Source: a bacterium
GTDB taxonomy: Bacteria; Patescibacteriota; Minisyncoccia; Phycocordibacterales; UBA9973
DNA length: 64,000 nt
NCBI GenBank assembly: GCA_027484965.1
Contig: JAIXRY010000006.1
Location: forward strand, 130,101-194,100
Reading direction: 5' to 3'
Program-made: the position numbers and the translations under genes
Shown here: positions 1 through 64,000 of the stretch, one piece after another
Layout of the letters: every line of letters begins with the position of its first letter
How positions within the stretch are numbered: the stretch's first letter is position 1
Notes under the pieces: generated by a model
Seen by the model: only the letters and a program-made list of their open reading frames with translations
What the model was told of the DNA's origin: nothing
Database searches by the model: none

Positions 1-793
1 CTTCTTTTCTTGAAATACCTTCAAAAGAGAATAGTTTAGTAATTTTTGATTGTCTAGTCTCACCGTTTGGTTTTTTAACAAAAATAGTAGCACCATTCTT
101 AATCACACCTTGGTATACACGAGCAATAGCTAGACGTCCCAAAAAGTTATCATAAGCAAGATTGAAAGCTTGAGCACAACCAGTAAGATCAAGGTCGTGA
201 GCAGCAACAGGAACTTCTTCCAAAATCATTTCTAGAAGAGGTGTCAAATCTTTTCTTTCTTCTTCGAGAGTTTTCATTGCAACACCTTCACGTCCAATAG
301 CGTATATAGTCTTAAAATCGATTTGATGGTCATTTGCGCCAAGTTCTATGAAGAGCTCAAGAACTTCATCATGAACACGTCCTGGATTAGCTGCTGGCTT
401 ATCTACCTTGTTGATAACAACAATAGGTTGGAGACCTAGTTCGAGAGATTTTTTCAAAACAAAGCGAGTTTGTGGCATTGGACCTTCTTGAGCGTCAACA
501 AGCAAAAGCACAGCATCAATAGAACGAAGTACACGTTCAACTTCAGAACCAAAGTCCGCGTGACCTGGAGTATCCACAATATTAATTTTAGTACCTTTGT
601 AATTTACTGAAGTGTTTTTTGAATAAATAGTAATACCACGCTCTTTTTCAAGATCATTTGAGTCCATAGAAACACCTTCACCAACCATTCCACATTGACG
701 CATTAGAGCATCTGTTAGAGTTGTTTTTCCGTGGTCAACGTGAGCAATAATTGCAATATTTCTAATTTCTTTGTTTTGATTTTCATTTTCCAT
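1..793 (-). CDS. typA: GTP-binding protein TypA/BipA, N-terminal part (3' end lies beyond window start)
   Basis: Reverse-strand translation begins [26 protein letters not shown]...[13 protein letters not shown]...[17 protein letters not shown], near-identical in motif order to E. coli BipA G-domain. Confidence 0.88.
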
Positions 794-1050
794 AAAGTGA
801 TTAAAATTCTACCACAAAATCAATAATTGTTCAAATAGCGCTCGGAATTTATTTTTAGAAGACACGTATATTTTTGTGCTCAAAAATTACTATACTCGCT
901 CAAGCTCCGTAATGTCTTCCAAAAATAAATCACTCGCTTAGTGGTAAACGATAGAAAATACATTAGCTGGAAGGTCTTTTCCACAACATATCCTCTCTTA
1001 ATTGGTAAACGGCGCAAATAAAAAGCCATCCAAAATTGGACAGCTTTCAT

Positions 1051-1383
1051 TTAACCAGTTATACCTTTAACATCAGAATCAAAAGCTTCAATCAATTCTT
1101 GTAACTCTTTTTTATCTAAAATATCAGATGAAACAAATTTTTCAAAAAGTTCTTTTGATTTTATAACTGTTTTATTAATTTGTTCTTCAGTAATTTTCAT
1201 TACTTGGTCTCTAGTTGGTCCTGAAGAAATTTTCATTAGTATTTCTATTTTTACATCAACCAACTCAGACAATGTTAAGCAAAGTTGAGTTGCTAGTAAA
1301 TTAATAGTAAACTTAGGTCCAACTTCGGCATTTCTTTTGTAACTGTAACATTTATCTAGAAATGTATTTACTTTTGTTTTCAT
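1051..1383 (-). CDS. hypothetical protein (110 aa)
   Basis: ORF with ATG start; no recognisable motif. Confidence 0.4.
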   Translation of the reverse strand: MKTKVNTFLDKCYSYKRNAEVGPKFTINLLATQLCLTLSELVDVKIEILMKISSGPTRDQVMKITEEQINKTVIKSKELFEKFVSSDILDKKELQELIEAFDSDVKGITG

Positions 1384-1721
1384 TGTATTTTATTTAAATT
1401 TAAATAAATAATACACTTAATATAAGTATTGTCAAAATTAAAAAATAAAACCGCCAAAAGTTGGACGGTTTTCAAACAATAATTAGTTTGATTTGCTTAT
1501 GACTAAAAATTATATCTGATATAAAAAAGATGATTTTCATCAAGAAAGACATCTTCGTCTAATCGCGAATCAATCTTCTTGGGGAAAAATTGATTTTATC
1601 TTTTGTCCATTTTTTCTCAGAACCAATTCTTTTCTTTCTTTTTTTCTTATTCTCTTTGACATTTTGTACATTATTATTTAATTTAAACAATAAATTAAAT
1701 TTTGTATATTGTCAAATATTT

Positions 1722-1952
1722 TTATACTATATTTTCCCTTATAAATAAAAGTTTATTCCCTCTTTTTTGACCTGAAACAATTCTCACTTTATTTCGATCT
1801 AATTTGAAATAATCCGCCACAGCATAGCATACAGCATCATTTGCTAGATTTCTTTCTGTTGGAGCTTTTACCTTTATATGGAAAGAGTTATAACTGACTT
1901 CGGTTATTTCATTTTTCTTTTCATATGGAAAGACTTTAGCTTTTATATACAT
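1722..1952 (-). CDS. YggU/DUF167 family protein
   Basis: HIKVKAPTERNLANDAVCYAVADYFKLDRNKVRIVSGQKRGNKLLFI matches the UPF0235/YggU pattern (VKV.ApP.dGKAN.AL..fLA..l.v.k..V.lvsG..sR.K). Confidence 0.7.
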   Translation of the reverse strand: MYIKAKVFPYEKKNEITEVSYNSFHIKVKAPTERNLANDAVCYAVADYFKLDRNKVRIVSGQKRGNKLLFIRENIV

Positions 1953-1972
1953 GTATATTTATATCATACCAA

Positions 1973-2004
1973 AGAGTGGCGCCGTACGGCGCCACTCTTT
2001 TAAA
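1973..2004. terminator. GC-rich hairpin agagtggcgcc-gtac-ggcgccactct followed by T-run
   Basis: Perfect 11-bp stem, only GC-rich stretch in an AT-rich intergenic region. Confidence 0.6.
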
Positions 2005-2040
2005 ATTACTTATTTTTGTATTTAGTCTATATTCTATTTA

Positions 2041-2439
2041 CTAATCATTTTTAGCTAAATTGCTTTTTTGTTTTAATAAATATTCAACAGTCTCTCTTAA
2101 GTCATTAGTGCGAGTAATATAACTTAAATCTAATTCTCCATCTGTAACTTTTTTTATTACACTAATCAAATATTCAGGTTCGTAAGTATCTTTCTCAGTT
2201 ATAATTTCGCCATTATTTCTTATGAGGGTAAAAAGACTCTCAAAAGCATTATCTATATCTTTTTGATCTTCTATATTTAAATCATCAATTAAAGATTTAA
2301 AACTAGTAAATTCTTCTATCTTATTTTTAATACCAATATACTTGTGAGATTTTAAAACATCACTTTCTTCTTCTCCTTGTGGTTCTTGTTCTAATTTTAT
2401 ACCTCTATACTTAAAACTCTCACCAAAATTTTCATTCAT
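2041..2439 (-). CDS. hypothetical acidic protein (132 aa)
   Basis: ORF only. Confidence 0.4.
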   Translation of the reverse strand: MNENFGESFKYRGIKLEQEPQGEEESDVLKSHKYIGIKNKIEEFTSFKSLIDDLNIEDQKDIDNAFESLFTLIRNNGEIITEKDTYEPEYLISVIKKVTDGELDLSYITRTNDLRETVEYLLKQKSNLAKND

Positions 2440-2522
2440 AAAAAAACATTAGTAGTTTATAATAATCTATATTATACACATTAGGAATATAAATGTACAT
2501 ACAAAAAAGATACTTAATAACT

Positions 2523-2903
2523 CTATTTCTTAGACTTTTTTGGTGAGGCTACAACACCTTTCATTATATTCTTCACTTGTTGGGCTCCGCGTTTCCAAAG
2601 AGAACGAGTTTTGTCTTGGTTTGTGGTTATTTCTCTATAAAGTGAATCTTCTACTCCATCAATCGCAGAATACAAATCATCTCTTTCTACAACTGTATAA
2701 ATTTTTGAACCTTTATATTCTAGAGATACTTCTGCGCGGAATATATCACCACTTTTATGATGATCTGTAGTCTTTCCAATTTCAACATATACAGGAATTC
2801 CTTTTTGTATAATAAATTTTTCTATACTTGAAATTCTCTTTTGTACGTAGTCTCTGATTGGATCTGTGAGTTCGATACCTGTTGCCTTAATGATAATATT
2901 CAT
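2523..2903 (-). CDS. hpf: ribosome hibernation promoting factor / sigma-54 modulation protein family
   Basis: MNIIIKATGIELTDPIRDYVQKRI... typical HPF/RaiA N-terminus and size. Confidence 0.8.
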   Translation of the reverse strand: MNIIIKATGIELTDPIRDYVQKRISSIEKFIIQKGIPVYVEIGKTTDHHKSGDIFRAEVSLEYKGSKIYTVVERDDLYSAIDGVEDSLYREITTNQDKTRSLWKRGAQQVKNIMKGVVASPKKSKK

Positions 2904-2956
2904 ATTTGCTAAAGTAAAAATTATAAACGTTCCGACAAATACATTATATCAAACTA

Positions 2957-4360
2957 TTAAATAGTTTGAACAATCATTGTGTTCGTTGTACCAGGCACAC
3001 CAAATGGAGCTCCAAGAGTTATAACTATTTTTTCACCAGATTTTGCAATTTCCTCTTTTTTGATATAGTTTTTTACTGTTTTCATTGCATCGTCAACAGA
3101 TTTACCTATCTTTATAAATACAGGATAAACACCATAACAAAGAATTAATTGACGGGAAATATTTTCATTTTCTGTAAAAGCATATATAGGCTGTGTAGGA
3201 CGATGACGAGAAATAATACAAGCTGTACCCCCTGAAGCAGTAAGAACAGCAATAGCTTTTGCGTTTATATCTTCAGCATTATGTACAACAGAAGAACACA
3301 CAGAGTCAACAACATTATTTATGTGAACTTCAGCTCTTTTGTGAGTATCAAAAACACTTTCTGTATGGATAGCGACGCGAGACATAAGAGATACTGTTTC
3401 AATAGGATATTCACCTAAAGCTGTTTCTTCAGAAAGCATTACAGCATCAGTACCATCAAAAATAGCATTAGCAATATCAGAAACTTCTGCGCGAGTAGGT
3501 ACAGGACTATGTATCATAGATTCGAGCATTTGTGTTGCTGTAATAACGGGCTTACCCACATGATTACATTTACCAATAATCATTTTTTGAACATAAGGTA
3601 CTTGTTCTGGGCCAATTTCAATAGCTAAATCTCCACGAGCAACCATTATTCCATCAGAAACTTCAATAATTTCATCAATACAAGCAACAGCTTCTGGAGT
3701 CTCTATTTTTGCAATTATTTTTTGAGTTCCCTTTTTTGCATCAATGATTTTTCTCAAATCAAGAATGTCTTTCTTTGTGCGAACAAAAGACAGAGCGAGA
3801 AAATCTGCATTTTGAGATATAGCCCATTCTGCATCTTCTTTATCTTTTTTTGTTAGAGCACTGATTTTAAGATTTGCATTTGGAATATTTACTCCACGGC
3901 GAGATTTTGTTGTACCACCAACAATAACCTTTGTTATTATTTCTGTACCTTTTATATCTACAACTTCGAGCTTTTTCTTACCGTCGTCAAGCATTATTAT
4001 ACATCCAACTTTTATTTCTTTTTCAAGATTTTTGTAATTAATATAAACCTTATCTTTTGTTCCAATACATTTTTCTGTAGTTAGAATAAATTTCTGACCA
4101 ACAACAAGCTCGATTGTTTCAGTAGAAAAATCACCAATACGGATTTTTGGACCAGAAAGATCAACTAAAATCGCAAGAGTTTGTTTTGTTTTCTTTTCTA
4201 CAGACTTTTTTACATCCAACGTTTTTGAATGTGTCACGTGGTCACCATGACTCATATTCAAACGAAGGACATTTAAACCATTCAAAACAAGACTACTCAT
4301 TATTTCAACATTCTGAGTCGCAGGACCTATTGTTGCTACTATTTTTGTTTTTTTCATCAT
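2957..4360 (-). CDS. pyk: pyruvate kinase (full length, with B lid domain)
   Basis: MKKTKIVATIGPAT..., [44 protein letters not shown] motifs. Start moved to the MMKKTK Met because a TACAAT -10 box lies inside the longer ORF-track extension. Confidence 0.9.
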   Translation of the reverse strand: MMKKTKIVATIGPATQNVEIMSSLVLNGLNVLRLNMSHGDHVTHSKTLDVKKSVEKKTKQTLAILVDLSGPKIRIGDFSTETIELVVGQKFILTTEKCIGTKDKVYINYKNLEKEIKVGCIIMLDDGKKKLEVVDIKGTEIITKVIVGGTTKSRRGVNIPNANLKISALTKKDKEDAEWAISQNADFLALSFVRTKKDILDLRKIIDAKKGTQKIIAKIETPEAVACIDEIIEVSDGIMVARGDLAIEIGPEQVPYVQKMIIGKCNHVGKPVITATQMLESMIHSPVPTRAEVSDIANAIFDGTDAVMLSEETALGEYPIETVSLMSRVAIHTESVFDTHKRAEVHINNVVDSVCSSVVHNAEDINAKAIAVLTASGGTACIISRHRPTQPIYAFTENENISRQLILCYGVYPVFIKIGKSVDDAMKTVKNYIKKEEIAKSGEKIVITLGAPFGVPGTTNTMIVQTI

Positions 4361-4380
4361 AATAAATATATTGTAGCACA

Positions 4381-4410
4381 AAAAATAGCACTTTTTTAGT
4401 GCTATTTTTT
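4381..4410 (-). terminator. hairpin aaaaatagcac-tttttt-agtgctattttt, terminator of the NNNW-repeat gene
   Basis: Inverted repeat plus U-run on minus strand directly after stop at 4422. Confidence 0.55.
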
Positions 4411-4421
4411 GTGCTCATTTT

Positions 4422-4796
4422 TTACCAAGTACGATAATTTGTACCCCAAGGCATTACTCCTTGACCCCAAGGAGTTGGAGTATATAAGAATGGAGACGGT
4501 GTTCCATATCCATAAGGATTTACATAAGCAATAGGAGTATAAGAGTTCCAGTTATTATTCCAGTTGTTGTGCCAGTTGTTGTTCCAGTTGTTGTTCCAGT
4601 TGTTGTTCCAGTTGTTGTTCCAGTTGTTGTTATAATTTATAGGATAATAACCAGAATATGTTGTATCAGAATAACTAAAATTAAGGCCCACATTAAAAGA
4701 ACTACCTCCACCATAGTAATATTGCGCTTTTGCACTAGGTGCAAAAATACAAAGTGACATAACTATAAAAAGTGATCCAAAAATAAACTTTTTCAT
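4422..4796 (-). CDS. secreted low-complexity protein with (NNNW)x9 tandem repeat and G/Y/P-rich ends
   Basis: Signal peptide MKKFIFGSLFIVMSLCIFAPSAKA, then NNNWNNNWNNNW... encoded by a 12-nt DNA tandem repeat. Confidence 0.6.
   Translation of the reverse strand: MKKFIFGSLFIVMSLCIFAPSAKAQYYYGGGSSFNVGLNFSYSDTTYSGYYPINYNNNWNNNWNNNWNNNWNNNWHNNWNNNWNSYTPIAYVNPYGYGTPSPFLYTPTPWGQGVMPWGTNYRTW
4547..4632. repeat. tandem 12-nt repeat (ccagttgttgtt)x~7 inside CDS 4422..4796
   Basis: Directly visible perfect tandem copies at 4568-4630. Confidence 0.9.
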
Positions 4797-4907
4797 AATA
4801 TATATTATATCAAATAATAGATAAATTGTAAAGTAGTTAAGTGGTATTCCACTTTTAAGCCCTGATAACTGCAGATGTGAGCTTATTTTTCTGTTATACT
4901 GTATTTT

Positions 4908-5912
4908 ATGAAAACAATATTTTTTGAGACATCAAAAGAAGATCAAGAAAAGTATAGAAAATTATTGCCAGAAAATAATATTACATTTTACGAAGAAAAA
5001 ATTAGTATAGACAACATTTCCCTCGCAAAAGAAGCTGACATTATATCTATATTTATTAATTCCGAAATTAAAAAAGAGATTCTAGATGAACTGCCGAATT
5101 TGAAATATATTGTTAGTCGCTCTACAGGAGTAGATCATATAGATAAAAACTATTGCAAAGAAAAAAACGTTTTAATTTCAAATGTACCTACATACGGAAG
5201 TGTTACTGTTGCAGAATTTACATTTGGATTAATTCTAAGTCTTTCTAGAAATATTTTTAAAGCAACAGATCAAATAAAAGAAACAAATCATTTTAATATA
5301 TTTAATTTAAAAGGTTTTGACTTAAAAGGGAAAACTATAGGTGTGGTAGGTACTGGCCGTATAGGAAAAAATGTTATAAAAATTGCAAAAGGATTTGATA
5401 TGAATGTCATTGCATATGATTTATACAGAGATGAGAAGTGTGCAGAAGAAAACAATTTTCAATATACAACTCTTGAAGATATAGTTTCAAAATCTGACAT
5501 AATCACCCTACACGCTCCATACACAAAAGAAAATCACCACTTAATAAACAGTGCGGCGATTTCAAAAATGAAGAAAGGTGTTTACATAATAAACACAGCA
5601 CGTGGAGAACTTATAGACACAAGTGCTCTTCTTGAGGGTATTCAAAATGGCACAATAAAAGGAGCTGGTTTAGATGTGTTAGAAGGTGAAAGAATTCTTA
5701 AAGAAGAATTTGAAATTACAAAAAATGGAAATATACATACAGTAGACTATAAAACACTCCTAGAAGATCACATTCTTATTAATATTCCAGAAGTAATAAT
5801 TACGCCACATATCGCTTTTTATTCAGAAGAAGCCGAGAATGAAATAGTTCACACAACAGTAAAAAATATTACTAGTTTTAAAAATGGATCAACAGAAAAT
5901 CTTATAAAATAA
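4908..5912 (+). CDS. D-isomer-specific 2-hydroxyacid dehydrogenase (hydroxypyruvate/glycerate dehydrogenase-like)
   Basis: NAD-binding GVVGTGRIGKNVIKIAKGFDMNVIAYD, catalytic-domain layout of the D-2-HDH family. Confidence 0.8.
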   Translation: MKTIFFETSKEDQEKYRKLLPENNITFYEEKISIDNISLAKEADIISIFINSEIKKEILDELPNLKYIVSRSTGVDHIDKNYCKEKNVLISNVPTYGSVTVAEFTFGLILSLSRNIFKATDQIKETNHFNIFNLKGFDLKGKTIGVVGTGRIGKNVIKIAKGFDMNVIAYDLYRDEKCAEENNFQYTTLEDIVSKSDIITLHAPYTKENHHLINSAAISKMKKGVYIINTARGELIDTSALLEGIQNGTIKGAGLDVLEGERILKEEFEITKNGNIHTVDYKTLLEDHILINIPEVIITPHIAFYSEEAENEIVHTTVKNITSFKNGSTENLIK

Positions 5913-5922
5913 ATAAACTCTT

Positions 5923-7197
5923 ATGAATAATAAATGGATTAAGAATTACAATGATTTAGCAGTAACAGAAAATAGAAAAATTGCTCTATCAATTGCAGAA
6001 GCTGGATTGGATGCAATAAACACAGAAACTGTTATTAATCGTTCTATAAAAATAGAAAACAACACCTTACTTGTTAAAGATATTTCTTTTGACCTTTCTA
6101 ATTATAAAAAAATCAAGGTTGTTGGTTTTGGAAAATGTGCTTGTGAGGCAGTTATAGCACTAGAAGGAATATTAAAAGAAAAGATTGATGAGGGTGTTGT
6201 TGTGGGGTTAACAAAAAAAGTTTGCCCTAGAATAAGAACTTTTGCAGGTACTCACCCTAGACCTTCTGGAGCAAACGCAGAATCAGGAAAAGAAATTTTT
6301 GAATTAGTAAAAAGCGCCACAGAAGACGACCTTATTATTGTTATTGTTTCTGGAGGAGGTTCAGCTTTATTGTGCTACCCAGAAAGTGAGTGCGTTCAAG
6401 GAGAAAAATTATATGACGCATTCCTAAAAACAGGTAAGACGATAAATGAATTAAACGCAATAAGAAAACATATATCACTATTAAAAGGTGGCGGATTAGC
6501 AAAAGTTGCATATCCTGCAACAGTTATAGGACTTATATTTTCAGATGTGCCTGGAGACAATTTTGATGAAGTGGCTTCTGGTCCAACATACAAAGACATC
6601 TCAACAAAAGAAGATGTTGAAGAAATAATAAAAAAATATGAATTAGGAGAATTTGATTTACTAGAAACCCCAAAAGAAGATGTGTACTTTGAAAAAGTCA
6701 CAAACTTTGTTTTGGTCTCAAACAAAACAGCGCTGGAAGCAATGTCAAAAAAATCTTTAGAATTAGGGTTTCATTCTCACGTAATATCATCTGAACTATA
6801 TAGCAATGTTGATCATGCTTTAGATTTAATATTTACAAACAAAAAAGACAAGTCAGTAATACTTGCAGCTGGAGAACCAAAATTAACAATAACAAAAAGT
6901 GGAGGTAGTGGCGGAAGAAGTATGTTTATGGGTCTAAAATCAATATCTAAGATTGATAATGATTCTGTGTTTATTCCATTAGCGTCTGACGGTATGGACA
7001 ATTGCCCTGGCGCAGGTGTTGTTATAGATAAAAACACAAAAGAAAGAATTTTAAATAATGATATAGATATTCAAAAATATATAGATGATTTTGATGCTTA
7101 TAATGCATTCAAAACTATCGGAGACATAATAGATACAGGTCCAACAAATGCAAATGTTTCTGATTTAATGATTTTATTTACAAACAAACATGAATAA
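5923..7197 (+). CDS. glycerate kinase, MOFRL family (glycerate 2-kinase type)
   Basis: VSGGGSALL and C-terminal ASDGMDNCPGAGVV motifs typical of MOFRL/TtuD-type glycerate kinases. Confidence 0.7.
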   Translation: MNNKWIKNYNDLAVTENRKIALSIAEAGLDAINTETVINRSIKIENNTLLVKDISFDLSNYKKIKVVGFGKCACEAVIALEGILKEKIDEGVVVGLTKKVCPRIRTFAGTHPRPSGANAESGKEIFELVKSATEDDLIIVIVSGGGSALLCYPESECVQGEKLYDAFLKTGKTINELNAIRKHISLLKGGGLAKVAYPATVIGLIFSDVPGDNFDEVASGPTYKDISTKEDVEEIIKKYELGEFDLLETPKEDVYFEKVTNFVLVSNKTALEAMSKKSLELGFHSHVISSELYSNVDHALDLIFTNKKDKSVILAAGEPKLTITKSGGSGGRSMFMGLKSISKIDNDSVFIPLASDGMDNCPGAGVVIDKNTKERILNNDIDIQKYIDDFDAYNAFKTIGDIIDTGPTNANVSDLMILFTNKHE

Positions 7198-8407
7198 TTA
7201 TCCAATAACAAAAATAGTTTCAGAGGAAATTTTAGATTCTCGAAATAACCCCACAATCGAAGTCACTGTTTACACAGAAAATGCAAGTGATTCTTTTTCT
7301 GTTCCTTCTGGGGCGAGTACTGGAACACATGAGGCTTGCGAACTCCGAGATGAAGACAAAAAAGGTGTAAAGAATGCTATAAAAAATATTAATGAAATAA
7401 TATCACCCGCACTTATAGGACAAAATATTTGTGACCAAAAAAATATAGACAGATTGATGTGTGAATTAGACGGAACCACTCAAAAAACAAAGCTTGGAGG
7501 AAATGCAATTATTGGAGTTAGTATTGCATGTGCAAAAACAGCTGCAAAATCAAACAATCTTGAAGTTTATGAATATCTAAAAACTCTTTCTAATATTAAA
7601 GCATCTAGAACAAATCCCCTACTTTATATGAATCTTATAAATGGAGGTAAACATGCAAAAAATGATTTGGCATTTCAAGAGTATCATATTGTTCCATTTA
7701 CAGAAGATACGGAAGAAGCCGTAGAGATAGGTATAAAAATACAAGATTCTCTAGAAAAAATAATTGAAAATGAATTAGGTAAAGAAGAGCTTGCGCTTGG
7801 TGACGAGGGCGGATTTGCTCCTCATGTAGAGAACATCAAAAAACCTCTAACTTATTTTGCTCAAGCGATAAAAGAAAATAATTTAGAAGACAAAGTAAGA
7901 TTAGCGCTAGATGTTGCTGCCTCATCTTTTTATAACGAAGAACAATATTTTGTAGATGGAAAAAATATATCAAAAGAAGAACTTTTTGATATATATAAAA
8001 ACCTTATACAAGAATTTAATTTACTTTCAATAGAAGATCCTTTCAATGAAGAAGATTTTGAAGGTTTTAAAATGATTAAAAATGAAACTGGTATTTATAT
8101 ACTTGGAGACGATTTAACTGTTACAAATAAAGATTTATTACAAAAAGCAATCAGTAGTGACAGTATAAATGCAATGATAATAAAGCCAAATCAAATAGGC
8201 ACACTATCTGAAACACTAGAAACAATGAAACTTGCAAGAGACAACGATGTTGAATTGGTAATAAGTCACAGAAGTGGAGAAACGGACGATGACTTCATAG
8301 CTGATCTTGCTTATGCATTTGGATGTTTTGGAATAAAATCAGGATCACCAAAGAAAAGTGAGAGAATGATTAAATACCAAAGATTAATCAACATATCTCA
8401 AAAATAA
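7190..8407 (+). CDS. eno: enolase
   Basis: [38 protein letters not shown]..., SHRSGETDD motif; overlaps upstream gene by 8 nt (operon). Confidence 0.92.
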
Positions 8408-8408
8408 A

Positions 8409-9206
8409 ATGGAAAATTCAAGAACACAAATAATAGCAACTATTGGTCCAGTATCTAAAAATATATCTACATTAAAAGAAATGATTTCAAACAATATGGA
8501 TATAGCTAGACTAAATTTCTCTTGGGGTACACACAATGATCACAAAGAATCTATAAACAACATAAGAGAGGTTGAAAAAAGTCTAAGCAAGAAAATTCCT
8601 ATAATACAAGATCTTTCTGGACCAAGAATACAAGAAGAAAAAGAACATACTTACAAAAGAGATGTATTAGAAATAATAACTGAAAAAGATTTGTATGATT
8701 TAAAATTTGGAATAGAACAAAATATTGAGTATGTCGCAATGTCTTTCGTTGGGTGTAAAAACGACGTAGAAGAACTTAGAAATCATATAAAAAAATTTGA
8801 AGGAAATCAAAAAATTATTTCAAAAATAGAGAGGCAAGTAGCCTTTGATAACATTGATGAGATAATCGAAGTCTCTGATGGAATAATGATAGCTCGAGGA
8901 GATCTTGGGAATGAAGTACCTTTAGAACAAATACCTTTTATTGAAAAAAGTATTATAGAAAAATGCAATGAAGCTGGTAAACCTGTCATAGTAGCAACTC
9001 AAATGATGCTCTCAATGACTGAAAACACTCTCCCTACACGCGCAGAAGTAACAGACGTATCATTTGCTGTTATAGAAGGGACTGATGCTGTAATGCTATC
9101 TGAAGAGAGTGCTTCAGGAAAACACCCTGTCGAAGCAATAATAATGATGGAAAAAATACTGAAAGAATCAGAAAAACATACTGAAAGAAAAATAATAAAA
9201 CTATAG
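8409..9206 (+). CDS. pyruvate-kinase-like protein, A (TIM-barrel) domain only (265 aa), lacking B lid and C-terminal domains
   Basis: IIATIGPVS...[46 protein letters not shown] retained; only ~20 aa where the ~100-aa B domain should be, and protein ends right after the barrel. Confidence 0.7.
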
Positions 9207-9215
9207 TAGTCAAAA

Positions 9216-9258
9216 TAAAAATCCCCTCTTTTAAATAATAATTGAGGGGATTTTTTAT
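9216..9258. terminator. bidirectional rho-independent terminator (atcccctc...gaggggat + T-run)
   Basis: 8-bp GC-rich stem flanked by A-run and T-run, between convergent genes. Confidence 0.7.
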
Positions 9259-9264
9259 TACTAA

Positions 9265-9381
9265 CTATTTTGCTTTTTTTGCTGCTCTTTGGGCCAACAT
9301 TTCCTTTTTAATCGCAAGACGTTTTGCAGGCTTGTGAGTATTAGTCTTTTTTGGTCCAAGTGAATTTTTTCTTTTTCCCAT
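9265..9381 (-). CDS. small basic protein (38 aa; MGKRKNSLGPKKTNTHKPAKRLAIKKEMLAQRAAKKAK), possibly ribosome-associated
   Basis: Short ORF not in ORF track; very Lys/Arg-rich; followed by terminator. Confidence 0.3.
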   Translation of the reverse strand: MGKRKNSLGPKKTNTHKPAKRLAIKKEMLAQRAAKKAK

Positions 9382-9433
9382 AATATTTTTAGTATATCAC
9401 AAATACCGAGCAAAAGTCCAAATATAAAATATC

Positions 9434-9820
9434 TTATTTAACTATATTTAAATAATCTTTATTATTTAATCTATCAAAAGAAATGTATGAAGCCATAAGT
9501 ATTCCTATAAATACTATTGGCAGGATTACCATAATTCCAAAACCATAAACAACAATAATACTAACCAATGCTCCAATAAAATCTATCATGAATCCTGCAT
9601 ATGCCCATTCTTTTATACGGCGAGGAATTTTAGGAATTATTAACGCAAGACTTCCTAGCACTTTAAATACAGCAAGCATTGTTCCAAAATACACTGGATA
9701 CCCAAGACTTGTTATACCTTGTACAGCCATTTCACTTTGTGAAGTGAAAGCCACCATCACACCCTCAAACAGGAATATTATACCTGTAGTAATCCAAAAA
9801 AGTATTTTATATTTTTTCAT
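9434..9820 (-). CDS. DoxX-family small membrane protein
   Basis: 4 TM helices; start set at MKKYKIL because a TATAAT box and terminator hairpin occupy the longer extension. Confidence 0.55.
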   Translation of the reverse strand: MKKYKILFWITTGIIFLFEGVMVAFTSQSEMAVQGITSLGYPVYFGTMLAVFKVLGSLALIIPKIPRRIKEWAYAGFMIDFIGALVSIIVVYGFGIMVILPIVFIGILMASYISFDRLNNKDYLNIVK

Positions 9821-9848
9821 ATATGAATTATAGCAGCTTAATAAAAAC

Positions 9849-9878
9849 AAAAAAAATACCACATTGTGGTATTTTTTT
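9849..9878 (-). terminator. hairpin ataccacattgtggtat with flanking A/T runs
   Basis: Perfect 7-bp stem; downstream of gene 9893..10303. Confidence 0.5.
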
Positions 9879-9892
9879 ATGTTTAATATAAA

Positions 9893-10303
9893 TTAAATTA
9901 AATCCATATTAACACTTTCACCTGTTGCTGGAGCTTTACAAGATTTTCTTGCTGTTGAAAATTGTTGCCAAGCAGATTGTCTAGCTGTATTGTAAGTCTT
10001 TTTTGCAGAAATAGAAGAATTTCTAAAACTTTGTCCTGCATTTTTTATAGCAGAATTTCTTGCAATTCTATCAGTTAAAACAGAACCAGTAGCCAGATCA
10101 GAAGCTCTCTTTGTAAAAGCAGAACTCATAGAACTAGAGAAATTAGTGAAAGCAGTTTGGATTGCTGTCTCTCTTACTGCAATAGCAGAAGCAACACAAT
10201 TTGTATTATCTGTCTGACTTGTAGTGGTCACATCTTGAGCAAAAGAAATATTAACAAAAGCAAACAAGAATAGTACCGTCGAAGTAATTACATTTTTTAA
10301 CAT
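9893..10303 (-). CDS. secreted hypothetical protein (136 aa)
   Basis: Signal peptide MLKNVITSTVLFLFAFVNISFAQ; Ala/Ser/Thr-rich. Confidence 0.5.
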   Translation of the reverse strand: MLKNVITSTVLFLFAFVNISFAQDVTTTSQTDNTNCVASAIAVRETAIQTAFTNFSSSMSSAFTKRASDLATGSVLTDRIARNSAIKNAGQSFRNSSISAKKTYNTARQSAWQQFSTARKSCKAPATGESVNMDLI

Positions 10304-10392
10304 ATTTTAATATAAAATATTAACTTATAATTATTTAATTATAACACATTTTTGTATTAATATAATTAAAAATAATTTGGTAAAATAAAAAT

Positions 10393-10644
10393 ATGTTGAA
10401 ACAAAAAATCTCAACTGGCACAGTCCACAAAACACCAATAGATGTACAAGATACTCTTATTTCAAAGCCAAAGTTTTTAGAAATTTGGGAAGATATTACC
10501 CCACTTTCACGTAATGAATGGATATGCTGGATTGAATCCGCAAAGAAATTAGAGACGAGAGAACGTAGAATTAAAATAATGCTTGATAAATTCAACAAAG
10601 GCGAACGTCGCCCATGTTGCTGGGCTGGATGTTCTCACAGATAG
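10393..10644 (+). CDS. YdeI/OmpD-associated family protein
   Basis: SRNEWICWIESAKKLETRERRIKIMLDKF matches the OmdA/YdeI C-terminal pattern. Confidence 0.5.
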   Translation: MLKQKISTGTVHKTPIDVQDTLISKPKFLEIWEDITPLSRNEWICWIESAKKLETRERRIKIMLDKFNKGERRPCCWAGCSHR

Positions 10645-10687
10645 CAAAAAACAGATTCAATTGAATCTGTTTTTTATTTTATACTAA

Positions 10688-11200
10688 TTAAGAATTTTTT
10701 GAATCCAAATAGAACTTCCAAAGCTTTTTCATATCACTTCTGGATAGTATTTCTTCTATTTCGCTTTCATTCACCCATTCAAATCGAGCTATTGCGAGTT
10801 CTTCTTCTGATATAGTCTCCTGCTCCAAATCTTCTAATTGAGCAAATACAAGATGATAGTGCGCGAGTCTATTCACTTTTTTAACAACATGATAAAAGAG
10901 TCCATGAGATACACAATCCATTTCTTCAATGTGTTTTACATTTTTAAATCCTGTTTCTTCTAAAATCTCTTTTTGTACTGTTTCTTCTACAGAATCACCT
11001 GTTTCAATACCTCCTGTCAAAAATCCACACCAGCCATTACTCCATTTTGCAATTAGATAAGTATTTTCCGTTGAATGCTTGATGATTACAGCTATAGGAT
11101 CACGCTCAACAATACCTTCTTCTGGTCTAAAGTTATCTGACCCACCACTTTCATTTACATCAACATCTGAATACATTTTCAATATTTCATCTTTTGTCAT
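10688..11200 (-). CDS. NUDIX hydrolase
   Basis: Nudix box GGIETGDSVEETVQKEILEETGF. Confidence 0.8.
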   Translation of the reverse strand: MTKDEILKMYSDVDVNESGGSDNFRPEEGIVERDPIAVIIKHSTENTYLIAKWSNGWCGFLTGGIETGDSVEETVQKEILEETGFKNVKHIEEMDCVSHGLFYHVVKKVNRLAHYHLVFAQLEDLEQETISEEELAIARFEWVNESEIEEILSRSDMKKLWKFYLDSKNS

Positions 11201-11271
11201 ACAAAAATTATAACATAGGTCCCAAAATTATTTTTAATAAAAAAAAATCTACCATTTAGGTAGATTCAAGG

Positions 11272-11754
11272 CTATTCAACTTTTAAGACTTCTATTAAAT
11301 TATTTTCAAAATAAAATTTATCGCCTTCTTTCTTATTATGTAGCCCAAAGTAGGTCGCTGAGTTCTTTGATACTATAATTATTACATCATTCAGGAAATC
11401 AGGTTTTAACACAAGACCACCACCTTCTTCCAAAAAGAAGTAATGTTTAGTTGTTCCATTTTTAATAGTGACCAAGCTACCTGTCTCAATTACGTTTTTA
11501 CTCTTGAAATTTCCTTGGTCTTTAATTTTTTCTAAAACCCTTATATTGTGGGATATAACCCCAACTTTATGAGCTAAATAATCAGACTCAGTAATTTGTA
11601 TTTCATTTTCTTCTGGATTTTTAACAAGAAGGGACTCTGATAATCCTTCCTGTAACTGAAATTTATTTAAAATTTCAGTGGCGACTTTTCTTTTTTCATA
11701 CAAGTCTTTCAAAGCGAGCTCAAGAAGCTTTAATTTGATTTCTTTACTTTTCAT
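11272..11754 (-). CDS. GreA/GreB-family transcription elongation factor-like protein
   Basis: 160 aa, N-terminal coiled coil, C-terminal VIETGSLVTIKNGTT...GDKFYFENNLIEVLKV resembling the GreA FKBP-like domain. Confidence 0.55.
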   Translation of the reverse strand: MKSKEIKLKLLELALKDLYEKRKVATEILNKFQLQEGLSESLLVKNPEENEIQITESDYLAHKVGVISHNIRVLEKIKDQGNFKSKNVIETGSLVTIKNGTTKHYFFLEEGGGLVLKPDFLNDVIIIVSKNSATYFGLHNKKEGDKFYFENNLIEVLKVE

Positions 11755-11909
11755 GTTTTTAATATTTGTATAATTAATAACATATTAAACAAATAAAGTC
11801 AATAATACGTAATACAAAATAAGACCTTATGTATGTAAGTTTTATTCGGAATCAGGACTACTCTATTTGAATAAAATAAAAAAGGAGCCAAGATGACTCC
11901 TTCTAAAAA

Positions 11910-12815
11910 TTATAATTCATATCCGTAAATATGACTTGCAATTTTTTCAATAAAAAATGGTGACTTCAAGCTTTGTCTTCTATTCATTTCATCTGGACCA
12001 CTAATGAATTCCATAAGAGATTCTGTCTCAATTTCAGTTCTTTGAAATTCCAAACATTTTTGAAGAGAAACCTTCTCAGATTCTGAACCTTCCAAAGAAT
12101 TTTTAAGTACATAATATGCATCCTTAAAATTTGATGCGCTATTCGCTCTATCTAAAGCCAGAAGATTCATTTCCTCATTAAAAATATTATCCATTACTGG
12201 ATCAATATTATAAGGTTTATAAAAATTAAGCACAGAGTAATCTTCTAAAGTTTTTGCTAAATACGAAGCCTCATAAAAACGGGTAAGTTTTTCGGAAGGA
12301 GTAAATCTGTTTGGCATGTCCGGTGCATTTAAATACTTTTCAATAGCTTCATCAAAATTTGTTGGTTCTTTGTCGAAGTCTCTATTATAGATCTTCAACC
12401 ATTTATTCATAAAAGCAGAATAAAGAGCTTTTTCTTCATCTGTTAGATCTTCTTCATAGTCATTGAAAAAAATTACAGAAATCTCAGAATCAAGATCCAA
12501 AACTTCTTTCATAGTATCTAAGAGCTCAATAGCCTTATTACTTGGAATATACACTAACCCCAGATAATCAGGAGCTTTCTGTATTATCTTCATTGCACCC
12601 TCGAATGAAGATGTGAGCTCTACCCATTTTTTAAAACAGATAACTTGTTTCTCGGTCTTTGGCTGACATTCATCAAACATTTTTTCCGCATCTTCAGCAG
12701 TGGTTGCATCGCATACCCCGTCAAGAGGTATACCTAGTAGTGTTTTGATTTCAGGTATTGATATACCTAATTCTTTTGACATAAGTTTTATGTCTAGTTC
12801 TTTTTTTGTTTCCAT
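11910..12815 (-). CDS. hypothetical protein (301 aa)
   Basis: ORF only. Confidence 0.45.
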   Translation of the reverse strand: METKKELDIKLMSKELGISIPEIKTLLGIPLDGVCDATTAEDAEKMFDECQPKTEKQVICFKKWVELTSSFEGAMKIIQKAPDYLGLVYIPSNKAIELLDTMKEVLDLDSEISVIFFNDYEEDLTDEEKALYSAFMNKWLKIYNRDFDKEPTNFDEAIEKYLNAPDMPNRFTPSEKLTRFYEASYLAKTLEDYSVLNFYKPYNIDPVMDNIFNEEMNLLALDRANSASNFKDAYYVLKNSLEGSESEKVSLQKCLEFQRTEIETESLMEFISGPDEMNRRQSLKSPFFIEKIASHIYGYEL

Positions 12816-12902
12816 TTTTTAATGATTTAATTTAATACTATAAGTAAAATATATTTATGTCAATAATAAAAAGCCAATACAAAAGTATCAGCTTTTTTAA
12901 GT

Positions 12903-13673
12903 CTAAAACCAAAAACGCCAAGATGGATAATCTCCGTTTTCATCTAGTCTATAAAGACCTCCCCTAAACTTAATATCTTCTTTTTTTCTAGATATCATTT
13001 GATTCTGGAATTCATTAAAGTTTACAGGTATGTGTAGATATATTACAGCAAAAACATCAGTCCCATTTTTAACTCGTGAGAAATTTTTGATAATATCATT
13101 ATTATCTGACATTATACGATAACCATCTCCTTGTTTACTCTTCCACTTAGAGTGTGGCTGAAATACATTGTCAAAAAGTTGAAATATTACTTCATCCTTA
13201 ATTCCTGTTATCCCTTTTATTAAAGGCAAATTATAAACCTTGCCCACTGGGAATTGGATACTTATCGTAGGTGACATGAAGTGTTTATGAAGATAGCTAT
13301 ACAAACACTTTTTTACCAGCTTCACCTCTACATTATCTTTCCAAGGATAATTTCTCAATTCAAATTCAATCTCTTCCGCAAGAAAATTTATGTTTCGCTT
13401 TAAAGAATGATCATTTCTCTGATCTTTTGAATTGATTTGCAAAGCAGGATCCATTTCTAAAACAATTGGCTGCTGGAAAAGCCTTCTTGGTTTTAAAAAT
13501 ACGAGAGCAGGGTAACTTTCATCGAATTTAAACTGTCCCTCTGGCAATTTTTTCTTACTTAGTTCATCAAGAGCTAATAGCAACTCATCGTAATGAGGTA
13601 AATGTAGTTGTGTTTCCATGTATTTATTTTTAAAGTTTAATTTAATTCTATATATATCAAATATTATTGTCAA
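12903..13673 (-). CDS. hypothetical protein (256 aa)
   Basis: ORF only. Confidence 0.45.
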   Translation of the reverse strand: MTIIFDIYRIKLNFKNKYMETQLHLPHYDELLLALDELSKKKLPEGQFKFDESYPALVFLKPRRLFQQPIVLEMDPALQINSKDQRNDHSLKRNINFLAEEIEFELRNYPWKDNVEVKLVKKCLYSYLHKHFMSPTISIQFPVGKVYNLPLIKGITGIKDEVIFQLFDNVFQPHSKWKSKQGDGYRIMSDNNDIIKNFSRVKNGTDVFAVIYLHIPVNFNEFQNQMISRKKEDIKFRGGLYRLDENGDYPSWRFWF

Positions 13674-13773
13674 ACTATAATTTGAAAAATTAAACAGAGT
13701 GTATTAGAAAAATAAAAGGCTGAACTTTTTGTTCAGCTTTTTTAATATAATTTTAAAAATCATCTTCTTAACT

Positions 13774-14181
13774 CTACAGATTAACAACGATAATATCTTC
13801 ATAGGTTAAGATTTCTAGAGGGACGTCTACAGATAGATATTCAGATTTGAATCCAAATTTTTTGTGTAAAAGACTAACACTAAGCACTCCATCCCTGATT
13901 CCAGGACTAAGGCGATATTCAACTCCCATAGATCCCCACAATCGTGTTAATTTAGTGTCGAATCCACTACTGATCATATCGTGTATCCCTCCGTATACTT
14001 CATAGTGAAGTATCTCACGGGTTAAATTAACACCATTAGGTTCAATCTGAATCCTGACTGGTTGAGAAAATTTTTCTGATTTTTGAATCATCAGAATGGT
14101 TAGCTTTTTGGTAAAATCATTGGCATCGGGAGAATTTCGCACTGCGGCAAAAATTAGCTCCATTTGTTCGTCTGTAATCAT
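13774..14181 (-). CDS. hypothetical protein (135 aa)
   Basis: ORF only. Confidence 0.4.
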   Translation of the reverse strand: MITDEQMELIFAAVRNSPDANDFTKKLTILMIQKSEKFSQPVRIQIEPNGVNLTREILHYEVYGGIHDMISSGFDTKLTRLWGSMGVEYRLSPGIRDGVLSVSLLHKKFGFKSEYLSVDVPLEILTYEDIIVVNL

Positions 14182-14311
14182 ATTTTTAAGGGTTTATTTA
14201 CCTACATAATACCATACTTTTATTTATTTTTATACAAGAGAAAGATCACACATGGCGTCTGGATAATTTTTTTAGTACAATTATTATATTAAAAGTCATT
14301 AAAATAATATT

Positions 14312-14662
14312 ATGAATACACAAGAGATAGCAAATAGATTGGTAGAACTTTGTAGAGCAAATAATTTTGAAGGAGCATGGGATGAACTTTTTGCACCAAA
14401 TTGGGAGACTCACGAGCTTGCTGAATGGGGTGGAGCAATACGACACGGTAAAGAAGAAGCGAAAGCTTCGTCAGAAGAATGGCAGTCAGATATTCAAGAA
14501 ATGCATGAAATGACCATCAGTGACCCTATTGTTGCAGATGATAGTTTCGCTTGTGTTATGACTATGGATATTACTAGCAAGACTCGCGGACGAAACAAAG
14601 AATCAGAAATCTGTGTATACAAAGTTAAAGACGGCAAAATAATCATTGAAAGATTCTTTTAG
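14312..14662 (+). CDS. SnoaL-like/NTF2-fold small protein
   Basis: Size and pattern (RLVELCRANNFEGAWDELFAPNW...VKDGKIIIERFF) typical of the NTF2-like superfamily. Confidence 0.45.
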   Translation: MNTQEIANRLVELCRANNFEGAWDELFAPNWETHELAEWGGAIRHGKEEAKASSEEWQSDIQEMHEMTISDPIVADDSFACVMTMDITSKTRGRNKESEICVYKVKDGKIIIERFF

Positions 14663-14669
14663 AATACTG

Positions 14670-14699
14670 AAAAACTCCACATTTATGTGGAGTTTTTTT
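14670..14699 (+). terminator. rho-independent terminator aaaaactccacatttatgtggagttttttt
   Basis: 8-bp stem + 7-T run immediately after stop at 14662. Confidence 0.75.
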
Positions 14700-14884
14700 A
14701 GTATACATACATAATGAGGAGGGATGGCATTTATGAATAAAAACCAATTAAAACAAGAGTTTATATTATATTATGAATAAATATAGTTTAATGCTAGTAT
14801 TTATTCATAAACAGTTCTTTTGAATCTTATTTACTGGTCCCCTGAGAAGGCTATTTATCCTATTCAGGAAACCAGTAAATAAAT

Positions 14885-15319
14885 ATGAAGAAAATTCTAA
14901 TTCTAACCTCAAATGAGGTACTAGGCACTATCAATAATGACAAAAAATATTTGTCTCAAGATGCACACCTTCCAGATCTGTGGATAAATTACCCAGAACA
15001 ATGTTCAGGTCCTTGTGGTATGGTACAAACAATATCAGAAACAAATGGGGATCAATTCCATTGTGTTATATACGATAATAATGGTATCTCTATAATTCTT
15101 GGACAAATATTTGATAATGATGAGTGGAATCAAGAATCAATAGAAGTATGGCCTGATGCATTTACATTATTGATTAAAAAAGATGTGGCAGACAAGTTTG
15201 TCCCTATGGTAACAAAGTATGGAACAATAGAGGTAACTACTTTATTTTCAGATAAAACTTTAGGTAGACCTGATACAGAAGAAGAACTATCTTCAGGTGG
15301 ATCCTGTAATTTAAGGTAG
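14885..15319 (+). CDS. hypothetical protein (144 aa)
   Basis: ORF; preceded by leader hairpin. Confidence 0.45.
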   Translation: MKKILILTSNEVLGTINNDKKYLSQDAHLPDLWINYPEQCSGPCGMVQTISETNGDQFHCVIYDNNGISIILGQIFDNDEWNQESIEVWPDAFTLLIKKDVADKFVPMVTKYGTIEVTTLFSDKTLGRPDTEEELSSGGSCNLR

Positions 15320-15451
15320 AAGCAAGAATAGCTAGATTAAACTAGCTATTTTTTTATACCAGATTCGAACGCAGACTAGATTTGAGTTTAAATATTAGGA
15401 TTTTTGAGATGTAATAATAAAAGGCTGAATGCGTTTGCAGACAGCCTTTTT

Positions 15452-15760
15452 TCAATTTGTCACCCCCACTTTAACTCCCCCCATAACTAAATCTGTTCTT
15501 CCTATGTTTTCAAATATACCAGCAAGAATTAAATCTATATTCGATAAATATTCTGTACGTAATTTAAAACTTAATAAGTATTGATCTTCTTTTTGTTTTA
15601 TACAGGGGTCAATTTTAATACCTCTACATTGTAAAAAAATAACCTTCAGAGAGTCTATTATTCTTTCTTTTTCTATTTCAGATATAGAATCTTTTACAAT
15701 TTTAGTAATTGGAATCACTACCGAAACAGAGGTATCTAAGTTAATAATTGTCATTTCCAT
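15452..15760 (-). CDS. hypothetical protein (102 aa)
   Basis: ORF; first gene of the repeat-punctuated array. Confidence 0.4.
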   Translation of the reverse strand: MEMTIINLDTSVSVVIPITKIVKDSISEIEKERIIDSLKVIFLQCRGIKIDPCIKQKEDQYLLSFKLRTEYLSNIDLILAGIFENIGRTDLVMGGVKVGVTN

Positions 15761-15789
15761 AATTATTTATATGTTTTATATTTCCCCTC

Positions 15790-15885
15790 ATATTACATTT
15801 TTAAACTTGTAAAGTCAATATGTTCGAACTTCATATAAGGTAACAAAAAATCACTTTACTGATTAAGGTGATTTTTTTAAGACTC
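15790..15885. repeat. intergenic repeat family copy R1 (promoter extension + GTTCGAAC bracket + hairpin AATCACTTTA/TAAGGTGATT)
   Basis: Aligns with copies at 20121, 21629, 23597, 24234. Confidence 0.8.
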
Positions 15886-15916
15886 TTTAGATATCCCTAT
15901 TAGTCACACTTCAAGA

Positions 15917-16387
15917 CTAAGATAGCTTTTCTAAAATTGGAGTATCATCAGTATTAAGAGGTTCTAGATTTTTTTCTTTATGTATCTTTTGGATTAAATC
16001 AAACGCTTCATCTTCTGTTCCAGAAAAATTACTTATTGCTTCTTTAATATAATTAGTTCTGATATCAAATTCTTTTTCTATGTTTTGCAACACGTCAATC
16101 ATTGGTTTATGTTGTATGTTTGCTAATATAATATCTTTTAAGTCCAAACTCCAATTATCAAGATTTCTATGCCCCCAAGGAATTACTCGAAAATTTGTAA
16201 AAGTTTCATCAATTGGACCGTATTTATAAAGAGCTTTTCTGATAGAATCATTATTGTTTACAATTTCAGTAATTTCTTCCAAAAATTGTTTGTTTTTATT
16301 AACAAGATTATTTGAAATAGTAATAGCTTCTTCTCGAAGATTATTAATGTCTTCTTGTCTATTTTGATTAAAATCTATGTTTTCCAT
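15917..16387 (-). CDS. hypothetical protein (156 aa)
   Basis: ORF only. Confidence 0.4.
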   Translation of the reverse strand: MENIDFNQNRQEDINNLREEAITISNNLVNKNKQFLEEITEIVNNNDSIRKALYKYGPIDETFTNFRVIPWGHRNLDNWSLDLKDIILANIQHKPMIDVLQNIEKEFDIRTNYIKEAISNFSGTEDEAFDLIQKIHKEKNLEPLNTDDTPILEKLS

Positions 16388-16548
16388 ACTTTTAATTATA
16401 TCATTTTTATAAAAAATATAAACTCTACTGTGGTAACAAAAAACTTAAATATGTATAAATAAAGAGGTGATAATCGTTTTACATTTTTATACCTATAAAG
16501 TTAGTAGGACATTTAATCTATATAAATAATAGATAGATTAATAAACTT

Positions 16549-17595
16549 GTGTATAATATCCTTATGAATTATAAATTTTTTACAAATTCTGAAAAAACAT
16601 GGGAAGCCATGTTCAAGTCCATCTCTGGAGCACAAAAATCTATATACCTAGAGATGTATATTTTTCAGGGCAATATAGGTAAATACAATTTCTCAAAAAT
16701 CTTGGCGGAAAAATCAAGTGAAGGTCTACAAGTAAAATTAGTTCTGGACTCATTCGGTAGTCTTAGTCTAAATAATCTTGAAATCTCAGAAATGAAAAAA
16801 TCAGGGGTAGAAATATTGTTCACGAGTTATCTAATACATCGTACACATAGGAAAATACTGATTATAGACGAGAAATATGCATTTATGGGTGGGGTGAATA
16901 TTCATAAAAAATCACAATGGTGGAATGATTTGTCCGTCAGGATTCGTGGCAAATTGGTAAAAAATATAGTTGAATCGTTTATAAAATCATACATAAATGC
17001 TGGTGGAAATGACTCTGTATTGATTGAGAAAAAAAGAAAGAATGTTTTAGTAGAAGTGAATGCATGGATAATAGAACACTCCCCAATCAAAAAAATTTTT
17101 AATCTTAAAAAAATATATAAATACCACCTAGGAAAGACAGAGAAGCGTATAGTATTGGTGACCCCATATTTCATGCCGAGACGCTGGATGCAAGCACTCT
17201 TTCACAATGCTGTATTGCGCAATATTGCTGTAGATATATTAATACCTCGAGAAACTGATCATTTTATAATTGATAGGGTTAATTATTTTTACATGTACAA
17301 GATGTCCGAATTAGGTGTCAATTTTTATATGGAGAAAGATATGAATCATGCAAAACTTATGATACTAGATGAAGATGAGTGTATGGTGGGGTCACAGAAT
17401 CTAGATTTCCTTTCTTTTGATTACAATTCGGAAGTAGGAGTATTCTTTAAAGATCAAAAAGTAGCGTCGGTATTGATCGATATTACGGAAAAATGGAAAA
17501 AGGATTCTGTTCTGTTTGATCATAAAAAGCACAAGCCACAGTGGTTTGATTATATCCTTTCTCCATTTATTAAAGTATTCTTTAGAATTTTTTAA
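16549..17595 (+). CDS. phospholipase D-like / cardiolipin synthase-like protein with two HKD motifs
   Basis: HRKILIIDEKYAFMGGVNI and HAKLMILDEDECMVGSQNLD. Confidence 0.75.
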   Translation: MYNILMNYKFFTNSEKTWEAMFKSISGAQKSIYLEMYIFQGNIGKYNFSKILAEKSSEGLQVKLVLDSFGSLSLNNLEISEMKKSGVEILFTSYLIHRTHRKILIIDEKYAFMGGVNIHKKSQWWNDLSVRIRGKLVKNIVESFIKSYINAGGNDSVLIEKKRKNVLVEVNAWIIEHSPIKKIFNLKKIYKYHLGKTEKRIVLVTPYFMPRRWMQALFHNAVLRNIAVDILIPRETDHFIIDRVNYFYMYKMSELGVNFYMEKDMNHAKLMILDEDECMVGSQNLDFLSFDYNSEVGVFFKDQKVASVLIDITEKWKKDSVLFDHKKHKPQWFDYILSPFIKVFFRIF

Positions 17596-17688
17596 GAAAA
17601 TTAAAAATTGTATGTTAATAAAATAACCTTATTTATAAGGTTATTTTATTAACACGAATATGAGAGGATCTTCGATTGAGTATTTTTA

Positions 17689-18282
17689 TTATTTTAGATT
17701 TTTTCCTAGTTTATATACTTCATCTAGAAATTTTTTCCTTTTTTCATCAGTTGAAGATTGAATAGGTCCAAAATGAGAAATCTTAACTGGAGAAATACCA
17801 CAAAATTTCAAAGTTCTATCTTTAAGTTGATTTATACTAGGTGATCCAAAAAAATAATTGTAAATAAAATATGGAGTATCCATCGTAGTTATTATACGAG
17901 CAGTTCTTCCTTTTAAAAGTTTTTCAGGTATTGGAGAACCTTCTTTATATTTAAACGCAAAACCAGCAGAAAAGACCATATCGATAAAACATTTTAAAAT
18001 TGCAGGCATGCTTCCCCACCATACAGGATGAACAAAAATTATATGTTCAGCCCAAGCAATACTATCTCTCGCATCTTTTATTTCTTGCCCAACATCATTA
18101 CCACTATAGTGATCATATCGCAAATAATTTTCTATTGGCATATCAGTTACAACAATCTCTCTTACTTCTGCTCCACCTTCTATTGCACCTTTTTTATAAT
18201 TACTTGCAAGCGCACTACTAAAACTGTTCTTTTTAGGATGTCCATTTATAATTAATATTTTTTTCATAATATTATTATACAC
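17689..18282 (-). CDS. NAD(P)H-dependent FMN oxidoreductase (flavodoxin-like, KefG/YwrO-type)
   Basis: MKKILIINGHPKKNSFSSALA... flavodoxin_2 N-terminus. Confidence 0.65.
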   Translation of the reverse strand: MYNNIMKKILIINGHPKKNSFSSALASNYKKGAIEGGAEVREIVVTDMPIENYLRYDHYSGNDVGQEIKDARDSIAWAEHIIFVHPVWWGSMPAILKCFIDMVFSAGFAFKYKEGSPIPEKLLKGRTARIITTMDTPYFIYNYFFGSPSINQLKDRTLKFCGISPVKISHFGPIQSSTDEKRKKFLDEVYKLGKNLK

Positions 18283-18288
18283 TAAATA

Positions 18289-18345
18289 TATAGGTTCGAA
18301 CTCCTAGAAAGGTAACAAAATATTGCCTTTATTTACAAAGTGATT
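18289..18345. repeat. intergenic repeat family copy R2 (degenerate)
   Basis: ataGGTTCGAACtcctagaAAGGTAACAAAAtatt... shares 5' bracket and GGTAACAAAA core. Confidence 0.55.
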
Positions 18346-18855
18346 TTAATTTAAAACAGCCCTGCTGAATGGTACAGAGAAAGCTTTACACCATACCCAC
18401 ACTTCTTCTACACTTTTGGGGTCGACACCTTGAGGCAATTCATAATTTTGGGAACCAATATTACCTTTCAATTTACCAAGCTCACTCCCCTTCAAGTAAC
18501 TTCCATTTTTACCCAAACCTACATACAGATCAGGCCCATTATTTACATTAAAATCTTCCTCAAAACGAATATAATTCTTACCATTTATACTAACAATTCG
18601 TGCAGTGCCCGAGCCAGTATGCACCCTATCAAAACCAGTAAAATTTCCTTTTTTAATCTCTTCGAATTGATCAGACAGGCTTGATACAACAGCAGATTGT
18701 ACATCTTTATCAACTTGAATATCGGGGACTTGTGCAGCATTTTTAGTAACAGGCAAATCCTCAGAAACTTTTTTATTAATGAAAAATGGAGATATCAGCC
18801 AGTATCCAATTATCAAGACAACAAGGACGCAAATAAAAATTATATTTTTTTTCAT
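18346..18855 (-). CDS. membrane-anchored secreted protein, tentatively DM13-domain-like
   Basis: N-terminal TM; GSGTARIVSINGKNYIRFEEDFNVNNGPDLYVGL resembles DM13 signature (assignment from memory, tentative). Confidence 0.35.
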   Translation of the reverse strand: MKKNIIFICVLVVLIIGYWLISPFFINKKVSEDLPVTKNAAQVPDIQVDKDVQSAVVSSLSDQFEEIKKGNFTGFDRVHTGSGTARIVSINGKNYIRFEEDFNVNNGPDLYVGLGKNGSYLKGSELGKLKGNIGSQNYELPQGVDPKSVEEVWVWCKAFSVPFSRAVLN

Positions 18856-19043
18856 ATATTCTGATTATATCAAATTTAGAATTAAAATCGTTGCACAAAA
18901 GTAAAGCAGTTTACTTGCTCCCTCTAGCGAAAGTGTTCAGCCTGCCCACCTTTGGCAGGAACTCTAAATTGGGTTTCAAATGAGTATTGTTGAGGGAAAA
19001 TAAAAAGCCCTTCACATCATAATGATATGTGGGCTTTCAAAAA

Positions 19044-19646
19044 TCACTTACTCTTCATTACATTTGGAATTTGCGCCAAGAAATCTGGAACCCAAAAATC
19101 ATCAAACCAATACATTATGGCAAATAAAGATCTCTTGATTACATCTTTAGCAGATTCTTGGTCTAATACATTTTTATGATCTGCATCTTCTAAGATGGTA
19201 GCTAAAAGTTCGATTAAATATTGAACTGAATCTGTAAAAGTAGGGACAATACGTTGCCCCATATTTTTTACAGGCACATACGTTACCATTTCATCATCTA
19301 TAGGAATTTTAAATTCAGAAACTTGTTCTTTTGTAATCCCTACAGTGTTTGCAAGTGAAAGAATGTTAACAATCATCTTTAATGTAGCGGTTTTTTGAAT
19401 CAAAGCAAGACTTCCCAACTTTTCATCGGGTTGAGCTATCCATTGCATTTTACGAATACCACTCTTTTCAAAAGGGATATCGTCTTTAATTTTATTAACG
19501 GATTTTAAAATATGAAGCAGTCCGTGTTTTAATGCAAATATTATTTTCTGATCACCTTCTAATCTTCCTATAACAGGATAGTTTTCTTCATTAAAAACAT
19601 ACTTTGAGTTTACGTATTCAAAAGCATCTGTGAGATTTTTTATCAT
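19044..19646 (-). CDS. hypothetical protein (200 aa)
   Basis: ORF only. Confidence 0.4.
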   Translation of the reverse strand: MIKNLTDAFEYVNSKYVFNEENYPVIGRLEGDQKIIFALKHGLLHILKSVNKIKDDIPFEKSGIRKMQWIAQPDEKLGSLALIQKTATLKMIVNILSLANTVGITKEQVSEFKIPIDDEMVTYVPVKNMGQRIVPTFTDSVQYLIELLATILEDADHKNVLDQESAKDVIKRSLFAIMYWFDDFWVPDFLAQIPNVMKSK

Positions 19647-19710
19647 TTTATTTATTTTTAAATTTAGTTAAATACTACACTATTTAATCTAGGTGTCAAC
19701 TTAGATATTT

Positions 19711-19768
19711 AGGTTCGAACTTCATATAAGGTAACAAAAAATCACCCTATTCTGGAGTGATTTTATTA
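19711..19768. repeat. intergenic repeat family copy R3 (5' bracket + hairpin, lacks 3' module)
   Basis: aGGTTCGAACTTCATATAAGGTAACAAAAAATCACcctattctggaGTGATTTT. Confidence 0.75.
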
Positions 19769-19789
19769 AAATTACTTATGAATTTAAGA

Positions 19790-20089
19790 CTAGAGTCTAT
19801 AGTATCCTACAGGCTGTGAATTATCATCTGGCCAATTGACCCCATAACCACGCTCTTTCCACCACGCTTCTGCAATGGGTGTTATATATTTATCCCAACG
19901 GTTAATATGATTTTCTATTTGTTCTCTCTCGTGTGGGCGTAATACCTCCAAAACATCTCTAAACTCAGGTGGACTATTGTCATTTGTCCATTCTATTTTT
20001 AGTTTACCGATATGTGTTTCAAATTCTTTACATAATGATTTAAAAGTTTCTAAATCAGGTTGTTCATTTTCGATATTATTTGTTTCCAT
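19790..20089 (-). CDS. hypothetical protein (99 aa)
   Basis: ORF only. Confidence 0.4.
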   Translation of the reverse strand: METNNIENEQPDLETFKSLCKEFETHIGKLKIEWTNDNSPPEFRDVLEVLRPHEREQIENHINRWDKYITPIAEAWWKERGYGVNWPDDNSQPVGYYRL

Positions 20090-20120
20090 TTTTTAATTAT
20101 TTAATTGTTTAACATTTTTC

Positions 20121-20200
20121 TTTACATTACATTTTTCAACTTGTAAAGTCAATAGGTTCGGACTTCATATAAGGTAGCAAAAAATCACTTATACATTTAA
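20121..20200. repeat. intergenic repeat family copy R4 (promoter extension + 5' half)
   Basis: Near-identical to R1 over acatttttMaacttgtaaagtcaataGGTTCGRACTTCATATAAGGTARCAAAAAATCAC. Confidence 0.8.
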
Positions 20201-20281
20201 GATATCTACATACATTGACAAATCAAATATTATATGATAATATTTTTTTAAATAAACATTCACAATTTAAAAAATCAACTA

Positions 20282-20893
20282 ATGAAAAATTCAACAAAAA
20301 ACAAAGATTCAAAACACGGAATTACTTACGAGCAATTAATGGAATCTAATTTCCTCAAACACCCAACGCACAACGAAGTCGTTCACGCCATTTTCAACCC
20401 AATTATCATTGCCATAATTATTTTAGTAACAACTACAACCTATGTAAAAATTACTGATGGTGACTGGATTTTCAGTCTAATGGTTGGATTCATTACAAGC
20501 ATTTTAATGTCGATTAAACTCGCCATGGCAACAATGATAATTCCTGCTGGACACGGTGTTGGAATTGTTAAAAAAGGCAAACTTTCAGTGCTTGGATTAC
20601 CAAATTCGGCTGTAATAATGTTTAGTATTATTCTTTTATTAATATTAGCACTCAACTACATTACCATTACGTACAATTATTCTTTTGAAACATTTACAAG
20701 AATAAGGATGTTTAGCTTATCTATGTTGTTCGGTTTTATTTTATCAATTTGTTCATGGAGATTTCATACTTACTACAATACATGGTATGGAAGCGAGTAT
20801 GACGCTAGACTGGAATTCAAGAATAAAGGCTATGATGACGAATTGATTGAAAATAAAATTACGAAATTAAAGAAGCAAGGAATCTTGTTTTAA
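20282..20893 (+). CDS. integral membrane protein (203 aa)
   Basis: Multiple hydrophobic helices. Confidence 0.45.
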   Translation: MKNSTKNKDSKHGITYEQLMESNFLKHPTHNEVVHAIFNPIIIAIIILVTTTTYVKITDGDWIFSLMVGFITSILMSIKLAMATMIIPAGHGVGIVKKGKLSVLGLPNSAVIMFSIILLLILALNYITITYNYSFETFTRIRMFSLSMLFGFILSICSWRFHTYYNTWYGSEYDARLEFKNKGYDDELIENKITKLKKQGILF

Positions 20894-20954
20894 CGGAATT
20901 AATCAAGGTTAAGTATTGAGGTACTTTTTATCAAGTGCCTCATTTTTTATTTTA

Positions 20955-21040
20955 GATTCGAACTTGATATAAGGTATCAAAAAATCACCTTACAAATTAA
21001 GGTGATTTTTCTGTTTCTGAACGCGAGAGGATGATCCTGA
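20955..21040. repeat. intergenic repeat family copy R5 (variant 3' module)
   Basis: GATTCGAACTTGATATAAGGTATCAAAAAATCACCTTAcaaaTTAAGGTGATTTTT... Confidence 0.75.
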
Positions 21041-21102
21041 TTTTTTAGACTATAATCAGTCTATTAAATTGCAGTCCCCTTGTGGAGTTTTGTTGAGTAT
21101 AA

Positions 21103-21600
21103 TTATAAGCTATTCAGAAATAATGCAGCCTGTTTTGGTGATTTAAGTCTTATTATTTTATTGTCATACACACCCTCATTTAATAATTTATTCAAAGAAT
21201 AAGATTCACCTTTTGTATAAACAAGTTTTAGAAATTTAAAACTAAATTTTTCAGGACTACCAACAAGTTCTGGTCTTGGTAATTTTCTGTGTTTCCACCA
21301 TCTTTTTATATATCTTATAGCAGAAATAAAACCAGGATAGTCTAAATAAATTAAAGTATCAGCCTCATCAAAAAGTTTTTTCCTAGCATTTTTTGTAATA
21401 TAACCTTCTAATATATATTCATCTCCTGTACTTATTTTTTCGATACTTTTTTGAATCTCTTCATCACCAACATATTTCCAACCAGGTTTCCACATAATTG
21501 AATCAATTAAAGTTAAAGGAATATTTAGTTTTATAGATAACTTTCTAGCAAATGTTGATTTACCTGAAGCGCTTACACCTAGTACTACGATTTTTTTCAT
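21103..21600 (-). CDS. P-loop nucleoside/nucleotide kinase-like protein (adenylate-kinase/topology-modulation FlaR-like)
   Basis: Walker A VVLGVSASGKSTFARKL at N-terminus; 165 aa. Confidence 0.55.
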   Translation of the reverse strand: MKKIVVLGVSASGKSTFARKLSIKLNIPLTLIDSIMWKPGWKYVGDEEIQKSIEKISTGDEYILEGYITKNARKKLFDEADTLIYLDYPGFISAIRYIKRWWKHRKLPRPELVGSPEKFSFKFLKLVYTKGESYSLNKLLNEGVYDNKIIRLKSPKQAALFLNSL

Positions 21601-21628
21601 ATTTTATATTATATATTAAATCTATTTA

Positions 21629-21715
21629 GGTTCGAACTTTATATAAGGTAACAAAAAATCACCTTAGAGATTAAGGTGATTTTGAGGGCTCCGAATGTGG
21701 GAGGAAGTTCGGACG
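21629..21715. repeat. intergenic repeat family copy R6 (full length)
   Basis: GGTTCGAACTTTATATAAGGTAACAAAAAATCACCTTAgagaTTAAGGTGATTTTgagGGCTCCGAAtgtgggaggaagTTCGGAcg. Confidence 0.85.
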
Positions 21716-21719
21716 TCAA

Positions 21720-22277
21720 TTATACAAGAAAAACTTTATATTCATATTCCTTAAGATACACACTTTCTAGATCTAACCCAACGTCTTTGAATACATTTTT
21801 ATATTCTTCTTTATAATGAGGAATAGTCTTAATAGGTAGTATACCTAATCCTTCAAATACATCATTAGCACTGGGGCTAAAAAAATACTTTGCCAATACA
21901 TTCATACCTGCTGATTCACCAGCAACTATCTTACCTGTAAGTAAATCCTTAAACGAAGGAAGTCTTTTTAGTATCTCTAGTATTTTTAGTGTTGTACCAC
22001 CTTGAAAATATATAATGTCTGTAGATTTTATTTGCTCAATAAAAGATCCTTCATTTGCAACCTTAAACTCAAGTTTCTTTTGTCCTCTGTTTTGATTAAA
22101 CTCATTTGTAACTCTTATTGTAGTCGGGACTATTCGTTCAGTATCTTTTGCAAACGGAACGATAAGTATATTAACTTTTTCAGGAGTATCTTTTAAAATT
22201 TCTTTATAAAAATCTGAAAGGTCTTCGTCTTCATTTTTAGGAGTAAATCCTCCATGTAGTATGAATTTTGTTTTCAT
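21720..22277 (-). CDS. peptidase S51 (dipeptidase E/cyanophycinase-like) family protein
   Basis: GGTTLKIL...AGESAGMNVL nucleophile-elbow motif GxSAG. Confidence 0.55.
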   Translation of the reverse strand: MKTKFILHGGFTPKNEDEDLSDFYKEILKDTPEKVNILIVPFAKDTERIVPTTIRVTNEFNQNRGQKKLEFKVANEGSFIEQIKSTDIIYFQGGTTLKILEILKRLPSFKDLLTGKIVAGESAGMNVLAKYFFSPSANDVFEGLGILPIKTIPHYKEEYKNVFKDVGLDLESVYLKEYEYKVFLV

Positions 22278-22295
22278 AGTGTTGATTATATCAAA

Positions 22296-22380
22296 GGTTT
22301 GAACTTCGTATAAGGCATCAAAAAATCACCTTACAGATTAAAGTGATTTTGAGGTCTCCGAACCTGGGATAAGGTTCAAA
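22296..22380. repeat. intergenic repeat family copy R7 (full length, diverged)
   Basis: GGTTTGAACTTCGTATAAGGCATCAAAAAATCACCTTAcagaTTAAAGTGATTTTgagGTCTCCGAACctgggataagGTTCAAAA. Confidence 0.8.
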
Positions 22381-22449
22381 AATAAATTTAGAGAAATAGA
22401 AAAAGCCCTGTTAGGGGCTTTTAAAAAATTAAAGGAGGACTTAATACTA

Positions 22450-22824
22450 CTAGAATCCTTGGTAAGGAATGCGCACAAAGATTGAGCAAGGTTTGTCCAT
22501 TTTTTTTGTTATTGGTATCCGTGATGATGGTCGCTGCTTTGCATACTTTTCTGCTCTAATCATAAATGCCCTGATTCCTTTTTCGTTCTGCACAAAAAAA
22601 AGATTGTTCCCTAAATTCAGAAAAGAAGTAAGTCCTACGTGTCCTTGTTTCTTGAATGCTTTTAGTGTCTCTTTGGGATTTAAAAGTGTGATTTCTCTGA
22701 AGCCCTTTTTCTGAGCATAAGTAAGTATCTCTTTAGGTGTTGTACCAGACTTCGCGGTAAGTAGTTGAAATGATTCCTTAGAGAGAGTAGTAAAGTTTTG
22801 ATGGATTTTTATTTTAGTTGCCAT
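22450..22824 (-). CDS. hypothetical protein (124 aa)
   Basis: ORF only. Confidence 0.4.
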   Translation of the reverse strand: MATKIKIHQNFTTLSKESFQLLTAKSGTTPKEILTYAQKKGFREITLLNPKETLKAFKKQGHVGLTSFLNLGNNLFFVQNEKGIRAFMIRAEKYAKQRPSSRIPITKKMDKPCSIFVRIPYQGF

Positions 22825-22943
22825 GTTATTTATTTAATTGGTTTTCGTAAAAGCCAAAAGCTCCTCTGAAAACCAATCAAATACAATTTAAAAGAACCGT
22901 ATTAAGTGAATAATACAGTTCTTTTAAATTTTGTCAATATATA

Positions 22944-22976
22944 CCCCGAATGTAAGGTGAAGTTCGAATGAGTGTC
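22944..22976. repeat. intergenic repeat family copy R8 (3' module only)
   Basis: CCCCGAATGTaaggtgaaGTTCGAATG matches the CTCCGAAtgtggga..GTTCGRA module. Confidence 0.6.
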
Positions 22977-22988
22977 AAAGAAAATAAA

Positions 22989-23579
22989 CTATAAATTATT
23001 AGCACCTTCTTTCCCTTCAAAAACTATTTCATCAAGGTTTTTTCTTTGACTCGGCTTTTCTCTTTCTTGAAGCTTCTCTGGTAAGTCCTCTATTTTTCCT
23101 GGTTTACCTATTGCGATCATAAGTTCAACCTGATAATCATTTTGAATTTGTAATTCTTTTCTTATTATTTCTTCATTGTATCCACCCATACCATGGACAA
23201 CTAATCCCATGTTAGCACCTTGCAATGCTAAGTTTTCCCATGCTGACCCTGTATCGAGAGAGTGTTTAATGTTAACAGTTCCATCACTTGAAGTTTTCTT
23301 TGAAAGTCCAATTGAAAGAACTCCTGCATTTTTACACCATGTTTGATTACTTTCTAATAAGAATGAAAGGAATAAATCAAAATCAGATGTTCCTTTAATT
23401 GCATAGAGAAATCTCCACGGTTGTTCATTACGAGAAGATGGAGCCCATCTAGCGGCTTCAAACATAGTCATGAGTTCTTCTGTTGAAACACTTTCACCAG
23501 ACATTGCGCGTGGAGAGTAGCGATTTAGAAAAATATCATTGATATCATAGTTAGTCGTTCTATTGTTTATAGTTTTCAT
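22989..23579 (-). CDS. nitroreductase family protein
   Basis: NRYSPRAMSGESVSTEELMTMFEAARWAPSSRNEQPWRF. Confidence 0.75.
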   Translation of the reverse strand: MKTINNRTTNYDINDIFLNRYSPRAMSGESVSTEELMTMFEAARWAPSSRNEQPWRFLYAIKGTSDFDLFLSFLLESNQTWCKNAGVLSIGLSKKTSSDGTVNIKHSLDTGSAWENLALQGANMGLVVHGMGGYNEEIIRKELQIQNDYQVELMIAIGKPGKIEDLPEKLQEREKPSQRKNLDEIVFEGKEGANNL

Positions 23580-23596
23580 ATTAAAATTCTACCATA

Positions 23597-23684
23597 GTTT
23601 CGAACTTGATATAAGGTAACAAAAAATCACCTTATAGGTTAAGGTGATTTTCAGAGCTCCGAATGTGGGACGATGTTCGGAGGG
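23597..23684. repeat. intergenic repeat family copy R9 (full length)
   Basis: GTTTCGAACTTGATATAAGGTAACAAAAAATCACCTTAtaggTTAAGGTGATTTTcagaGCTCCGAAtgtgggacgatgTTCGGAGgg. Confidence 0.85.
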
Positions 23685-23739
23685 AAATAATAAAAGGCTG
23701 AACCATATTGGTCAGCCTTTTAGTTTTAATTTGAAAAAA

Positions 23740-24171
23740 TTATTTTTCATAGAGATAAATTTTATCTGAATGACATACAGTTAAAAATTTTATTTCACTT
23801 GTCATCTTTATTTGAATTTCTTCTCTTGTTATTCCTAATAAATAAGCAGAGTTAGTATTATCTCCTTTTTCAATGTTGTAACTTGAATTCAGTAACACTG
23901 ACATTTCAAGCAATATCAATTCCTCATCAACTTTATTTATATGAAAATATATTCTCGTATCTAACCAGTCTTGTATTAGATATCTCTGACTATCCTTAAG
24001 TTTAGAAGTGGAGTAATCATCTCCATCATACTTTAATTTATATTTTATCTTTCCCTTAAAGTTATCCGATTTTAGTTTTCCCATAGGACTATCTCCAAAC
24101 TTTTTAAAAAGCTCAAGACAAAAAGAAGATAATTTATCAATTTGATCTGCGTTTAAAAATTCTCTTTCCAT
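23740..24171 (-). CDS. hypothetical protein (143 aa)
   Basis: ORF only; own TTGACA-N15/17-TATAAT promoter between gene start and repeat R10. Confidence 0.4.
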   Translation of the reverse strand: MEREFLNADQIDKLSSFCLELFKKFGDSPMGKLKSDNFKGKIKYKLKYDGDDYSTSKLKDSQRYLIQDWLDTRIYFHINKVDEELILLEMSVLLNSSYNIEKGDNTNSAYLLGITREEIQIKMTSEIKFLTVCHSDKIYLYEK

Positions 24172-24233
24172 TTTTTGTATTTGTTTTTCTTTATATTATA
24201 ACAAATATATCTTTTTGTCAATAGGTTCTTATG

Positions 24234-24317
24234 GGTTCGAACTTGATATAAGGTAGCAAAAAATCACCTTACAGATTAAGGTGATTTTTCTGGCTCCGAA
24301 CTTGGGACGATGTTCGA
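24234..24317. repeat. intergenic repeat family copy R10 (full length)
   Basis: GGTTCGAACTTGATATAAGGTAGCAAAAAATCACCTTAcagaTTAAGGTGATTTTTctgGCTCCGAACttgggacgatGTTCGAAtg. Confidence 0.85.
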
Positions 24318-24372
24318 ATGAATATAAAATAAAAAGCCACCAAAAATGGTGGCTTTAAAAGATAAATTCTCT

Positions 24373-24903
24373 TTAACATTCAAACATCTTCATCCATACC
24401 TTACGAAGCAAACAGGCATCGCCAAGAGCATTATGTAGCTCAAACTCAGATAGATCTACCCCTATTTCTTTGTAGAATATGTCGGCCCCTTCAGTATCTG
24501 GAAGAAACAAATATGGATTACGCCCCATACCAAAAAGAATAGATGAGAAATCAACAGTCATCCAGTTAAAGGGGAGTTCATCTTCGGCGAACAATTTATC
24601 CGAATAGATTTTGTCGTAATTATCAACAAATGCTACAGCGAATGGTTTAACAGATCCAATAAATCCTTTTATTATTTTTACAGCTTCTACTCTTGACACT
24701 TTTGGTTCCTTGAGTTTAGGAATGATATGTTGCCTAGTCCAATCATCCACTGGGCCGTCATATTCGAGTTCAAGATAGAGGGATTCGCCACTGACTTTAA
24801 TAGCTCCAAACGAAAGAATTTCGCCTAAGTATGGGTTAAGGCTTGAAAATTCAGTGTCAAAAAACAATAAATTGTCTGACACAAAGCTTTTTAACTTTTG
24901 CAT
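24373..24903 (-). CDS. DEDDh 3'-5' exonuclease (DnaQ/RNase T-like)
   Basis: Exo I-like FFDTEFSSLNPYLGEILSFGA and Exo III-like HNALGDACLLRKVW. Confidence 0.5.
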   Translation of the reverse strand: MQKLKSFVSDNLLFFDTEFSSLNPYLGEILSFGAIKVSGESLYLELEYDGPVDDWTRQHIIPKLKEPKVSRVEAVKIIKGFIGSVKPFAVAFVDNYDKIYSDKLFAEDELPFNWMTVDFSSILFGMGRNPYLFLPDTEGADIFYKEIGVDLSEFELHNALGDACLLRKVWMKMFEC

Positions 24904-24952
24904 TATTTAATTTTTTTTTAAAATTCAATATATAATACTACAAAAAATAAAT

Positions 24953-25894
24953 TTAGTCAATATAGGATATTTTACTAGTATCTATAACAAAATCAGTGTA
25001 TTTTTTTGGGGTTGAAACTGACAATGATTCGGCCAGAAGATGAAATTGTTTGTTTTTTTCCTCAGTATTGAGTCGGTGTATAACTTCTGACAATAAATAC
25101 GAAATATTTTCTTCATATGAACCTAGATCTTTAATTTGTAGTTCATGTGTAGATTGGATAGATAAACCAGACTGGTTTGCATAAAAGGCAACAAACTCTT
25201 CAAATAGTCCTGTCTGATTTAAATAAGTGAAATATTTTAGTGGATCTGACTTTAAACCCTTAAAGATATTTCCTAAAAATAGTTCAACAAAAATCCCTTC
25301 TTTTTGAGCGTTGATAAGATTGAACGTATCCTGAACATGAGATTTATTCTTATGAATGGCAGCTAGAGTACTTTCTTCAATATCAAAGTTTAGCTGGCAA
25401 GCGAACTTCAGAGCTCTAAACATTATGTGAGGTTCTTCTTTGAACTGTGTATTAGGTTCCTTAACGGTCTTTATCAGTTTTTTATCTAAATCGCTTAGAC
25501 CGTTATAAGTATCCAAAATTTTCTCTTTCTTTAAATCGAAGAATACAGCGTTAATAGTAAAGTCGGGAACATTATCATTTAGTGTTGGTACGAGACTCAG
25601 ATCAATCTCAGCATCAGTGATGCTACCCTGTGGTAAAAATCTGTAGACAGTTAAATTCAAATGTTCAATTTGTGTTTTTCCTTCAAGATCAAAGTCTTTA
25701 AACAGCTCTTCAATTTTATATTCTCGCTCATCTCGTGACTTGTTGTACACAATTCGTGCATCAATCTCTTTCCATTCACGGTCAAGATATATATCACGAA
25801 TAGCACCACCAAAAACATAGATATCTATATCTGGCTCTTGTGTAAGTTTTTCTAAAAACGATAGGTTATACTTTTCTTTAAATTTCTCTAACAT
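24953..25894 (-). CDS. nucleotidyltransferase of the CCA-adding/poly(A) polymerase head-domain family (313 aa, shorter than CCA enzymes)
   Basis: IYVFGGAIRDIYLDREWKEIDARIV resembles the GGaVRD...D.D head motif. Confidence 0.45.
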   Translation of the reverse strand: MLEKFKEKYNLSFLEKLTQEPDIDIYVFGGAIRDIYLDREWKEIDARIVYNKSRDEREYKIEELFKDFDLEGKTQIEHLNLTVYRFLPQGSITDAEIDLSLVPTLNDNVPDFTINAVFFDLKKEKILDTYNGLSDLDKKLIKTVKEPNTQFKEEPHIMFRALKFACQLNFDIEESTLAAIHKNKSHVQDTFNLINAQKEGIFVELFLGNIFKGLKSDPLKYFTYLNQTGLFEEFVAFYANQSGLSIQSTHELQIKDLGSYEENISYLLSEVIHRLNTEEKNKQFHLLAESLSVSTPKKYTDFVIDTSKISYID

Positions 25895-25913
25895 TAAGAC
25901 TATTATATCCCAG

Positions 25914-26000
25914 GTTTGAATTTATACTAAGGTATAAAAAATATACCTTAGTATGTAAGACTTTTCTATGATGCTCCGAATGTGGGAGGATGTTCGAAAA
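25914..26000. repeat. intergenic repeat family copy R11 (full length, alternative central hairpin)
   Basis: GGTTTGAATTTATACTAAGGTATAaaaaaTATACCTTAGTatgtaagacttttctatgatGCTCCGAAtgtgggaggatgTTCGAAaag. Confidence 0.75.
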
Positions 26001-26133
26001 GTAATTATTAAAGAATAATAGTCAAAATAAATAAATGCCATTTTAATACAAAACCCAAATATCTAAATATAATGTATATTTTTATATATCTAAAGCAATC
26101 AATTCAAACCTCAGCTTATGTTATAATTATCTA

Positions 26134-26835
26134 ATGACAGCGATAAATATTTATTGTGACGAGAGTAATCATCTTGAAAGTGACAAAAAACCTATGGTCT
26201 TAGGGGCTCTTTATTGCCCTCGAGAAAAAACTAAAATCGTAAATAAAAGAATAAGAGAGATAAAAAAAGAACATGGATTGTCAGAGGATTTTGAAATTAA
26301 ATGGGCAAAAGTTAGTAGTAAAAGGATACCTTTTTATATAGATATTATAAGTTACTTTTTTGATCTCGATTATTTAGGAATAAGAGCTATAGTTGCCGAT
26401 AAAAGCAATCTTAATCACGCTAAATATAATCAAACTCACGATGAGTGGTATTACAAGATATATTATCAACTTTTAACAAAGATTATTCGCTCAGAATCAA
26501 CCTATAAAATTTGTTTAGACAAAAAAGATACTTTAGGGAAAGCTCGTATAGATAAATTAAGAGAATATTTATGTAATACAGAATTTGACTATAAAAAAGA
26601 TATTATTAAAGAAATTAGAGAAGTTCACTCTAGTCAAGTTCAAATGATACAAGTAATTGATCTCATAATAGGAGCTATACAATTTAACTTATGCAACAAG
26701 GGCGAGATTAAAGAAAGTAAGGCAAAAAGACAGATTGTCGAACATCTAAAAAAGAAAAGCGGTCGAACTCTTAGAGTAAATACTCTACCTTCCGAGTTTA
26801 AATTAAATTTATTTTTTTGGAATGCTCATGAATAA
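26134..26835 (+). CDS. DUF3800-family protein
   Basis: N-terminal INIYCDESNH resembles the YIDESG signature of DUF3800. Confidence 0.45.
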   Translation: MTAINIYCDESNHLESDKKPMVLGALYCPREKTKIVNKRIREIKKEHGLSEDFEIKWAKVSSKRIPFYIDIISYFFDLDYLGIRAIVADKSNLNHAKYNQTHDEWYYKIYYQLLTKIIRSESTYKICLDKKDTLGKARIDKLREYLCNTEFDYKKDIIKEIREVHSSQVQMIQVIDLIIGAIQFNLCNKGEIKESKAKRQIVEHLKKKSGRTLRVNTLPSEFKLNLFFWNAHE

Positions 26836-26845
26836 TTAGAATTTT

Positions 26846-27325
26846 ATGAATAATAACCCATCCTGGTTACCCACTTTGTTCACTCTATCTAGTTGTAGTG
26901 GTGATATAATATACTACACTGATAAACTTTATGAGATATTTCTTAATGATTTAGTGAACGGAAACCTGACTTTATCAAATAAAAAAATAATAATATCTTC
27001 AAAATTAGAAAATGATGGTCGCCATGAACGTTTTTGGCATACAATAACAGATCCACACAATCCTTCAATTTCTGATATTAAATTAGAAAGAGCAGAAAAG
27101 CTTCCATGGATTAAACCTATCATAATAAATGTTCCTAAGACTGAAATTCTTATTTATGAGAGAACTAAGAATAATGAGAAACGTCTTTATTTATTGCTCC
27201 CTAATAGTAATTATATTGTAGTTCTTTCAGTTAAAAAACAATCTTATTACTATGTTACAGCATTTCATATTGATTATTCATACAAAATAGCGGAGTATAA
27301 AAAGGAATACGAAAAATATAAGTAG
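26846..27325 (+). CDS. hypothetical protein (159 aa), likely co-transcribed with the DUF3800 gene
   Basis: 10-nt gap from upstream gene. Confidence 0.4.
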   Translation: MNNNPSWLPTLFTLSSCSGDIIYYTDKLYEIFLNDLVNGNLTLSNKKIIISSKLENDGRHERFWHTITDPHNPSISDIKLERAEKLPWIKPIIINVPKTEILIYERTKNNEKRLYLLLPNSNYIVVLSVKKQSYYYVTAFHIDYSYKIAEYKKEYEKYK

Positions 27326-27476
27326 AAACAAAAACAGCCCCGTGAAGGGCGAGTTTTCGGGCTCCTTCTACTAGAAGTAGATGAGATATTTACATTATAC
27401 CTAATTTTACATCTTTTTCAATAGTATCTGTGGAAAACCTTCTTGGATAAATTAAAATATTTTTAGACTCAAAAAA

Positions 27477-27869
27477 TTAATTATTTTTAAGTAATTTATC
27501 TATTTTATCCCAATCTTCTTCTTGTATATATATTTTTTTTACTTTTTCAAGTATAAATTCCTCATTTTTAATAAAATCATCTACGTATTTATAGTCTTTA
27601 ATGTAATTAACATCTTCTTCTTTTTCTTTATCAAAATGACAATCCAATAAAGAATTAATCAATCTCCCTAGTTTCCTTTTTTCTGCTTTTGTTGAATCTG
27701 ATGTATATGATGGGAGGTTTGACTCCTCAAGAACAGAGATAAACTCAGAAAACTTATGAACTCTTTTCCAAAGTCTTTTAATTTGAGCTTTTGGGGAATA
27801 GTAGTAATTATCTAAAATTAACCAAGTCATTAAAGAAACTACGATAACTAAAAATATTATTCTAATCAT
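27477..27869 (-). CDS. hypothetical protein with N-terminal TM helix (130 aa)
   Basis: ORF only. Confidence 0.4.
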   Translation of the reverse strand: MIRIIFLVIVVSLMTWLILDNYYYSPKAQIKRLWKRVHKFSEFISVLEESNLPSYTSDSTKAEKRKLGRLINSLLDCHFDKEKEEDVNYIKDYKYVDDFIKNEEFILEKVKKIYIQEEDWDKIDKLLKNN

Positions 27870-27873
27870 AAAT

Positions 27874-28040
27874 TATCTATTTTTATAATGATAATGATAC
27901 TGTCCAGTCTTTAATCCCCACTTAGCACAATTTGTACGACATGTATGACCACCTCTTTTATCTGTTCTTCCAGGATGAGCAAAAGATACACTTGGTGCAA
28001 TTAAGGCTACAGCTATTAAAATAAGTGTTATTTTTTTCAT
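27874..28040 (-). CDS. small secreted YHYH-motif protein (55 aa)
   Basis: Not in ORF track; MKKITLILIAVALIAPSVSFAHPGRTDKRGGHTCRTNCAKWGLKTGQYHYHYKNR: signal peptide plus HPGRTD...GGH and YHYH motifs. Confidence 0.5.
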
Positions 28041-28041
28041 A

Positions 28042-28266
28042 TTAATCAAATAATCCTTTTTCTTTTAAGCATTCTGAATAACTTTTACCAATAGAACCAT
28101 CCTTATTTTCGTAAATCATTTTATCCCAATTTATTTTTCGAGTACTAGATATTTTATGGCAATTTTTTTTAATTTGCATAGGTCTTAATTCATACCAATA
28201 AAAAGCACCTGAAATTAAGATAAAGATGATTATAATTATTCCTTTGAATTCTTTTATTTTTTTCAT
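28042..28266 (-). CDS. small membrane protein (74 aa)
   Basis: ORF with one TM. Confidence 0.35.
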   Translation of the reverse strand: MKKIKEFKGIIIIIFILISGAFYWYELRPMQIKKNCHKISSTRKINWDKMIYENKDGSIGKSYSECLKEKGLFD

Positions 28267-28282
28267 TATTTAATAGTTTAAA

Positions 28283-29011
28283 TTATTGTACAGATTTTTT
28301 ACTTCCAAAAGCTATGTACAAAACAACTTTATAGTAAAAAATTAAGATAAATATAAAAGAAATTATTATCACTATAAATGGTAATAAAATATTTATAGTG
28401 GTATTTAAAATAGATATTTTATATATATTCAAATCTTTTACTTCACTATTATAAAATAAAATATTTTCTGTTTTTATTATTTTATCAGAATTAATTACAG
28501 GAGTGCTGGATTTATTCCAATCATAATCACTGATAGAATGTTTTTTATCAACAATGTTTAAAACACTTAATTTAACACATTTAGCCTTGTGTTGGTAAAG
28601 ACCTTCCTTAAATTCTTTAATACCAACAGAAGTATCTCCAAAAACATAAGAATTAATATTAAGATCTTGTTCAATTTTTTCTATATTTTTAGAAATATCG
28701 CTAGAACAATAGTAATCTAAAGCTGAAATTGACCCCTGATCTGATATGTAGCCAATTTTATTGTTATATATAATTTCTTTATCTTCTGTATTTACAAGAT
28801 ATTTTATGTGTTTATATGTTTCAGCAACTCTTTCAGACAGTATATCTGTTTCTTTATATTTAATTATTTTATCATTACCATACAAATCTAAAGCTGTAAG
28901 AGTGGTTGTAATAATAAATAACAACACAAACAAAACAGAGAGTAGCCGGTGCCACCATTTTTTGTTTAAATCTAAGTCATTTCTTAATAGTTTTGTAAGA
29001 TGTTTTTTCAT
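28283..29011 (-). CDS. membrane protein (242 aa; N- and C-terminal TM helices)
   Basis: ORF; overlaps helicase gene end by 4 nt. Confidence 0.4.
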   Translation of the reverse strand: MKKHLTKLLRNDLDLNKKWWHRLLSVLFVLLFIITTTLTALDLYGNDKIIKYKETDILSERVAETYKHIKYLVNTEDKEIIYNNKIGYISDQGSISALDYYCSSDISKNIEKIEQDLNINSYVFGDTSVGIKEFKEGLYQHKAKCVKLSVLNIVDKKHSISDYDWNKSSTPVINSDKIIKTENILFYNSEVKDLNIYKISILNTTINILLPFIVIIISFIFILIFYYKVVLYIAFGSKKSVQ

Positions 29012-32000
29012 AAATTATTTTTAATATTATTTACTATAAGTTCTTTGTTATCATCACTCTCTATCCACTCTGAGTATCCAATTCTAAAGAATGACCAACC
29101 AGCACTTTCAAGTACTCGCTGTCTTTGTATATCACTTTCAACATAAATACCATAAGCTTCATCTATATGATCTTTAAAGTGAGTTGGGCCATCACATTCA
29201 ATAGCTAGTTGTTTACCAGTGCTTAAGTTTGTTGCAACAAAATCAATCTTGAAACCACAACTCTCTACTTGATTTTGGATAGTATACCCCTTACCCAGTT
29301 TTTTCTTTAATAGATGATAGAATTCTTCTTCAAAATAACTATCAAACTTCTTAAGTATAAGTTTTGAGGCTGATACCTCTCCGTTATCTCTAACATACTC
29401 TAGGTATTTTTTTATCCAAATGCCAGAAGGTACTTTTTCTACAGGTAAACTCAAAATACAATGTACTTGTAGCTTCGCACGAGAGAATGCAACATTTACT
29501 CTACCAGCATTTATATCAGCTTGTATATCACCAGTTTCGCCAGTGAGAGGGCGATACTGCCTTTTTTGAGAAGGATCTCTTATAACAAAAGAATATATAA
29601 TAATATCTTTCTCGTCTCCTTGTATACCTTCGATGACTGAAATTTTTAACCTATCCCCCTCTTTTATTCTGTTGTCTTCAAAGACTTTTCTAATCAGCTC
29701 TGCTTGATCGTTAAAGAATGTAAGAACACCAAAAGTCTTACCTTCGTACTTTGGATCATTAACCATTTCTTGATATAGACTTAAAGCTTTAAGAGCTTCA
29801 GCGTAGTTAGTATTATCACTTATTTCTCCTACACCAGTATTTTCAATATTATGAATAACCATTATGCGGTTAGTATCTTGATATGTTAAATATTTATTAT
29901 TTAAAGCTATCAAACGCTTACCTTTAGGCTCGTAAAAATATTTATTACTAAATCCTATAAGTTCCATTGGGGAACGATAATGATATTGAAGTATTTTTGG
30001 TATACCAAATCTAGTTTTTGCAATATCTAGAACAGATTGCACAGCTGTGCCTGTAGGTTTTATCTGTAGACTTTCTGGTACTTTGTAACGACTAGCAAGT
30101 TGATCAAATGCTTGATTTGATTTAAACATAACAGTACTATCTCTCATTTGTTCTGGATCTCCAACAAATATAGCTTTTTTTGCTCTGTACATTGAAGGTA
30201 TTGTATAAGCAATATTACACTGAGACGCCTCGTCAAAGACTACGTAATCAAACAAGTTAGCCACTAGGGGTATGAGACGACTAGCGTCGTCTAGATCCAT
30301 AATCCAAATAGGCACTATGTTTAATATAGTTTCAAAGTTTGAGGGATCGTTTTTTAATTTATCAAAAGTTTTAAAAGCTTTCTTTGATTTTTTAAATGCT
30401 TTTTGTAGCTCTTGAAGTTTTCTCCATATTTTTACCTGTGAGGCATTTTTATTTATATTGTCTTCAATAATTGCAGATAAGTATTGAGAAATGATTTCTT
30501 TTCTACTAATTTGATTCTTATCAGTTACTTCTTTTTTTAGTTTAGATATTTCATTAATTAGATTGTTTTGATTGTGATTTAAAGTAATTCTTTCTGATAG
30601 TTTCTCTAATAATTCTGAAACTGTAAGGGACTTATCTTTCAAAAAACTAAATAGATTAGAAATTTCATCTTTTGAGAGTTCTAGATTTGTCTCTATTTCT
30701 ACGAGCGACTTCTCTAATTTCTCGTTTTCAATAATTAGTTCCCAATATGTACAAAAACCTAGAAGTTCCTCTAGTTCTTTTATTGCATTATGTCTAGAAA
30801 TATCTTTTGATAAAACACTGTTTATTTCATCATATATCTCTTTAGGTAATCGACTTAAGTGTTCTTTAAGTCGTAACTTTCTACTAAAATTATTTATGTA
30901 TCTTCCTAGATTAAAAGATCTATCAAAACCTGTTTTTTTAACATCAACAATAACTGTTTTAATCAAATCTGAAAAAGTATAATCTGAAAAAATTTCTTTT
31001 TCTAATGAATATCTTTTTGAAATACTTTCTAAGTCTTTTAAGAATTTATTATTTTGAGATATTTTTTCTTCTGTTTTTAAATACAATCTATATAAATCAT
31101 CAGTAAAATTAGTTAATATAGTCTGCTCACTTATATCTGGAAGTCCTTCTAAAAAAATATACTCTTTTTTCTTTTCTTCAATTTCGTACACACTTCGTTG
31201 TAAAGAAATAACTTTATCTCTTTTAGTAAGACTATTATTAATATTTTGAGTGAAGTCATCTAAGTTTACACTATCTTTTGAAATACCTTTATAAGCACCA
31301 TATGTATCTAGTGAAGATAATTGAGAAGATATTGTGTCTGCCTCCTCATCATTTACTTGCTCAAACTTCACACTAGGAATATATCCGAACAATAGAGGTA
31401 CCTCAAGTGTCTTAAGTTTATCTTTTACAACACGCAAAGCTTGAGGTTTTTGACTTACGAAGAGTACTTTATTTTTATTAACAGCTAAGTGTGAGATTAT
31501 GTTAGAAATAGTCTCTGATTTACCTGTACCTGGAGGCCCTTGTATAATAGAGGCTTTATTGCCTAAAAGAGTGGTGGTGGCCCGTTGAAATTTGTCGTAT
31601 GGAAATGGAAAGTATAGAGCTTTTTCTTCACAAACATCAGAGTTTACATTCAAACCTTCTTCTGAAAACCAACCCGATAACGATGTATCCTCTAAAAGTT
31701 CTTCCTTTTCTCTTGATAGTTTTGTAAGATCTTCAACAAGAAAGAAGTTTGCTCGTGGAGCAAGTGTTAGTCTTAAATCTTCAAGATTAAACGATTCTTC
31801 ATTAAATGTCGCATCTGTCAGTCTTAGTTTTGCTTTAAGCATGTGCCACAAATCTAAAAATATTTGTTCAGAAGAAATAGGTATAGAAAATCCACCATCA
31901 CTTTCTAGTTTTACATAATCATTTAAAAACTCGTAAACCAAATCTTCTTTTTTGTAAGTTCTAAATATTTCATAAAGAGGAGGTAAATTGAGACGAACTT

Positions 32001-32577
32001 CAAAATCAACAGGTACTACAGAGTATATGTCTATATTGTTTTTATCCTTTTCTTTCTCAACTCTAACCGGCAGTGAAAATAAATAAAATTGTTTTGATAC
32101 TAATTTTACTACTTCTTTTTCCTCAGTATTTTGTTTAATTTCTATATCTTCTTCCGTTTCAACTACTGCTTCTTCTAATACCTCAAAATCAAAACGACCA
32201 AAACGTAGTATGGTCTCTTTAGTGAAAGTATCATTTTTAGCTTTGCTATACACTTCATCTATTTGTAAAGCAAGATTTTTTTCTAATTTGTATTGATCAG
32301 CTATTTCCTCAGTAACATCTTTAGGGTCTGTGTTGTAATAGCAGTCGAGATTAACAATTTCTTTTAAGTTACCATCTATATCTCCATTAATAAGACTAGG
32401 TAAAGAGAAGTATTTTTGTGGTAATTTAACATCAATTGCAGTACCTCTATTAAAACCAGTTGGTTTTGTAAGACTAAGATATCCTAGACAATATTTAATA
32501 TACGAATTAAGTGAGAAGTTCATAATGATAATTATAGCAAAAAAAACCCTAAAGATGGAGTAGAAAGAACGACTCAC
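29008..32577 (-). CDS. superfamily-1 (Upf1/DNA2-like) helicase with long coiled-coil insertion, fused to C-terminal DUF559 endonuclease-like domain
   Basis: Walker A IIQGPPGTGKSETISN, Walker B VVFDEASQ ~430 aa later, motif YRSPMELIGFSN (AAA_12), C-terminal GFKIDFVATN...AIECDGPTHF...ESAGWSFFRIGYSEW (DUF559/Vsr-like fold). Confidence 0.75.
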   Translation of the reverse strand: MSRSFYSIFRVFFAIIIIMNFSLNSYIKYCLGYLSLTKPTGFNRGTAIDVKLPQKYFSLPSLINGDIDGNLKEIVNLDCYYNTDPKDVTEEIADQYKLEKNLALQIDEVYSKAKNDTFTKETILRFGRFDFEVLEEAVVETEEDIEIKQNTEEKEVVKLVSKQFYLFSLPVRVEKEKDKNNIDIYSVVPVDFEVRLNLPPLYEIFRTYKKEDLVYEFLNDYVKLESDGGFSIPISSEQIFLDLWHMLKAKLRLTDATFNEESFNLEDLRLTLAPRANFFLVEDLTKLSREKEELLEDTSLSGWFSEEGLNVNSDVCEEKALYFPFPYDKFQRATTTLLGNKASIIQGPPGTGKSETISNIISHLAVNKNKVLFVSQKPQALRVVKDKLKTLEVPLLFGYIPSVKFEQVNDEEADTISSQLSSLDTYGAYKGISKDSVNLDDFTQNINNSLTKRDKVISLQRSVYEIEEKKKEYIFLEGLPDISEQTILTNFTDDLYRLYLKTEEKISQNNKFLKDLESISKRYSLEKEIFSDYTFSDLIKTVIVDVKKTGFDRSFNLGRYINNFSRKLRLKEHLSRLPKEIYDEINSVLSKDISRHNAIKELEELLGFCTYWELIIENEKLEKSLVEIETNLELSKDEISNLFSFLKDKSLTVSELLEKLSERITLNHNQNNLINEISKLKKEVTDKNQISRKEIISQYLSAIIEDNINKNASQVKIWRKLQELQKAFKKSKKAFKTFDKLKNDPSNFETILNIVPIWIMDLDDASRLIPLVANLFDYVVFDEASQCNIAYTIPSMYRAKKAIFVGDPEQMRDSTVMFKSNQAFDQLASRYKVPESLQIKPTGTAVQSVLDIAKTRFGIPKILQYHYRSPMELIGFSNKYFYEPKGKRLIALNNKYLTYQDTNRIMVIHNIENTGVGEISDNTNYAEALKALSLYQEMVNDPKYEGKTFGVLTFFNDQAELIRKVFEDNRIKEGDRLKISVIEGIQGDEKDIIIYSFVIRDPSQKRQYRPLTGETGDIQADINAGRVNVAFSRAKLQVHCILSLPVEKVPSGIWIKKYLEYVRDNGEVSASKLILKKFDSYFEEEFYHLLKKKLGKGYTIQNQVESCGFKIDFVATNLSTGKQLAIECDGPTHFKDHIDEAYGIYVESDIQRQRVLESAGWSFFRIGYSEWIESDDNKELIVNNIKNNL

Positions 32578-32590
32578 AAGACACTATTCT

Positions 32591-33112
32591 TTAGTATTTA
32601 AAAGCGGTACTTTTTTCAATTTTACTTAAATCAGATATATTTAAAATTTCATTTTTTGATTGTTTTTCTTTTAGATATTTACAGATAACTTCATCATCTT
32701 CTATCAAAACAATAAACTGTGGTAAAAAAGATTCTGAAAGAATTTTGTAAGCGCTTTTGCTCGGACAATGATTCATAACGAGACCTATATATCCTAACCA
32801 ATCAGGAAACTTAGTAACCACTTGAATATCTGTCAGCTTTGCTTCTACCACAATAGAGACTAATTTAATTTGATTTTCTTCACTTGTGTTTCTAAGGAAG
32901 TTACTATAATCATTCATTTCCTTTAGAGATGAGTTATTTTCTTTACCATTAGGCCAAAAAGAAGTATGGTCTGGATGCACACCTTGAATTAGTTTAGAAA
33001 AAGAAACTTTAAAAGCGTTGTGTCCACAAGTTGTACAATTTATATTCCAGCACCAATTATTTTGTGAGGCTATTTCACATAGGGCTACAAATGAGTTTCT
33101 TTGTTTTTTCAT
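32591..33112 (-). CDS. Cys-rich small protein (WCWNINCTTCGH), partner of the helicase-nuclease
   Basis: 13-nt gap to helicase gene. Confidence 0.45.
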   Translation of the reverse strand: MKKQRNSFVALCEIASQNNWCWNINCTTCGHNAFKVSFSKLIQGVHPDHTSFWPNGKENNSSLKEMNDYSNFLRNTSEENQIKLVSIVVEAKLTDIQVVTKFPDWLGYIGLVMNHCPSKSAYKILSESFLPQFIVLIEDDEVICKYLKEKQSKNEILNISDLSKIEKSTAFKY

Positions 33113-33147
33113 TATTGTTTATTTTTATTAATTTTCTATTATAAATT

Positions 33148-33180
33148 TTTAAGCTTTTCAACGCTTTGTAACGCTTTGTA
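33148..33180. promoter_or_regulatory. direct repeats (aacgctttgt)x3 plus nearby palindrome tagtagtttttactact in the helicase operon upstream region
   Basis: Seen directly; operator/iteron-like. Confidence 0.35.
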
Positions 33181-33318
33181 ACGCTTTTGAACCAAACTTT
33201 TTTCACTACTTTTTAGTAGTTTTTACTACTTTCTAATCACATTTTTTAATGTTAATTACTGTTAATTAATGTTTTCTATTGTTTTTGAAACAAGTATTTT
33301 GCAATATAAATTAATTTA

Positions 33319-33921
33319 TTAGACAACTTGTAAAAGTGTAGAGAATACGAAATGCATTCTATGGTTTTGAAACATGAAATTTGGATACATAAGCAACTCA
33401 AGAGCCATAATATATTCTTTGTTATAACCTATAAGATCGGCTATTTTATCTAAAAAACGTGCACCAACCGCATTGTTACCAATATTCAAAGGTTTGAACA
33501 TTAAACTATATATAGGATATGAGAGATAATCTTCGTATAGTTCATCAAATAACTCTTCTGCATTTAGAGAATATTTTTCTGTTGCATAAGATAATATATT
33601 TGATTTTAAGAATATATATTGTTCGTTTGTTAGATATTTATCTATTACAACACTTCTAAGTCTCTCTAAAATACATAAATTGGATACAAAAGTATATAAC
33701 TCAACTTTATTCCTTAATTCCCTATTATCTTCTTTAACATAGTGATAGAAAAGCTGATTTGTAAAGTCTAAAGACATACACGAAAGAATACCTGAAATAA
33801 TATTACTCTTTTCAATTAGAGCAGATTCAGAATTGTTTGAACCTTTAAGCTTTGAAATACCCTCTTCTATGTAGTACATTCTAAAACTATCTTTAATAGA
33901 CATTGATTTTTCTTTAGACAT
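33319..33921 (-). CDS. hypothetical protein (200 aa), third gene of a three-gene operon
   Basis: 4-nt gap to upstream gene. Confidence 0.45.
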   Translation of the reverse strand: MSKEKSMSIKDSFRMYYIEEGISKLKGSNNSESALIEKSNIISGILSCMSLDFTNQLFYHYVKEDNRELRNKVELYTFVSNLCILERLRSVVIDKYLTNEQYIFLKSNILSYATEKYSLNAEELFDELYEDYLSYPIYSLMFKPLNIGNNAVGARFLDKIADLIGYNKEYIMALELLMYPNFMFQNHRMHFVFSTLLQVV

Positions 33922-33924
33922 ATA

Positions 33925-34536
33925 TTATTTCTTACCTGAAGATTTAATTTCATGAAAACGATCTATTATCATATATCCAAGTGCAACCAATCTATCAGAA
34001 GGTTTAATCCATAGTTGTTTTTGAAATTTATCAGAATTGAAACTAAAAGTATTTAAAGAATTTTCTAAAATAGATAATTTATTATCTATCACCTCTTTTT
34101 TATATGTATAGTAATTTATAGACTCTCGCAGACCATCCATCAACATAATTCTATAGTCTTGGTCTTTACAGTGTTTTGTTATGTTTGGGAATTTTTCAGG
34201 ATTCAATTCATCAAGATATGTAAAGATATAATTCTCTTCTTCCTGTATATTTTTATATTCTTCATCTCTTTCACCATTTACATATCCTTCATCGTAAATA
34301 TGCTTTACACTTTCTTTTAGAGAAGAAACTATAGACTTGGTTATAATAAAAAATATAAGGAATATTGAAGCTAGAGATATAGAGCCAAATATCAATATAT
34401 TTTTAATACTAGTAAAATCAGAAGAGTTTATAACTAGAAAAGATATAGCGAGACAAGGTATTATCAGAAATAAAAATACAAATGATAGTATGTTTAATTT
34501 CTTTATTGTTCTATCTACTCCTCTTAAAATATACAT
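33925..34536 (-). CDS. membrane protein (203 aa, two N-terminal TM helices)
   Basis: ORF. Confidence 0.45.
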   Translation of the reverse strand: MYILRGVDRTIKKLNILSFVFLFLIIPCLAISFLVINSSDFTSIKNILIFGSISLASIFLIFFIITKSIVSSLKESVKHIYDEGYVNGERDEEYKNIQEEENYIFTYLDELNPEKFPNITKHCKDQDYRIMLMDGLRESINYYTYKKEVIDNKLSILENSLNTFSFNSDKFQKQLWIKPSDRLVALGYMIIDRFHEIKSSGKK

Positions 34537-34567
34537 ATTTGTATTCTTAGCTAATGTTATTAATTAT

Positions 34568-35173
34568 TTATGTAAAATTACCAGCAAGTTTTACTTTTTT
34601 AATTTTCTCAATATGATCAAATGGTCTAACAAACTTAGAACGATCTACAACAATTTCTTCATATTTTTTTGCAATTCTAACACCTAGAGTACCCCCTATT
34701 TGATCTTCAATTGGTTTTGATAGTCCGAAAGGAAAATCTGAGTCAAAAGAATTTACACCGTATCCAATCAAAGACCTACTAAAAATCTCATGGAAATCAC
34801 TGAAAACATATCCTTCAGGAATATTTATTGATCTACGAGGATGGTACATGTCTAAATAAAGAATGTCCCACACATTTCCTCCACAGGAAACGACTTCGTA
34901 TATATCTATATTTCCATCAGATCCAAGTCTGTGAAATATAAGCCCACCTTCATCAGTACGCAGTCTATTTAGATATTTAATTTCACCAATTGGCCCATTA
35001 ACGGGTACAGGATTTGTAGCAACTTTTCCAAATTCCCCTTTTGCGTTTGGTAGAACATTACAATCTAGACCATTAATAGATTCTTTACTTAGAAAATCTG
35101 GAAATCTTTCTAGATCTTTGATTTGATCTTCAATAGATTCGTCTTTAAATTTTTTCTTAAAAAAATTAAACAT
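34568..35173 (-). CDS. hypothetical protein (201 aa), first gene of the three-gene operon
   Basis: ORF. Confidence 0.45.
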   Translation of the reverse strand: MFNFFKKKFKDESIEDQIKDLERFPDFLSKESINGLDCNVLPNAKGEFGKVATNPVPVNGPIGEIKYLNRLRTDEGGLIFHRLGSDGNIDIYEVVSCGGNVWDILYLDMYHPRRSINIPEGYVFSDFHEIFSRSLIGYGVNSFDSDFPFGLSKPIEDQIGGTLGVRIAKKYEEIVVDRSKFVRPFDHIEKIKKVKLAGNFT

Positions 35174-35414
35174 ATTTTATAGTTTATTTAACAATTAAAA
35201 ATCACAATCTTGTTCCCATCGGCAAGAAGCACTGTTATCATGTTGCGGTAATGAATCTCTAAAACTTTGTGAAAATATAGATAAAAATAAAAATATAATA
35301 TTTACAAAAACTATTACAAACATAACAACATTATCGAATGATATAGATTTTAATAATTTATTATTTTTCATAAAAGTTTAAAGAATTAGCTAATAACCCT
35401 GCAATAGTGTTCCA

Positions 35415-35600
35415 AACAAAAATCCCATCACAAGGGTGATAGCTTTCGCTATCCATGCAAGTTTCCTTGCACGGCCGATCAGAGCAAGCCCTTTATGATG
35501 GGGTTTTTGCTCTGATCGGACTTTCGACCATATCCTATATATAAATATAGGGGTTAGGTCTCGTATTAAGTTGTAGTGTAATTATATATTATTTCTTATA
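35415..35600 (+). ncRNA. candidate structured 5' leader/cis-regulatory RNA, copy A
   Basis: ~75-80% identical to the reverse complement of 43030..43255; perfect 13-bp stem ccgatcagagcaa/ttgctctgatcgg and stem gatagc/gctatc whose counterparts in copy B carry fully compensatory changes; ends ~12 nt before ATG 35612. Confidence 0.55.
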
Positions 35601-35611
35601 TAATTTAAAAT

Positions 35612-36421
35612 ATGAAGAAAGCTACACCAAAGAATAGTAATATTCAATCAAATAAAACAAAAGAGTACAGAAAACTAAAACTTAAAGATTTTAACAAAAG
35701 CGAATTAGAGAAAACTTTATTGTTACTAAAACAATTAAAAAGACCTGGTATTGGTCATTACAAAATAAAAGAGAATGAGATACAAGGATTAACTAATGCA
35801 GATATTACATGGATTCTTAATGTAATAAATCCTATATATTCTGACCGTATAGATTCTATAGATATAACTGAATATGAAAAATATGCAGAAGGAGTAGAGG
35901 TGATTAAAACAAAAGATAAAATTACAATTAAAACTCCTGCTAATTTAATAGCAAATCCTGTATTTTTCTTCAGTGGTTTAGAGGATGGTGGTGGTAGATA
36001 TCTAGAAAGAACTTTTATGGTTGGGCCCCTACTTGATTCAGCTTTAGGTGATATTGAAAAATTATTAAAAAAATCAAAATATTATTTAACCATAAAAGAT
36101 GATATTTTTTATTATAACAACTCGCCTTTGAAAATTAGTAATCAAACTATTTTATATAGAGTTATAAAATGCGTATATGATTATTTTGAAGGTAAAAATG
36201 GTGAAATTCAATTTAAAGATCTACATAAAGAATTGAAGAAAATTAAAGGATTTAGTAGAAAAACAAAACCAGAATTATCTTTACTAATAAGACAAAATCT
36301 TACAAGTAAAAGTTCTGGTATTGGTAAGAAGATAGGATTAAGAAAAAGTGATGTAAATAATTTATTTAAAACAGAAGATTCAAAGAAATTAATATTTAAA
36401 AATGAAAAAGTAAACGATTAA
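35612..36421 (+). CDS. hypothetical protein (269 aa)
   Basis: ORF directly downstream of leader copy A. Confidence 0.5.
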   Translation: MKKATPKNSNIQSNKTKEYRKLKLKDFNKSELEKTLLLLKQLKRPGIGHYKIKENEIQGLTNADITWILNVINPIYSDRIDSIDITEYEKYAEGVEVIKTKDKITIKTPANLIANPVFFFSGLEDGGGRYLERTFMVGPLLDSALGDIEKLLKKSKYYLTIKDDIFYYNNSPLKISNQTILYRVIKCVYDYFEGKNGEIQFKDLHKELKKIKGFSRKTKPELSLLIRQNLTSKSSGIGKKIGLRKSDVNNLFKTEDSKKLIFKNEKVND

Positions 36422-36444
36422 GTGAAAAATTAAGATTTTTATAC

Positions 36445-36479
36445 AAAAAATAACCTTATTTTATAAAGGTTATTTTTTA
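36445..36479 (+). terminator. hairpin aaaataacctta-ttttat-aaaggttatttt with T-run
   Basis: Perfect inverted repeat after stop 36421. Confidence 0.6.
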
Positions 36480-36707
36480 TTGTCTCAAAAACTTATACAT
36501 TCGTTTACATTTAATCAGTTGAGTAACAATGGAGTTGTGCAACTATCAGACAAAGCAATTAAAGATCTACGAAATGAACTCATAAACAAATATGGGAGCG
36601 ATTTTAATTTGTCTGATCAGGAGCTAAATGAAATAGGATTATTACTTCTCACTTGTCTAGCTGAGAGTTTAAAACTTGAAGTTAGCAAGAAGAATAAATT
36701 CCTATAG
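36480..36707 (+). CDS. doubtful small ORF (TTG start flush against terminator)
   Basis: No ATG, no RBS space. Confidence 0.2.
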   Translation: MSQKLIHSFTFNQLSNNGVVQLSDKAIKDLRNELINKYGSDFNLSDQELNEIGLLLLTCLAESLKLEVSKKNKFL

Positions 36708-36709
36708 GA

Positions 36710-37075
36710 ATAGATACTGAGAGGATTAGGTAGGCGAACTCTATAAGCCCCCTCTTGGACGCCATTAAATTATAGAGACTTCATAGTCTAGATGCCTAGA
36801 GACAGCATTCTCTAGCCTCGGGAATAAGGAGACAAGCGGGACAAACAGGAACATTGTAAAACTATAATCCTGCCCGACACCATATAACTACGCACGTGAG
36901 GTAATGGTTAAAGCACGGTAAGAGTGACTTTTATGTAGGGAAAATATAGTTTCTGCGTTTGAAGCAAGAGTAAAAAGAATTGCTGAGCAGTTAGGTATAA
37001 AAGTTTTATTTCATAGGCTTTTAGTCTTTCTTTTTCCTCAAAAATAAGTTAGGAGGTATTCCGGTTAAAAATTTT
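36710..37075. ncRNA. GC-elevated ~360-nt non-coding stretch with nested palindromes, candidate structured RNA
   Basis: tctagatgcctaga, ctagaga...tctctag, no ORF, GC clearly above flanks. Confidence 0.3.
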
Positions 37076-37104
37076 ATTATAAGTTAACTTTAAAATTACA
37101 AATT

Positions 37105-37350
37105 ATGAAAAGTATAGAAAAGAGATTTAAGAAAATAGAAAAAAATAATAAGTTTTTAGGATCTTGTGTGGTTTTAGCAAAAGCCGTAGAAGGACAAAAT
37201 TTTGAACAAAGTGCAATAACAAGAGCTTTCGGTAAATTAGTACCAAAAGATGAATATTTAAGAAAAGAAAGAAGAGGTATAATAAAGTTCTTGACCAATC
37301 TTTCAACCCCCCTTGAGGACGACACGATAATGAAGAAAAATGACCTATAA
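37105..37350 (+). CDS. hypothetical small protein (81 aa)
   Basis: ORF with ATG. Confidence 0.35.
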   Translation: MKSIEKRFKKIEKNNKFLGSCVVLAKAVEGQNFEQSAITRAFGKLVPKDEYLRKERRGIIKFLTNLSTPLEDDTIMKKNDL

Positions 37351-37446
37351 GGAGTGTTAAATAGCAAATTTGACACGACGTACCAGTGACACAAAAAAAA
37401 TTCTTAGAAATGAAAAAATCTTGTAAATATGATAAAGTATAAGAGC

Positions 37447-37542
37447 TACACCAAAGGAAATATAAAAATGCATATCTAGATATTGTTTTAATGCATTTTT
37501 GTATATAAAAACGAGGTAATGACTTTCCTTTGGTGTAGCAAC
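37447..37542. promoter_or_regulatory. perfect 16-bp inverted repeat gctacaccaaaggaaa...tttcctttggtgtagc (plus gaggtaa/ttacctc) immediately upstream of serine recombinase gene
   Basis: Seen directly; candidate recombination/att site or operator. Confidence 0.4.
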
Positions 37543-37576
37543 TAAAAGCAACGTCGTTACCTCATTTTTATTTATT

Positions 37577-39370
37577 ATGGACAAAAACAATTTTGACGCA
37601 GAAAAATTAAATTATATTATCTACTGTCGTAAATCAAGTGATACAGAGGATAAACAAGTTCAATCACTTGAGACTCAACATAGAGAATTAACAGATTATG
37701 CATTACGCAATAATCTTAATGTTGTAAAAATTATTCAAGAAAGTAAAAGTGCTTTCACTGTTGGTAGACAAGGTTTTGAAGAAATGCTTAAACTTATAAA
37801 GAGTAAAAAAGCAAATGCAATTTTAGTTGTTCGAGCAAATCGTATTTCAAGAAATGTTATGGATTCTGCATATATTATTTCTCTTATGGATGAGAAAATG
37901 TTGATGTATGTTAGAACTCCTTCATCTTCATGTTATACCTGTTTCGGTAACGATAGATTTATGCTTGGTCTAGAATTTATTATTTCCAAGAAAGATAGTG
38001 ATGATAAAGGTGAAGCTGTAAAAGAAGGACAAAAAACAAAAGCGTTAAAAGGAACCCCTCACGGATTAGCTTCTTTAGGCTTTCTTAATGATCGATCAGA
38101 AGAAAAAGGAAATAGAAAATGGTTAGTAGATCCAGAGAGACTATGGAAAATAGAGAAGCTTTTAAAAATGTTCCTGACTGGTACATACTCTGCTGGTAAA
38201 CTACATAGATACGCGATAAATGAGCTCAAATTAACCACTGTTAGTAGAAAAAGAAGTGGTGGTGCTCTAATAGTAAGTTCCCGTATTTATGAAATTTTAA
38301 AAGATCCTATCTATGCAGGATTCTTTGTTTATGGAGAAAAAAGATACGAATTAGATAAAAATTTACCTAGACTTATAACAGAATCTGAACACAATAAAAT
38401 TAAACAATTACTCTCTAGAAATAACATTCCTAAATCACAACACCATGAAGCTACATATTCTGGATTTATACAGTCTGCTGAAGGAAACTTTATGGGGCCT
38501 GATACTAAGTTTCAAGTAATATGTGATTGTAAGAAAAAGTTTGCATACAGAAATAAAAATCACTGTCCTCAATGTGGAATTAACATTGATCAAATGGAGA
38601 GTCCTAAATACTTGGATTACACTCACTACTACAATGTTAAGAGAAAGAAGGCTTCTCTACCATATAAGTCTATTTCAGAAAAAGATATTCTAAAAGAAAT
38701 GGTTGAATATATTGACCAAAATTTACAGTTTTCCAACGATCTCTTGGAGTGGTCTAAAAAAAATATACACGAAATGAAAGACAAAGAAGTGAGCGAAAAA
38801 GTTTTAATATCAAAAGACAGAGAGAACAGAAAAGAAGAATATGAATTAAAGAAATCTAAATTGAGAGGGTTACTTCGTGATGATAAAATTATAGAAGACG
38901 ATTATAAAATTGATCTAGCACTATTGAATAAAGAATATGCTGATATAAACATAGATGCGCAGAGTGTCGATTGGTATCAAGAGATGATGGATATCACTGA
39001 TTTAACTCAAGGTGTTATAGAAGTATTACAAAACGGCTCCTTTCAAGCAAAAAGAGATATACTTTCAAAGCTTGGTTCGAACCTAGTATGGAACGACGAA
39101 AAACTTAGTATTTACAACAGAAAATCAATAGAAGTACTTGTGAAAGGGATAAAAGGTATTAAGTCAGAATTTCCAAAGTTCGAACCTAAATTAAGCTTTG
39201 CAGAACAAGGCTTAAATGAAAAAACTAGCGAGTTTTCGCCAGTTTTTTCTACAATGCTCCATCTAGTGGACAAGTTCAGAACTGCTAATTGGACTGGTAT
39301 TAAAAGTGATTTACAGTTTAGTGGTGTTTTAGAGCTGTTAACTTCAGAATCAATAGATTGCTTACTTTAG
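37577..39370 (+). CDS. large serine recombinase (resolvase catalytic domain + recombinase domain + zinc ribbon)
   Basis: YIIYCRKSSDTEDKQVQSLETQ catalytic-Ser motif; CDCKKKF...HCPQCG zinc ribbon; 597 aa. Confidence 0.8.
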   Translation: MDKNNFDAEKLNYIIYCRKSSDTEDKQVQSLETQHRELTDYALRNNLNVVKIIQESKSAFTVGRQGFEEMLKLIKSKKANAILVVRANRISRNVMDSAYIISLMDEKMLMYVRTPSSSCYTCFGNDRFMLGLEFIISKKDSDDKGEAVKEGQKTKALKGTPHGLASLGFLNDRSEEKGNRKWLVDPERLWKIEKLLKMFLTGTYSAGKLHRYAINELKLTTVSRKRSGGALIVSSRIYEILKDPIYAGFFVYGEKRYELDKNLPRLITESEHNKIKQLLSRNNIPKSQHHEATYSGFIQSAEGNFMGPDTKFQVICDCKKKFAYRNKNHCPQCGINIDQMESPKYLDYTHYYNVKRKKASLPYKSISEKDILKEMVEYIDQNLQFSNDLLEWSKKNIHEMKDKEVSEKVLISKDRENRKEEYELKKSKLRGLLRDDKIIEDDYKIDLALLNKEYADINIDAQSVDWYQEMMDITDLTQGVIEVLQNGSFQAKRDILSKLGSNLVWNDEKLSIYNRKSIEVLVKGIKGIKSEFPKFEPKLSFAEQGLNEKTSEFSPVFSTMLHLVDKFRTANWTGIKSDLQFSGVLELLTSESIDCLL

Positions 39371-40015
39371 CAAGCAATTTTTATAACGACATTTATGAGT
39401 AATCATTAAACCACTATCTTCAATCTTTCTAGCACCTAGAGCTTCTGCTTTAAAAATATTTTCGGTTATACCACCAGAAAAATGCATACCTACTCCATCA
39501 ATACTTAATATAGCTTTCAGTGTCCAGAACAACTTTGCTGTTTTTAGACGAACCCTATTACATATACAAGGATTCAGTATATAAGCATAACTAAATTGCT
39601 GTGTGGGATACCAATCTCCCAATTGTGAATTATAATTTGTTTCGTGATGAGCAACCACTTTGTTTCTATGCAATATAATTATTTCTGCATCTTTTCTTAG
39701 TTTATCAAGTTGTAATTCCATCTTCCTTCTTTTTTCCTTGTCTTTAATTTTTACTATAAGAGAGTGTAATGTATTTCCATTACGGTCTTTATCTAGTATG
39801 TGATAGAAGGTTATAAGAGTGTCTCTTGAAAACCTATCAATTTGCTCTATATAAAATCTTTCCGATATGTCTCGTATCTTAGTGTTTTTTCTAATAAAAA
39901 CTATATGCTCTATGTTATCTTCAATTCTATTCAGACATTGAAAAATATGATCAGTGATTTGACGTAAAACTATTGGACTATTTTGTCCTTCTTTGGTAGG
40001 AGTTATTAAGGGCAT
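39362..40015 (-). CDS. HEPN-like (Abi_2/AbiD-F-type) protein, putative
   Basis: RNKVVAHH fits the HEPN Rx4-6H motif; operon-terminal gene. Confidence 0.35.
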   Translation of the reverse strand: MPLITPTKEGQNSPIVLRQITDHIFQCLNRIEDNIEHIVFIRKNTKIRDISERFYIEQIDRFSRDTLITFYHILDKDRNGNTLHSLIVKIKDKEKRRKMELQLDKLRKDAEIIILHRNKVVAHHETNYNSQLGDWYPTQQFSYAYILNPCICNRVRLKTAKLFWTLKAILSIDGVGMHFSGGITENIFKAEALGARKIEDSGLMITHKCRYKNCLLK

Positions 40016-40809
40016 AGTTTTATCAGTTCATTTATGTACTTAGAGAAACTTTTATAAAAATTGTCTGCAGAAGTATAGTATTTCTCAAAATACTCTTTCG
40101 TATCAGAAGAAGGGATATTATCAACAAAGTTCAAATTGCGATAGTTCATTCTTAAACGCATTAAGTGGAAGAAATCAAAAATTGAAACACTAATTTTTTT
40201 CTTAAAACCATCAATTCTAATTTTGTCCTTATGTCTTTTGCCTGACAGACCATTTACTATTTTGTAGTTATCAATTTTACCATTAGCAACCTTTTTCATA
40301 ATGAGCTGGTAAACAATATCATCTGACGCACCTCTTCTAAGGTGTTCCCCTGATTGAGAGGTAAAAGCTAAAATCTTTTCATCAAAGACAGAGTTCAGTA
40401 AGGGTTTATTAAATTGCAGATCTGAACCGCCAAGCATTTTAGTAAAAATATCAATACAGTCGTGATGTCCAGCCGTAAGGGAGGATAATTTTCCTGTTAT
40501 GAGACAATCTGTTATACAGAGCAGATGATATAGGAGATAGTAGGTTTTTATCGGTAACCACAGCACTGACGCAGAGGAGTAATCCTTATCAAAAGATACA
40601 ATTTGATACTCTTGGTCAATTGATGCTTTCGTTAGTTTTACAAGCTGTATTTTATCTTTGAGCTTCACAACGTCAGCTGAAGAGAGTTTTGGGGTAATAG
40701 TAGAAATGATTTTCAGATTATCAGAAAGTTCCGCAATAAGGGTTGCGTATTTTAGGTGTGTTTCAAAATCTAATCGGTCACTCGGTGTACGGCGAAATAG
40801 GAAATCCAT
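40006..40809 (-). CDS. hypothetical protein (267 aa)
   Basis: Overlaps downstream gene by 10 nt. Confidence 0.45.
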   Translation of the reverse strand: MDFLFRRTPSDRLDFETHLKYATLIAELSDNLKIISTITPKLSSADVVKLKDKIQLVKLTKASIDQEYQIVSFDKDYSSASVLWLPIKTYYLLYHLLCITDCLITGKLSSLTAGHHDCIDIFTKMLGGSDLQFNKPLLNSVFDEKILAFTSQSGEHLRRGASDDIVYQLIMKKVANGKIDNYKIVNGLSGKRHKDKIRIDGFKKKISVSIFDFFHLMRLRMNYRNLNFVDNIPSSDTKEYFEKYYTSADNFYKSFSKYINELIKLCP

Positions 40810-40906
40810 AACTTAAATTATATTCCAATATAAAGCAAAGTAAAGAAAAACAATAGTTTTGATAACAGTACGAGGGAGTTTTGTCATCATTACGTGTACT
40901 TAAACA

Positions 40907-41353
40907 CTAAAATGATAGCTTATGTAATATTTTAGTCCAAAGACTGACAGATAACTCATTTTTTCTAGAATAAATCTCAAGAAAAATAGAATGAATGTAC
41001 TCCTTACGGTAAATAGATTCTTTATCCCATTCTATTGAATCTAGGTATTTTTTTATAAATACTTCAACGGTATCTGTTTTATTTTTATCTAACGCATCAA
41101 ATATATGGAAAACAACCTCTTGAATATATTCTGTAAATGAGCCAGTATACCAAGCATCTGGTAAATATCTACCACAATTTAACTTGTTTATTCTAAGACT
41201 TATAATCAACTCATCAATAAAACCAAGATACTCTTGTGATATATTGTCAGATATTTTTTTACAATTAGGACAAGGTATATCTACCTTATATGGAACATAT
41301 AAGGCATTACAGTTTGGGCAATTATATTCTTTTAATCTGATATGGTGTGACAT
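40907..41353 (-). CDS. zinc-ribbon protein (CPNC...CPNC)
   Basis: Two CxxC pairs in first 32 aa. Confidence 0.45.
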   Translation of the reverse strand: MSHHIRLKEYNCPNCNALYVPYKVDIPCPNCKKISDNISQEYLGFIDELIISLRINKLNCGRYLPDAWYTGSFTEYIQEVVFHIFDALDKNKTDTVEVFIKKYLDSIEWDKESIYRKEYIHSIFLEIYSRKNELSVSLWTKILHKLSF

Positions 41354-41569
41354 TATTCCATTATACTAAGCAAATTATTCTAAAGATAATTATATGTTAA
41401 TTTTATTACCTTTTAACATATTTATCTAATTCACTTTTAATTATATTTCTTAAAAATCCTTTTAAATAATTAAGTCTTCTGACAATAATTTCATCAGAAG
41501 ATATATTGTCTTTCATTAAAACACGATACTCTTTTATAGTCATAATATTATTCCCAATTGAGTTATTCT

Positions 41570-43009
41570 TTAATATCTATCATTTTGATCTTTAATATAT
41601 TTTTTTTGTTTTATGTATTCGATCAAAAGATCACAGAATAAAGATTCCTCATTGCCTTCTGCTACAGTAATAAAATCTGAACCTGTTATATCTTGACTTA
41701 TTGCATATTTATTCCAAGTTATAATAGGATTTGATTCACTAGGCATTTGTACACCAAAAGACTTTAGCATTGTAACTATATATTTACCATAAGGCATTCG
41801 TTTGCCTGTTTTTAATTTAGATTTTTTTATAATTTCTAATTTTTCTAAAAAAACATTAGTATTTGAAAAACTGTGTATAGCTATTTTTATCGCAATGTTA
41901 AATATTTTTTGAAAATTATCAGCAAAATGATCTTCATAATAACTACCTTTTTTTAATTCAGTTAATTGATACCTAGTTGCTTTTAATAATGATCTTAAAT
42001 TTACGATCTCATAGTTAACTGATTGTGAAAATATATACCAAAGAAAAAGCTTGATGTATCCACTATCTGCAATTGCTGGGGATAAATTAGGCTCCTCATT
42101 TTTTATATTCCTAGATATCTCTTCAACCATACTTAATACTGCTTTTTTATTGTCAAAATAAAATGGACTTATAGTAAAAAATTTATCCATATAACCCGAG
42201 AAATCAGTATTGGATCCGTATCTATGATGAAAAAAATGTTTTAAATTTGTATAATCTCCAACTATAATTATTAAATCAAAGCCGAATTTGTTTTCGTGTT
42301 CTTTTTCAAAATAAGAAGATAATATATTTAATATTCTAAATACGTGTTCTGGGTCTAATCTATCTAAATCATCTAAAATTAAGATACTTTTTTTATCTTG
42401 TTTTTCTAGTTTAATTTTTTCCCGTAATAAATGACTAAAAAAATCCGTCTCAGAGATATTTTTCTTTTTTACCTCTTTAATATATTCTTCAACTAAAGCT
42501 TTTTCTCCACCGATATAATCTTCCTTAAACTTTTGAAATTTTTTATCTAATTCAAGTAAATCTTTTAAAGATTTGCCTAATTTTCCAACAAAACCAGATA
42601 TTGGATTTGGAATCATACCAGAAAAAGATTCGCCTAAAGATAGTGATTGTTGAAGTGCAGAATTTAATGAAATATTATCTTTAGCCCAAGAATAAAAAAG
42701 GAGGGATGATTCTTCAATTCCATTGACTTCATTCGTTGTAAAAATATTATTATTCTTTTTCATAAGTTCAACAAGAATATCGTATTTAATCAATTCCAAA
42801 ATATCTTCATTACTACTAATCTGATAGTTGATTGGGTACAAGTGAAAAACTTCATAATTATTTTTTTTCAATTCAAAAAATTCATTTAAAAAATATGTTT
42901 TACCCACACCAAATTGACCAGAAAAAAATATTCTGGAATTTTCTTCCATATTTAAAAAGGATTCAAAATCACCCAATACACTATCAATCGGTATCTTAAT
43001 ATTTGACAT
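41570..43009 (-). CDS. KAP-family P-loop NTPase
   Basis: Walker A SGQFGVGKTYFLNEF and hallmark Walker B ILILDDLDRLDPEHVF. Confidence 0.7.
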   Translation of the reverse strand: MSNIKIPIDSVLGDFESFLNMEENSRIFFSGQFGVGKTYFLNEFFELKKNNYEVFHLYPINYQISSNEDILELIKYDILVELMKKNNNIFTTNEVNGIEESSLLFYSWAKDNISLNSALQQSLSLGESFSGMIPNPISGFVGKLGKSLKDLLELDKKFQKFKEDYIGGEKALVEEYIKEVKKKNISETDFFSHLLREKIKLEKQDKKSILILDDLDRLDPEHVFRILNILSSYFEKEHENKFGFDLIIIVGDYTNLKHFFHHRYGSNTDFSGYMDKFFTISPFYFDNKKAVLSMVEEISRNIKNEEPNLSPAIADSGYIKLFLWYIFSQSVNYEIVNLRSLLKATRYQLTELKKGSYYEDHFADNFQKIFNIAIKIAIHSFSNTNVFLEKLEIIKKSKLKTGKRMPYGKYIVTMLKSFGVQMPSESNPIITWNKYAISQDITGSDFITVAEGNEESLFCDLLIEYIKQKKYIKDQNDRY

Positions 43010-43029
43010 AATTACAATAATATCATTTT

Positions 43030-43255
43030 AAAAAACTTAAGTTAAGAACAATTTATGATATAATGATTACACAACTCAATAAGAGACCTACCCCTTAGAG
43101 AATCTCTAAGGCACGGTCGCAAGATAGTCCAACCAAGACAAAAACCCCATCATATAGGGCTGTCTTGGTTGGCTACATCGGGAAACTGGTGTAAAGAGCG
43201 CAAGCTCTTACCCTTGTGGTGGGATTTTTGTCGCCCAAATACACAAAGGATTATA
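43030..43255 (-). ncRNA. candidate structured 5' leader/cis-regulatory RNA, copy B (inverted relative to copy A)
   Basis: Stem ccaaccaagaca/tgtcttggttgg with conserved loop gccctatatgatggggttt; ends ~20 nt before start 43009. Confidence 0.55.
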
Positions 43256-43273
43256 ACCCAACCAAGCAATCCT

Positions 43274-44377
43274 ATGAAAAATAAAATTAACATTGTTTTT
43301 GTATTTTTACTCCTAATAATTTTAATACCTCAAGTAACATATGCTTCGTGGTGGAATCCATTAACGTGGAAAATATTTAAAAAAACACCACAACAGCAAT
43401 CTATTCAAATCACTACTCCTAATTCTTCTACAAAAGATGATGAATTAACTACAGAAAATTCAGAATGGAGCTTTTCTAAAAATACTAATAAATCAAAATC
43501 TATTGAATTTTTAGAAACATTAAAAAAAGAAAAAAATACCAGTGACGTAAAAAGTAAAAAAGACACTTTTACTCAAAGCGATATAGATCAGTATAAATCA
43601 AAGGCAACTGAAATAATCGAACTCATTCAAAAAGATAAAACGGATTTTGAAAATCTTAAAAAGATAATGGTGGAGCATAAGCAAAAAACCACTGATACAG
43701 CTAATGACCTTTTTAAGAAGTATAGTGATCTCTATGATTCTGCTTCGTTATCAAGAAGCAATACAGATAAAGACTATTTAATGGCTGGTAAAAAATATGT
43801 TTCATCTAGTCTTGACGAGGTGCTTAAGAAAATTGAAAAATATAATTCTCTGATTGATTTTTATACTTTCAATTCTGTTCAAAATAAAGATGTCAGTGAA
43901 GTTATTGAATCTAATATAAATATACTTAAAAAATGTACAGGAATGTCTCTTGAGCAGTGGTCAAAAGATTCCGATTGCACTATGCAGTCTTTAGAGTTTG
44001 CTACAGAAGATCACACCTCCAATCAGAAGACACTGAGCGATGCACAAAAATCACTTAAAGAAATTGATACTCTTTCGCTTAATCTCATTAAGAGCAAACT
44101 AGATTCCATTGATGACGACTTAACTTCAAGAAAAGAGAGTTTATCTTTGTCAGACCAAATACAAGCACGAGGCAGTAACTTTACTATTCCACCATATCAA
44201 GCTCCTGTTACAGCACCAAAATTAACCTGCACAACAACAGCTACTGGGGGTATTTTTAATAAAGAATATAAAACAACTTGTTTACCAGAGACACCTAGAA
44301 CACCAGAACAAATATGTGCTAGTAAAAAAGCACACGCTGCTGCAATAGGATCATACACTAAGGTGATTTGTGATTAA
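43274..44377 (+). CDS. secreted hypothetical protein
   Basis: Start moved to MKNKINIVFVFLLLIILIPQVTYA (signal peptide) because upstream extension overlaps the conserved leader element. Confidence 0.5.
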   Translation: MKNKINIVFVFLLLIILIPQVTYASWWNPLTWKIFKKTPQQQSIQITTPNSSTKDDELTTENSEWSFSKNTNKSKSIEFLETLKKEKNTSDVKSKKDTFTQSDIDQYKSKATEIIELIQKDKTDFENLKKIMVEHKQKTTDTANDLFKKYSDLYDSASLSRSNTDKDYLMAGKKYVSSSLDEVLKKIEKYNSLIDFYTFNSVQNKDVSEVIESNINILKKCTGMSLEQWSKDSDCTMQSLEFATEDHTSNQKTLSDAQKSLKEIDTLSLNLIKSKLDSIDDDLTSRKESLSLSDQIQARGSNFTIPPYQAPVTAPKLTCTTTATGGIFNKEYKTTCLPETPRTPEQICASKKAHAAAIGSYTKVICD

Positions 44378-44384
44378 GTAAATT

Positions 44385-44672
44385 ATGTATATGAAAACGC
44401 AGAAAGAAAAAATTAAGAATATATTCAAATTTCTGTTTTATTTTCTAATTTTTCCAGTAATACCTATTGGTTTAATGTATCTAATTAGATCTAATATTGG
44501 ATGGTATTCAAATGATGGAGAATATAATTTATTAAACGACAAAATAATATTGGCTGGATATTTTCTGTTTGTATGGCTGTCTTGGTTTTATTGGGAGGAA
44601 AGAAAAAAAGTAAAAATATTAAAGAATGTATTAGAAATACATAACATAAATTACAGTATGTTTATTGATTAA
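44385..44672 (+). CDS. small membrane protein (95 aa)
   Basis: ORF. Confidence 0.4.
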   Translation: MYMKTQKEKIKNIFKFLFYFLIFPVIPIGLMYLIRSNIGWYSNDGEYNLLNDKIILAGYFLFVWLSWFYWEERKKVKILKNVLEIHNINYSMFID

Positions 44673-44677
44673 ATATT

Positions 44678-44869
44678 ATGAAATACGAACCAATAAAAAT
44701 ACTAGATACTGAGATAAACAAGGAACACTTCCCAATACTTTATGATTGGGCTTTAAAAGATAAGGAGGGTTTAGAACAAAGAATTCTATCTGACCTACAA
44801 CCAAATGAGAAACCCATAACTCTTTTGGTAATGCTTGAGATGGACTTAGAAGAACAACAATTAAAATAA
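44678..44869 (+). CDS. hypothetical small protein (63 aa)
   Basis: ORF. Confidence 0.3.
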   Translation: MKYEPIKILDTEINKEHFPILYDWALKDKEGLEQRILSDLQPNEKPITLLVMLEMDLEEQQLK

Positions 44870-44870
44870 T

Positions 44871-45188
44871 ATGGCTTCAGTATCTAAATTAAAATGTAAT
44901 AATAGCGAATGCTCGTTCCAGACAGTAAGGGAGAGTAACTTTCCTATTTGGAAGTCAGATAGTCCTAAGGTAATGCGTAAATTGCCTGTTGGAATAAGAT
45001 TTAAAGCGTTTGTGGCTGGATATATAACAAGACAGTATTGCGTTGAGTGTAAAGCATTACAGCCCTTTTTAAAGGGTTCTGATATGTGTTTAATGTGCAA
45101 GAAAGAAGGGCTTTTTCTACAGGAAGGAAGCACTTGCCCATCTTGTAATACTGGAGTAATTGAATCAATGAATGATTTGTGGTTCTAA
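44871..45188 (+). CDS. Cys-rich zinc-ribbon-like protein (105 aa)
   Basis: CNNSEC, CVEC, CLMC, CPSC pairs. Confidence 0.4.
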   Translation: MASVSKLKCNNSECSFQTVRESNFPIWKSDSPKVMRKLPVGIRFKAFVAGYITRQYCVECKALQPFLKGSDMCLMCKKEGLFLQEGSTCPSCNTGVIESMNDLWF

Positions 45189-45253
45189 TTTGGTGAATCT
45201 AACTATAAAAGCTTAATTTATATAGCTTTATTGAAATATGTCAGTTAATAAAT

Positions 45254-45327
45254 AAGGTTGGAAAATGGTGGATATACAGATAATTTTATGGGGGCAAAAG
45301 GGTGGTATTGAGGTTGGTAAAAGGTGG
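45254..45327. promoter_or_regulatory. two direct repeats AGGTTGGwAAAAkGGTGG (iteron/operator-like)
   Basis: 45254-45271 and 45310-45327. Confidence 0.35.
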
Positions 45328-45408
45328 CACTAATTGTAATATTGAACCTGCTTTATTTGTGGTCCCCTAAACATTGATATGTAATGTAAACTACTATAAA
45401 GTGTAGTT

Positions 45409-46482
45409 ATGGACGCCAAGAAACTTATCTCAAAAATAGAAGTGGTTTATGATTTACTCCAAAAACTACCACTGGATCTAGATTTTTATGAAAAATATCA
45501 CGAGTATAAACTTCTTGCTATTGAAATTGAAAATCTAACTAAAATTGATAAAAAGACTTCTACAGACGGTAAAGATAACTCATTTGAGTCTTTTATGGTT
45601 AATAGCCTGTACGGATATGTGCATTTTAAGTTATTTCCCTTACTTAATTTTATCGAAGAAAAAAAGGATATACTCTTTATAGAATTTCCTGATGAGAACC
45701 TATTTAAGGAAATAAAATATAATTTTCTAAAATTAGGGAAAATGGAAGGTGATGAAAGGTATGGCTACTGGCTTGCAAAAACAGAGAATAATTTCAACGA
45801 TTTTTTGGATAGTATCAAGACAACAAAAAAAGGTAATGATTTTTTTATTAAGACAAATATAATGAATGCTATCCAAGAAATAGATACTTTATATAAACAC
45901 AGAGAGAAAGATAAGAAGATCAAAAAATCATATATAGAAAGAATTGATGATAATGATACCTATGGATTAGTTAAGCAAATTAAAGAATTAGAACCAGATA
46001 AAAAACCTAAGTTTACGATTTCTCTAAGGAACAAGGGAGAGACTGATTATATTGGTCTTTATGATAGAAATAACCTCACAAAAGAAGAGATTCTAGAACC
46101 AGTATTATTGTTTCAGGGTCTCGTAAGTACTAACTTTAAAAACGGAGAACAAATTTTTGACGAAGAAAATATTATTTATTTTAATAATGAAACTTCAAAA
46201 ATTATATGCAATGGAAAAGAAATTAAAATAATGAAAGGTAAAGATATTTATTACACAATTAAGTATTTATTTGAACGAGAAGACATCTATGAGGAATGTT
46301 TTTACGATGAAATTAGAGACAATTCTAAATTAGATAGCAATAAAAAAAGAACAGATAAAAATATGTACGATGCTTTAATTCAATTTAATGGAAGACTTAT
46401 AGATAAAGGTATTGATGATATATTCATTATCAATTTTCGCTCAATAACCATAAGAAATAAATATAAAATAGTTACACTATAA
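45409..46482 (+). CDS. hypothetical protein (357 aa)
   Basis: ORF. Confidence 0.45.
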   Translation: MDAKKLISKIEVVYDLLQKLPLDLDFYEKYHEYKLLAIEIENLTKIDKKTSTDGKDNSFESFMVNSLYGYVHFKLFPLLNFIEEKKDILFIEFPDENLFKEIKYNFLKLGKMEGDERYGYWLAKTENNFNDFLDSIKTTKKGNDFFIKTNIMNAIQEIDTLYKHREKDKKIKKSYIERIDDNDTYGLVKQIKELEPDKKPKFTISLRNKGETDYIGLYDRNNLTKEEILEPVLLFQGLVSTNFKNGEQIFDEENIIYFNNETSKIICNGKEIKIMKGKDIYYTIKYLFEREDIYEECFYDEIRDNSKLDSNKKRTDKNMYDALIQFNGRLIDKGIDDIFIINFRSITIRNKYKIVTL

Positions 46483-46706
46483 AACACTATAAGTAAAACA
46501 AAGTAAACAATAAATTATCCTGAAGTTAATCCTTCGGGATTTTTTATGCAGGAAATTGTCTCACTACAAGAAACTAAAAAGAGTTTCAAAATAGACGAAC
46601 TACCTCTTGAAGACAAGCAAAGGCTGGTCGGTGCTTTTGTATGGCTCATAGAGGAAGACAAGAAACAAAATCCTGCACTTTATAAGAAAATTAAAACAGT
46701 AAAAAA

Positions 46707-46982
46707 ATGAAAAAATATTTAAAATTTATTGAAGAAAATAGTATTGAAGATAATGAAATACTACTCTACCCCATAACATCAGAAGACGTGAACTTGCAGA
46801 CAAAAAAAATATTAGATGAAAAATATCTATTTAGAATCTACATAGCATTGTCTTCTATGGAAGAGTTTAGAGAAAGAATAAATAACATTATTGATGAAGC
46901 TATCAAAATTGCCCTAAATGACAAAGAGCCTCATTGGGTAGAGATTGATGATGTATATAAGAATTATCAAATCGATGATTGA
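46707..46982 (+). CDS. hypothetical protein (91 aa)
   Basis: ORF. Confidence 0.35.
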   Translation: MKKYLKFIEENSIEDNEILLYPITSEDVNLQTKKILDEKYLFRIYIALSSMEEFRERINNIIDEAIKIALNDKEPHWVEIDDVYKNYQIDD

Positions 46983-48093
46983 TACAATATGTCTTTTAAT
47001 ACCCAAAGGTTATATGACTTACCTTTCAGAAATTGCTAGCTGGGAAATGTATTCCAAAACAGATCAGTATGAAAAATATGTTCGTAATCCAAGTAAGGCA
47101 CAAAAAGAAACTGGAAAATACTTTCCACGACTTACTGGATACAAACGCAAGTTCTCACAAGAAGCGAATGTGCGAATGGAGTTTTCAGTACCTAAACTTC
47201 TTTACCTCAACAATCTAGAAGAAATGGAAGATAAAGACTTTCCAGAAGTAATTGAAGCCCTGCAGGACCGACTAAAAACTATGGGTGTAATAGTTACAAA
47301 ATTAGTACTTGAAAATGCTTCTGTAAGCTCGATCCACTTCTCAAAGAACATAGTGCTTCAGGACGGCTATACAGCAAATCATTTGATTTCAGAAATGAAT
47401 AAGGTGGACTTAAGAAAGAGTTTTGATTTTGCTAAGACCAGATTTATGAATGACGGACAGAGTTTATACGCTCATACTACCTCACATCAAATGGTTATCT
47501 ATGACAAAGTATCTGATTTGAATAAGGATAAGAAACGAGCGATAGACAAGGATCAAACACTATATCAAAGAAGTTTATTTGCAGAACTAATAAAGGAAGA
47601 TGAGCAGCAAGAAATAATACGCTTTGAAATACGCTTGAGCCAAAAGCAGAAAATGAACAAGGTATTAGAGGGTTTTGGGTATCAGAAAAATCCAACTTTC
47701 AGACAAGTATTCAATACTGAAATGAGTAAAAAGGTAGTAACTGATTACTGGAAAAAACTTATCAAAGAACGTAATCTTGGACTATTTTCTTTGTCAGTAA
47801 GTATTAAAGATATATTACAAACTTTGTTTCTAGCTAATAAAAAACTCAAACCGAAGCAAGCGATATACCTACTTGGATTGTTTATGCTTGCAAAAGATGA
47901 GAATGGAATGAGACAACTAAGAACTATTGTTTCAAAGCGATCCCACGATAGGACTTGGTATAGGATTGTTAAAGATATGCAGGAAGCTAGCGAGCTTATA
48001 ACCAAGAATAAGCTACGAGATTGGGTTACGCAGATAGATAAAGCGTTAGAAGATTATAAACCATATAAAATTAAAAACTATGAAAAACAATAA
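46945..48093 (+). CDS. hypothetical protein (possibly mobile-element replication/recombination function); likely true start at 47014 (MTYLSEIAS, AAAGG RBS)
   Basis: ORF; context in mobile-element remnant. Confidence 0.45.
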   Translation: MMMYIRIIKSMIDTICLLIPKGYMTYLSEIASWEMYSKTDQYEKYVRNPSKAQKETGKYFPRLTGYKRKFSQEANVRMEFSVPKLLYLNNLEEMEDKDFPEVIEALQDRLKTMGVIVTKLVLENASVSSIHFSKNIVLQDGYTANHLISEMNKVDLRKSFDFAKTRFMNDGQSLYAHTTSHQMVIYDKVSDLNKDKKRAIDKDQTLYQRSLFAELIKEDEQQEIIRFEIRLSQKQKMNKVLEGFGYQKNPTFRQVFNTEMSKKVVTDYWKKLIKERNLGLFSLSVSIKDILQTLFLANKKLKPKQAIYLLGLFMLAKDENGMRQLRTIVSKRSHDRTWYRIVKDMQEASELITKNKLRDWVTQIDKALEDYKPYKIKNYEKQ

Positions 48094-48604
48094 ACAAAAA
48101 TTAAGTGCAACAAAACAGTTTCAAAAAGGTATAAATATAGCTATGGCAAAATACTACAATCAAGCCATTTCAGATAATGTAAAGCGTGCTTTTGAACAAA
48201 AAAGAAGGAACGGAGAATGGATAGGTATTGCACCTATTGGATACCTAAATACTTCTATAAATAAAAAAACACAAACACAGAAAACAATAATTATTGATAA
48301 AAAGAGAGGTCCTATAATACAAAAAATGTTTGAATTATTGGCTAGCGGTAAAGAAACAATTAAAACAATAAAAGAGGAAGCATCAAGAATGGGATTAAAG
48401 GGTCGTAATGGTTCAAAATTATCAATGGCTTGTGTTAATAATATTCTCAAAGATTCTTTTTATTGTGGTATAGCTGTATCAAAAAAATATGGTTCTTATA
48501 AACACAAGTATCCAAACCTCATTAGTAAAGAGCTTTTTGATAGATGTCAGTCTGTTCTATCTAAAACAATTCTCTACTCAAGACAAAGTTGCTATGTAAA
48601 GTAG
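48080..48604 (+). pseudogene. serine recombinase fragment (recombinase domain only, no catalytic N-terminal domain)
   Basis: AKYYNQAISDNVKRAFEQKRRNGEWIG...ILKDSFYCGIAVSKKYGSYKHKYPNLISKELFDRCQ is a diverged copy of residues ~125-260 of the recombinase at 50443..52026. Confidence 0.6.
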
Positions 48605-48641
48605 AGTAAAGTATAATTATTAAGTAAACAAAGATAAAATT

Positions 48642-48818
48642 ATGAAAGATAAAACATTTTATAAAGCAGAAGACCTTGCAAAATTATTAGAGGTAAACAT
48701 TATGACTATTTACCGCTACATTGATGCTAAGAAAATTAAGGCATACAAAATTGGTCGCCAATATAGAATTGATAAAAGTGAGTTTGATGCTTTTCTTGAG
48801 AAAGTAAGAACTAAATAA
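48642..48818 (+). CDS. excisionase-family helix-turn-helix DNA-binding protein (58 aa)
   Basis: Not in ORF track; LAKLLEVNIMTIYRYIDAKKIKAYKIGRQYRI pattern of HTH_17/Xis-like proteins. Confidence 0.55.
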   Translation: MKDKTFYKAEDLAKLLEVNIMTIYRYIDAKKIKAYKIGRQYRIDKSEFDAFLEKVRTK

Positions 48819-48819
48819 T

Positions 48820-49803
48820 ATGAAAGATAAAAAACAAAAAAAGTATACATTGGTTTCTTTATTTGCTGGATGTGGCGGATTGGATTTAGGTTTTACTGGC
48901 GGATTTGAAGTGTTAGGTAAAAAATATACAAAGAGAAATTTTGATTTAATATGGGCTAATGATTTTGAAAAAAATGCTTGTTTAACTTTCTCAAAATATT
49001 TTGATAAAGAAATTGTTTGTGCCGATATAGTAGAGGTTTTGAAAGGAAATTACCCAGATTTATTTTCGTCTCGTATGCCTAAAAAAGCTGACGTTGTTAT
49101 AGGTGGATTTCCTTGCCAAGATTTCAGTTTAGCTGGTAAGAGAAGAGGTTTTAATTCAAAAAGAGGAAATCTATATCAAAGTATGGTTGAAACTGTTAAA
49201 AGATTAGAACCAGCCCTATTTATCGCTGAAAATGTTAAGGGGCTTTTGAGTATGAATGGTGGAGATGCAATTGAAACAATTAAAAAAGATTTTGCCGAGC
49301 TTGGTTACAATGTCGAATATAAACTTTTTCACGTAGCGGATTACGGAGTACCTCAAAATAGAGAGCGAGTTATTATTGTTGGTACAAGTAAAAAGAAGAA
49401 AATGCCACCATTTGTTTTTCCAAAACCAACACATACTAAAGATAAATGGGTTTCAGTCGGAGAAGCTATTAAAGACTTAGAAAAAATTGAAGAAAATAAT
49501 TTCCCTAACCATAGTTGGTCAAGAGCGAAAATGTTTGAAGGTACTCAAGGAAACTCAATAATTAAAAAAGATAAAATAGCTCCGACAATGAGAGCTGAAC
49601 ATCACGGGAACATAGAGTGGCATTGGAATAAAAAGAGAAGATTATCCGCAAGAGAAGCAGCAAGAATACAAACATTTCCAGATAACTTTATCTTTTATCC
49701 TTCTACCTCAAGTGCTTATAAGCAAATTGGTAATGCAGTCCCTCCTGTTTTTGGTTGGCATATAGCTAAAGCAGTTGAAAATTATTTAACTAAGAATATA
49801 TAA
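48820..49803 (+). CDS. DNA (cytosine-5)-methyltransferase
   Basis: LFAGCGGLDLGF (motif I), GGFPCQDFSLAGKR (IV), ENVKGL (VI), QNRERV (VIII), YKQIGNAV (X). Confidence 0.9.
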   Translation: MKDKKQKKYTLVSLFAGCGGLDLGFTGGFEVLGKKYTKRNFDLIWANDFEKNACLTFSKYFDKEIVCADIVEVLKGNYPDLFSSRMPKKADVVIGGFPCQDFSLAGKRRGFNSKRGNLYQSMVETVKRLEPALFIAENVKGLLSMNGGDAIETIKKDFAELGYNVEYKLFHVADYGVPQNRERVIIVGTSKKKKMPPFVFPKPTHTKDKWVSVGEAIKDLEKIEENNFPNHSWSRAKMFEGTQGNSIIKKDKIAPTMRAEHHGNIEWHWNKKRRLSAREAARIQTFPDNFIFYPSTSSAYKQIGNAVPPVFGWHIAKAVENYLTKNI

Positions 49804-49807
49804 ATTT

Positions 49808-50440
49808 ATGAGTGCTGATTTAACTACACTTTTTACAGACAGTAAAACAATAAAGAAAATACAAGAAAAATTACCTGATCTTTTTCAGCTTGCTGAACTA
49901 GATAATTCAAGAGACGGGAAACTTGGTATGGAAATTGGCTCAGCAAGGGAACGTATAATTATCGCTCTTTTAATATATAAGTTTGGTGAATTAAATGTTA
50001 AAACTAATATAGCTATTACATTTGCTGAGACTGATGCTATTGTTTTTGAAAAACCTGTATCAATAAAAACTATAACTGGAAAGAAAATTAACGGAGTAAA
50101 ACTTATTTGGACTGTAGATGCTCAAAAAGCTTTATCATTCAGTCAAAATTATATACCGAGTTGTGATATTTTATTAGTACAAATAAATTGGAATAGTAAA
50201 GGATTTTTTTACTTATTTCCTAAAAAAGCACAAGAGGATGTATTAACTAAAATTAGTAGATCTGAATACATTAAACTTCCAAAAGCAGGAACTAACCCCC
50301 GAGGTGTTGAATTGTCTGGTAAAGCAATTGAAGAACTATCTAAACATCCTCAAACTATGAAAATTGAGATTGATTGGAAAAGAAGTGATATTAAACATAA
50401 TCCATATGAAAGATGGGTTGAACATTGGCTTGAAGAATAA
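49808..50440 (+). CDS. putative cognate type II restriction endonuclease
   Basis: Immediately downstream of the C5-MTase in the same orientation; no recognisable family motif. Confidence 0.4.
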   Translation: MSADLTTLFTDSKTIKKIQEKLPDLFQLAELDNSRDGKLGMEIGSARERIIIALLIYKFGELNVKTNIAITFAETDAIVFEKPVSIKTITGKKINGVKLIWTVDAQKALSFSQNYIPSCDILLVQINWNSKGFFYLFPKKAQEDVLTKISRSEYIKLPKAGTNPRGVELSGKAIEELSKHPQTMKIEIDWKRSDIKHNPYERWVEHWLEE

Positions 50441-50442
50441 TT

Positions 50443-52026
50443 ATGAAAGCAATAAATATATCAAGAGTATCAACAGAGGAACAAAAAGATAATTCGCCAC
50501 TCGCTCAAGAGAACAGGTTAATTAACTATTGCAAAAGCAAATCTTTTGAGATAATAAAAAATTATAACTTCCAAGAAAGTGCTTACAAGGAAAAGAGAGA
50601 TGAGTTCGATGTTATAGTTGAACATATCCAAGAAGTAGCTAAAAAAGAAAAAATAGCTGTATGTTTTGATAAAGTAGACCGTCTTTCACGAAGTGTGTTT
50701 GATAAAAGAGTTGGAATGCTTTACGAAATGGCTTTAGCAGACAAAATAGAACTTCACTTTGTTTCAGACGGACAGATTATCAATAATCAAATGTCTGCTG
50801 TTGAAAAATTCCAATTTGGTATGAGTCTAGGATTAGCTAAATACTACTCTGACGCTATTGGTGATAATGTAAAAAGAGCATTTGAACAGAAACGAAGGAA
50901 CGGCGAGTGGACAGGAGCGGTCCGTTTAGGTTATTTGAATGTGCAACTAGACGCAGAAAAAAGATTACGTAAGGATATTATTATCGATCCAGAACGAGGA
51001 CATTTGATACAAAAAATGTTTGAGTTGTACGCAACGGGTCAATATTCACTTGAAACTATAAGAAACAAGATGACCGAGCTTGGATTACAAACCCTCAAAG
51101 GAAATAGTTTATCAAAAAGCGGAGTTGAAAATATCCTAAAGGATAGCTTTTACTGTGGAATAGCAATTACAAAAAAGTATGGTTCTTATGCTCATAAATA
51201 CCCTAGATTGATTACAAGAGAACTCTTTGATAAGTGCCAACAGATACGCAATAAACGCAATAATCATAAATCAAAAGCACTCACAAAAAAACAGTATATT
51301 TTTGGTGATGGTTTCTTAAAATGCCATAATTGTGGTTGTTCAATTACCGCAGAAAATCATAAGGGTATAAATTACTATTCTTGTACTAATGCTAAAGGCA
51401 TTTGTAAAAGAGTATATATCACAGAAAAGGACCTTTTGAAGCACATATACGAGGTTTTAGAGCGATTTGAGGGTATTACAGAAGAGGCACAGAATCAACT
51501 CGTATCAGAACTAAGAAAGAACACAGAAAGTGAGGTTGTATTCCATAAAGCACAAATAAGTCGCATACAGACCGATTACAACAATTTGAAAGCAAAACAG
51601 GACAGATTACTTGATGCTTATATTGACCAGAGTATTACTAAGGACATCTATGACAAAAAGCATCAAGAGTATCAAGACCAAATACAAGTACTTGAAATTG
51701 AAATGTCTGAACACTCAAAAGCAGATTACGATTACCAAACTACTGTTGCTACAGTGCTTTCTGTAGCACGCAGAGCAAAAACAATATTTGATAATAGTTC
51801 TGAACCTGCTAGAAAAAGACAGTTTTTGAATTACATACTTCAGAACCCGACTGTAAACGAAAAGAAGCTATATTTTACAATAGCTTCTCCGTTTAATTTG
51901 GTACTAGAATTAGCTAGTACCCCTAACTGGCTCGCTTTGACAGACGATTTCCGAACAATAGATTGGGCAAAAGAATATCCATATCCAACAATAAGTTTGG
52001 GTGAAATTAAAGCTCTGGTTTGTTAA
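50443..52026 (+). CDS. large serine recombinase
   Basis: MKAINISRVSTEEQ catalytic motif, recombinase domain, CHNCGC...C zinc ribbon; 527 aa. Confidence 0.8.
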   Translation: MKAINISRVSTEEQKDNSPLAQENRLINYCKSKSFEIIKNYNFQESAYKEKRDEFDVIVEHIQEVAKKEKIAVCFDKVDRLSRSVFDKRVGMLYEMALADKIELHFVSDGQIINNQMSAVEKFQFGMSLGLAKYYSDAIGDNVKRAFEQKRRNGEWTGAVRLGYLNVQLDAEKRLRKDIIIDPERGHLIQKMFELYATGQYSLETIRNKMTELGLQTLKGNSLSKSGVENILKDSFYCGIAITKKYGSYAHKYPRLITRELFDKCQQIRNKRNNHKSKALTKKQYIFGDGFLKCHNCGCSITAENHKGINYYSCTNAKGICKRVYITEKDLLKHIYEVLERFEGITEEAQNQLVSELRKNTESEVVFHKAQISRIQTDYNNLKAKQDRLLDAYIDQSITKDIYDKKHQEYQDQIQVLEIEMSEHSKADYDYQTTVATVLSVARRAKTIFDNSSEPARKRQFLNYILQNPTVNEKKLYFTIASPFNLVLELASTPNWLALTDDFRTIDWAKEYPYPTISLGEIKALVC

Positions 52027-52050
52027 ACCAGCTTTTACTTTTTTTATACT

Positions 52051-52542
52051 ATGACAAAAAATACTAAAACAAACCCACACGGAGCAAACGCTACATTGCT
52101 TGATCCACGTCAGCAATACTGTTGGGATTATTATATAGATATACGCTCAGATACCTTCTCAAACGCCTTACAATCGGCAATAAAGGCTGGTTACAGTGCA
52201 AACTCAGCTACTCACATAACAAGCCAGAAGTGGTTTGTAGAAAAGGTGCGAAAATTAGGGTTTTTAAGCAAAGCTGAACAGATAATAGAAGATATTCTAG
52301 ATATGCCGGTTATGACTGCTGAGTGGCAAGGTACAGGCAAAGAGAGACGACAATACGTTGTTACTGACGCCTCACTGATAAAGATTAAACAAGATACTGC
52401 GAAGTTTATCTGCGAGCGTCTTGGTAAGAATGAAGGATACACTACCAAGCAAGAACTATATCATTCCGGTAAACTGGATTTAGTTACTGGAAATAAAGCG
52501 TTAGATGATTTGTTTGAGGAAGAAGAAATTACCAATCTCTAG
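52051..52542 (+). CDS. phage terminase small subunit-like protein
   Basis: LLDPRQQYCWDYYIDIRSDTFSNALQSAIKAGYSANSA matches the Terminase_2 HTH pattern (L.p.q..Fc..Y....n.t.Aa..AGYS). Confidence 0.55.
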   Translation: MTKNTKTNPHGANATLLDPRQQYCWDYYIDIRSDTFSNALQSAIKAGYSANSATHITSQKWFVEKVRKLGFLSKAEQIIEDILDMPVMTAEWQGTGKERRQYVVTDASLIKIKQDTAKFICERLGKNEGYTTKQELYHSGKLDLVTGNKALDDLFEEEEITNL

Positions 52543-54598
52543 CAGGAGGATTTCTAAATAGATTTATTGCCTCTTTGTCCTTTTCGTTCATAAGAGCAAT
52601 CTCTTCGTCGGTAATGTCTTTTACAAGAGCCTCAATTTCTTCTATTGGATACAAGGGCTCAATACCTTTTTTGTCTAATCTATTATAGTTACCATTTGTA
52701 GACATCACTCGCCCCACAAACCCTTTTAATAAGCTTAGAAGACCCTCTCTGGTGCTAATAAGATTTTTTATATATTCTTTTACTTTATCTTCTCCCTCCC
52801 ATTCTTTCCAGCGATATAATGCGAACACAAGAGATTTTTCCTCGTGGAGTTTATTATCACTAGCAAGCTTGTTGATATCTGCCAATGATATTACTTTGAG
52901 TTTTTCTGCCTCCTCAGCTGTGATCAATGGTTCTTCTGTACGCTGTTGATTATTTTGTTGGTCTATAAGCATTGCTACAAATCTAGTAGAAGGGTAAAAG
53001 GTTTTACTCGTCTTTACTAATTCTTCAAGAATAGCAAAACGTTGCTCTTTAACTAGGTGTTTTATTGCGTGGTAAGTAATGCGTGAAGACTGGGTTTCTA
53101 TGTCATCAAAATCAAACATTGCACTTCGTTCATCTCCAATATCTTTTTCTAAATCCCATAGTGTAGAGATAACAACCTTCATTTTTGTTTCGTCCAATGT
53201 ATCTACTCTATCAAGGATTTTAACGAGCATAGGACGTAGACGTTTATCTTTCGCTAGTTCAAGTATCTTTTCTGAAAAAACTGCCTTATCTCCAAAGCTT
53301 TCTGCGAGAGCATTGCCTTCTACTTCTGATATAGCACCTTCTGGGATACCTAGCTGGAAATAAAAACCAAAGCGTTCAGCTACACACATACGTCGCTCAC
53401 GTTTCCATATCTGATCCCAATCACTGCCATAGTGTGCATTATCAAGATTAGGAAAGAGTACCTCGCAAATACCTTGCATTGGTTTCCTTAAGTCTACAGG
53501 CAATGCGTCTATGAGCTCTTTAAGTTTGGCTTGTAGATTTTTCTTATTGTTCTCTCCATAATCGGTAAGGCCGTGTGATCCTAGAAACAAATTAGGGTTT
53601 GCAGAAATACCAGAGTATAGCGTAGGTGCAAATACTCGTACGGCCTCAATCGCCATAAAATCAATCTGGTTTACATCTTCTTTCTCTACGATTGACCAGT
53701 TAAGGCGAAGAGAACTTATATAACGCTTTATATCTCTAACAGTTTTGAATGGCTTTTGAAAACCCTTATATTGCAAATCGCCCCATCTCTTCTCATCATT
53801 TCCTTCAAGCTTTACCTCTGTGTATACGCCTTTTATGGTCTCATCTAAATCAGCAAAAAGTATTTTTTGTAGTCCTTGTTCATCTGGCATTGGAAGAGTA
53901 AAAGATACTTGTATTATCTTTTTAAGATACTCCTCGCCAGAGCCTTCAGTGTTTAATTTTTCAGCAACTTTCTCTCTGTCATAACAAAGCACAAACACAG
54001 TATTTGGAAAGTTAGCTGTCATTTTAACTAGTTTCATTACAAGTCTAGTTTCTTCTGTATCAAGACGGTCTATATCGTCTATAACGATAACAACTTTCTT
54101 ACCGAGATGTTTGAATAAATCATCTACGTCTCTTCGCTCTTCTTCAAGAGTTTTTTCTCCTCCTTTTAACTTAAATAAATCATTTGCCTTTAGATTTACT
54201 AAACCTCCAAGAACTGTAATCTCTGGGCTAAAAGCAAGCTCACTTTTCTTTGTAAGCTTAGAGACAATTGACCTTACTTTTTTTACCTTATCTTTATCTT
54301 CAATAAATGGTGCTATTTTGGCAAGAAGTGTAGAAAAGAAATCTGTTATAAGTTCATTTTGTCCAGAAAAGTTCCAAGGGTTAAAGTTTATAAAAATCAG
54401 ATTGGGATCATCTTTTATTTCTTTAAGTGCAAGATTTATAAATGATGTTTTACCAGAACCCCAGACACCCTCAATACCGATAACAAAACTTTCTTTACCT
54501 TGAAAAGTGGCAATGAGCTCAGCTACTTTTTTAGCGAGTGGAGCTCTACGAAGTTTATCGTCGTCCTTATCTTCAATTGGGTAATCTGGCATTATCAT
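52529..54598 (-). CDS. KAP-family P-loop NTPase
   Basis: IGIEGVWGSGKTSFINL Walker A and VVIVIDDIDRLDTEE Walker B hallmark. Confidence 0.75.
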   Translation of the reverse strand: MIMPDYPIEDKDDDKLRRAPLAKKVAELIATFQGKESFVIGIEGVWGSGKTSFINLALKEIKDDPNLIFINFNPWNFSGQNELITDFFSTLLAKIAPFIEDKDKVKKVRSIVSKLTKKSELAFSPEITVLGGLVNLKANDLFKLKGGEKTLEEERRDVDDLFKHLGKKVVIVIDDIDRLDTEETRLVMKLVKMTANFPNTVFVLCYDREKVAEKLNTEGSGEEYLKKIIQVSFTLPMPDEQGLQKILFADLDETIKGVYTEVKLEGNDEKRWGDLQYKGFQKPFKTVRDIKRYISSLRLNWSIVEKEDVNQIDFMAIEAVRVFAPTLYSGISANPNLFLGSHGLTDYGENNKKNLQAKLKELIDALPVDLRKPMQGICEVLFPNLDNAHYGSDWDQIWKRERRMCVAERFGFYFQLGIPEGAISEVEGNALAESFGDKAVFSEKILELAKDKRLRPMLVKILDRVDTLDETKMKVVISTLWDLEKDIGDERSAMFDFDDIETQSSRITYHAIKHLVKEQRFAILEELVKTSKTFYPSTRFVAMLIDQQNNQQRTEEPLITAEEAEKLKVISLADINKLASDNKLHEEKSLVFALYRWKEWEGEDKVKEYIKNLISTREGLLSLLKGFVGRVMSTNGNYNRLDKKGIEPLYPIEEIEALVKDITDEEIALMNEKDKEAINLFRNPPARDW

Positions 54599-54606
54599 AA
54601 TGGGTA

Positions 54607-55752
54607 TTATTTTTCTTGTTCTTCAAACTCATCATATGAGCCGATTTTAGCAAAATCAATTTTGTATTTGCCGTCTGGAAGTTTATAAATAACAACAGCG
54701 TCAAGACCTATGTCTTCTAGTTTTTTATAAGTAACAACTTCTCCTTGTGGAATAGATAAGATATCTCTCAATATCCATTTACCGAGTTCTTTATTTGATT
54801 TAGACATAAGGGCTTTACCACCAGCTTGGCAGATTTTGGCACTCATAGTTTGTTTATTTGGTAACATAAGTTCAAAAGGAGTTTCTCTGTCTGGAAAGAA
54901 GTCTGGAAACTTTCTATGTATCCACGCTGGAACAGGTATATATGCCTCATCTAAATCTCTTTTTCTTCCTGCGGCGTTCCATTGATTAAGTCCACTACCT
55001 ACACCAACTTCTTTTTCTTCTCCAGATCTAGTTGAATACAGTGGTAAAAATACGTGGGGGTACTCAGTTTCAATTGGAGAAAACGCAAGATCTGCGATAG
55101 CAGGTAATTCTATAGACGTCAGTCCAGCTAAAACATCAAAAGGGTCTTCAAGTATTTTTATTGAAACTTCTGTAACTGTATCTTTTATGATAAATCTCTT
55201 AAACAGAGTGTTCTTTGAAAAATTAAAAGAATACTCCTCGTGCTTATCTTTGAAAGAAACTGAGGTCTTACTTTCGTCTAGTATTTTAATACTCGCTGTA
55301 TCAATAAGACGCATTGGTGTTTCTAGCACGTGCATTTTTCCTTTAGTTCTTGTAACACAGTGATACATCATCTGTTCAAGGGCGTAGATCTTCATTGTAG
55401 TTTCAATTCTCTCATTTCTTAAACGAGCAATTTCCTGTACAAGCCCTTTCATATCAAAGTCCTTAAAAGAAGAGCTTTTTGCATTAAACTCAGCAACTTT
55501 TTCCATTGTATTACCACGTTTTTCGCCAAAAGTTTTTATTCCAAAACCAATACCGTTTAATGAGGCGTCTGCAGATGTACAGTCTCTTGAGAGATTGTCA
55601 GCATTGAAACTTTTACAGAACAGATTTTCAGCTACTCTATAATCAAGATATGGTTCATCACTCTCAGAATATAGACGAGAAAGAGAGCCCATAATGGCTA
55701 ACATTTTTTTGTAGTATTCTTTATTCTCTTTACTTTGGCTATCTATAAACAT
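54607..55752 (-). CDS. putative type II restriction endonuclease (partner of HhaI-like MTase)
   Basis: Sits between MTase and KAP NTPase with 6- and 8-nt gaps; no recognisable motif. Confidence 0.4.
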   Translation of the reverse strand: MFIDSQSKENKEYYKKMLAIMGSLSRLYSESDEPYLDYRVAENLFCKSFNADNLSRDCTSADASLNGIGFGIKTFGEKRGNTMEKVAEFNAKSSSFKDFDMKGLVQEIARLRNERIETTMKIYALEQMMYHCVTRTKGKMHVLETPMRLIDTASIKILDESKTSVSFKDKHEEYSFNFSKNTLFKRFIIKDTVTEVSIKILEDPFDVLAGLTSIELPAIADLAFSPIETEYPHVFLPLYSTRSGEEKEVGVGSGLNQWNAAGRKRDLDEAYIPVPAWIHRKFPDFFPDRETPFELMLPNKQTMSAKICQAGGKALMSKSNKELGKWILRDILSIPQGEVVTYKKLEDIGLDAVVIYKLPDGKYKIDFAKIGSYDEFEEQEK

Positions 55753-55758
55753 ATAGAT

Positions 55759-56712
55759 TTAATTCATTGCCTTTACAATGTTCTTAGCTACTTTTTCAAT
55801 CACAGTAACAGTAACAGAGTTGCCGGCTTGTTTGTATAATTTACTATCAGATAGATTTTTTGGGATTTTGTATTTTTTAGGAAAGCCTTGAGCGTTCAAA
55901 CACTCTTTTGGTGTTAGTTTTCTAATACCTTTTTTATCTAAAATAAGAGGCACATTATGTCCACCAGTACCCATATTTGCAGTTAATGTTGGAACAACAC
56001 CTCTTTTATTCTCACGAACATATTGTCTACGCCACTGATAAACTGTATCTTTTTTTGTAATACTTTCCTTTAGTTTAGGGTAGAGAGCAGAGTTTTTATA
56101 GTAGTATTTTTCCGGCACATCAGTCTCTAAAATATCAGCAATGGTAACATTTAATTTTGTCGGTTTTGGAAACTCAAAATTATCTATAAACTTTTTATTC
56201 TTGAAACCAACGATATAAATACGCTCACGATTTTGTGGCACATTACCATAGTCAGCACTATTCATAACTTGAGATTTTATATGATAACCAAGAGCAGTTA
56301 GGGCGTCCTCAATAACCTTAAAAGTTTTCCCTCCGTCGTGGTTTTTTAAGTTTTTTACATTCTCCAAAAGAAAACCCATAGGTTTTTTTTCTTTAAGTAT
56401 TTTTACTATATTCAAAAACTGGTTTCCTCTCTCAGTGTCTTCAAATCCTTTTCTGTATCCGGCTATAGAAAAAGGCTGACAAGGAAATCCTGCCAAAAGA
56501 AAATCAAAATTAGGTAGACTTGAAGGTTTTATAGCACCAATATCTCCAACAGTTAGAGGTACAGTATTAAAATTAAGATCAAAAGTTATCTTACAAGCAG
56601 GCTCAATATCGTTTGAAAAAACAGTCTGAAAACCAGCGTTTTCAAATCCAAGTCTTATTCCTCCTATGCCAGCATAAAGATCTAATGTCTTTAGGTGTAC
56701 CTTATTCTTCAT
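55759..56712 (-). CDS. DNA (cytosine-5)-methyltransferase, M.HhaI-like
   Basis: LDLYAGIGGIRLGF, LLAGFPCQPFSIAGYRKGFEDTERGNQF (close to M.HhaI FPCQAFSISGKQKGFEDSRG), ENVKNL, QNRERI, YKQAGNSV. Confidence 0.9.
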   Translation of the reverse strand: MKNKVHLKTLDLYAGIGGIRLGFENAGFQTVFSNDIEPACKITFDLNFNTVPLTVGDIGAIKPSSLPNFDFLLAGFPCQPFSIAGYRKGFEDTERGNQFLNIVKILKEKKPMGFLLENVKNLKNHDGGKTFKVIEDALTALGYHIKSQVMNSADYGNVPQNRERIYIVGFKNKKFIDNFEFPKPTKLNVTIADILETDVPEKYYYKNSALYPKLKESITKKDTVYQWRRQYVRENKRGVVPTLTANMGTGGHNVPLILDKKGIRKLTPKECLNAQGFPKKYKIPKNLSDSKLYKQAGNSVTVTVIEKVAKNIVKAMN

Positions 56713-56791
56713 AAGAGTTATTATATCAAAAAAATACTCTAAAAACTACGCTGTTCTGCACATACAAGAGTATGCGATAGAGTGTCAAATA

Positions 56792-57163
56792 CTAGTCAAT
56801 TATGTTTTTGCTCATCATCTCAGACAAAGCCTTAAGTTTTTGATAGAAAGGGCTCAAATATCGTTCGTATCTTTCTTTATCAAACTTACTGCACATATCA
56901 TCTAAGGCACTGTCTAATTTTGGTTTCATTTGCTTGAGTACCCAAGAGGCATATTCTTCTTTTCCTTTTTCAATGTTGCTAAAGCGTGCTCTCACTAATA
57001 AATCATAGATAACAATACCAGATATAACAGCAAACGGTGTAAGGGCTATAGTCTTAAAACTCCACTGATCAGCCGGTGGTAAATGGGTAAAAAAGTATTG
57101 TAAAAAAATAAAAGACGCTACAACAAGTATTAAATTATATTTTCTATAAAAACTATTTTGCAT
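56792..57163 (-). CDS. small membrane protein (123 aa)
   Basis: Two TM segments. Confidence 0.4.
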   Translation of the reverse strand: MQNSFYRKYNLILVVASFIFLQYFFTHLPPADQWSFKTIALTPFAVISGIVIYDLLVRARFSNIEKGKEEYASWVLKQMKPKLDSALDDMCSKFDKERYERYLSPFYQKLKALSEMMSKNIID

Positions 57164-57210
57164 AGAGATTTTGGTTAATAATAAAACCTCTATGTGTGGT
57201 TAAAAACTAA

Positions 57211-57345
57211 ATAAGCACCACTGAGAGAGGTGCTGACAAACCAATAGCCCTAGAGCTGTTGATTATGTTTCCTCAAACAATGGTGCTTATTTAGCACGTA
57301 ATCAACAGTAAAAGACGTCGGTCTTTTAGGGTGCGATATTGGTTT
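57211..57345. other. interleaved perfect inverted repeats (aaataagcaccac/tggtgcttattt; gacaaaccaata/tattggtttgtc; ctgttgatta/taatcaacag) in pseudoknot-like order
   Basis: Seen directly; order A1-B1-C1-A2-C2-B2. Confidence 0.5.
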
Positions 57346-57879
57346 GTCAGCGAAGTCATTATAGCAAAATTGACCCATAATTGAAATAGTAAGTGCGAGA
57401 AAAATTGACACAGATATTTATTATTGTTGTATTTATATTTTATTAAAAAATACTTTCCTTAATAATTCTTTTATATAAGCATAACTACTTTGCACTTCAC
57501 TAATGCATAAATACTATGTACTCTTATCCTTCAAAATACTCAATTTTATGTTGATACGTATAGGTATTACGTGATATACTGTACCTGTACAGAGATGTAC
57601 TGGGATCGTTATTAACCGGATTGAAGAGATGTGTTTTAACAAACAAAGCTCTTTTCAAAAAATCTTCAATCAAAGATAACCCAGTAAGTAGGCTGAAATA
57701 TGACCCTACTGACTAGATGTAATTACAACCACATACCTTGTATGTTTAAGTAAGTACATAAACAAATAAATTGCTCAACCGGATACCGGACGAGCCTGTG
57801 GCGTAGATTTTTCTACTGCTCACAGACCACCTTTCAGGTGTAATTTATTTTTTATGATTTACTCAAGCATATAAAAACT

Positions 57880-57908
57880 AAAGCGACCTGAAATGGTCGC
57901 TTTTTTGT
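57880..57908 (+). terminator. rho-independent terminator aagcgacc-tgaaa-tggtcgctttttt
   Basis: 7-bp GC-rich stem + T-run in a long non-coding region. Confidence 0.7.
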
Positions 57909-57970
57909 TTGTTCTGAAATGTCTATTTAATAAAGAGATATTTCAGAGCTAAGAAATTGGCTCTGAACTT

Positions 57971-58213
57971 ATGATAGACATTAACCGTTCAAAATTATCT
58001 GACCAAGATATCACAGACCTTTCAGGTCTCTTTGATATGTTTGCAATGTTTGATTTTGAAGATACTCAAAAAGTATCACGTCTCTCACAGGAAATTGGTA
58101 AAGACTTCTCTTCGGTTAAGGGGAAGTCTTTACCAGCGTCTTGTGATCAAGACAAAACAAACGAATTAGAAAATCCTTCTTCTAAGGGCACAGAAGTAAA
58201 ACGGCTCTTATAA
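57971..58213 (+). CDS. hypothetical acidic protein (80 aa)
   Basis: ORF. Confidence 0.35.
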   Translation: MIDINRSKLSDQDITDLSGLFDMFAMFDFEDTQKVSRLSQEIGKDFSSVKGKSLPASCDQDKTNELENPSSKGTEVKRLL

Positions 58214-58545
58214 AATCTTTGAAATTGGCTCATATTCAAAGGCAAAACAAGGATACTTCAGGTGCAAATGTGAAAGCTGGGAAAATGGTTGTCCAGACTT
58301 ACCACCCAGCCGTCTGATTTGTACCGGATGTATTCAGATAAAAACTAAAGATATAAAAAGAAAAGTGAACTGCCGAGTTTTTATAAAACTAGCTTTTCTT
58401 AAGGGGGTCATTAGTTGGTTATCATATTCTAATTCCATACAAGAGCACCAAATTAGTCATTTGTTACTCTTACCAACATTCACTTATAGATATTTATCAT
58501 AAGGGGAAGTCTGGATTATTATCAAAAAATGTTAGAATAGTATTT

Positions 58546-60117
58546 ATGAAAGGCTCAAACATAAACAATTGTGTTTTATATTGCCGAGTATCTTCAAAAG
58601 AACAAGAAGAAACTGGGTACTCTCTTCCTTCACAGGAAAAGCTCTTAAAAGAATATGCAGAACGTAGAAATAATTTTACTGTTGTAAAAGTTTTCTCTGT
58701 TGCTGAAAGTGCTAGTGGCTCAAAGCAAAGAAAAGTGTTTGCTGAAATGATGTCATTTATATCAAAGCACGATATAAAAAATCTAGTAGTAGAAAAAGTT
58801 GATCGCCTTACTCGCAACCTAAAAGAGGCTGTATTTGCTAATGATTGGTTAGATGAAGACAAGGAAAGAAAAATACATTTCGTAAAACAAAACCTAGTAT
58901 TACACGTAGGTGCTAAGTCAGACGAAAAGTTTCGCTGGGATATTGAAATTGTTTTAGCTAAGAAGTTTATATCAAACCTCTCAGAAGAAGTACGAAAGGG
59001 TCAAGCTGAAAAATTAGCTCAAGGTTGGCTACCTACAACACCTCCAATTGGATACAAAACTATTGGAGAAAAAGGGCACAAGATACACGTAATAGATACT
59101 AATTTCTCTGGTTTTATTAAGAAGGCTTTTGAAATGTATGCTAGTGGTAATTATTCAATGGAGGCACTGAGACAACAACTCTACAAAGAGGGCTTTAGAA
59201 CTCGTAATGGTAATAAACCAGCAAAAAGTGCAATTGAAAATCTACTTAACGAAGTATTTTATTATGGTGCTATGAAATGGAACGGAGTACTTTATAAGGA
59301 CGGCAAACAAGAGCCAATAATTACAAAAGAATTATTTGATAAAGCTCAAGAGGTACGCCAGAGACATCTAGCACCAACTTACAGCCGGCATAACTTCCAA
59401 TTTAAGAAACTAATGAAGTGTGGCGAATGTAATGGCACAATCACAGCTGAAGTACAGAAAGGCATAGTGTACTACCATTGTAGCCACTATAACGATTGCA
59501 CTCAAAAACCATATACACCAGAGAAAGAGATTGAAGAACAACTCTTTGGAGTATTCAAGTTTTTTGAGAACATAACACCAGAAGAGGCTGAGGCTATTAA
59601 GGAGAAAATTAAAGCAAACCACGCTCAAGAAATTACTTACAAGGAAAATACTCTTAAATCTCTCAACGCTCGCTATTTACAGCTACAGAGCCGATTAGAC
59701 ATACTCTATAACGACAGATTAGATCAGAAGATTACTACAGATAGCTGGGAGAAGAAACAGAGCGAAATAAATAAAGAACAGGAAAATATCCTTGAACAAA
59801 TTGAGAGAATTAAAAATGTTGAGACGAAGTACTTTGAGATATGGTTGAACATCTTAGACCTTGCACACAGAGCAAAAGAAATATATGAAAAAAGAAGTCC
59901 GGAAGAACGCCGAACACTTTTATCTCATATTTTTCTGAACTTAACTTTAACTGACAAAAAAGTCATACCTACATTGAAGAAACCAGTTGAAGTGCTTGCT
60001 CAACGTGTCCAAGAGAAAATAGACGCTCAAAAGATTTTCGAACAGAAGAAAACCGTTGCTATAAAACGACAAAAGAGCTCTTACGAGCCCCTTTGTCCTT
60101 CTTTGCTCCCCCGGTAG
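58546..60117 (+). CDS. large serine recombinase (integrase) overlapping the 3' end of tRNA-Asn
   Basis: VLYCRVSSKEQEETGYSLPSQ catalytic motif; recombinase domain; CGECNG...C zinc ribbon; last 12 nt overlap tRNA. Confidence 0.8.
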   Translation: MKGSNINNCVLYCRVSSKEQEETGYSLPSQEKLLKEYAERRNNFTVVKVFSVAESASGSKQRKVFAEMMSFISKHDIKNLVVEKVDRLTRNLKEAVFANDWLDEDKERKIHFVKQNLVLHVGAKSDEKFRWDIEIVLAKKFISNLSEEVRKGQAEKLAQGWLPTTPPIGYKTIGEKGHKIHVIDTNFSGFIKKAFEMYASGNYSMEALRQQLYKEGFRTRNGNKPAKSAIENLLNEVFYYGAMKWNGVLYKDGKQEPIITKELFDKAQEVRQRHLAPTYSRHNFQFKKLMKCGECNGTITAEVQKGIVYYHCSHYNDCTQKPYTPEKEIEEQLFGVFKFFENITPEEAEAIKEKIKANHAQEITYKENTLKSLNARYLQLQSRLDILYNDRLDQKITTDSWEKKQSEINKEQENILEQIERIKNVETKYFEIWLNILDLAHRAKEIYEKRSPEERRTLLSHIFLNLTLTDKKVIPTLKKPVEVLAQRVQEKIDAQKIFEQKKTVAIKRQKSSYEPLCPSLLPR

Positions 60118-60177
60118 GGATCGAACCTACGACCAATCGATTAACAGTCGATTGCTCTACCGCTGAGCTACAGGGGA
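60106..60177 (-). tRNA. tRNA-Asn (anticodon GUU)
   Basis: Sense strand UCCCCUGUAGCUCAGCGGUAGAGCAAUCGACUGUUAAUCGAUUGGUCGUAGGUUCGAUCCCUACCGGGGGAG: cloverleaf with U1-A72 as in E. coli tRNA-Asn, anticodon loop CUGUUAA, T-loop UUCGAUC. Confidence 0.88.
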
Positions 60178-60497
60178 ATGTTTTATTCCCCACTATAATT
60201 TATAGGGGCAATCAACTGTAAAAGTCGATCTCCTTACAGGAGCTGTACACCTTTTGGATATTAGTAAAATATCTCAAAAGGTCTTGCGAAATGGATTTAC
60301 CATTTCTCACTCCACCGCTAAACTATAAAGGGGGATGAATTTGCCTTATATAGGATAACCGAAGCTAAACTACATAAGACTTATCCAATTAGTTCTTAAT
60401 TAAAAGAACTCCGTCTATTATACCAATTTATTTTTTCTCTGCAACTAAATTTAATTTTAAAATATGATTTTTAATATTTGACTTTTAATATTAAATA

Positions 60498-61004
60498 TTG
60501 TATTATGTATACAAACATATAGAAAAAATGAGAACATTTGAAAAAGTATTTACCACAGAAAAAAAGTTATGGATTCCTGAAAATACAGAGAAATTTATAA
60601 GAGAATCTGAAACAAAGTTTGAAAGCATCGAATCATACTTAAAAATGAGACCCAGGGTTTTATTACCTCTAGAAACAGAGAAATCTGTTGTAGTATGCAA
60701 AATAAACAAGCAAATAAATTTTAATGATTCCGTTGAATTTATTGAATCAGAGAAAGGTATTTTCCCTAATGCAGAAGGTCTTACTATTGCAAAATTTTTA
60801 CTAAGAGGAAAGGTTCCTGAAAATAAAGCTGTTTATGGTTTTGATAAAAAAGAAAATCTTTGGGACCCTTGGCAAGAAGAGAGTTTATTTATTCCTTTTA
60901 TAAGCAACAAAAAAACCAATTTTTATTTCGGATTATCTTCTTTTTCTAAAACATCATTTTCTGCAAAAACAGAAGGATCTTATCTTATTTATTTTTCGAA
61001 TTAA
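60498..61004 (+). CDS. hypothetical protein (168 aa)
   Basis: ORF. Confidence 0.4.
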   Translation: MYYVYKHIEKMRTFEKVFTTEKKLWIPENTEKFIRESETKFESIESYLKMRPRVLLPLETEKSVVVCKINKQINFNDSVEFIESEKGIFPNAEGLTIAKFLLRGKVPENKAVYGFDKKENLWDPWQEESLFIPFISNKKTNFYFGLSSFSKTSFSAKTEGSYLIYFSN

Positions 61005-61051
61005 AAACAAAGGTTGTCATATATAGTATGACAACCTTTTATTATTTTTGA

Positions 61052-61474
61052 TTATTTCTTCACTTCCAATTTTTTGAAACAATCTTCACATCTACATCCG
61101 TGAGGAGCGATGAATTCTTCAAAATACTCCTTCCCATAGTCATAAAAAAACTCTTCCTCTTCTTTGATGTTCTTGATAGCTTTTACAAATACGCGCGCAG
61201 AGATTATTTCTACTTCACAGTTTGGATAACATGCATGATTAATATATCTTGCAGTATTATTGTGGTCTTTACCATCAATAGTGATTTTATTATTAACTTC
61301 AAAAAGATATTTTGTTGTATTATCTTCAACTTCAGCATTAGGACGACGTTCGCCGGTATATTCAATAATCCAAGTTCCCTTCTTTATTGGTTCTGTTGCG
61401 AATAGTCCGAGACCTGATTTTGAACGCTTCACTTTGTATGCTGTTTTTGGTAATACTGTTGGGATTTTTGCCAT
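61052..61474 (-). CDS. SET-domain protein (putative protein-lysine methyltransferase)
   Basis: GLGLFATEPIKKGTWIIEYTGE, ARYINHACYPNC, FFYDYG; post-SET Cys cluster CRCEDC. Confidence 0.75.
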   Translation of the reverse strand: MAKIPTVLPKTAYKVKRSKSGLGLFATEPIKKGTWIIEYTGERRPNAEVEDNTTKYLFEVNNKITIDGKDHNNTARYINHACYPNCEVEIISARVFVKAIKNIKEEEEFFYDYGKEYFEEFIAPHGCRCEDCFKKLEVKK

Positions 61475-61539
61475 AGGTACAGATTATATCACAAAATATA
61501 TTCGATAATAAATTGATTAAAATGTGATACTATATTCTT

Positions 61540-62220
61540 ATGAAAATTCACCGCTTCATTACCAAAAACTATAAAAAAGAAGGAAATATTATATTTATCT
61601 TGGATGAAAATATTATTCATCAAATAAAACAAGTTCTTAAAATAATTCCGGGAGAACAAATAAAGCTTATAGACTCAGAAGCTCTTACAGAAACTCTTAT
61701 CCTTATTAAACAAATAGACAAGAAAGAAATACGCGGAGATATTATTTCTACAGAAAAGATAGAGGGAGAATTTGGAGGGACTCTTGCTTGTGCAATATTA
61801 AAAGGTGACCATTTTGATCTGGTAGTAGAAAAATCAACAGAGCTTGGAATACAGAAAATCATACCCTTGATCACAGATAGAGTTATAAAGAAATCTATAA
61901 ATAAAGAAAGACTCCAAAAAATAGCCACAGAAGCAAGTGAACAATCAGGAAGAATAAGTGTCCCAGAAATTACAGAACCACAAAAACTAAAAGATTTTCT
62001 TGAAGAAAATAAAGGTAAGAAAATTTATTTTGCTCATATAAGTGAAAAAGAGCAAACAAATCTAGATAAAGAAAGTATTGTCTGTGTGGGACCTGAAGGA
62101 GGATGGACCGATGGCGAAATATCTTTATTTGAAGAACATAATGGAATCCCCTTATCTCTTGGAAAAAATGTCCTAAGAGCTGAAACAGCAGCCATTGTAG
62201 CTAGCTTTAAAATGCAATAA
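61540..62220 (+). CDS. rsmE: 16S rRNA (uracil1498-N3)-methyltransferase
   Basis: MKIHRFI N-terminus; VEKSTELGIQKIIPLITDR and CVGPEGGWTDGE motifs. Confidence 0.8.
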   Translation: MKIHRFITKNYKKEGNIIFILDENIIHQIKQVLKIIPGEQIKLIDSEALTETLILIKQIDKKEIRGDIISTEKIEGEFGGTLACAILKGDHFDLVVEKSTELGIQKIIPLITDRVIKKSINKERLQKIATEASEQSGRISVPEITEPQKLKDFLEENKGKKIYFAHISEKEQTNLDKESIVCVGPEGGWTDGEISLFEEHNGIPLSLGKNVLRAETAAIVASFKMQ

Positions 62221-62225
62221 CAAAT

Positions 62226-62987
62226 ATGAATATAGCACACTCAATCATTCTCGGCATAGTAGAAGGCTTTACAGAATTCCTTCCTATTTCATCTACTGGA
62301 CACCTAATCATTGCAAGTAAAATACTCGGCATAGCAGATAGTAACTTCTTATCAAGTTTTGAAATAATAATTCAACTCGGAGCAATACTTGCTGTTATAA
62401 CACTATTTTTCAAAGAACTTTGGGGTAAATGGGATATTATTAAAAAAGTCTTTATAGCATTCATTCCCACTATAGTAATAGGACTCACAGCATATAGTTT
62501 TGTCAAAAAATATTTAATAGGAAATATTACTCTTGTTCTCTGGTCACTTCTTATTGGCGGAATTATCATTGTACTTTTTGAAAAATATTTTAAAAGTGAT
62601 GATAATACAAAAAATATAAATTTTAAAAATGCATTTTGGCTTGGAGTATTCCAAACACTCGCATTCATTCCTGGAGTATCACGTTCTGGAGCAACTATTA
62701 TTGGTGGAATAGCGTTGGGCTTAGAAAAAAAAGCTGTAGTGCTGTTTAGTTTCTTCTTGGCTATCCCTACAATGTTCGCTGCGAGCGCTCTTGATATATA
62801 TAAAAGCAATTTTAGTTTTACAAATAAGGAAGTATTAATTATAAGTATAGGATTCATAACAGCATACATTACAGCCATAATTGCAATGAAAAGCTTTCTA
62901 AAATTTATACAAAATAATTCATTTACATCGTTTGGTATCTATAGAATTATTATAGGGATTATCGGACTTATGATTTTATATTTCTAA
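62226..62987 (+). CDS. uppP: undecaprenyl-diphosphatase
   Basis: ILGIVEGFTEFLPISSTGHLI and GVSRSGATIIGG motifs. Confidence 0.88.
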   Translation: MNIAHSIILGIVEGFTEFLPISSTGHLIIASKILGIADSNFLSSFEIIIQLGAILAVITLFFKELWGKWDIIKKVFIAFIPTIVIGLTAYSFVKKYLIGNITLVLWSLLIGGIIIVLFEKYFKSDDNTKNINFKNAFWLGVFQTLAFIPGVSRSGATIIGGIALGLEKKAVVLFSFFLAIPTMFAASALDIYKSNFSFTNKEVLIISIGFITAYITAIIAMKSFLKFIQNNSFTSFGIYRIIIGIIGLMILYF

Positions 62988-63002
62988 ACAAAGATTCGCA
63001 AA

Positions 63003-63036
63003 TAAAAAGCCTGAGTTATTACTCAGGCTTTTTCTT
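63003..63036. terminator. bidirectional terminator aaaagcctgagt-tatt-actcaggcttttt
   Basis: 10-bp stem between convergent genes. Confidence 0.7.
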
Positions 63037-63526
63037 AAAAATGTTCATCAGGAACTTTTCTGTAAGAAATTTTTGGGCCACTTTTCTCTTTTTCTGGAAG
63101 AGTTTCTAAAACTCCCCAATTAAAGACAATGAGCCCAACGTTCTTTGGAGGATTGTTTACATCCTTTGGTGGAGTTACAGGCTTGTAACCTTTTTTAGTT
63201 ACCTCTACCCAAGCAGCCTCTACCCAATGAGCTTTTTTAACTTTAAAAAATTCGGCATTAGACTGACCAGAGGAATTTGATCCTCCTACTGGCAATCTTA
63301 CAAACAAGTTGTAAATGCGAGCAGTGTCACCATTCTCCTTCACTTCAAAGAATGAAGGAAGTATTGGGTACATTGGACGTTTCAATGTATTATCAATATC
63401 GACAGCTTCAATAGATAATTCCATAATTCCGCGAATACGGTCATCTTTTGGACGAGGACGTTCTTGACCAAACACTACCGAACATGTCGATAATAGTAAG
63501 GCTAAAATAATTAACTTGGTTTTCAT
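63035..63526 (-). CDS. secreted hypothetical protein (163 aa)
   Basis: Signal peptide MKTKLIILALLLSTCSVVFGQ. Confidence 0.5.
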   Translation of the reverse strand: MKTKLIILALLLSTCSVVFGQERPRPKDDRIRGIMELSIEAVDIDNTLKRPMYPILPSFFEVKENGDTARIYNLFVRLPVGGSNSSGQSNAEFFKVKKAHWVEAAWVEVTKKGYKPVTPPKDVNNPPKNVGLIVFNWGVLETLPEKEKSGPKISYRKVPDEHF

Positions 63527-63725
63527 TTTTTTATTTTTGTTTGTACGTTTTTTGTTATTATATAAATAAAGTTCATATTTGTCAATAACGCTCGGACATA
63601 TCTCCTAAAAAACACAAAAATATTCTGCTGAATATTTTCTCCTTCCGCCACCAGTCGCGGCTTTAGAGGTCTTTCAGGATATATATCCTCGCTTAGTAAT
63701 TAATACAAAAAAATACCACAAAAAC

Positions 63726-63758
63726 AAAAAGAGTAGCTCTTATGCTACTCTTTTTGTT
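63726..63758 (-). terminator. hairpin agagtagc-tcttat-gctactct + U-run
   Basis: Follows rseP stop on minus strand. Confidence 0.65.
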
Positions 63759-63774
63759 GATACATAATATAAAT

Positions 63775-64000
63775 TTAGAACAAATGGAGTATATCTCTCA
63801 CAGTTACAAAAACCATAAGTAATATAAGAATAAGGAATCCTGACCCATTAATAATCCCAAGAACTTTAGTAGGAATTTTCTTTCGTGTTATAGCCTCCCC
63901 TAAAACCATAACCAACCTACCACCATCTAAAGCTGGAAAAGGAATCAAGTTCATAACAGCAAGATTTATAGATATGAGAGCTGCAAAAGATATAATATAC
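63775..64000 (-). CDS. rseP: RIP metalloprotease RseP/site-2 protease, C-terminal part (5' end beyond window)
   Basis: ...INLAVMNLIPFPALDGGRLVMVLGEAITRKKIP... (NLLPIPALDGG signature). Confidence 0.75.
   Translation of the reverse strand, partial: YIISFAALISINLAVMNLIPFPALDGGRLVMVLGEAITRKKIPTKVLGIINGSGFLILILLMVFVTVRDILHLF

What the first reader, a model, noticed from the sequence alone, without database searches (positions are those of the whole stretch)
58546..60177. Island boundary: large serine recombinase gene ends inside the 3' end of tRNA-Asn(GUU); accessory region ~15.4-60.1 kb
- The recombinase stop codon lies 12 nt inside the tRNA 3' acceptor arm, the classical arrangement of an integrated element that reconstitutes the tRNA 3' end.
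- Everything to the left back to ~15.4 kb is accessory-type: repeat array, defence modules, three LSRs, terminase small subunit.
- Immediately right of the tRNA, core genes resume (rsmE, uppP, rseP).
Basis: partly seen in the sequence, partly recalled or inferred. Interest (0 to 1): 0.55.

Follow-up and report, generated by a model that had tools for sequence, protein, structure and literature searches.

The report
Stacked serine-recombinase elements at tRNA-Asn
The recombinase gene that runs into the tRNA-Asn gene marks the newest of three mobile elements and about ten small gene cassettes stacked at the tip of this tRNA gene by serine recombinases whose own genes are cut by the insertion site, an arrangement that is widespread in Patescibacteria and that I could not find described.

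Summary
A 523-aa large serine recombinase (LSR1, 58546-60117) ends at a TAG 12 nt inside tRNA-Asn(GUU) (60105-60177, minus strand).

It is not a classical tRNA island with a duplicated tRNA end. The exchange site is a 4-bp core, GCTC (tRNA positions 71-74).

The 15.3-60.1 kb region is a stack, not one island:
- a cassette array, about 15.8-26.0 kb;
- E3, 25977-39259, carrying LSR3;
- E2, 39260-51933, carrying LSR2;
- E1, 51934-60108, carrying LSR1.

The attP site lies inside each recombinase gene. The tRNA-proximal LSR therefore loses its last 31-36 codons. Internal LSRs read into the left end of the next element.

The decisive evidence is a public contig of the same strain, 100% identical over 32 kb, that lacks exactly E1 (8,175 bp) and joins LSR2 to the tRNA through GCTC.

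The arrangement is a family trait. 61 of 79 genome loci end in a tRNA, mostly tRNA-Asn. 29 of 113 metagenomic tRNA-Asn loci carry such an LSR, and similar LSR-less cassette arrays occur elsewhere.

The closest analogues are SCC elements, tycheposons and integrons. I found no description of this arrangement in the literature searched.

The parts
58546..60117 (+). LSR1: large serine recombinase of element E1, in its tail-less integrated form (523 aa). Its last two codons and its stop (CCC CGG TAG) are read from the tRNA.
   Evidence: ORF and domains. There are 1608 homologues, about 90% of the best 120 tail-less. PHROG 95 integrase matches at 5.5e-70.
60105..60177 (-). tRNA-Asn(GUU). It is the constant (B') half of the target site, and its T-loop reads GGATCGAACC at +13..+22 from the core.
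   Evidence: ARAGORN; Rfam 70.8 bits; sequence.
60105..60108 (.). Core GCTC (tRNA positions 74-71). This is the right-hand exchange point of E1.
   Evidence: The contig lacking E1 maps these 4 nt to both 51930-51933 and 60105-60108. Four-way arm comparison.
60071..60094 (-). Hairpin encoded antisense in the last codons of LSR1 (KRQKSSYEPL). On the tRNA strand it is a 13-bp stem followed by a U-run, 14 nt downstream of the tRNA end, and it looks like a terminator for the tRNA.
   Evidence: Fold energy -25.2 kcal/mol, z = -7.0. The equivalent hairpin is visible in homologues.
51934..60108 (+). Element E1 (8,175 bp): tail b, an HTH protein (52051-52542), a PifA-like KAP NTPase (52529-54598, minus), a type II restriction enzyme (54607-55752, minus), a C5 methyltransferase (55759-56712, minus), a 1.4-kb mostly non-coding stretch with a small conserved ORF, and LSR1.
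   Evidence: E1 is precisely absent from Logan contig SRR30952595_14858, which is 100% identical on both sides. Cargo annotation.
51934..52026 (+). Tail b (ALTDDFRTIDWAKEYPYPTISLGEIKALVC). It is the left (P') arm of E1 and is read in frame as the C-terminus of LSR2.
   Evidence: The same tail stands alone 4.4-9 kb upstream of tRNA-proximal LSR1-family genes in 15 genomes. pN/pS is 0.33.
51930..51933 (.). Core GCTC at the E2|E1 junction.
50443..52026 (+). LSR2 (527 aa), a hybrid ORF. Residues 1-496 belong to E2 and the tail to E1. In the E1-less variant the protein is 499 aa and ends ...PNWLPR.
   Evidence: P0121 is 100% identical over 94% of the query and 499 aa long. Junction. LSR2-like genes abut tRNA-Asn at the same TGGCTC in L153, L171 and L087.
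39260..51933 (+). Element E2 (12,674 bp): tail a, an AbiU2-like protein, a KAP NTPase, a LOOT RNA, a conserved pair of a 382-aa protein and a Recombinase-domain fragment, an HTH_17 protein, M.ThaI/R.ThaI and LSR2.
   Evidence: In L040 (Wolfebacteria CP011209) a homologous element follows a different LSR (LSR1 family) that carries the same tail type. Pfam annotation.
39256..39370 (+). Core GCTC (39256-39259) plus tail a (HLVDKFRTANWTGIKSDLQFSGVLELLTSESIDCLL). This is the left arm of E2 and is read as the C-terminus of LSR3.
   Evidence: LSR3-like genes end at ATGCTC or TTGCTC followed by tRNA-Asn in L136, L190, L163 and L193.
37577..39370 (+). LSR3 (597 aa), the recombinase of E3, in the internal tail-bearing state.
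   Evidence: Pfam. 110 of its 120 best homologues are tail-less or read into the tRNA, typically 561-565 aa.
25977..39259 (+). Element E3 (13,283 bp): tail c, a DUF3800/PDC-M04A protein, a 1189-aa SF1 helicase-nuclease (PDC-S37/Hhe-like), a LOOT RNA and LSR3.
   Evidence: Unit and tail c at 25911-26013. L016 shows an LSR followed by tail c and then an LSR3 homologue. PADLOC annotation.
15815..26013 (+). Array of LSR-less cassettes separated by units of about 105 nt. Each unit is GGTTCGAAC box + hairpin + GCTC + tail c (CGAATGTGGGAGGAAGTTCGGAC). Units start at 15815, 18287, 19706, 20149, 20949, 21623, 22290, 23591, 24228 and about 25911. Each cassette holds one or two small ORFs, mostly on the minus strand.
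   Evidence: The tail half is 86-96% identical to the 3' ends of LSR genes in L044 and L061. Cargo Pfam annotation.
15327..15372 (+). Outermost recognisable trace of a site: a hairpin directly after the stop of ORF 14885-15319, then GCTA + 15 nt + TTCGAAC. It is the candidate decayed outer boundary.
   Evidence: The P'-type signature occurs 6 times on the plus strand and never on the minus strand, against 0.5 expected per strand. Repeat family D12. This evidence is weak.
57971..58213 (+). Small ORF (80 aa) 330 nt upstream of LSR1. It is a candidate accessory protein of unknown role.
   Evidence: Weak matches recur at the same relative position, 400-800 nt upstream of the LSR, in about 20 loci (E from 1e-9 to 0.5).

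Best explanation
The tRNA-Asn gene of this Patescibacteria genome is a landing pad for integrative elements moved by large serine recombinases (LSRs).

**How the site works**
- Each element carries its attP inside the 3' end of its own recombinase gene, 31-36 codons before the stop.
- Recombination exchanges strands within a 4-bp core, GCTC. This core equals tRNA nucleotides 71-74: the last two acceptor bases, the discriminator and C74.
- After integration the recombinase ORF runs from its own left (P) arm into the tRNA. It picks up two codons and the TAG at the acceptor/T-stem border.
- The 31-36 tail codons (the P' arm) end up at the far end of the element.
- The tRNA body stays host-derived. 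Only its 3' trailer changes.

**How the stack grows**
- New elements enter at the tRNA-proximal junction, using the constant tRNA half-site, and push older ones away.
- This produces the stack: cassettes | E3 | E2 | E1 | tRNA.
- Each internal recombinase reads in frame into the tail of its younger neighbour.
- The distal 10 kb is an array of recombinase-less cassettes of one or two genes. Each has a P'-type tail on one side and a hairpin + GCTC on the other. They were presumably moved in trans by an LSR3-type enzyme.
- The hairpin next to the core doubles as a terminator for the tRNA.

**Shown**
- The junction anatomy.
- The 4-bp core.
- E1 as a discrete unit that is present or absent.
- The family-wide rule that tRNA-proximal means tail-less and internal means tailed.
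- Purifying selection on the tail.

**Inferred**
- Which enzyme moves which unit.
- The order of arrival.
- Mobilisation of cassettes in trans.
- Any regulatory role of the tail.
For: 1. **E1 is discrete.** Contig L200/L215 (Logan SRR30952595_14858, 32,269 nt) equals window ~19716-51933 and then 60105-60159 at 100.000% identity. The 4 nt GCTC are shared, so exactly 8,175 bp are missing. The flanking bases at -1 (G versus T) and +4 (G versus C) stay with their own arms, which confines the exchange to GCTC.
2. **All three LSR families use the same site.** LSR2-like and LSR3-like genes abut tRNA-Asn at T[GT]GCTC in metagenomes, for example L153 (78% identical) and L190 (72%). In total 29 of 113 tRNA-Asn loci carry an abutting LSR.
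3. **The family rule holds.** Of 79 genome loci, 61 LSRs end in a tRNA and 8 carry tails. Among the 120 best homologues of each LSR, about 90% are tail-less or read into the tRNA and 8-11% carry tails.
4. **Tails travel with the downstream element, not with the upstream LSR.**
   - Tail a plus E2-like genes follow an LSR1-family gene in L040.
   - Tail b stands alone, next to a hairpin + T[TG]GCTC, at the far end of 15 single LSR1-type elements.
   - Every LSR family shows several tail types.
5. **The tail is translated.** pN/pS is 0.33 with pS 0.79 in codons 10-29, which lie 28-87 nt from the core, well beyond the ~25-bp reach I expect for an LSR half-site (recalled figure, not tested).
6. 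**Cassettes.**
   - The units share the GCTC + tail c sequence with LSR 3' ends in L044 and L061.
   - In L061 an LSR-less cassette sits between an LSR and tRNA-Asn.
   - Arrays of 4-6 units adjoin tRNA-Asn in L101, L164 and L095.
7. **Half-site geometry.** The TCGAAC-like box lies at +16..21 in the tRNA arm and at +19..26 in all three tail types. An offset of about 5 bp is what established LSR attB/attP structures show (recalled knowledge of the A118-type integrase-DNA structure).
8. **Hairpins.** Stable hairpins lie just downstream of the tRNA end in the LSR1, LSR3 and cassette arms, with z from -4.5 to -7.0.
Against: - No recombination assay exists and no circular intermediate was found. 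The predicted E1 circle junction is absent from IMG/VR.
- Canonical LSRs do not recombine attP with an attR-like (P|B') site without a directionality factor. Entry at an occupied site therefore requires relaxed left half-site recognition, which is untested.
- The E1 polymorphism cannot tell insertion from excision.
- The leftmost units lack tails, and no clean outer attL was found. The left limit is therefore only bracketed, between 9.2 and 15.4 kb.
- The P arm of LSR2 has no significant hairpin.
- The left half of the cassette units is only weakly similar to LSR 3' ends.
- The literature searches cover open-access text only.
Confidence: 0.8

Rival explanations
1. One 45-kb island was integrated once by LSR1 at tRNA-Asn. 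The other two LSRs are passengers with intact, unused attP sites.
For: A single tRNA-proximal recombinase sits at one edge. Accessory and defence cargo runs throughout. Composition is uniform.
Against: - Only E1 (8,175 bp) is missing from a contig that is otherwise identical, and the break lies exactly at the LSR2 core.
- Tail a plus E2-like genes follow an unrelated LSR in L040.
- Tail b marks the far end of single LSR1-type elements in 15 genomes.
- LSR2 and LSR3 relatives themselves abut tRNA-Asn at the same core.
Confidence: 0.05
2. The ~105-nt units are only intergenic terminator or REP-like repeats spread by duplication. The 15.8-26 kb stretch is ordinary variable gene content, not cassettes moved by site-specific recombination.
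For: Each unit contains a stable hairpin with a U-run. Terminator-like sites are enriched, 9 against 3.5 expected. The leftmost units lack the GCTC + tail half. No cassette has been seen in two different arrays at high identity.
Against: - The right half of the unit (GCTC + 24 nt) is 86-96% identical to the tail-encoding 3' ends of LSR genes in other genomes.
- All units share the orientation of the LSR genes, and comparable arrays are always on the 3' side of tRNA-Asn.
- The two halves occur separately, as expected from exchange at the core.
- The L061 cassette is flanked by an LSR arm on one side and by hairpin + GCTC + tRNA on the other.
Confidence: 0.08
3. A prophage or phage satellite is integrated at tRNA-Asn, and the 'terminase small subunit' is part of its packaging module.
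For: Weak matches of the 52051-52542 product to Terminase_2 and PHROG 51. LSRs are common phage integrases (PHROG 95).
Against: - The matches cover only about 50 N-terminal residues and fall below the curated cut-off.
- No capsid, portal, large terminase or tail genes appear among the ORFs scanned.
- Only 5 relatives of the LSR occur in 2.9 million IMG/VR contigs.
Confidence: 0.03
4. The tail-less LSRs are decaying pseudogenes left by ancient integrations, and the stack is fixed and immobile. The E1 difference arose by homologous or illegitimate deletion.
For: The tRNA-proximal proteins lack conserved C-terminal residues. The distal units are degenerate.
Against: - All tail-less ORFs keep intact catalytic, recombinase, zinc-ribbon and coiled-coil regions across hundreds of homologues of 44-83% identity.
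- The E1 break uses only a 4-bp identity, exactly at the family-wide core. This fits conservative site-specific exchange and is unlikely for random deletion.
Confidence: 0.04

Closest known systems
Staphylococcal cassette chromosome (SCC/SCCmec) with CcrAB/CcrC large serine recombinases
   Same: LSR-driven elements insert at the 3' end of one conserved housekeeping gene. They pile up in tandem as composite islands and include recombinase-less pseudo-elements bounded by the same short sites. Cargo is accessory or defence-type.
   Different: - The target here is a tRNA gene tip, not rlmH.
- The recombinases are not Ccr: they score 45-68 bits against cut-offs of 700-900.
- attP lies inside the recombinase ORF, so the protein changes with integration state.
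- The cassettes are as small as 0.45-1.3 kb.
- The host phylum is Patescibacteria.
Tycheposons of Prochlorococcus (bioRxiv 10.1101/2020.12.28.424599)
   Same: They are tRNA-targeting integrative elements with the recombinase at the tRNA-proximal end. They form tandem junctions and carry cargo or defence genes, and a minority use an LSR (27 of 937).
   Different: - Most tycheposons use tyrosine recombinases and leave partial tRNA repeats. Here no tRNA repeat exists.
- Three LSR families share one 4-bp core.
- The recombinase gene is truncated by integration.
Integrons
   Same: They are an ordered, co-oriented array of single-gene cassettes. The cassettes are separated by hairpin-containing recombination sites of about 60-140 nt, next to a recombinase gene.
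   Different: - Integrons use the tyrosine recombinase IntI, attI, and folded single-stranded attC sites with R'/R'' cores.
- No tyrosine recombinase was found in the window.
- The units carry a serine-recombinase-type GCTC core and a P'-arm sequence instead.
- The platform is a tRNA gene.
Myxophage Mx8 intP/intX and fusellovirus SSV1 integrase (recalled from memory, not tested here)
   Same: attP lies inside the integrase gene. Integration into a tRNA gene alters (Mx8) or splits (SSV1) the integrase ORF.
   Different: Both are tyrosine recombinases with long identity segments. Here the enzyme is a serine recombinase with a 4-bp core, and only the last 31-36 codons are exchanged.
Classical tRNA-gene genomic islands (Islander type, PMC4383910)
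   Same: The island lies at the 3' side of a tRNA gene, the recombinase gene is adjacent to the tRNA, and the tRNA remains functional.
   Different: Those islands use tyrosine integrases and regenerate the tRNA from an element-borne copy, leaving a displaced tRNA fragment as a direct repeat. That repeat is absent here.
Phage large serine integrases (phiC31, Bxb1, A118, TP901-1)
   Same: The domain set is the same (Resolvase, Recombinase, zinc ribbon with coiled-coil). The core of identity is minimal. The attB-type and attP-type half-sites differ in motif spacing.
   Different: - Sequence similarity is only distant (TP901-1 catalytic domain, E 5e-5).
- As I recall, the characterised phage enzymes have attP outside the int ORF and target protein-coding genes or intergenic DNA (not tested here).
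- As I recall, they do not re-use an occupied site (not tested here).

Membership tests
Large serine recombinase (serine integrase) family | N-terminal resolvase-type catalytic domain with the serine motif | tested here: met
   PF00239 matches LSR1 at 3.5e-19, LSR2 at 9.7e-18 and LSR3 at 9.2e-19. R14-V15-S16 are invariant in 32 family members.
Large serine recombinase (serine integrase) family | Recombinase domain plus zinc-ribbon domain with a coiled-coil insert | tested here: met
   PF07508 and PF13408 match LSR1 and LSR2. LSR3 matches PF07508 only. The coiled-coil is inferred from the sequence of residues ~340-450 and was not modelled.
Large serine recombinase (serine integrase) family | Conservative exchange at a very short (2-bp) crossover within minimal identity between the att sites | tested here: met
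   The E1-present and E1-absent alleles share only GCTC at the junctions. The exact dinucleotide is not resolved (GC, CT or TC).
SCC elements / Ccr recombinases | Recombinase belongs to the CcrA, CcrB or CcrC families | tested here: not met
   NCBIfam equivalog scores are 45-68 bits against cut-offs of 700-900.
SCC elements / Ccr recombinases | Integration at the 3' end of rlmH (orfX) | tested here: not met
   The target is tRNA-Asn.
SCC elements / Ccr recombinases | Tandem accretion, with recombinase-less elements bounded by the same sites | tested here: met
   The stack E3|E2|E1 plus the cassette array. The L061 cassette.
Islander-type tRNA island (tyrosine integrase) | Tyrosine integrase next to the tRNA | tested here: not met
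   The adjacent gene is a serine recombinase. No Phage_integrase hit occurs among the ORFs scanned or in the precomputed Pfam for 19.7-52 kb.
Islander-type tRNA island (tyrosine integrase) | Displaced tRNA 3' fragment as a direct repeat at the far end | tested here: not met
   No second copy of the 18-nt or 29-nt tRNA 3' segment is found with up to 3 mismatches. Short-word blastn finds nothing.
Integron | IntI-type tyrosine recombinase with attI | tested here: not met
   No tyrosine recombinase was found (the same calls as for the Islander-type integrase row).
Integron | attC sites with R''/L''-L'/R' architecture and a GTTRRRY core | tested here: not met
   The units have one simple hairpin and a GCTC core and lack RYYYAAC/GTTRRRY. 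This is by inspection; no attC covariance model was run.
Integron | Co-oriented array of promoter-poor single-gene cassettes | tested here: inconclusive
   The array and its co-orientation are confirmed. Promoter content could not be judged: 59 sites found against 57.8 expected.
Tycheposon | Site-specific recombinase at the tRNA-proximal end, tandem arrangement, cargo modules | tested here: met
Tycheposon | Partial tRNA gene repeats flanking the elements | tested here: not met
Prophage | Virion structural and packaging genes | tested here: not met
   Only a sub-threshold TerS-like N-terminus is present. There are 5 relatives in IMG/VR.

The most novel reading that the evidence does not exclude
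Patescibacteria possess a serine-recombinase counterpart of the integron/SCC principle. The tip of tRNA-Asn would act as a universal docking site where LSR elements and trans-mobilised single-gene cassettes are captured one after another. The recombinase would be a two-state protein: its last 31-36 residues, encoded across attP, are present only in the excised circle or when a neighbour has docked. This tail would act as a built-in switch of activity or directionality, in place of or alongside a separate directionality factor.
Probability: 0.35. Interest if true: 0.88.

Novelty: new variant of a known kind. Interest (0 to 1): 0.72.

Why it matters
- **Gene flow in Patescibacteria.** These bacteria have tiny genomes, and as far as I recall few mobile elements have been reported for them (not checked here). 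This locus shows a phylum-wide route of gene gain. At least a quarter of the sampled tRNA-Asn genes carry such a recombinase, and defence genes (restriction-modification systems, a PifA-like protein, helicase-nucleases) ride on the elements.
- **Mechanism.** The locus offers three deeply diverged LSR families that share one 4-bp core and one tRNA half-site. They apparently accept an already occupied site, and their protein changes with integration state. These properties bear directly on how serine integrases choose sites and direction.
- **Genome engineering.** The same properties are relevant to the use of serine integrases as genome-engineering tools.
- **Annotation.** The locus explains many recombinase ORFs annotated with odd C-termini (…DSNLRPI…). 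It also warns that tRNA-repeat-based island finders will miss this class.

Tried and rejected
- **Direct repeat of the tRNA 3' end** (18-mer and 29-mer with up to 3 mismatches, and blastn-short): none found.
- **GC content and skew as an island marker:** flat, about 0.30 throughout.
- **A missing C-terminal fragment of LSR1** sought in the six-frame translation: only the LSR2 and LSR3 tails appeared. This led to the tandem model.
- **Exact look-ups of LSR1 and the PifA-like gene in public assemblies:** not on record.
- **The E1 circle junction in IMG/VR:** 0 hits.
- **IMG/VR scan with the family profile:** 5 loci only.
- **Sigma-70 promoter scan of the array:** no enrichment.
- **Rfam search for the conserved stem-loop that flanks many tRNA-Asn genes:** no family.
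- **LOOT RNA in E1:** absent even with filters off.
- **Extruded-hairpin symmetry.** I considered that the GGTTCGAAC box 64 nt left of the core is a mirror half-site brought close by extrusion of the hairpin. I rejected this because the spacing does not hold for the LSR1 arm.
- **TTCGAA/TACGAG at -24 as a P-arm zinc-ribbon motif.** I considered this and dropped it, because that sequence is the loop of the terminator-like hairpin.
- **The HTH protein at the left end of E1 as a conserved element gene:** only one homologue, in L089.
- **Unit traces left of 15.8 kb with half-unit HMMs:** none found.
- **Structure prediction of the tail:** not run, because the output (pLDDT and secondary structure only) could not show docking.
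Full report
**1. The observation**

- The window has one tRNA gene, tRNA-Asn(GTT), at 60105-60177 on the minus strand. Rfam places it at 60106-60177.
- ORF 58546-60117 (+, 523 aa) has the three Pfam domains of a large serine recombinase (LSR): Resolvase, Recombinase and Zn_ribbon_recom.
- The DNA reads ...TCT TTG CTC CCC CGG TAG|GGATCGAACC. The stop codon therefore lies 12 nt inside the 3' end of the tRNA, as reported.
- Two further complete LSRs are present, LSR2 at 50443-52026 and LSR3 at 37577-39370. There is also a Recombinase-domain fragment at 48080-48604.
- The three LSRs are only 24-28% identical to one another.
- To the right of the tRNA lie core genes: RsmE, UppP, an M50 peptidase, RRF and MreB.

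**2. Not a classical tRNA island**

- No second copy of the tRNA 3' end exists in the window.
- Base composition is flat.
- The first lead came from the protein alignment. LSR1 stops where LSR2 and LSR3 continue with a conserved tail, L-x-L-x-D-x-F-R-T-x-x-W....
- Among 1608 homologues of LSR1, most end ...LCPALL + 2 residues. Some read on into a translated tRNA T-arm (...RQGSNLRPIA). A minority carry 30-36 extra residues of the same tail types as LSR2 and LSR3.

**3. A family trait**

Genome survey: a profile of the family retrieved 79 loci from species-representative genomes, nearly all Patescibacteria. The ORF ends as follows:

| ORF ends in | Loci |
|---|---|
| tRNA-Asn | 34 |
| 3' exon of an intron-split tRNA-Asn | 13 |
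| Uncalled tRNA-like T-arm | 4 |
| Other tRNAs (Gln, Leu, Val, Arg, Tyr, Lys, Ser) | 10 |
| Tail-bearing, no tRNA | 8 |

Group I introns in Patescibacteria tRNA-Asn genes are described in PMC13011429.

Metagenome survey: an unbiased scan with a 27-mer of the tRNA-Asn T-arm gave 120 loci.
- Of 113 with usable flank, 29 have an LSR abutting the tRNA: 10 LSR1-like, 8 LSR2-like and 11 LSR3-like.
- All three families join the tRNA at the same hexamer, T[TG]GCTC.

Homologue survey: among the 120 best homologues of each LSR, about 90% are tail-less or read into the tRNA, and 8-11% are tailed.

**4. Tails belong to the next element**

- In L040 (a complete Wolfebacteria genome) an LSR1-family gene carries tail type a. 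It is followed by homologues of window genes 40006-40809 (75% aa identity), 46945-48093 (79%) and LSR2 (68%). That is an E2-type element.
- In L016 an LSR1-like gene carries tail c and is followed, 6 kb on, by an LSR3 homologue.
- In 15 genomes a type-b tail stands alone, not fused to any LSR, 4.4-9 kb upstream of the tRNA-proximal LSR1-family gene. It is preceded by a hairpin and T[TG]GCTC. This is the far end (attL) of single E1-type elements.
- Tail b is therefore the left arm of LSR1-type elements, tail a of LSR2-type elements and tail c of LSR3-type elements.
- Each LSR family is found with several tail types, as expected if tails are acquired from neighbours.

**5. Direct proof for E1**

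- The homologue list of LSR2 contains a 499-aa protein that is 100% identical over 94% of the query (P0121).
- Its contig (Logan SRR30952595_14858, 32,269 nt) matches window ~19716-51933 at 100.000% identity. It then continues with 60105-60159, the tRNA. The 4 nt GCTC are common to both segments.
- Exactly 8,175 bp (E1) are absent.
- Base -1 (G in the LSR2 arm, T in the LSR1 arm) and base +4 (G in tail b, C in the tRNA) each stay with their own arm. The exchange is therefore confined to GCTC, which corresponds to tRNA positions 74-71.
- Other contigs of the same strain break at the first repeated unit (15851) or exactly at 60105. This is what a branching assembly graph would give at these sites.
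- E1 genes are not on record in those assemblies.

**6. Map of the window**

| Part | Coordinates | Size | Content |
|---|---|---|---|
| E1 | 51934-60108 | 8,175 bp | Tail b, HTH protein, PifA-like NTPase, type II restriction-modification system, LSR1 |
| E2 | 39260-51933 | 12,674 bp | Tail a, AbiU2-like protein, KAP NTPase, LOOT RNA, 382-aa protein + Recombinase fragment, ThaI restriction-modification system, LSR2 |
| E3 | 25977-39259 | 13,283 bp | Tail c, DUF3800/PDC-M04A protein, PDC-S37/Hhe-like helicase-nuclease, LOOT RNA, LSR3 |
| Cassette array | 15815-26013 | ~10.2 kb | See section 7 |

**7. The cassette array**

- Nine to ten units of about 105 nt lie at 15815, 18287, 19706, 20149, 20949, 21623, 22290, 23591, 24228 and ~25911.
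- Each unit consists of a GGTTCGAAC box, a 12-bp hairpin, the GCTC core and a type-c tail sequence.
- The units separate one or two small ORFs, mostly on the minus strand. These encode a PLD-like protein, a flavodoxin-like reductase, a DM13 protein, a P-loop kinase-like protein, a peptidase S51, a nitroreductase, an exonuclease and a nucleotidyltransferase.
- The tail half of the unit is 86-96% identical to the 3' ends of LSR genes in L044 and L061.
- The two halves of the unit also occur separately.
- In L061 one LSR-less cassette lies between an LSR, which thereby carries tail c, and tRNA-Asn. Its right end is box + hairpin + CATTTGCTC, fused to the tRNA.
- Arrays of 4-6 units directly adjoin tRNA-Asn in metagenomic loci L101, L164 and L095.
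- Other right-arm types exist, for example TTGTCAAT-N(0-8)-TGCTCC.

**8. Functional hints**

- *Tail selection.* Fifteen type-b tails give pN/pS = 0.33, with pS = 0.79 in codons 10-29, which lie 28-87 nt from the core. The peptide is therefore under purifying selection even though in attL it is detached from the recombinase. It must be translated when joined to an LSR, either in the circle or at an internal junction.
- *Half-site spacing.* A TCGAAC-like box lies at +16..21 in the tRNA arm (the T-loop) and at +19..26 in all three tail types. This matches the ~5-bp shift between attB-type and attP-type half-sites of characterised LSRs (recalled knowledge, an inference here).
- *Hairpins.* On the tRNA strand, the sequence just downstream of the tRNA end folds into a strong hairpin with a U-run. 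Values are -25.2 kcal/mol (z -7.0) for the LSR1 arm, z -4.5 for the LSR3 arm and z -4.6 for the cassette arm. The LSR2 arm shows no significant hairpin. The arm therefore probably also terminates the tRNA transcript.
- *Order of arrival.* The distal units are the most decayed, and E1, the polymorphic element, is tRNA-proximal. Both fit entry at the tRNA side.

**9. The left limit**

- Recognisable units stop at 15815.
- A hairpin plus GCTA-N15-TTCGAAC at 15327-15372, directly after the stop of ORF 14885-15319, is the outermost trace. The signature occurs 6 times on the plus strand and never on the minus strand, against 0.5 expected per strand.
- The 9.4-15.3 kb stretch holds small accessory-type genes without units. 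Two of them have homologues inside arrays of other genomes.
- The 4.9-9.2 kb stretch is core metabolism.
- The boundary is therefore bracketed, not fixed.

**10. Comparison with known systems**

- The enzymes are LSRs but are remote from solved or named ones. The best PDB hit is the TP901-1 catalytic domain at 5e-5. CcrA/B/C and XisF models score far below their cut-offs.
- The behaviour resembles SCC elements (tandem accretion, recombinase-less units) and tycheposons (tRNA targeting and tandem junctions; 27 of 937 use an LSR).
- The array resembles an integron, but without IntI or attC.
- An attP inside the integrase gene is known to me only for tyrosine recombinases (Mx8, SSV1; recalled, not tested).
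- Eight full-text searches and two targeted reads found no description of LSRs at tRNA-Asn in Patescibacteria, of an LSR with attP inside its own gene, or of these arrays. The library covers open-access papers and preprints only.

**11. Verdict**

- The locus is a new variant of LSR-based integrative elements, with unusual and testable properties.

Noticed in passing
window 35438-35560 (-) and 43085-43209 (+); L016 8969-9087 and 35 other loci: LOOT RNA (Rfam RF03000; I found no stated function for it in the text I read) occurs in E3 and E2. A covariance model built from three copies finds it in 36 of 79 LSR loci. It always lies 0.8-5.7 kb upstream of the recombinase, on the element side, and mostly on the opposite strand. 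E1 has none. It appears to be a component of these elements.
   Followed up: partly
L006, L009, L011, L014, L017, L025, L037, L046, L083 and others: Many tRNA-Asn genes next to these recombinases are split after the anticodon stem by a group I intron, so tRNA finders miss them. L083 has an Rfam Intron_gpI hit. This agrees with PMC13011429.
   Followed up: partly
window 2523-4381 (-), 8409-9206 (+) and 16549-17595 (+): Synteny is disturbed at the left side. A full pyruvate kinase and a 126-aa gene flank the 5' side of tRNA-Asn in L039, L053, L006 and L018, but here they lie inverted at 2.5-4.4 kb. A truncated second pyruvate kinase follows enolase at 8409-9206. The PLD-like gene, which neighbours the 5' side of tRNA-Asn in L015, L113, L161 and L186, sits inverted inside the distal array. 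This suggests an inversion or gene capture linked to the site.
   Followed up: partly
L083, L084, L092, L095, L111, L112, L114, L115, L137, L138, L156, L158, L173, L176, L195, L199; also left of the stand-alone tails in L010, L014, L016, L024: A conserved element of about 60 nt, TTTTCGCTCCCTACAC-(hairpin)-CTCCCCGGAGC, followed by a terminator hairpin, abuts the tRNA-Asn core in many genomes. It has no Rfam match. It may be the native neighbour of the tRNA or the end of a widespread cassette.
   Followed up: no
L089, about 1150-1330: An E1-type left end (tail b plus a 77% identical homologue of the HTH protein 52051-52542) lies inverted next to tRNA-Asn. A perfect palindromic hairpin there is flanked by GAGCA on one side and GCTC on the other. 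This hints that integration or inversion can occur in either orientation.
   Followed up: no
window 51928-51933 versus 60103-60108: The codon before the core decides whether the tRNA gene encodes its CCA end. The LSR2 arm gives TGGCTC (= GAGCCA, CCA encoded). The LSR1 arm gives TTGCTC (= GAGCAA). Arrival of E1 thus removes the encoded CCA. One array cassette (24953-25894) encodes a nucleotidyltransferase with a PolyA_pol head domain (PF01743), which as I recall is the CCA-adding enzyme superfamily.
   Followed up: no
window 46945-48604: The 'LSR fragment' (174 aa, Recombinase domain only) and the preceding 382-aa protein without any Pfam match are conserved as a pair in L040 (79% and 54% aa identity). 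They are therefore probably a functional gene pair of E2-type elements rather than debris.
   Followed up: no
window 57164-58545: A 1.4-kb stretch upstream of LSR1 has almost no convincing ORF. Positions 57171-57371 are 73-83% identical to DNA 1.0-1.9 kb upstream of the LSR in L002 and L004. The 80-aa ORF 57971-58213 recurs weakly at the same relative place in about 20 loci.
   Followed up: partly
L026, L027, L043 (archaeal bins) and several bins labelled Pseudomonadota, Bacteroidota or Omnitrophota: Relatives of the recombinase (43-51% identical) occur in bins assigned to archaea and to other phyla. These may reflect real transfer or binning contamination.
   Followed up: no
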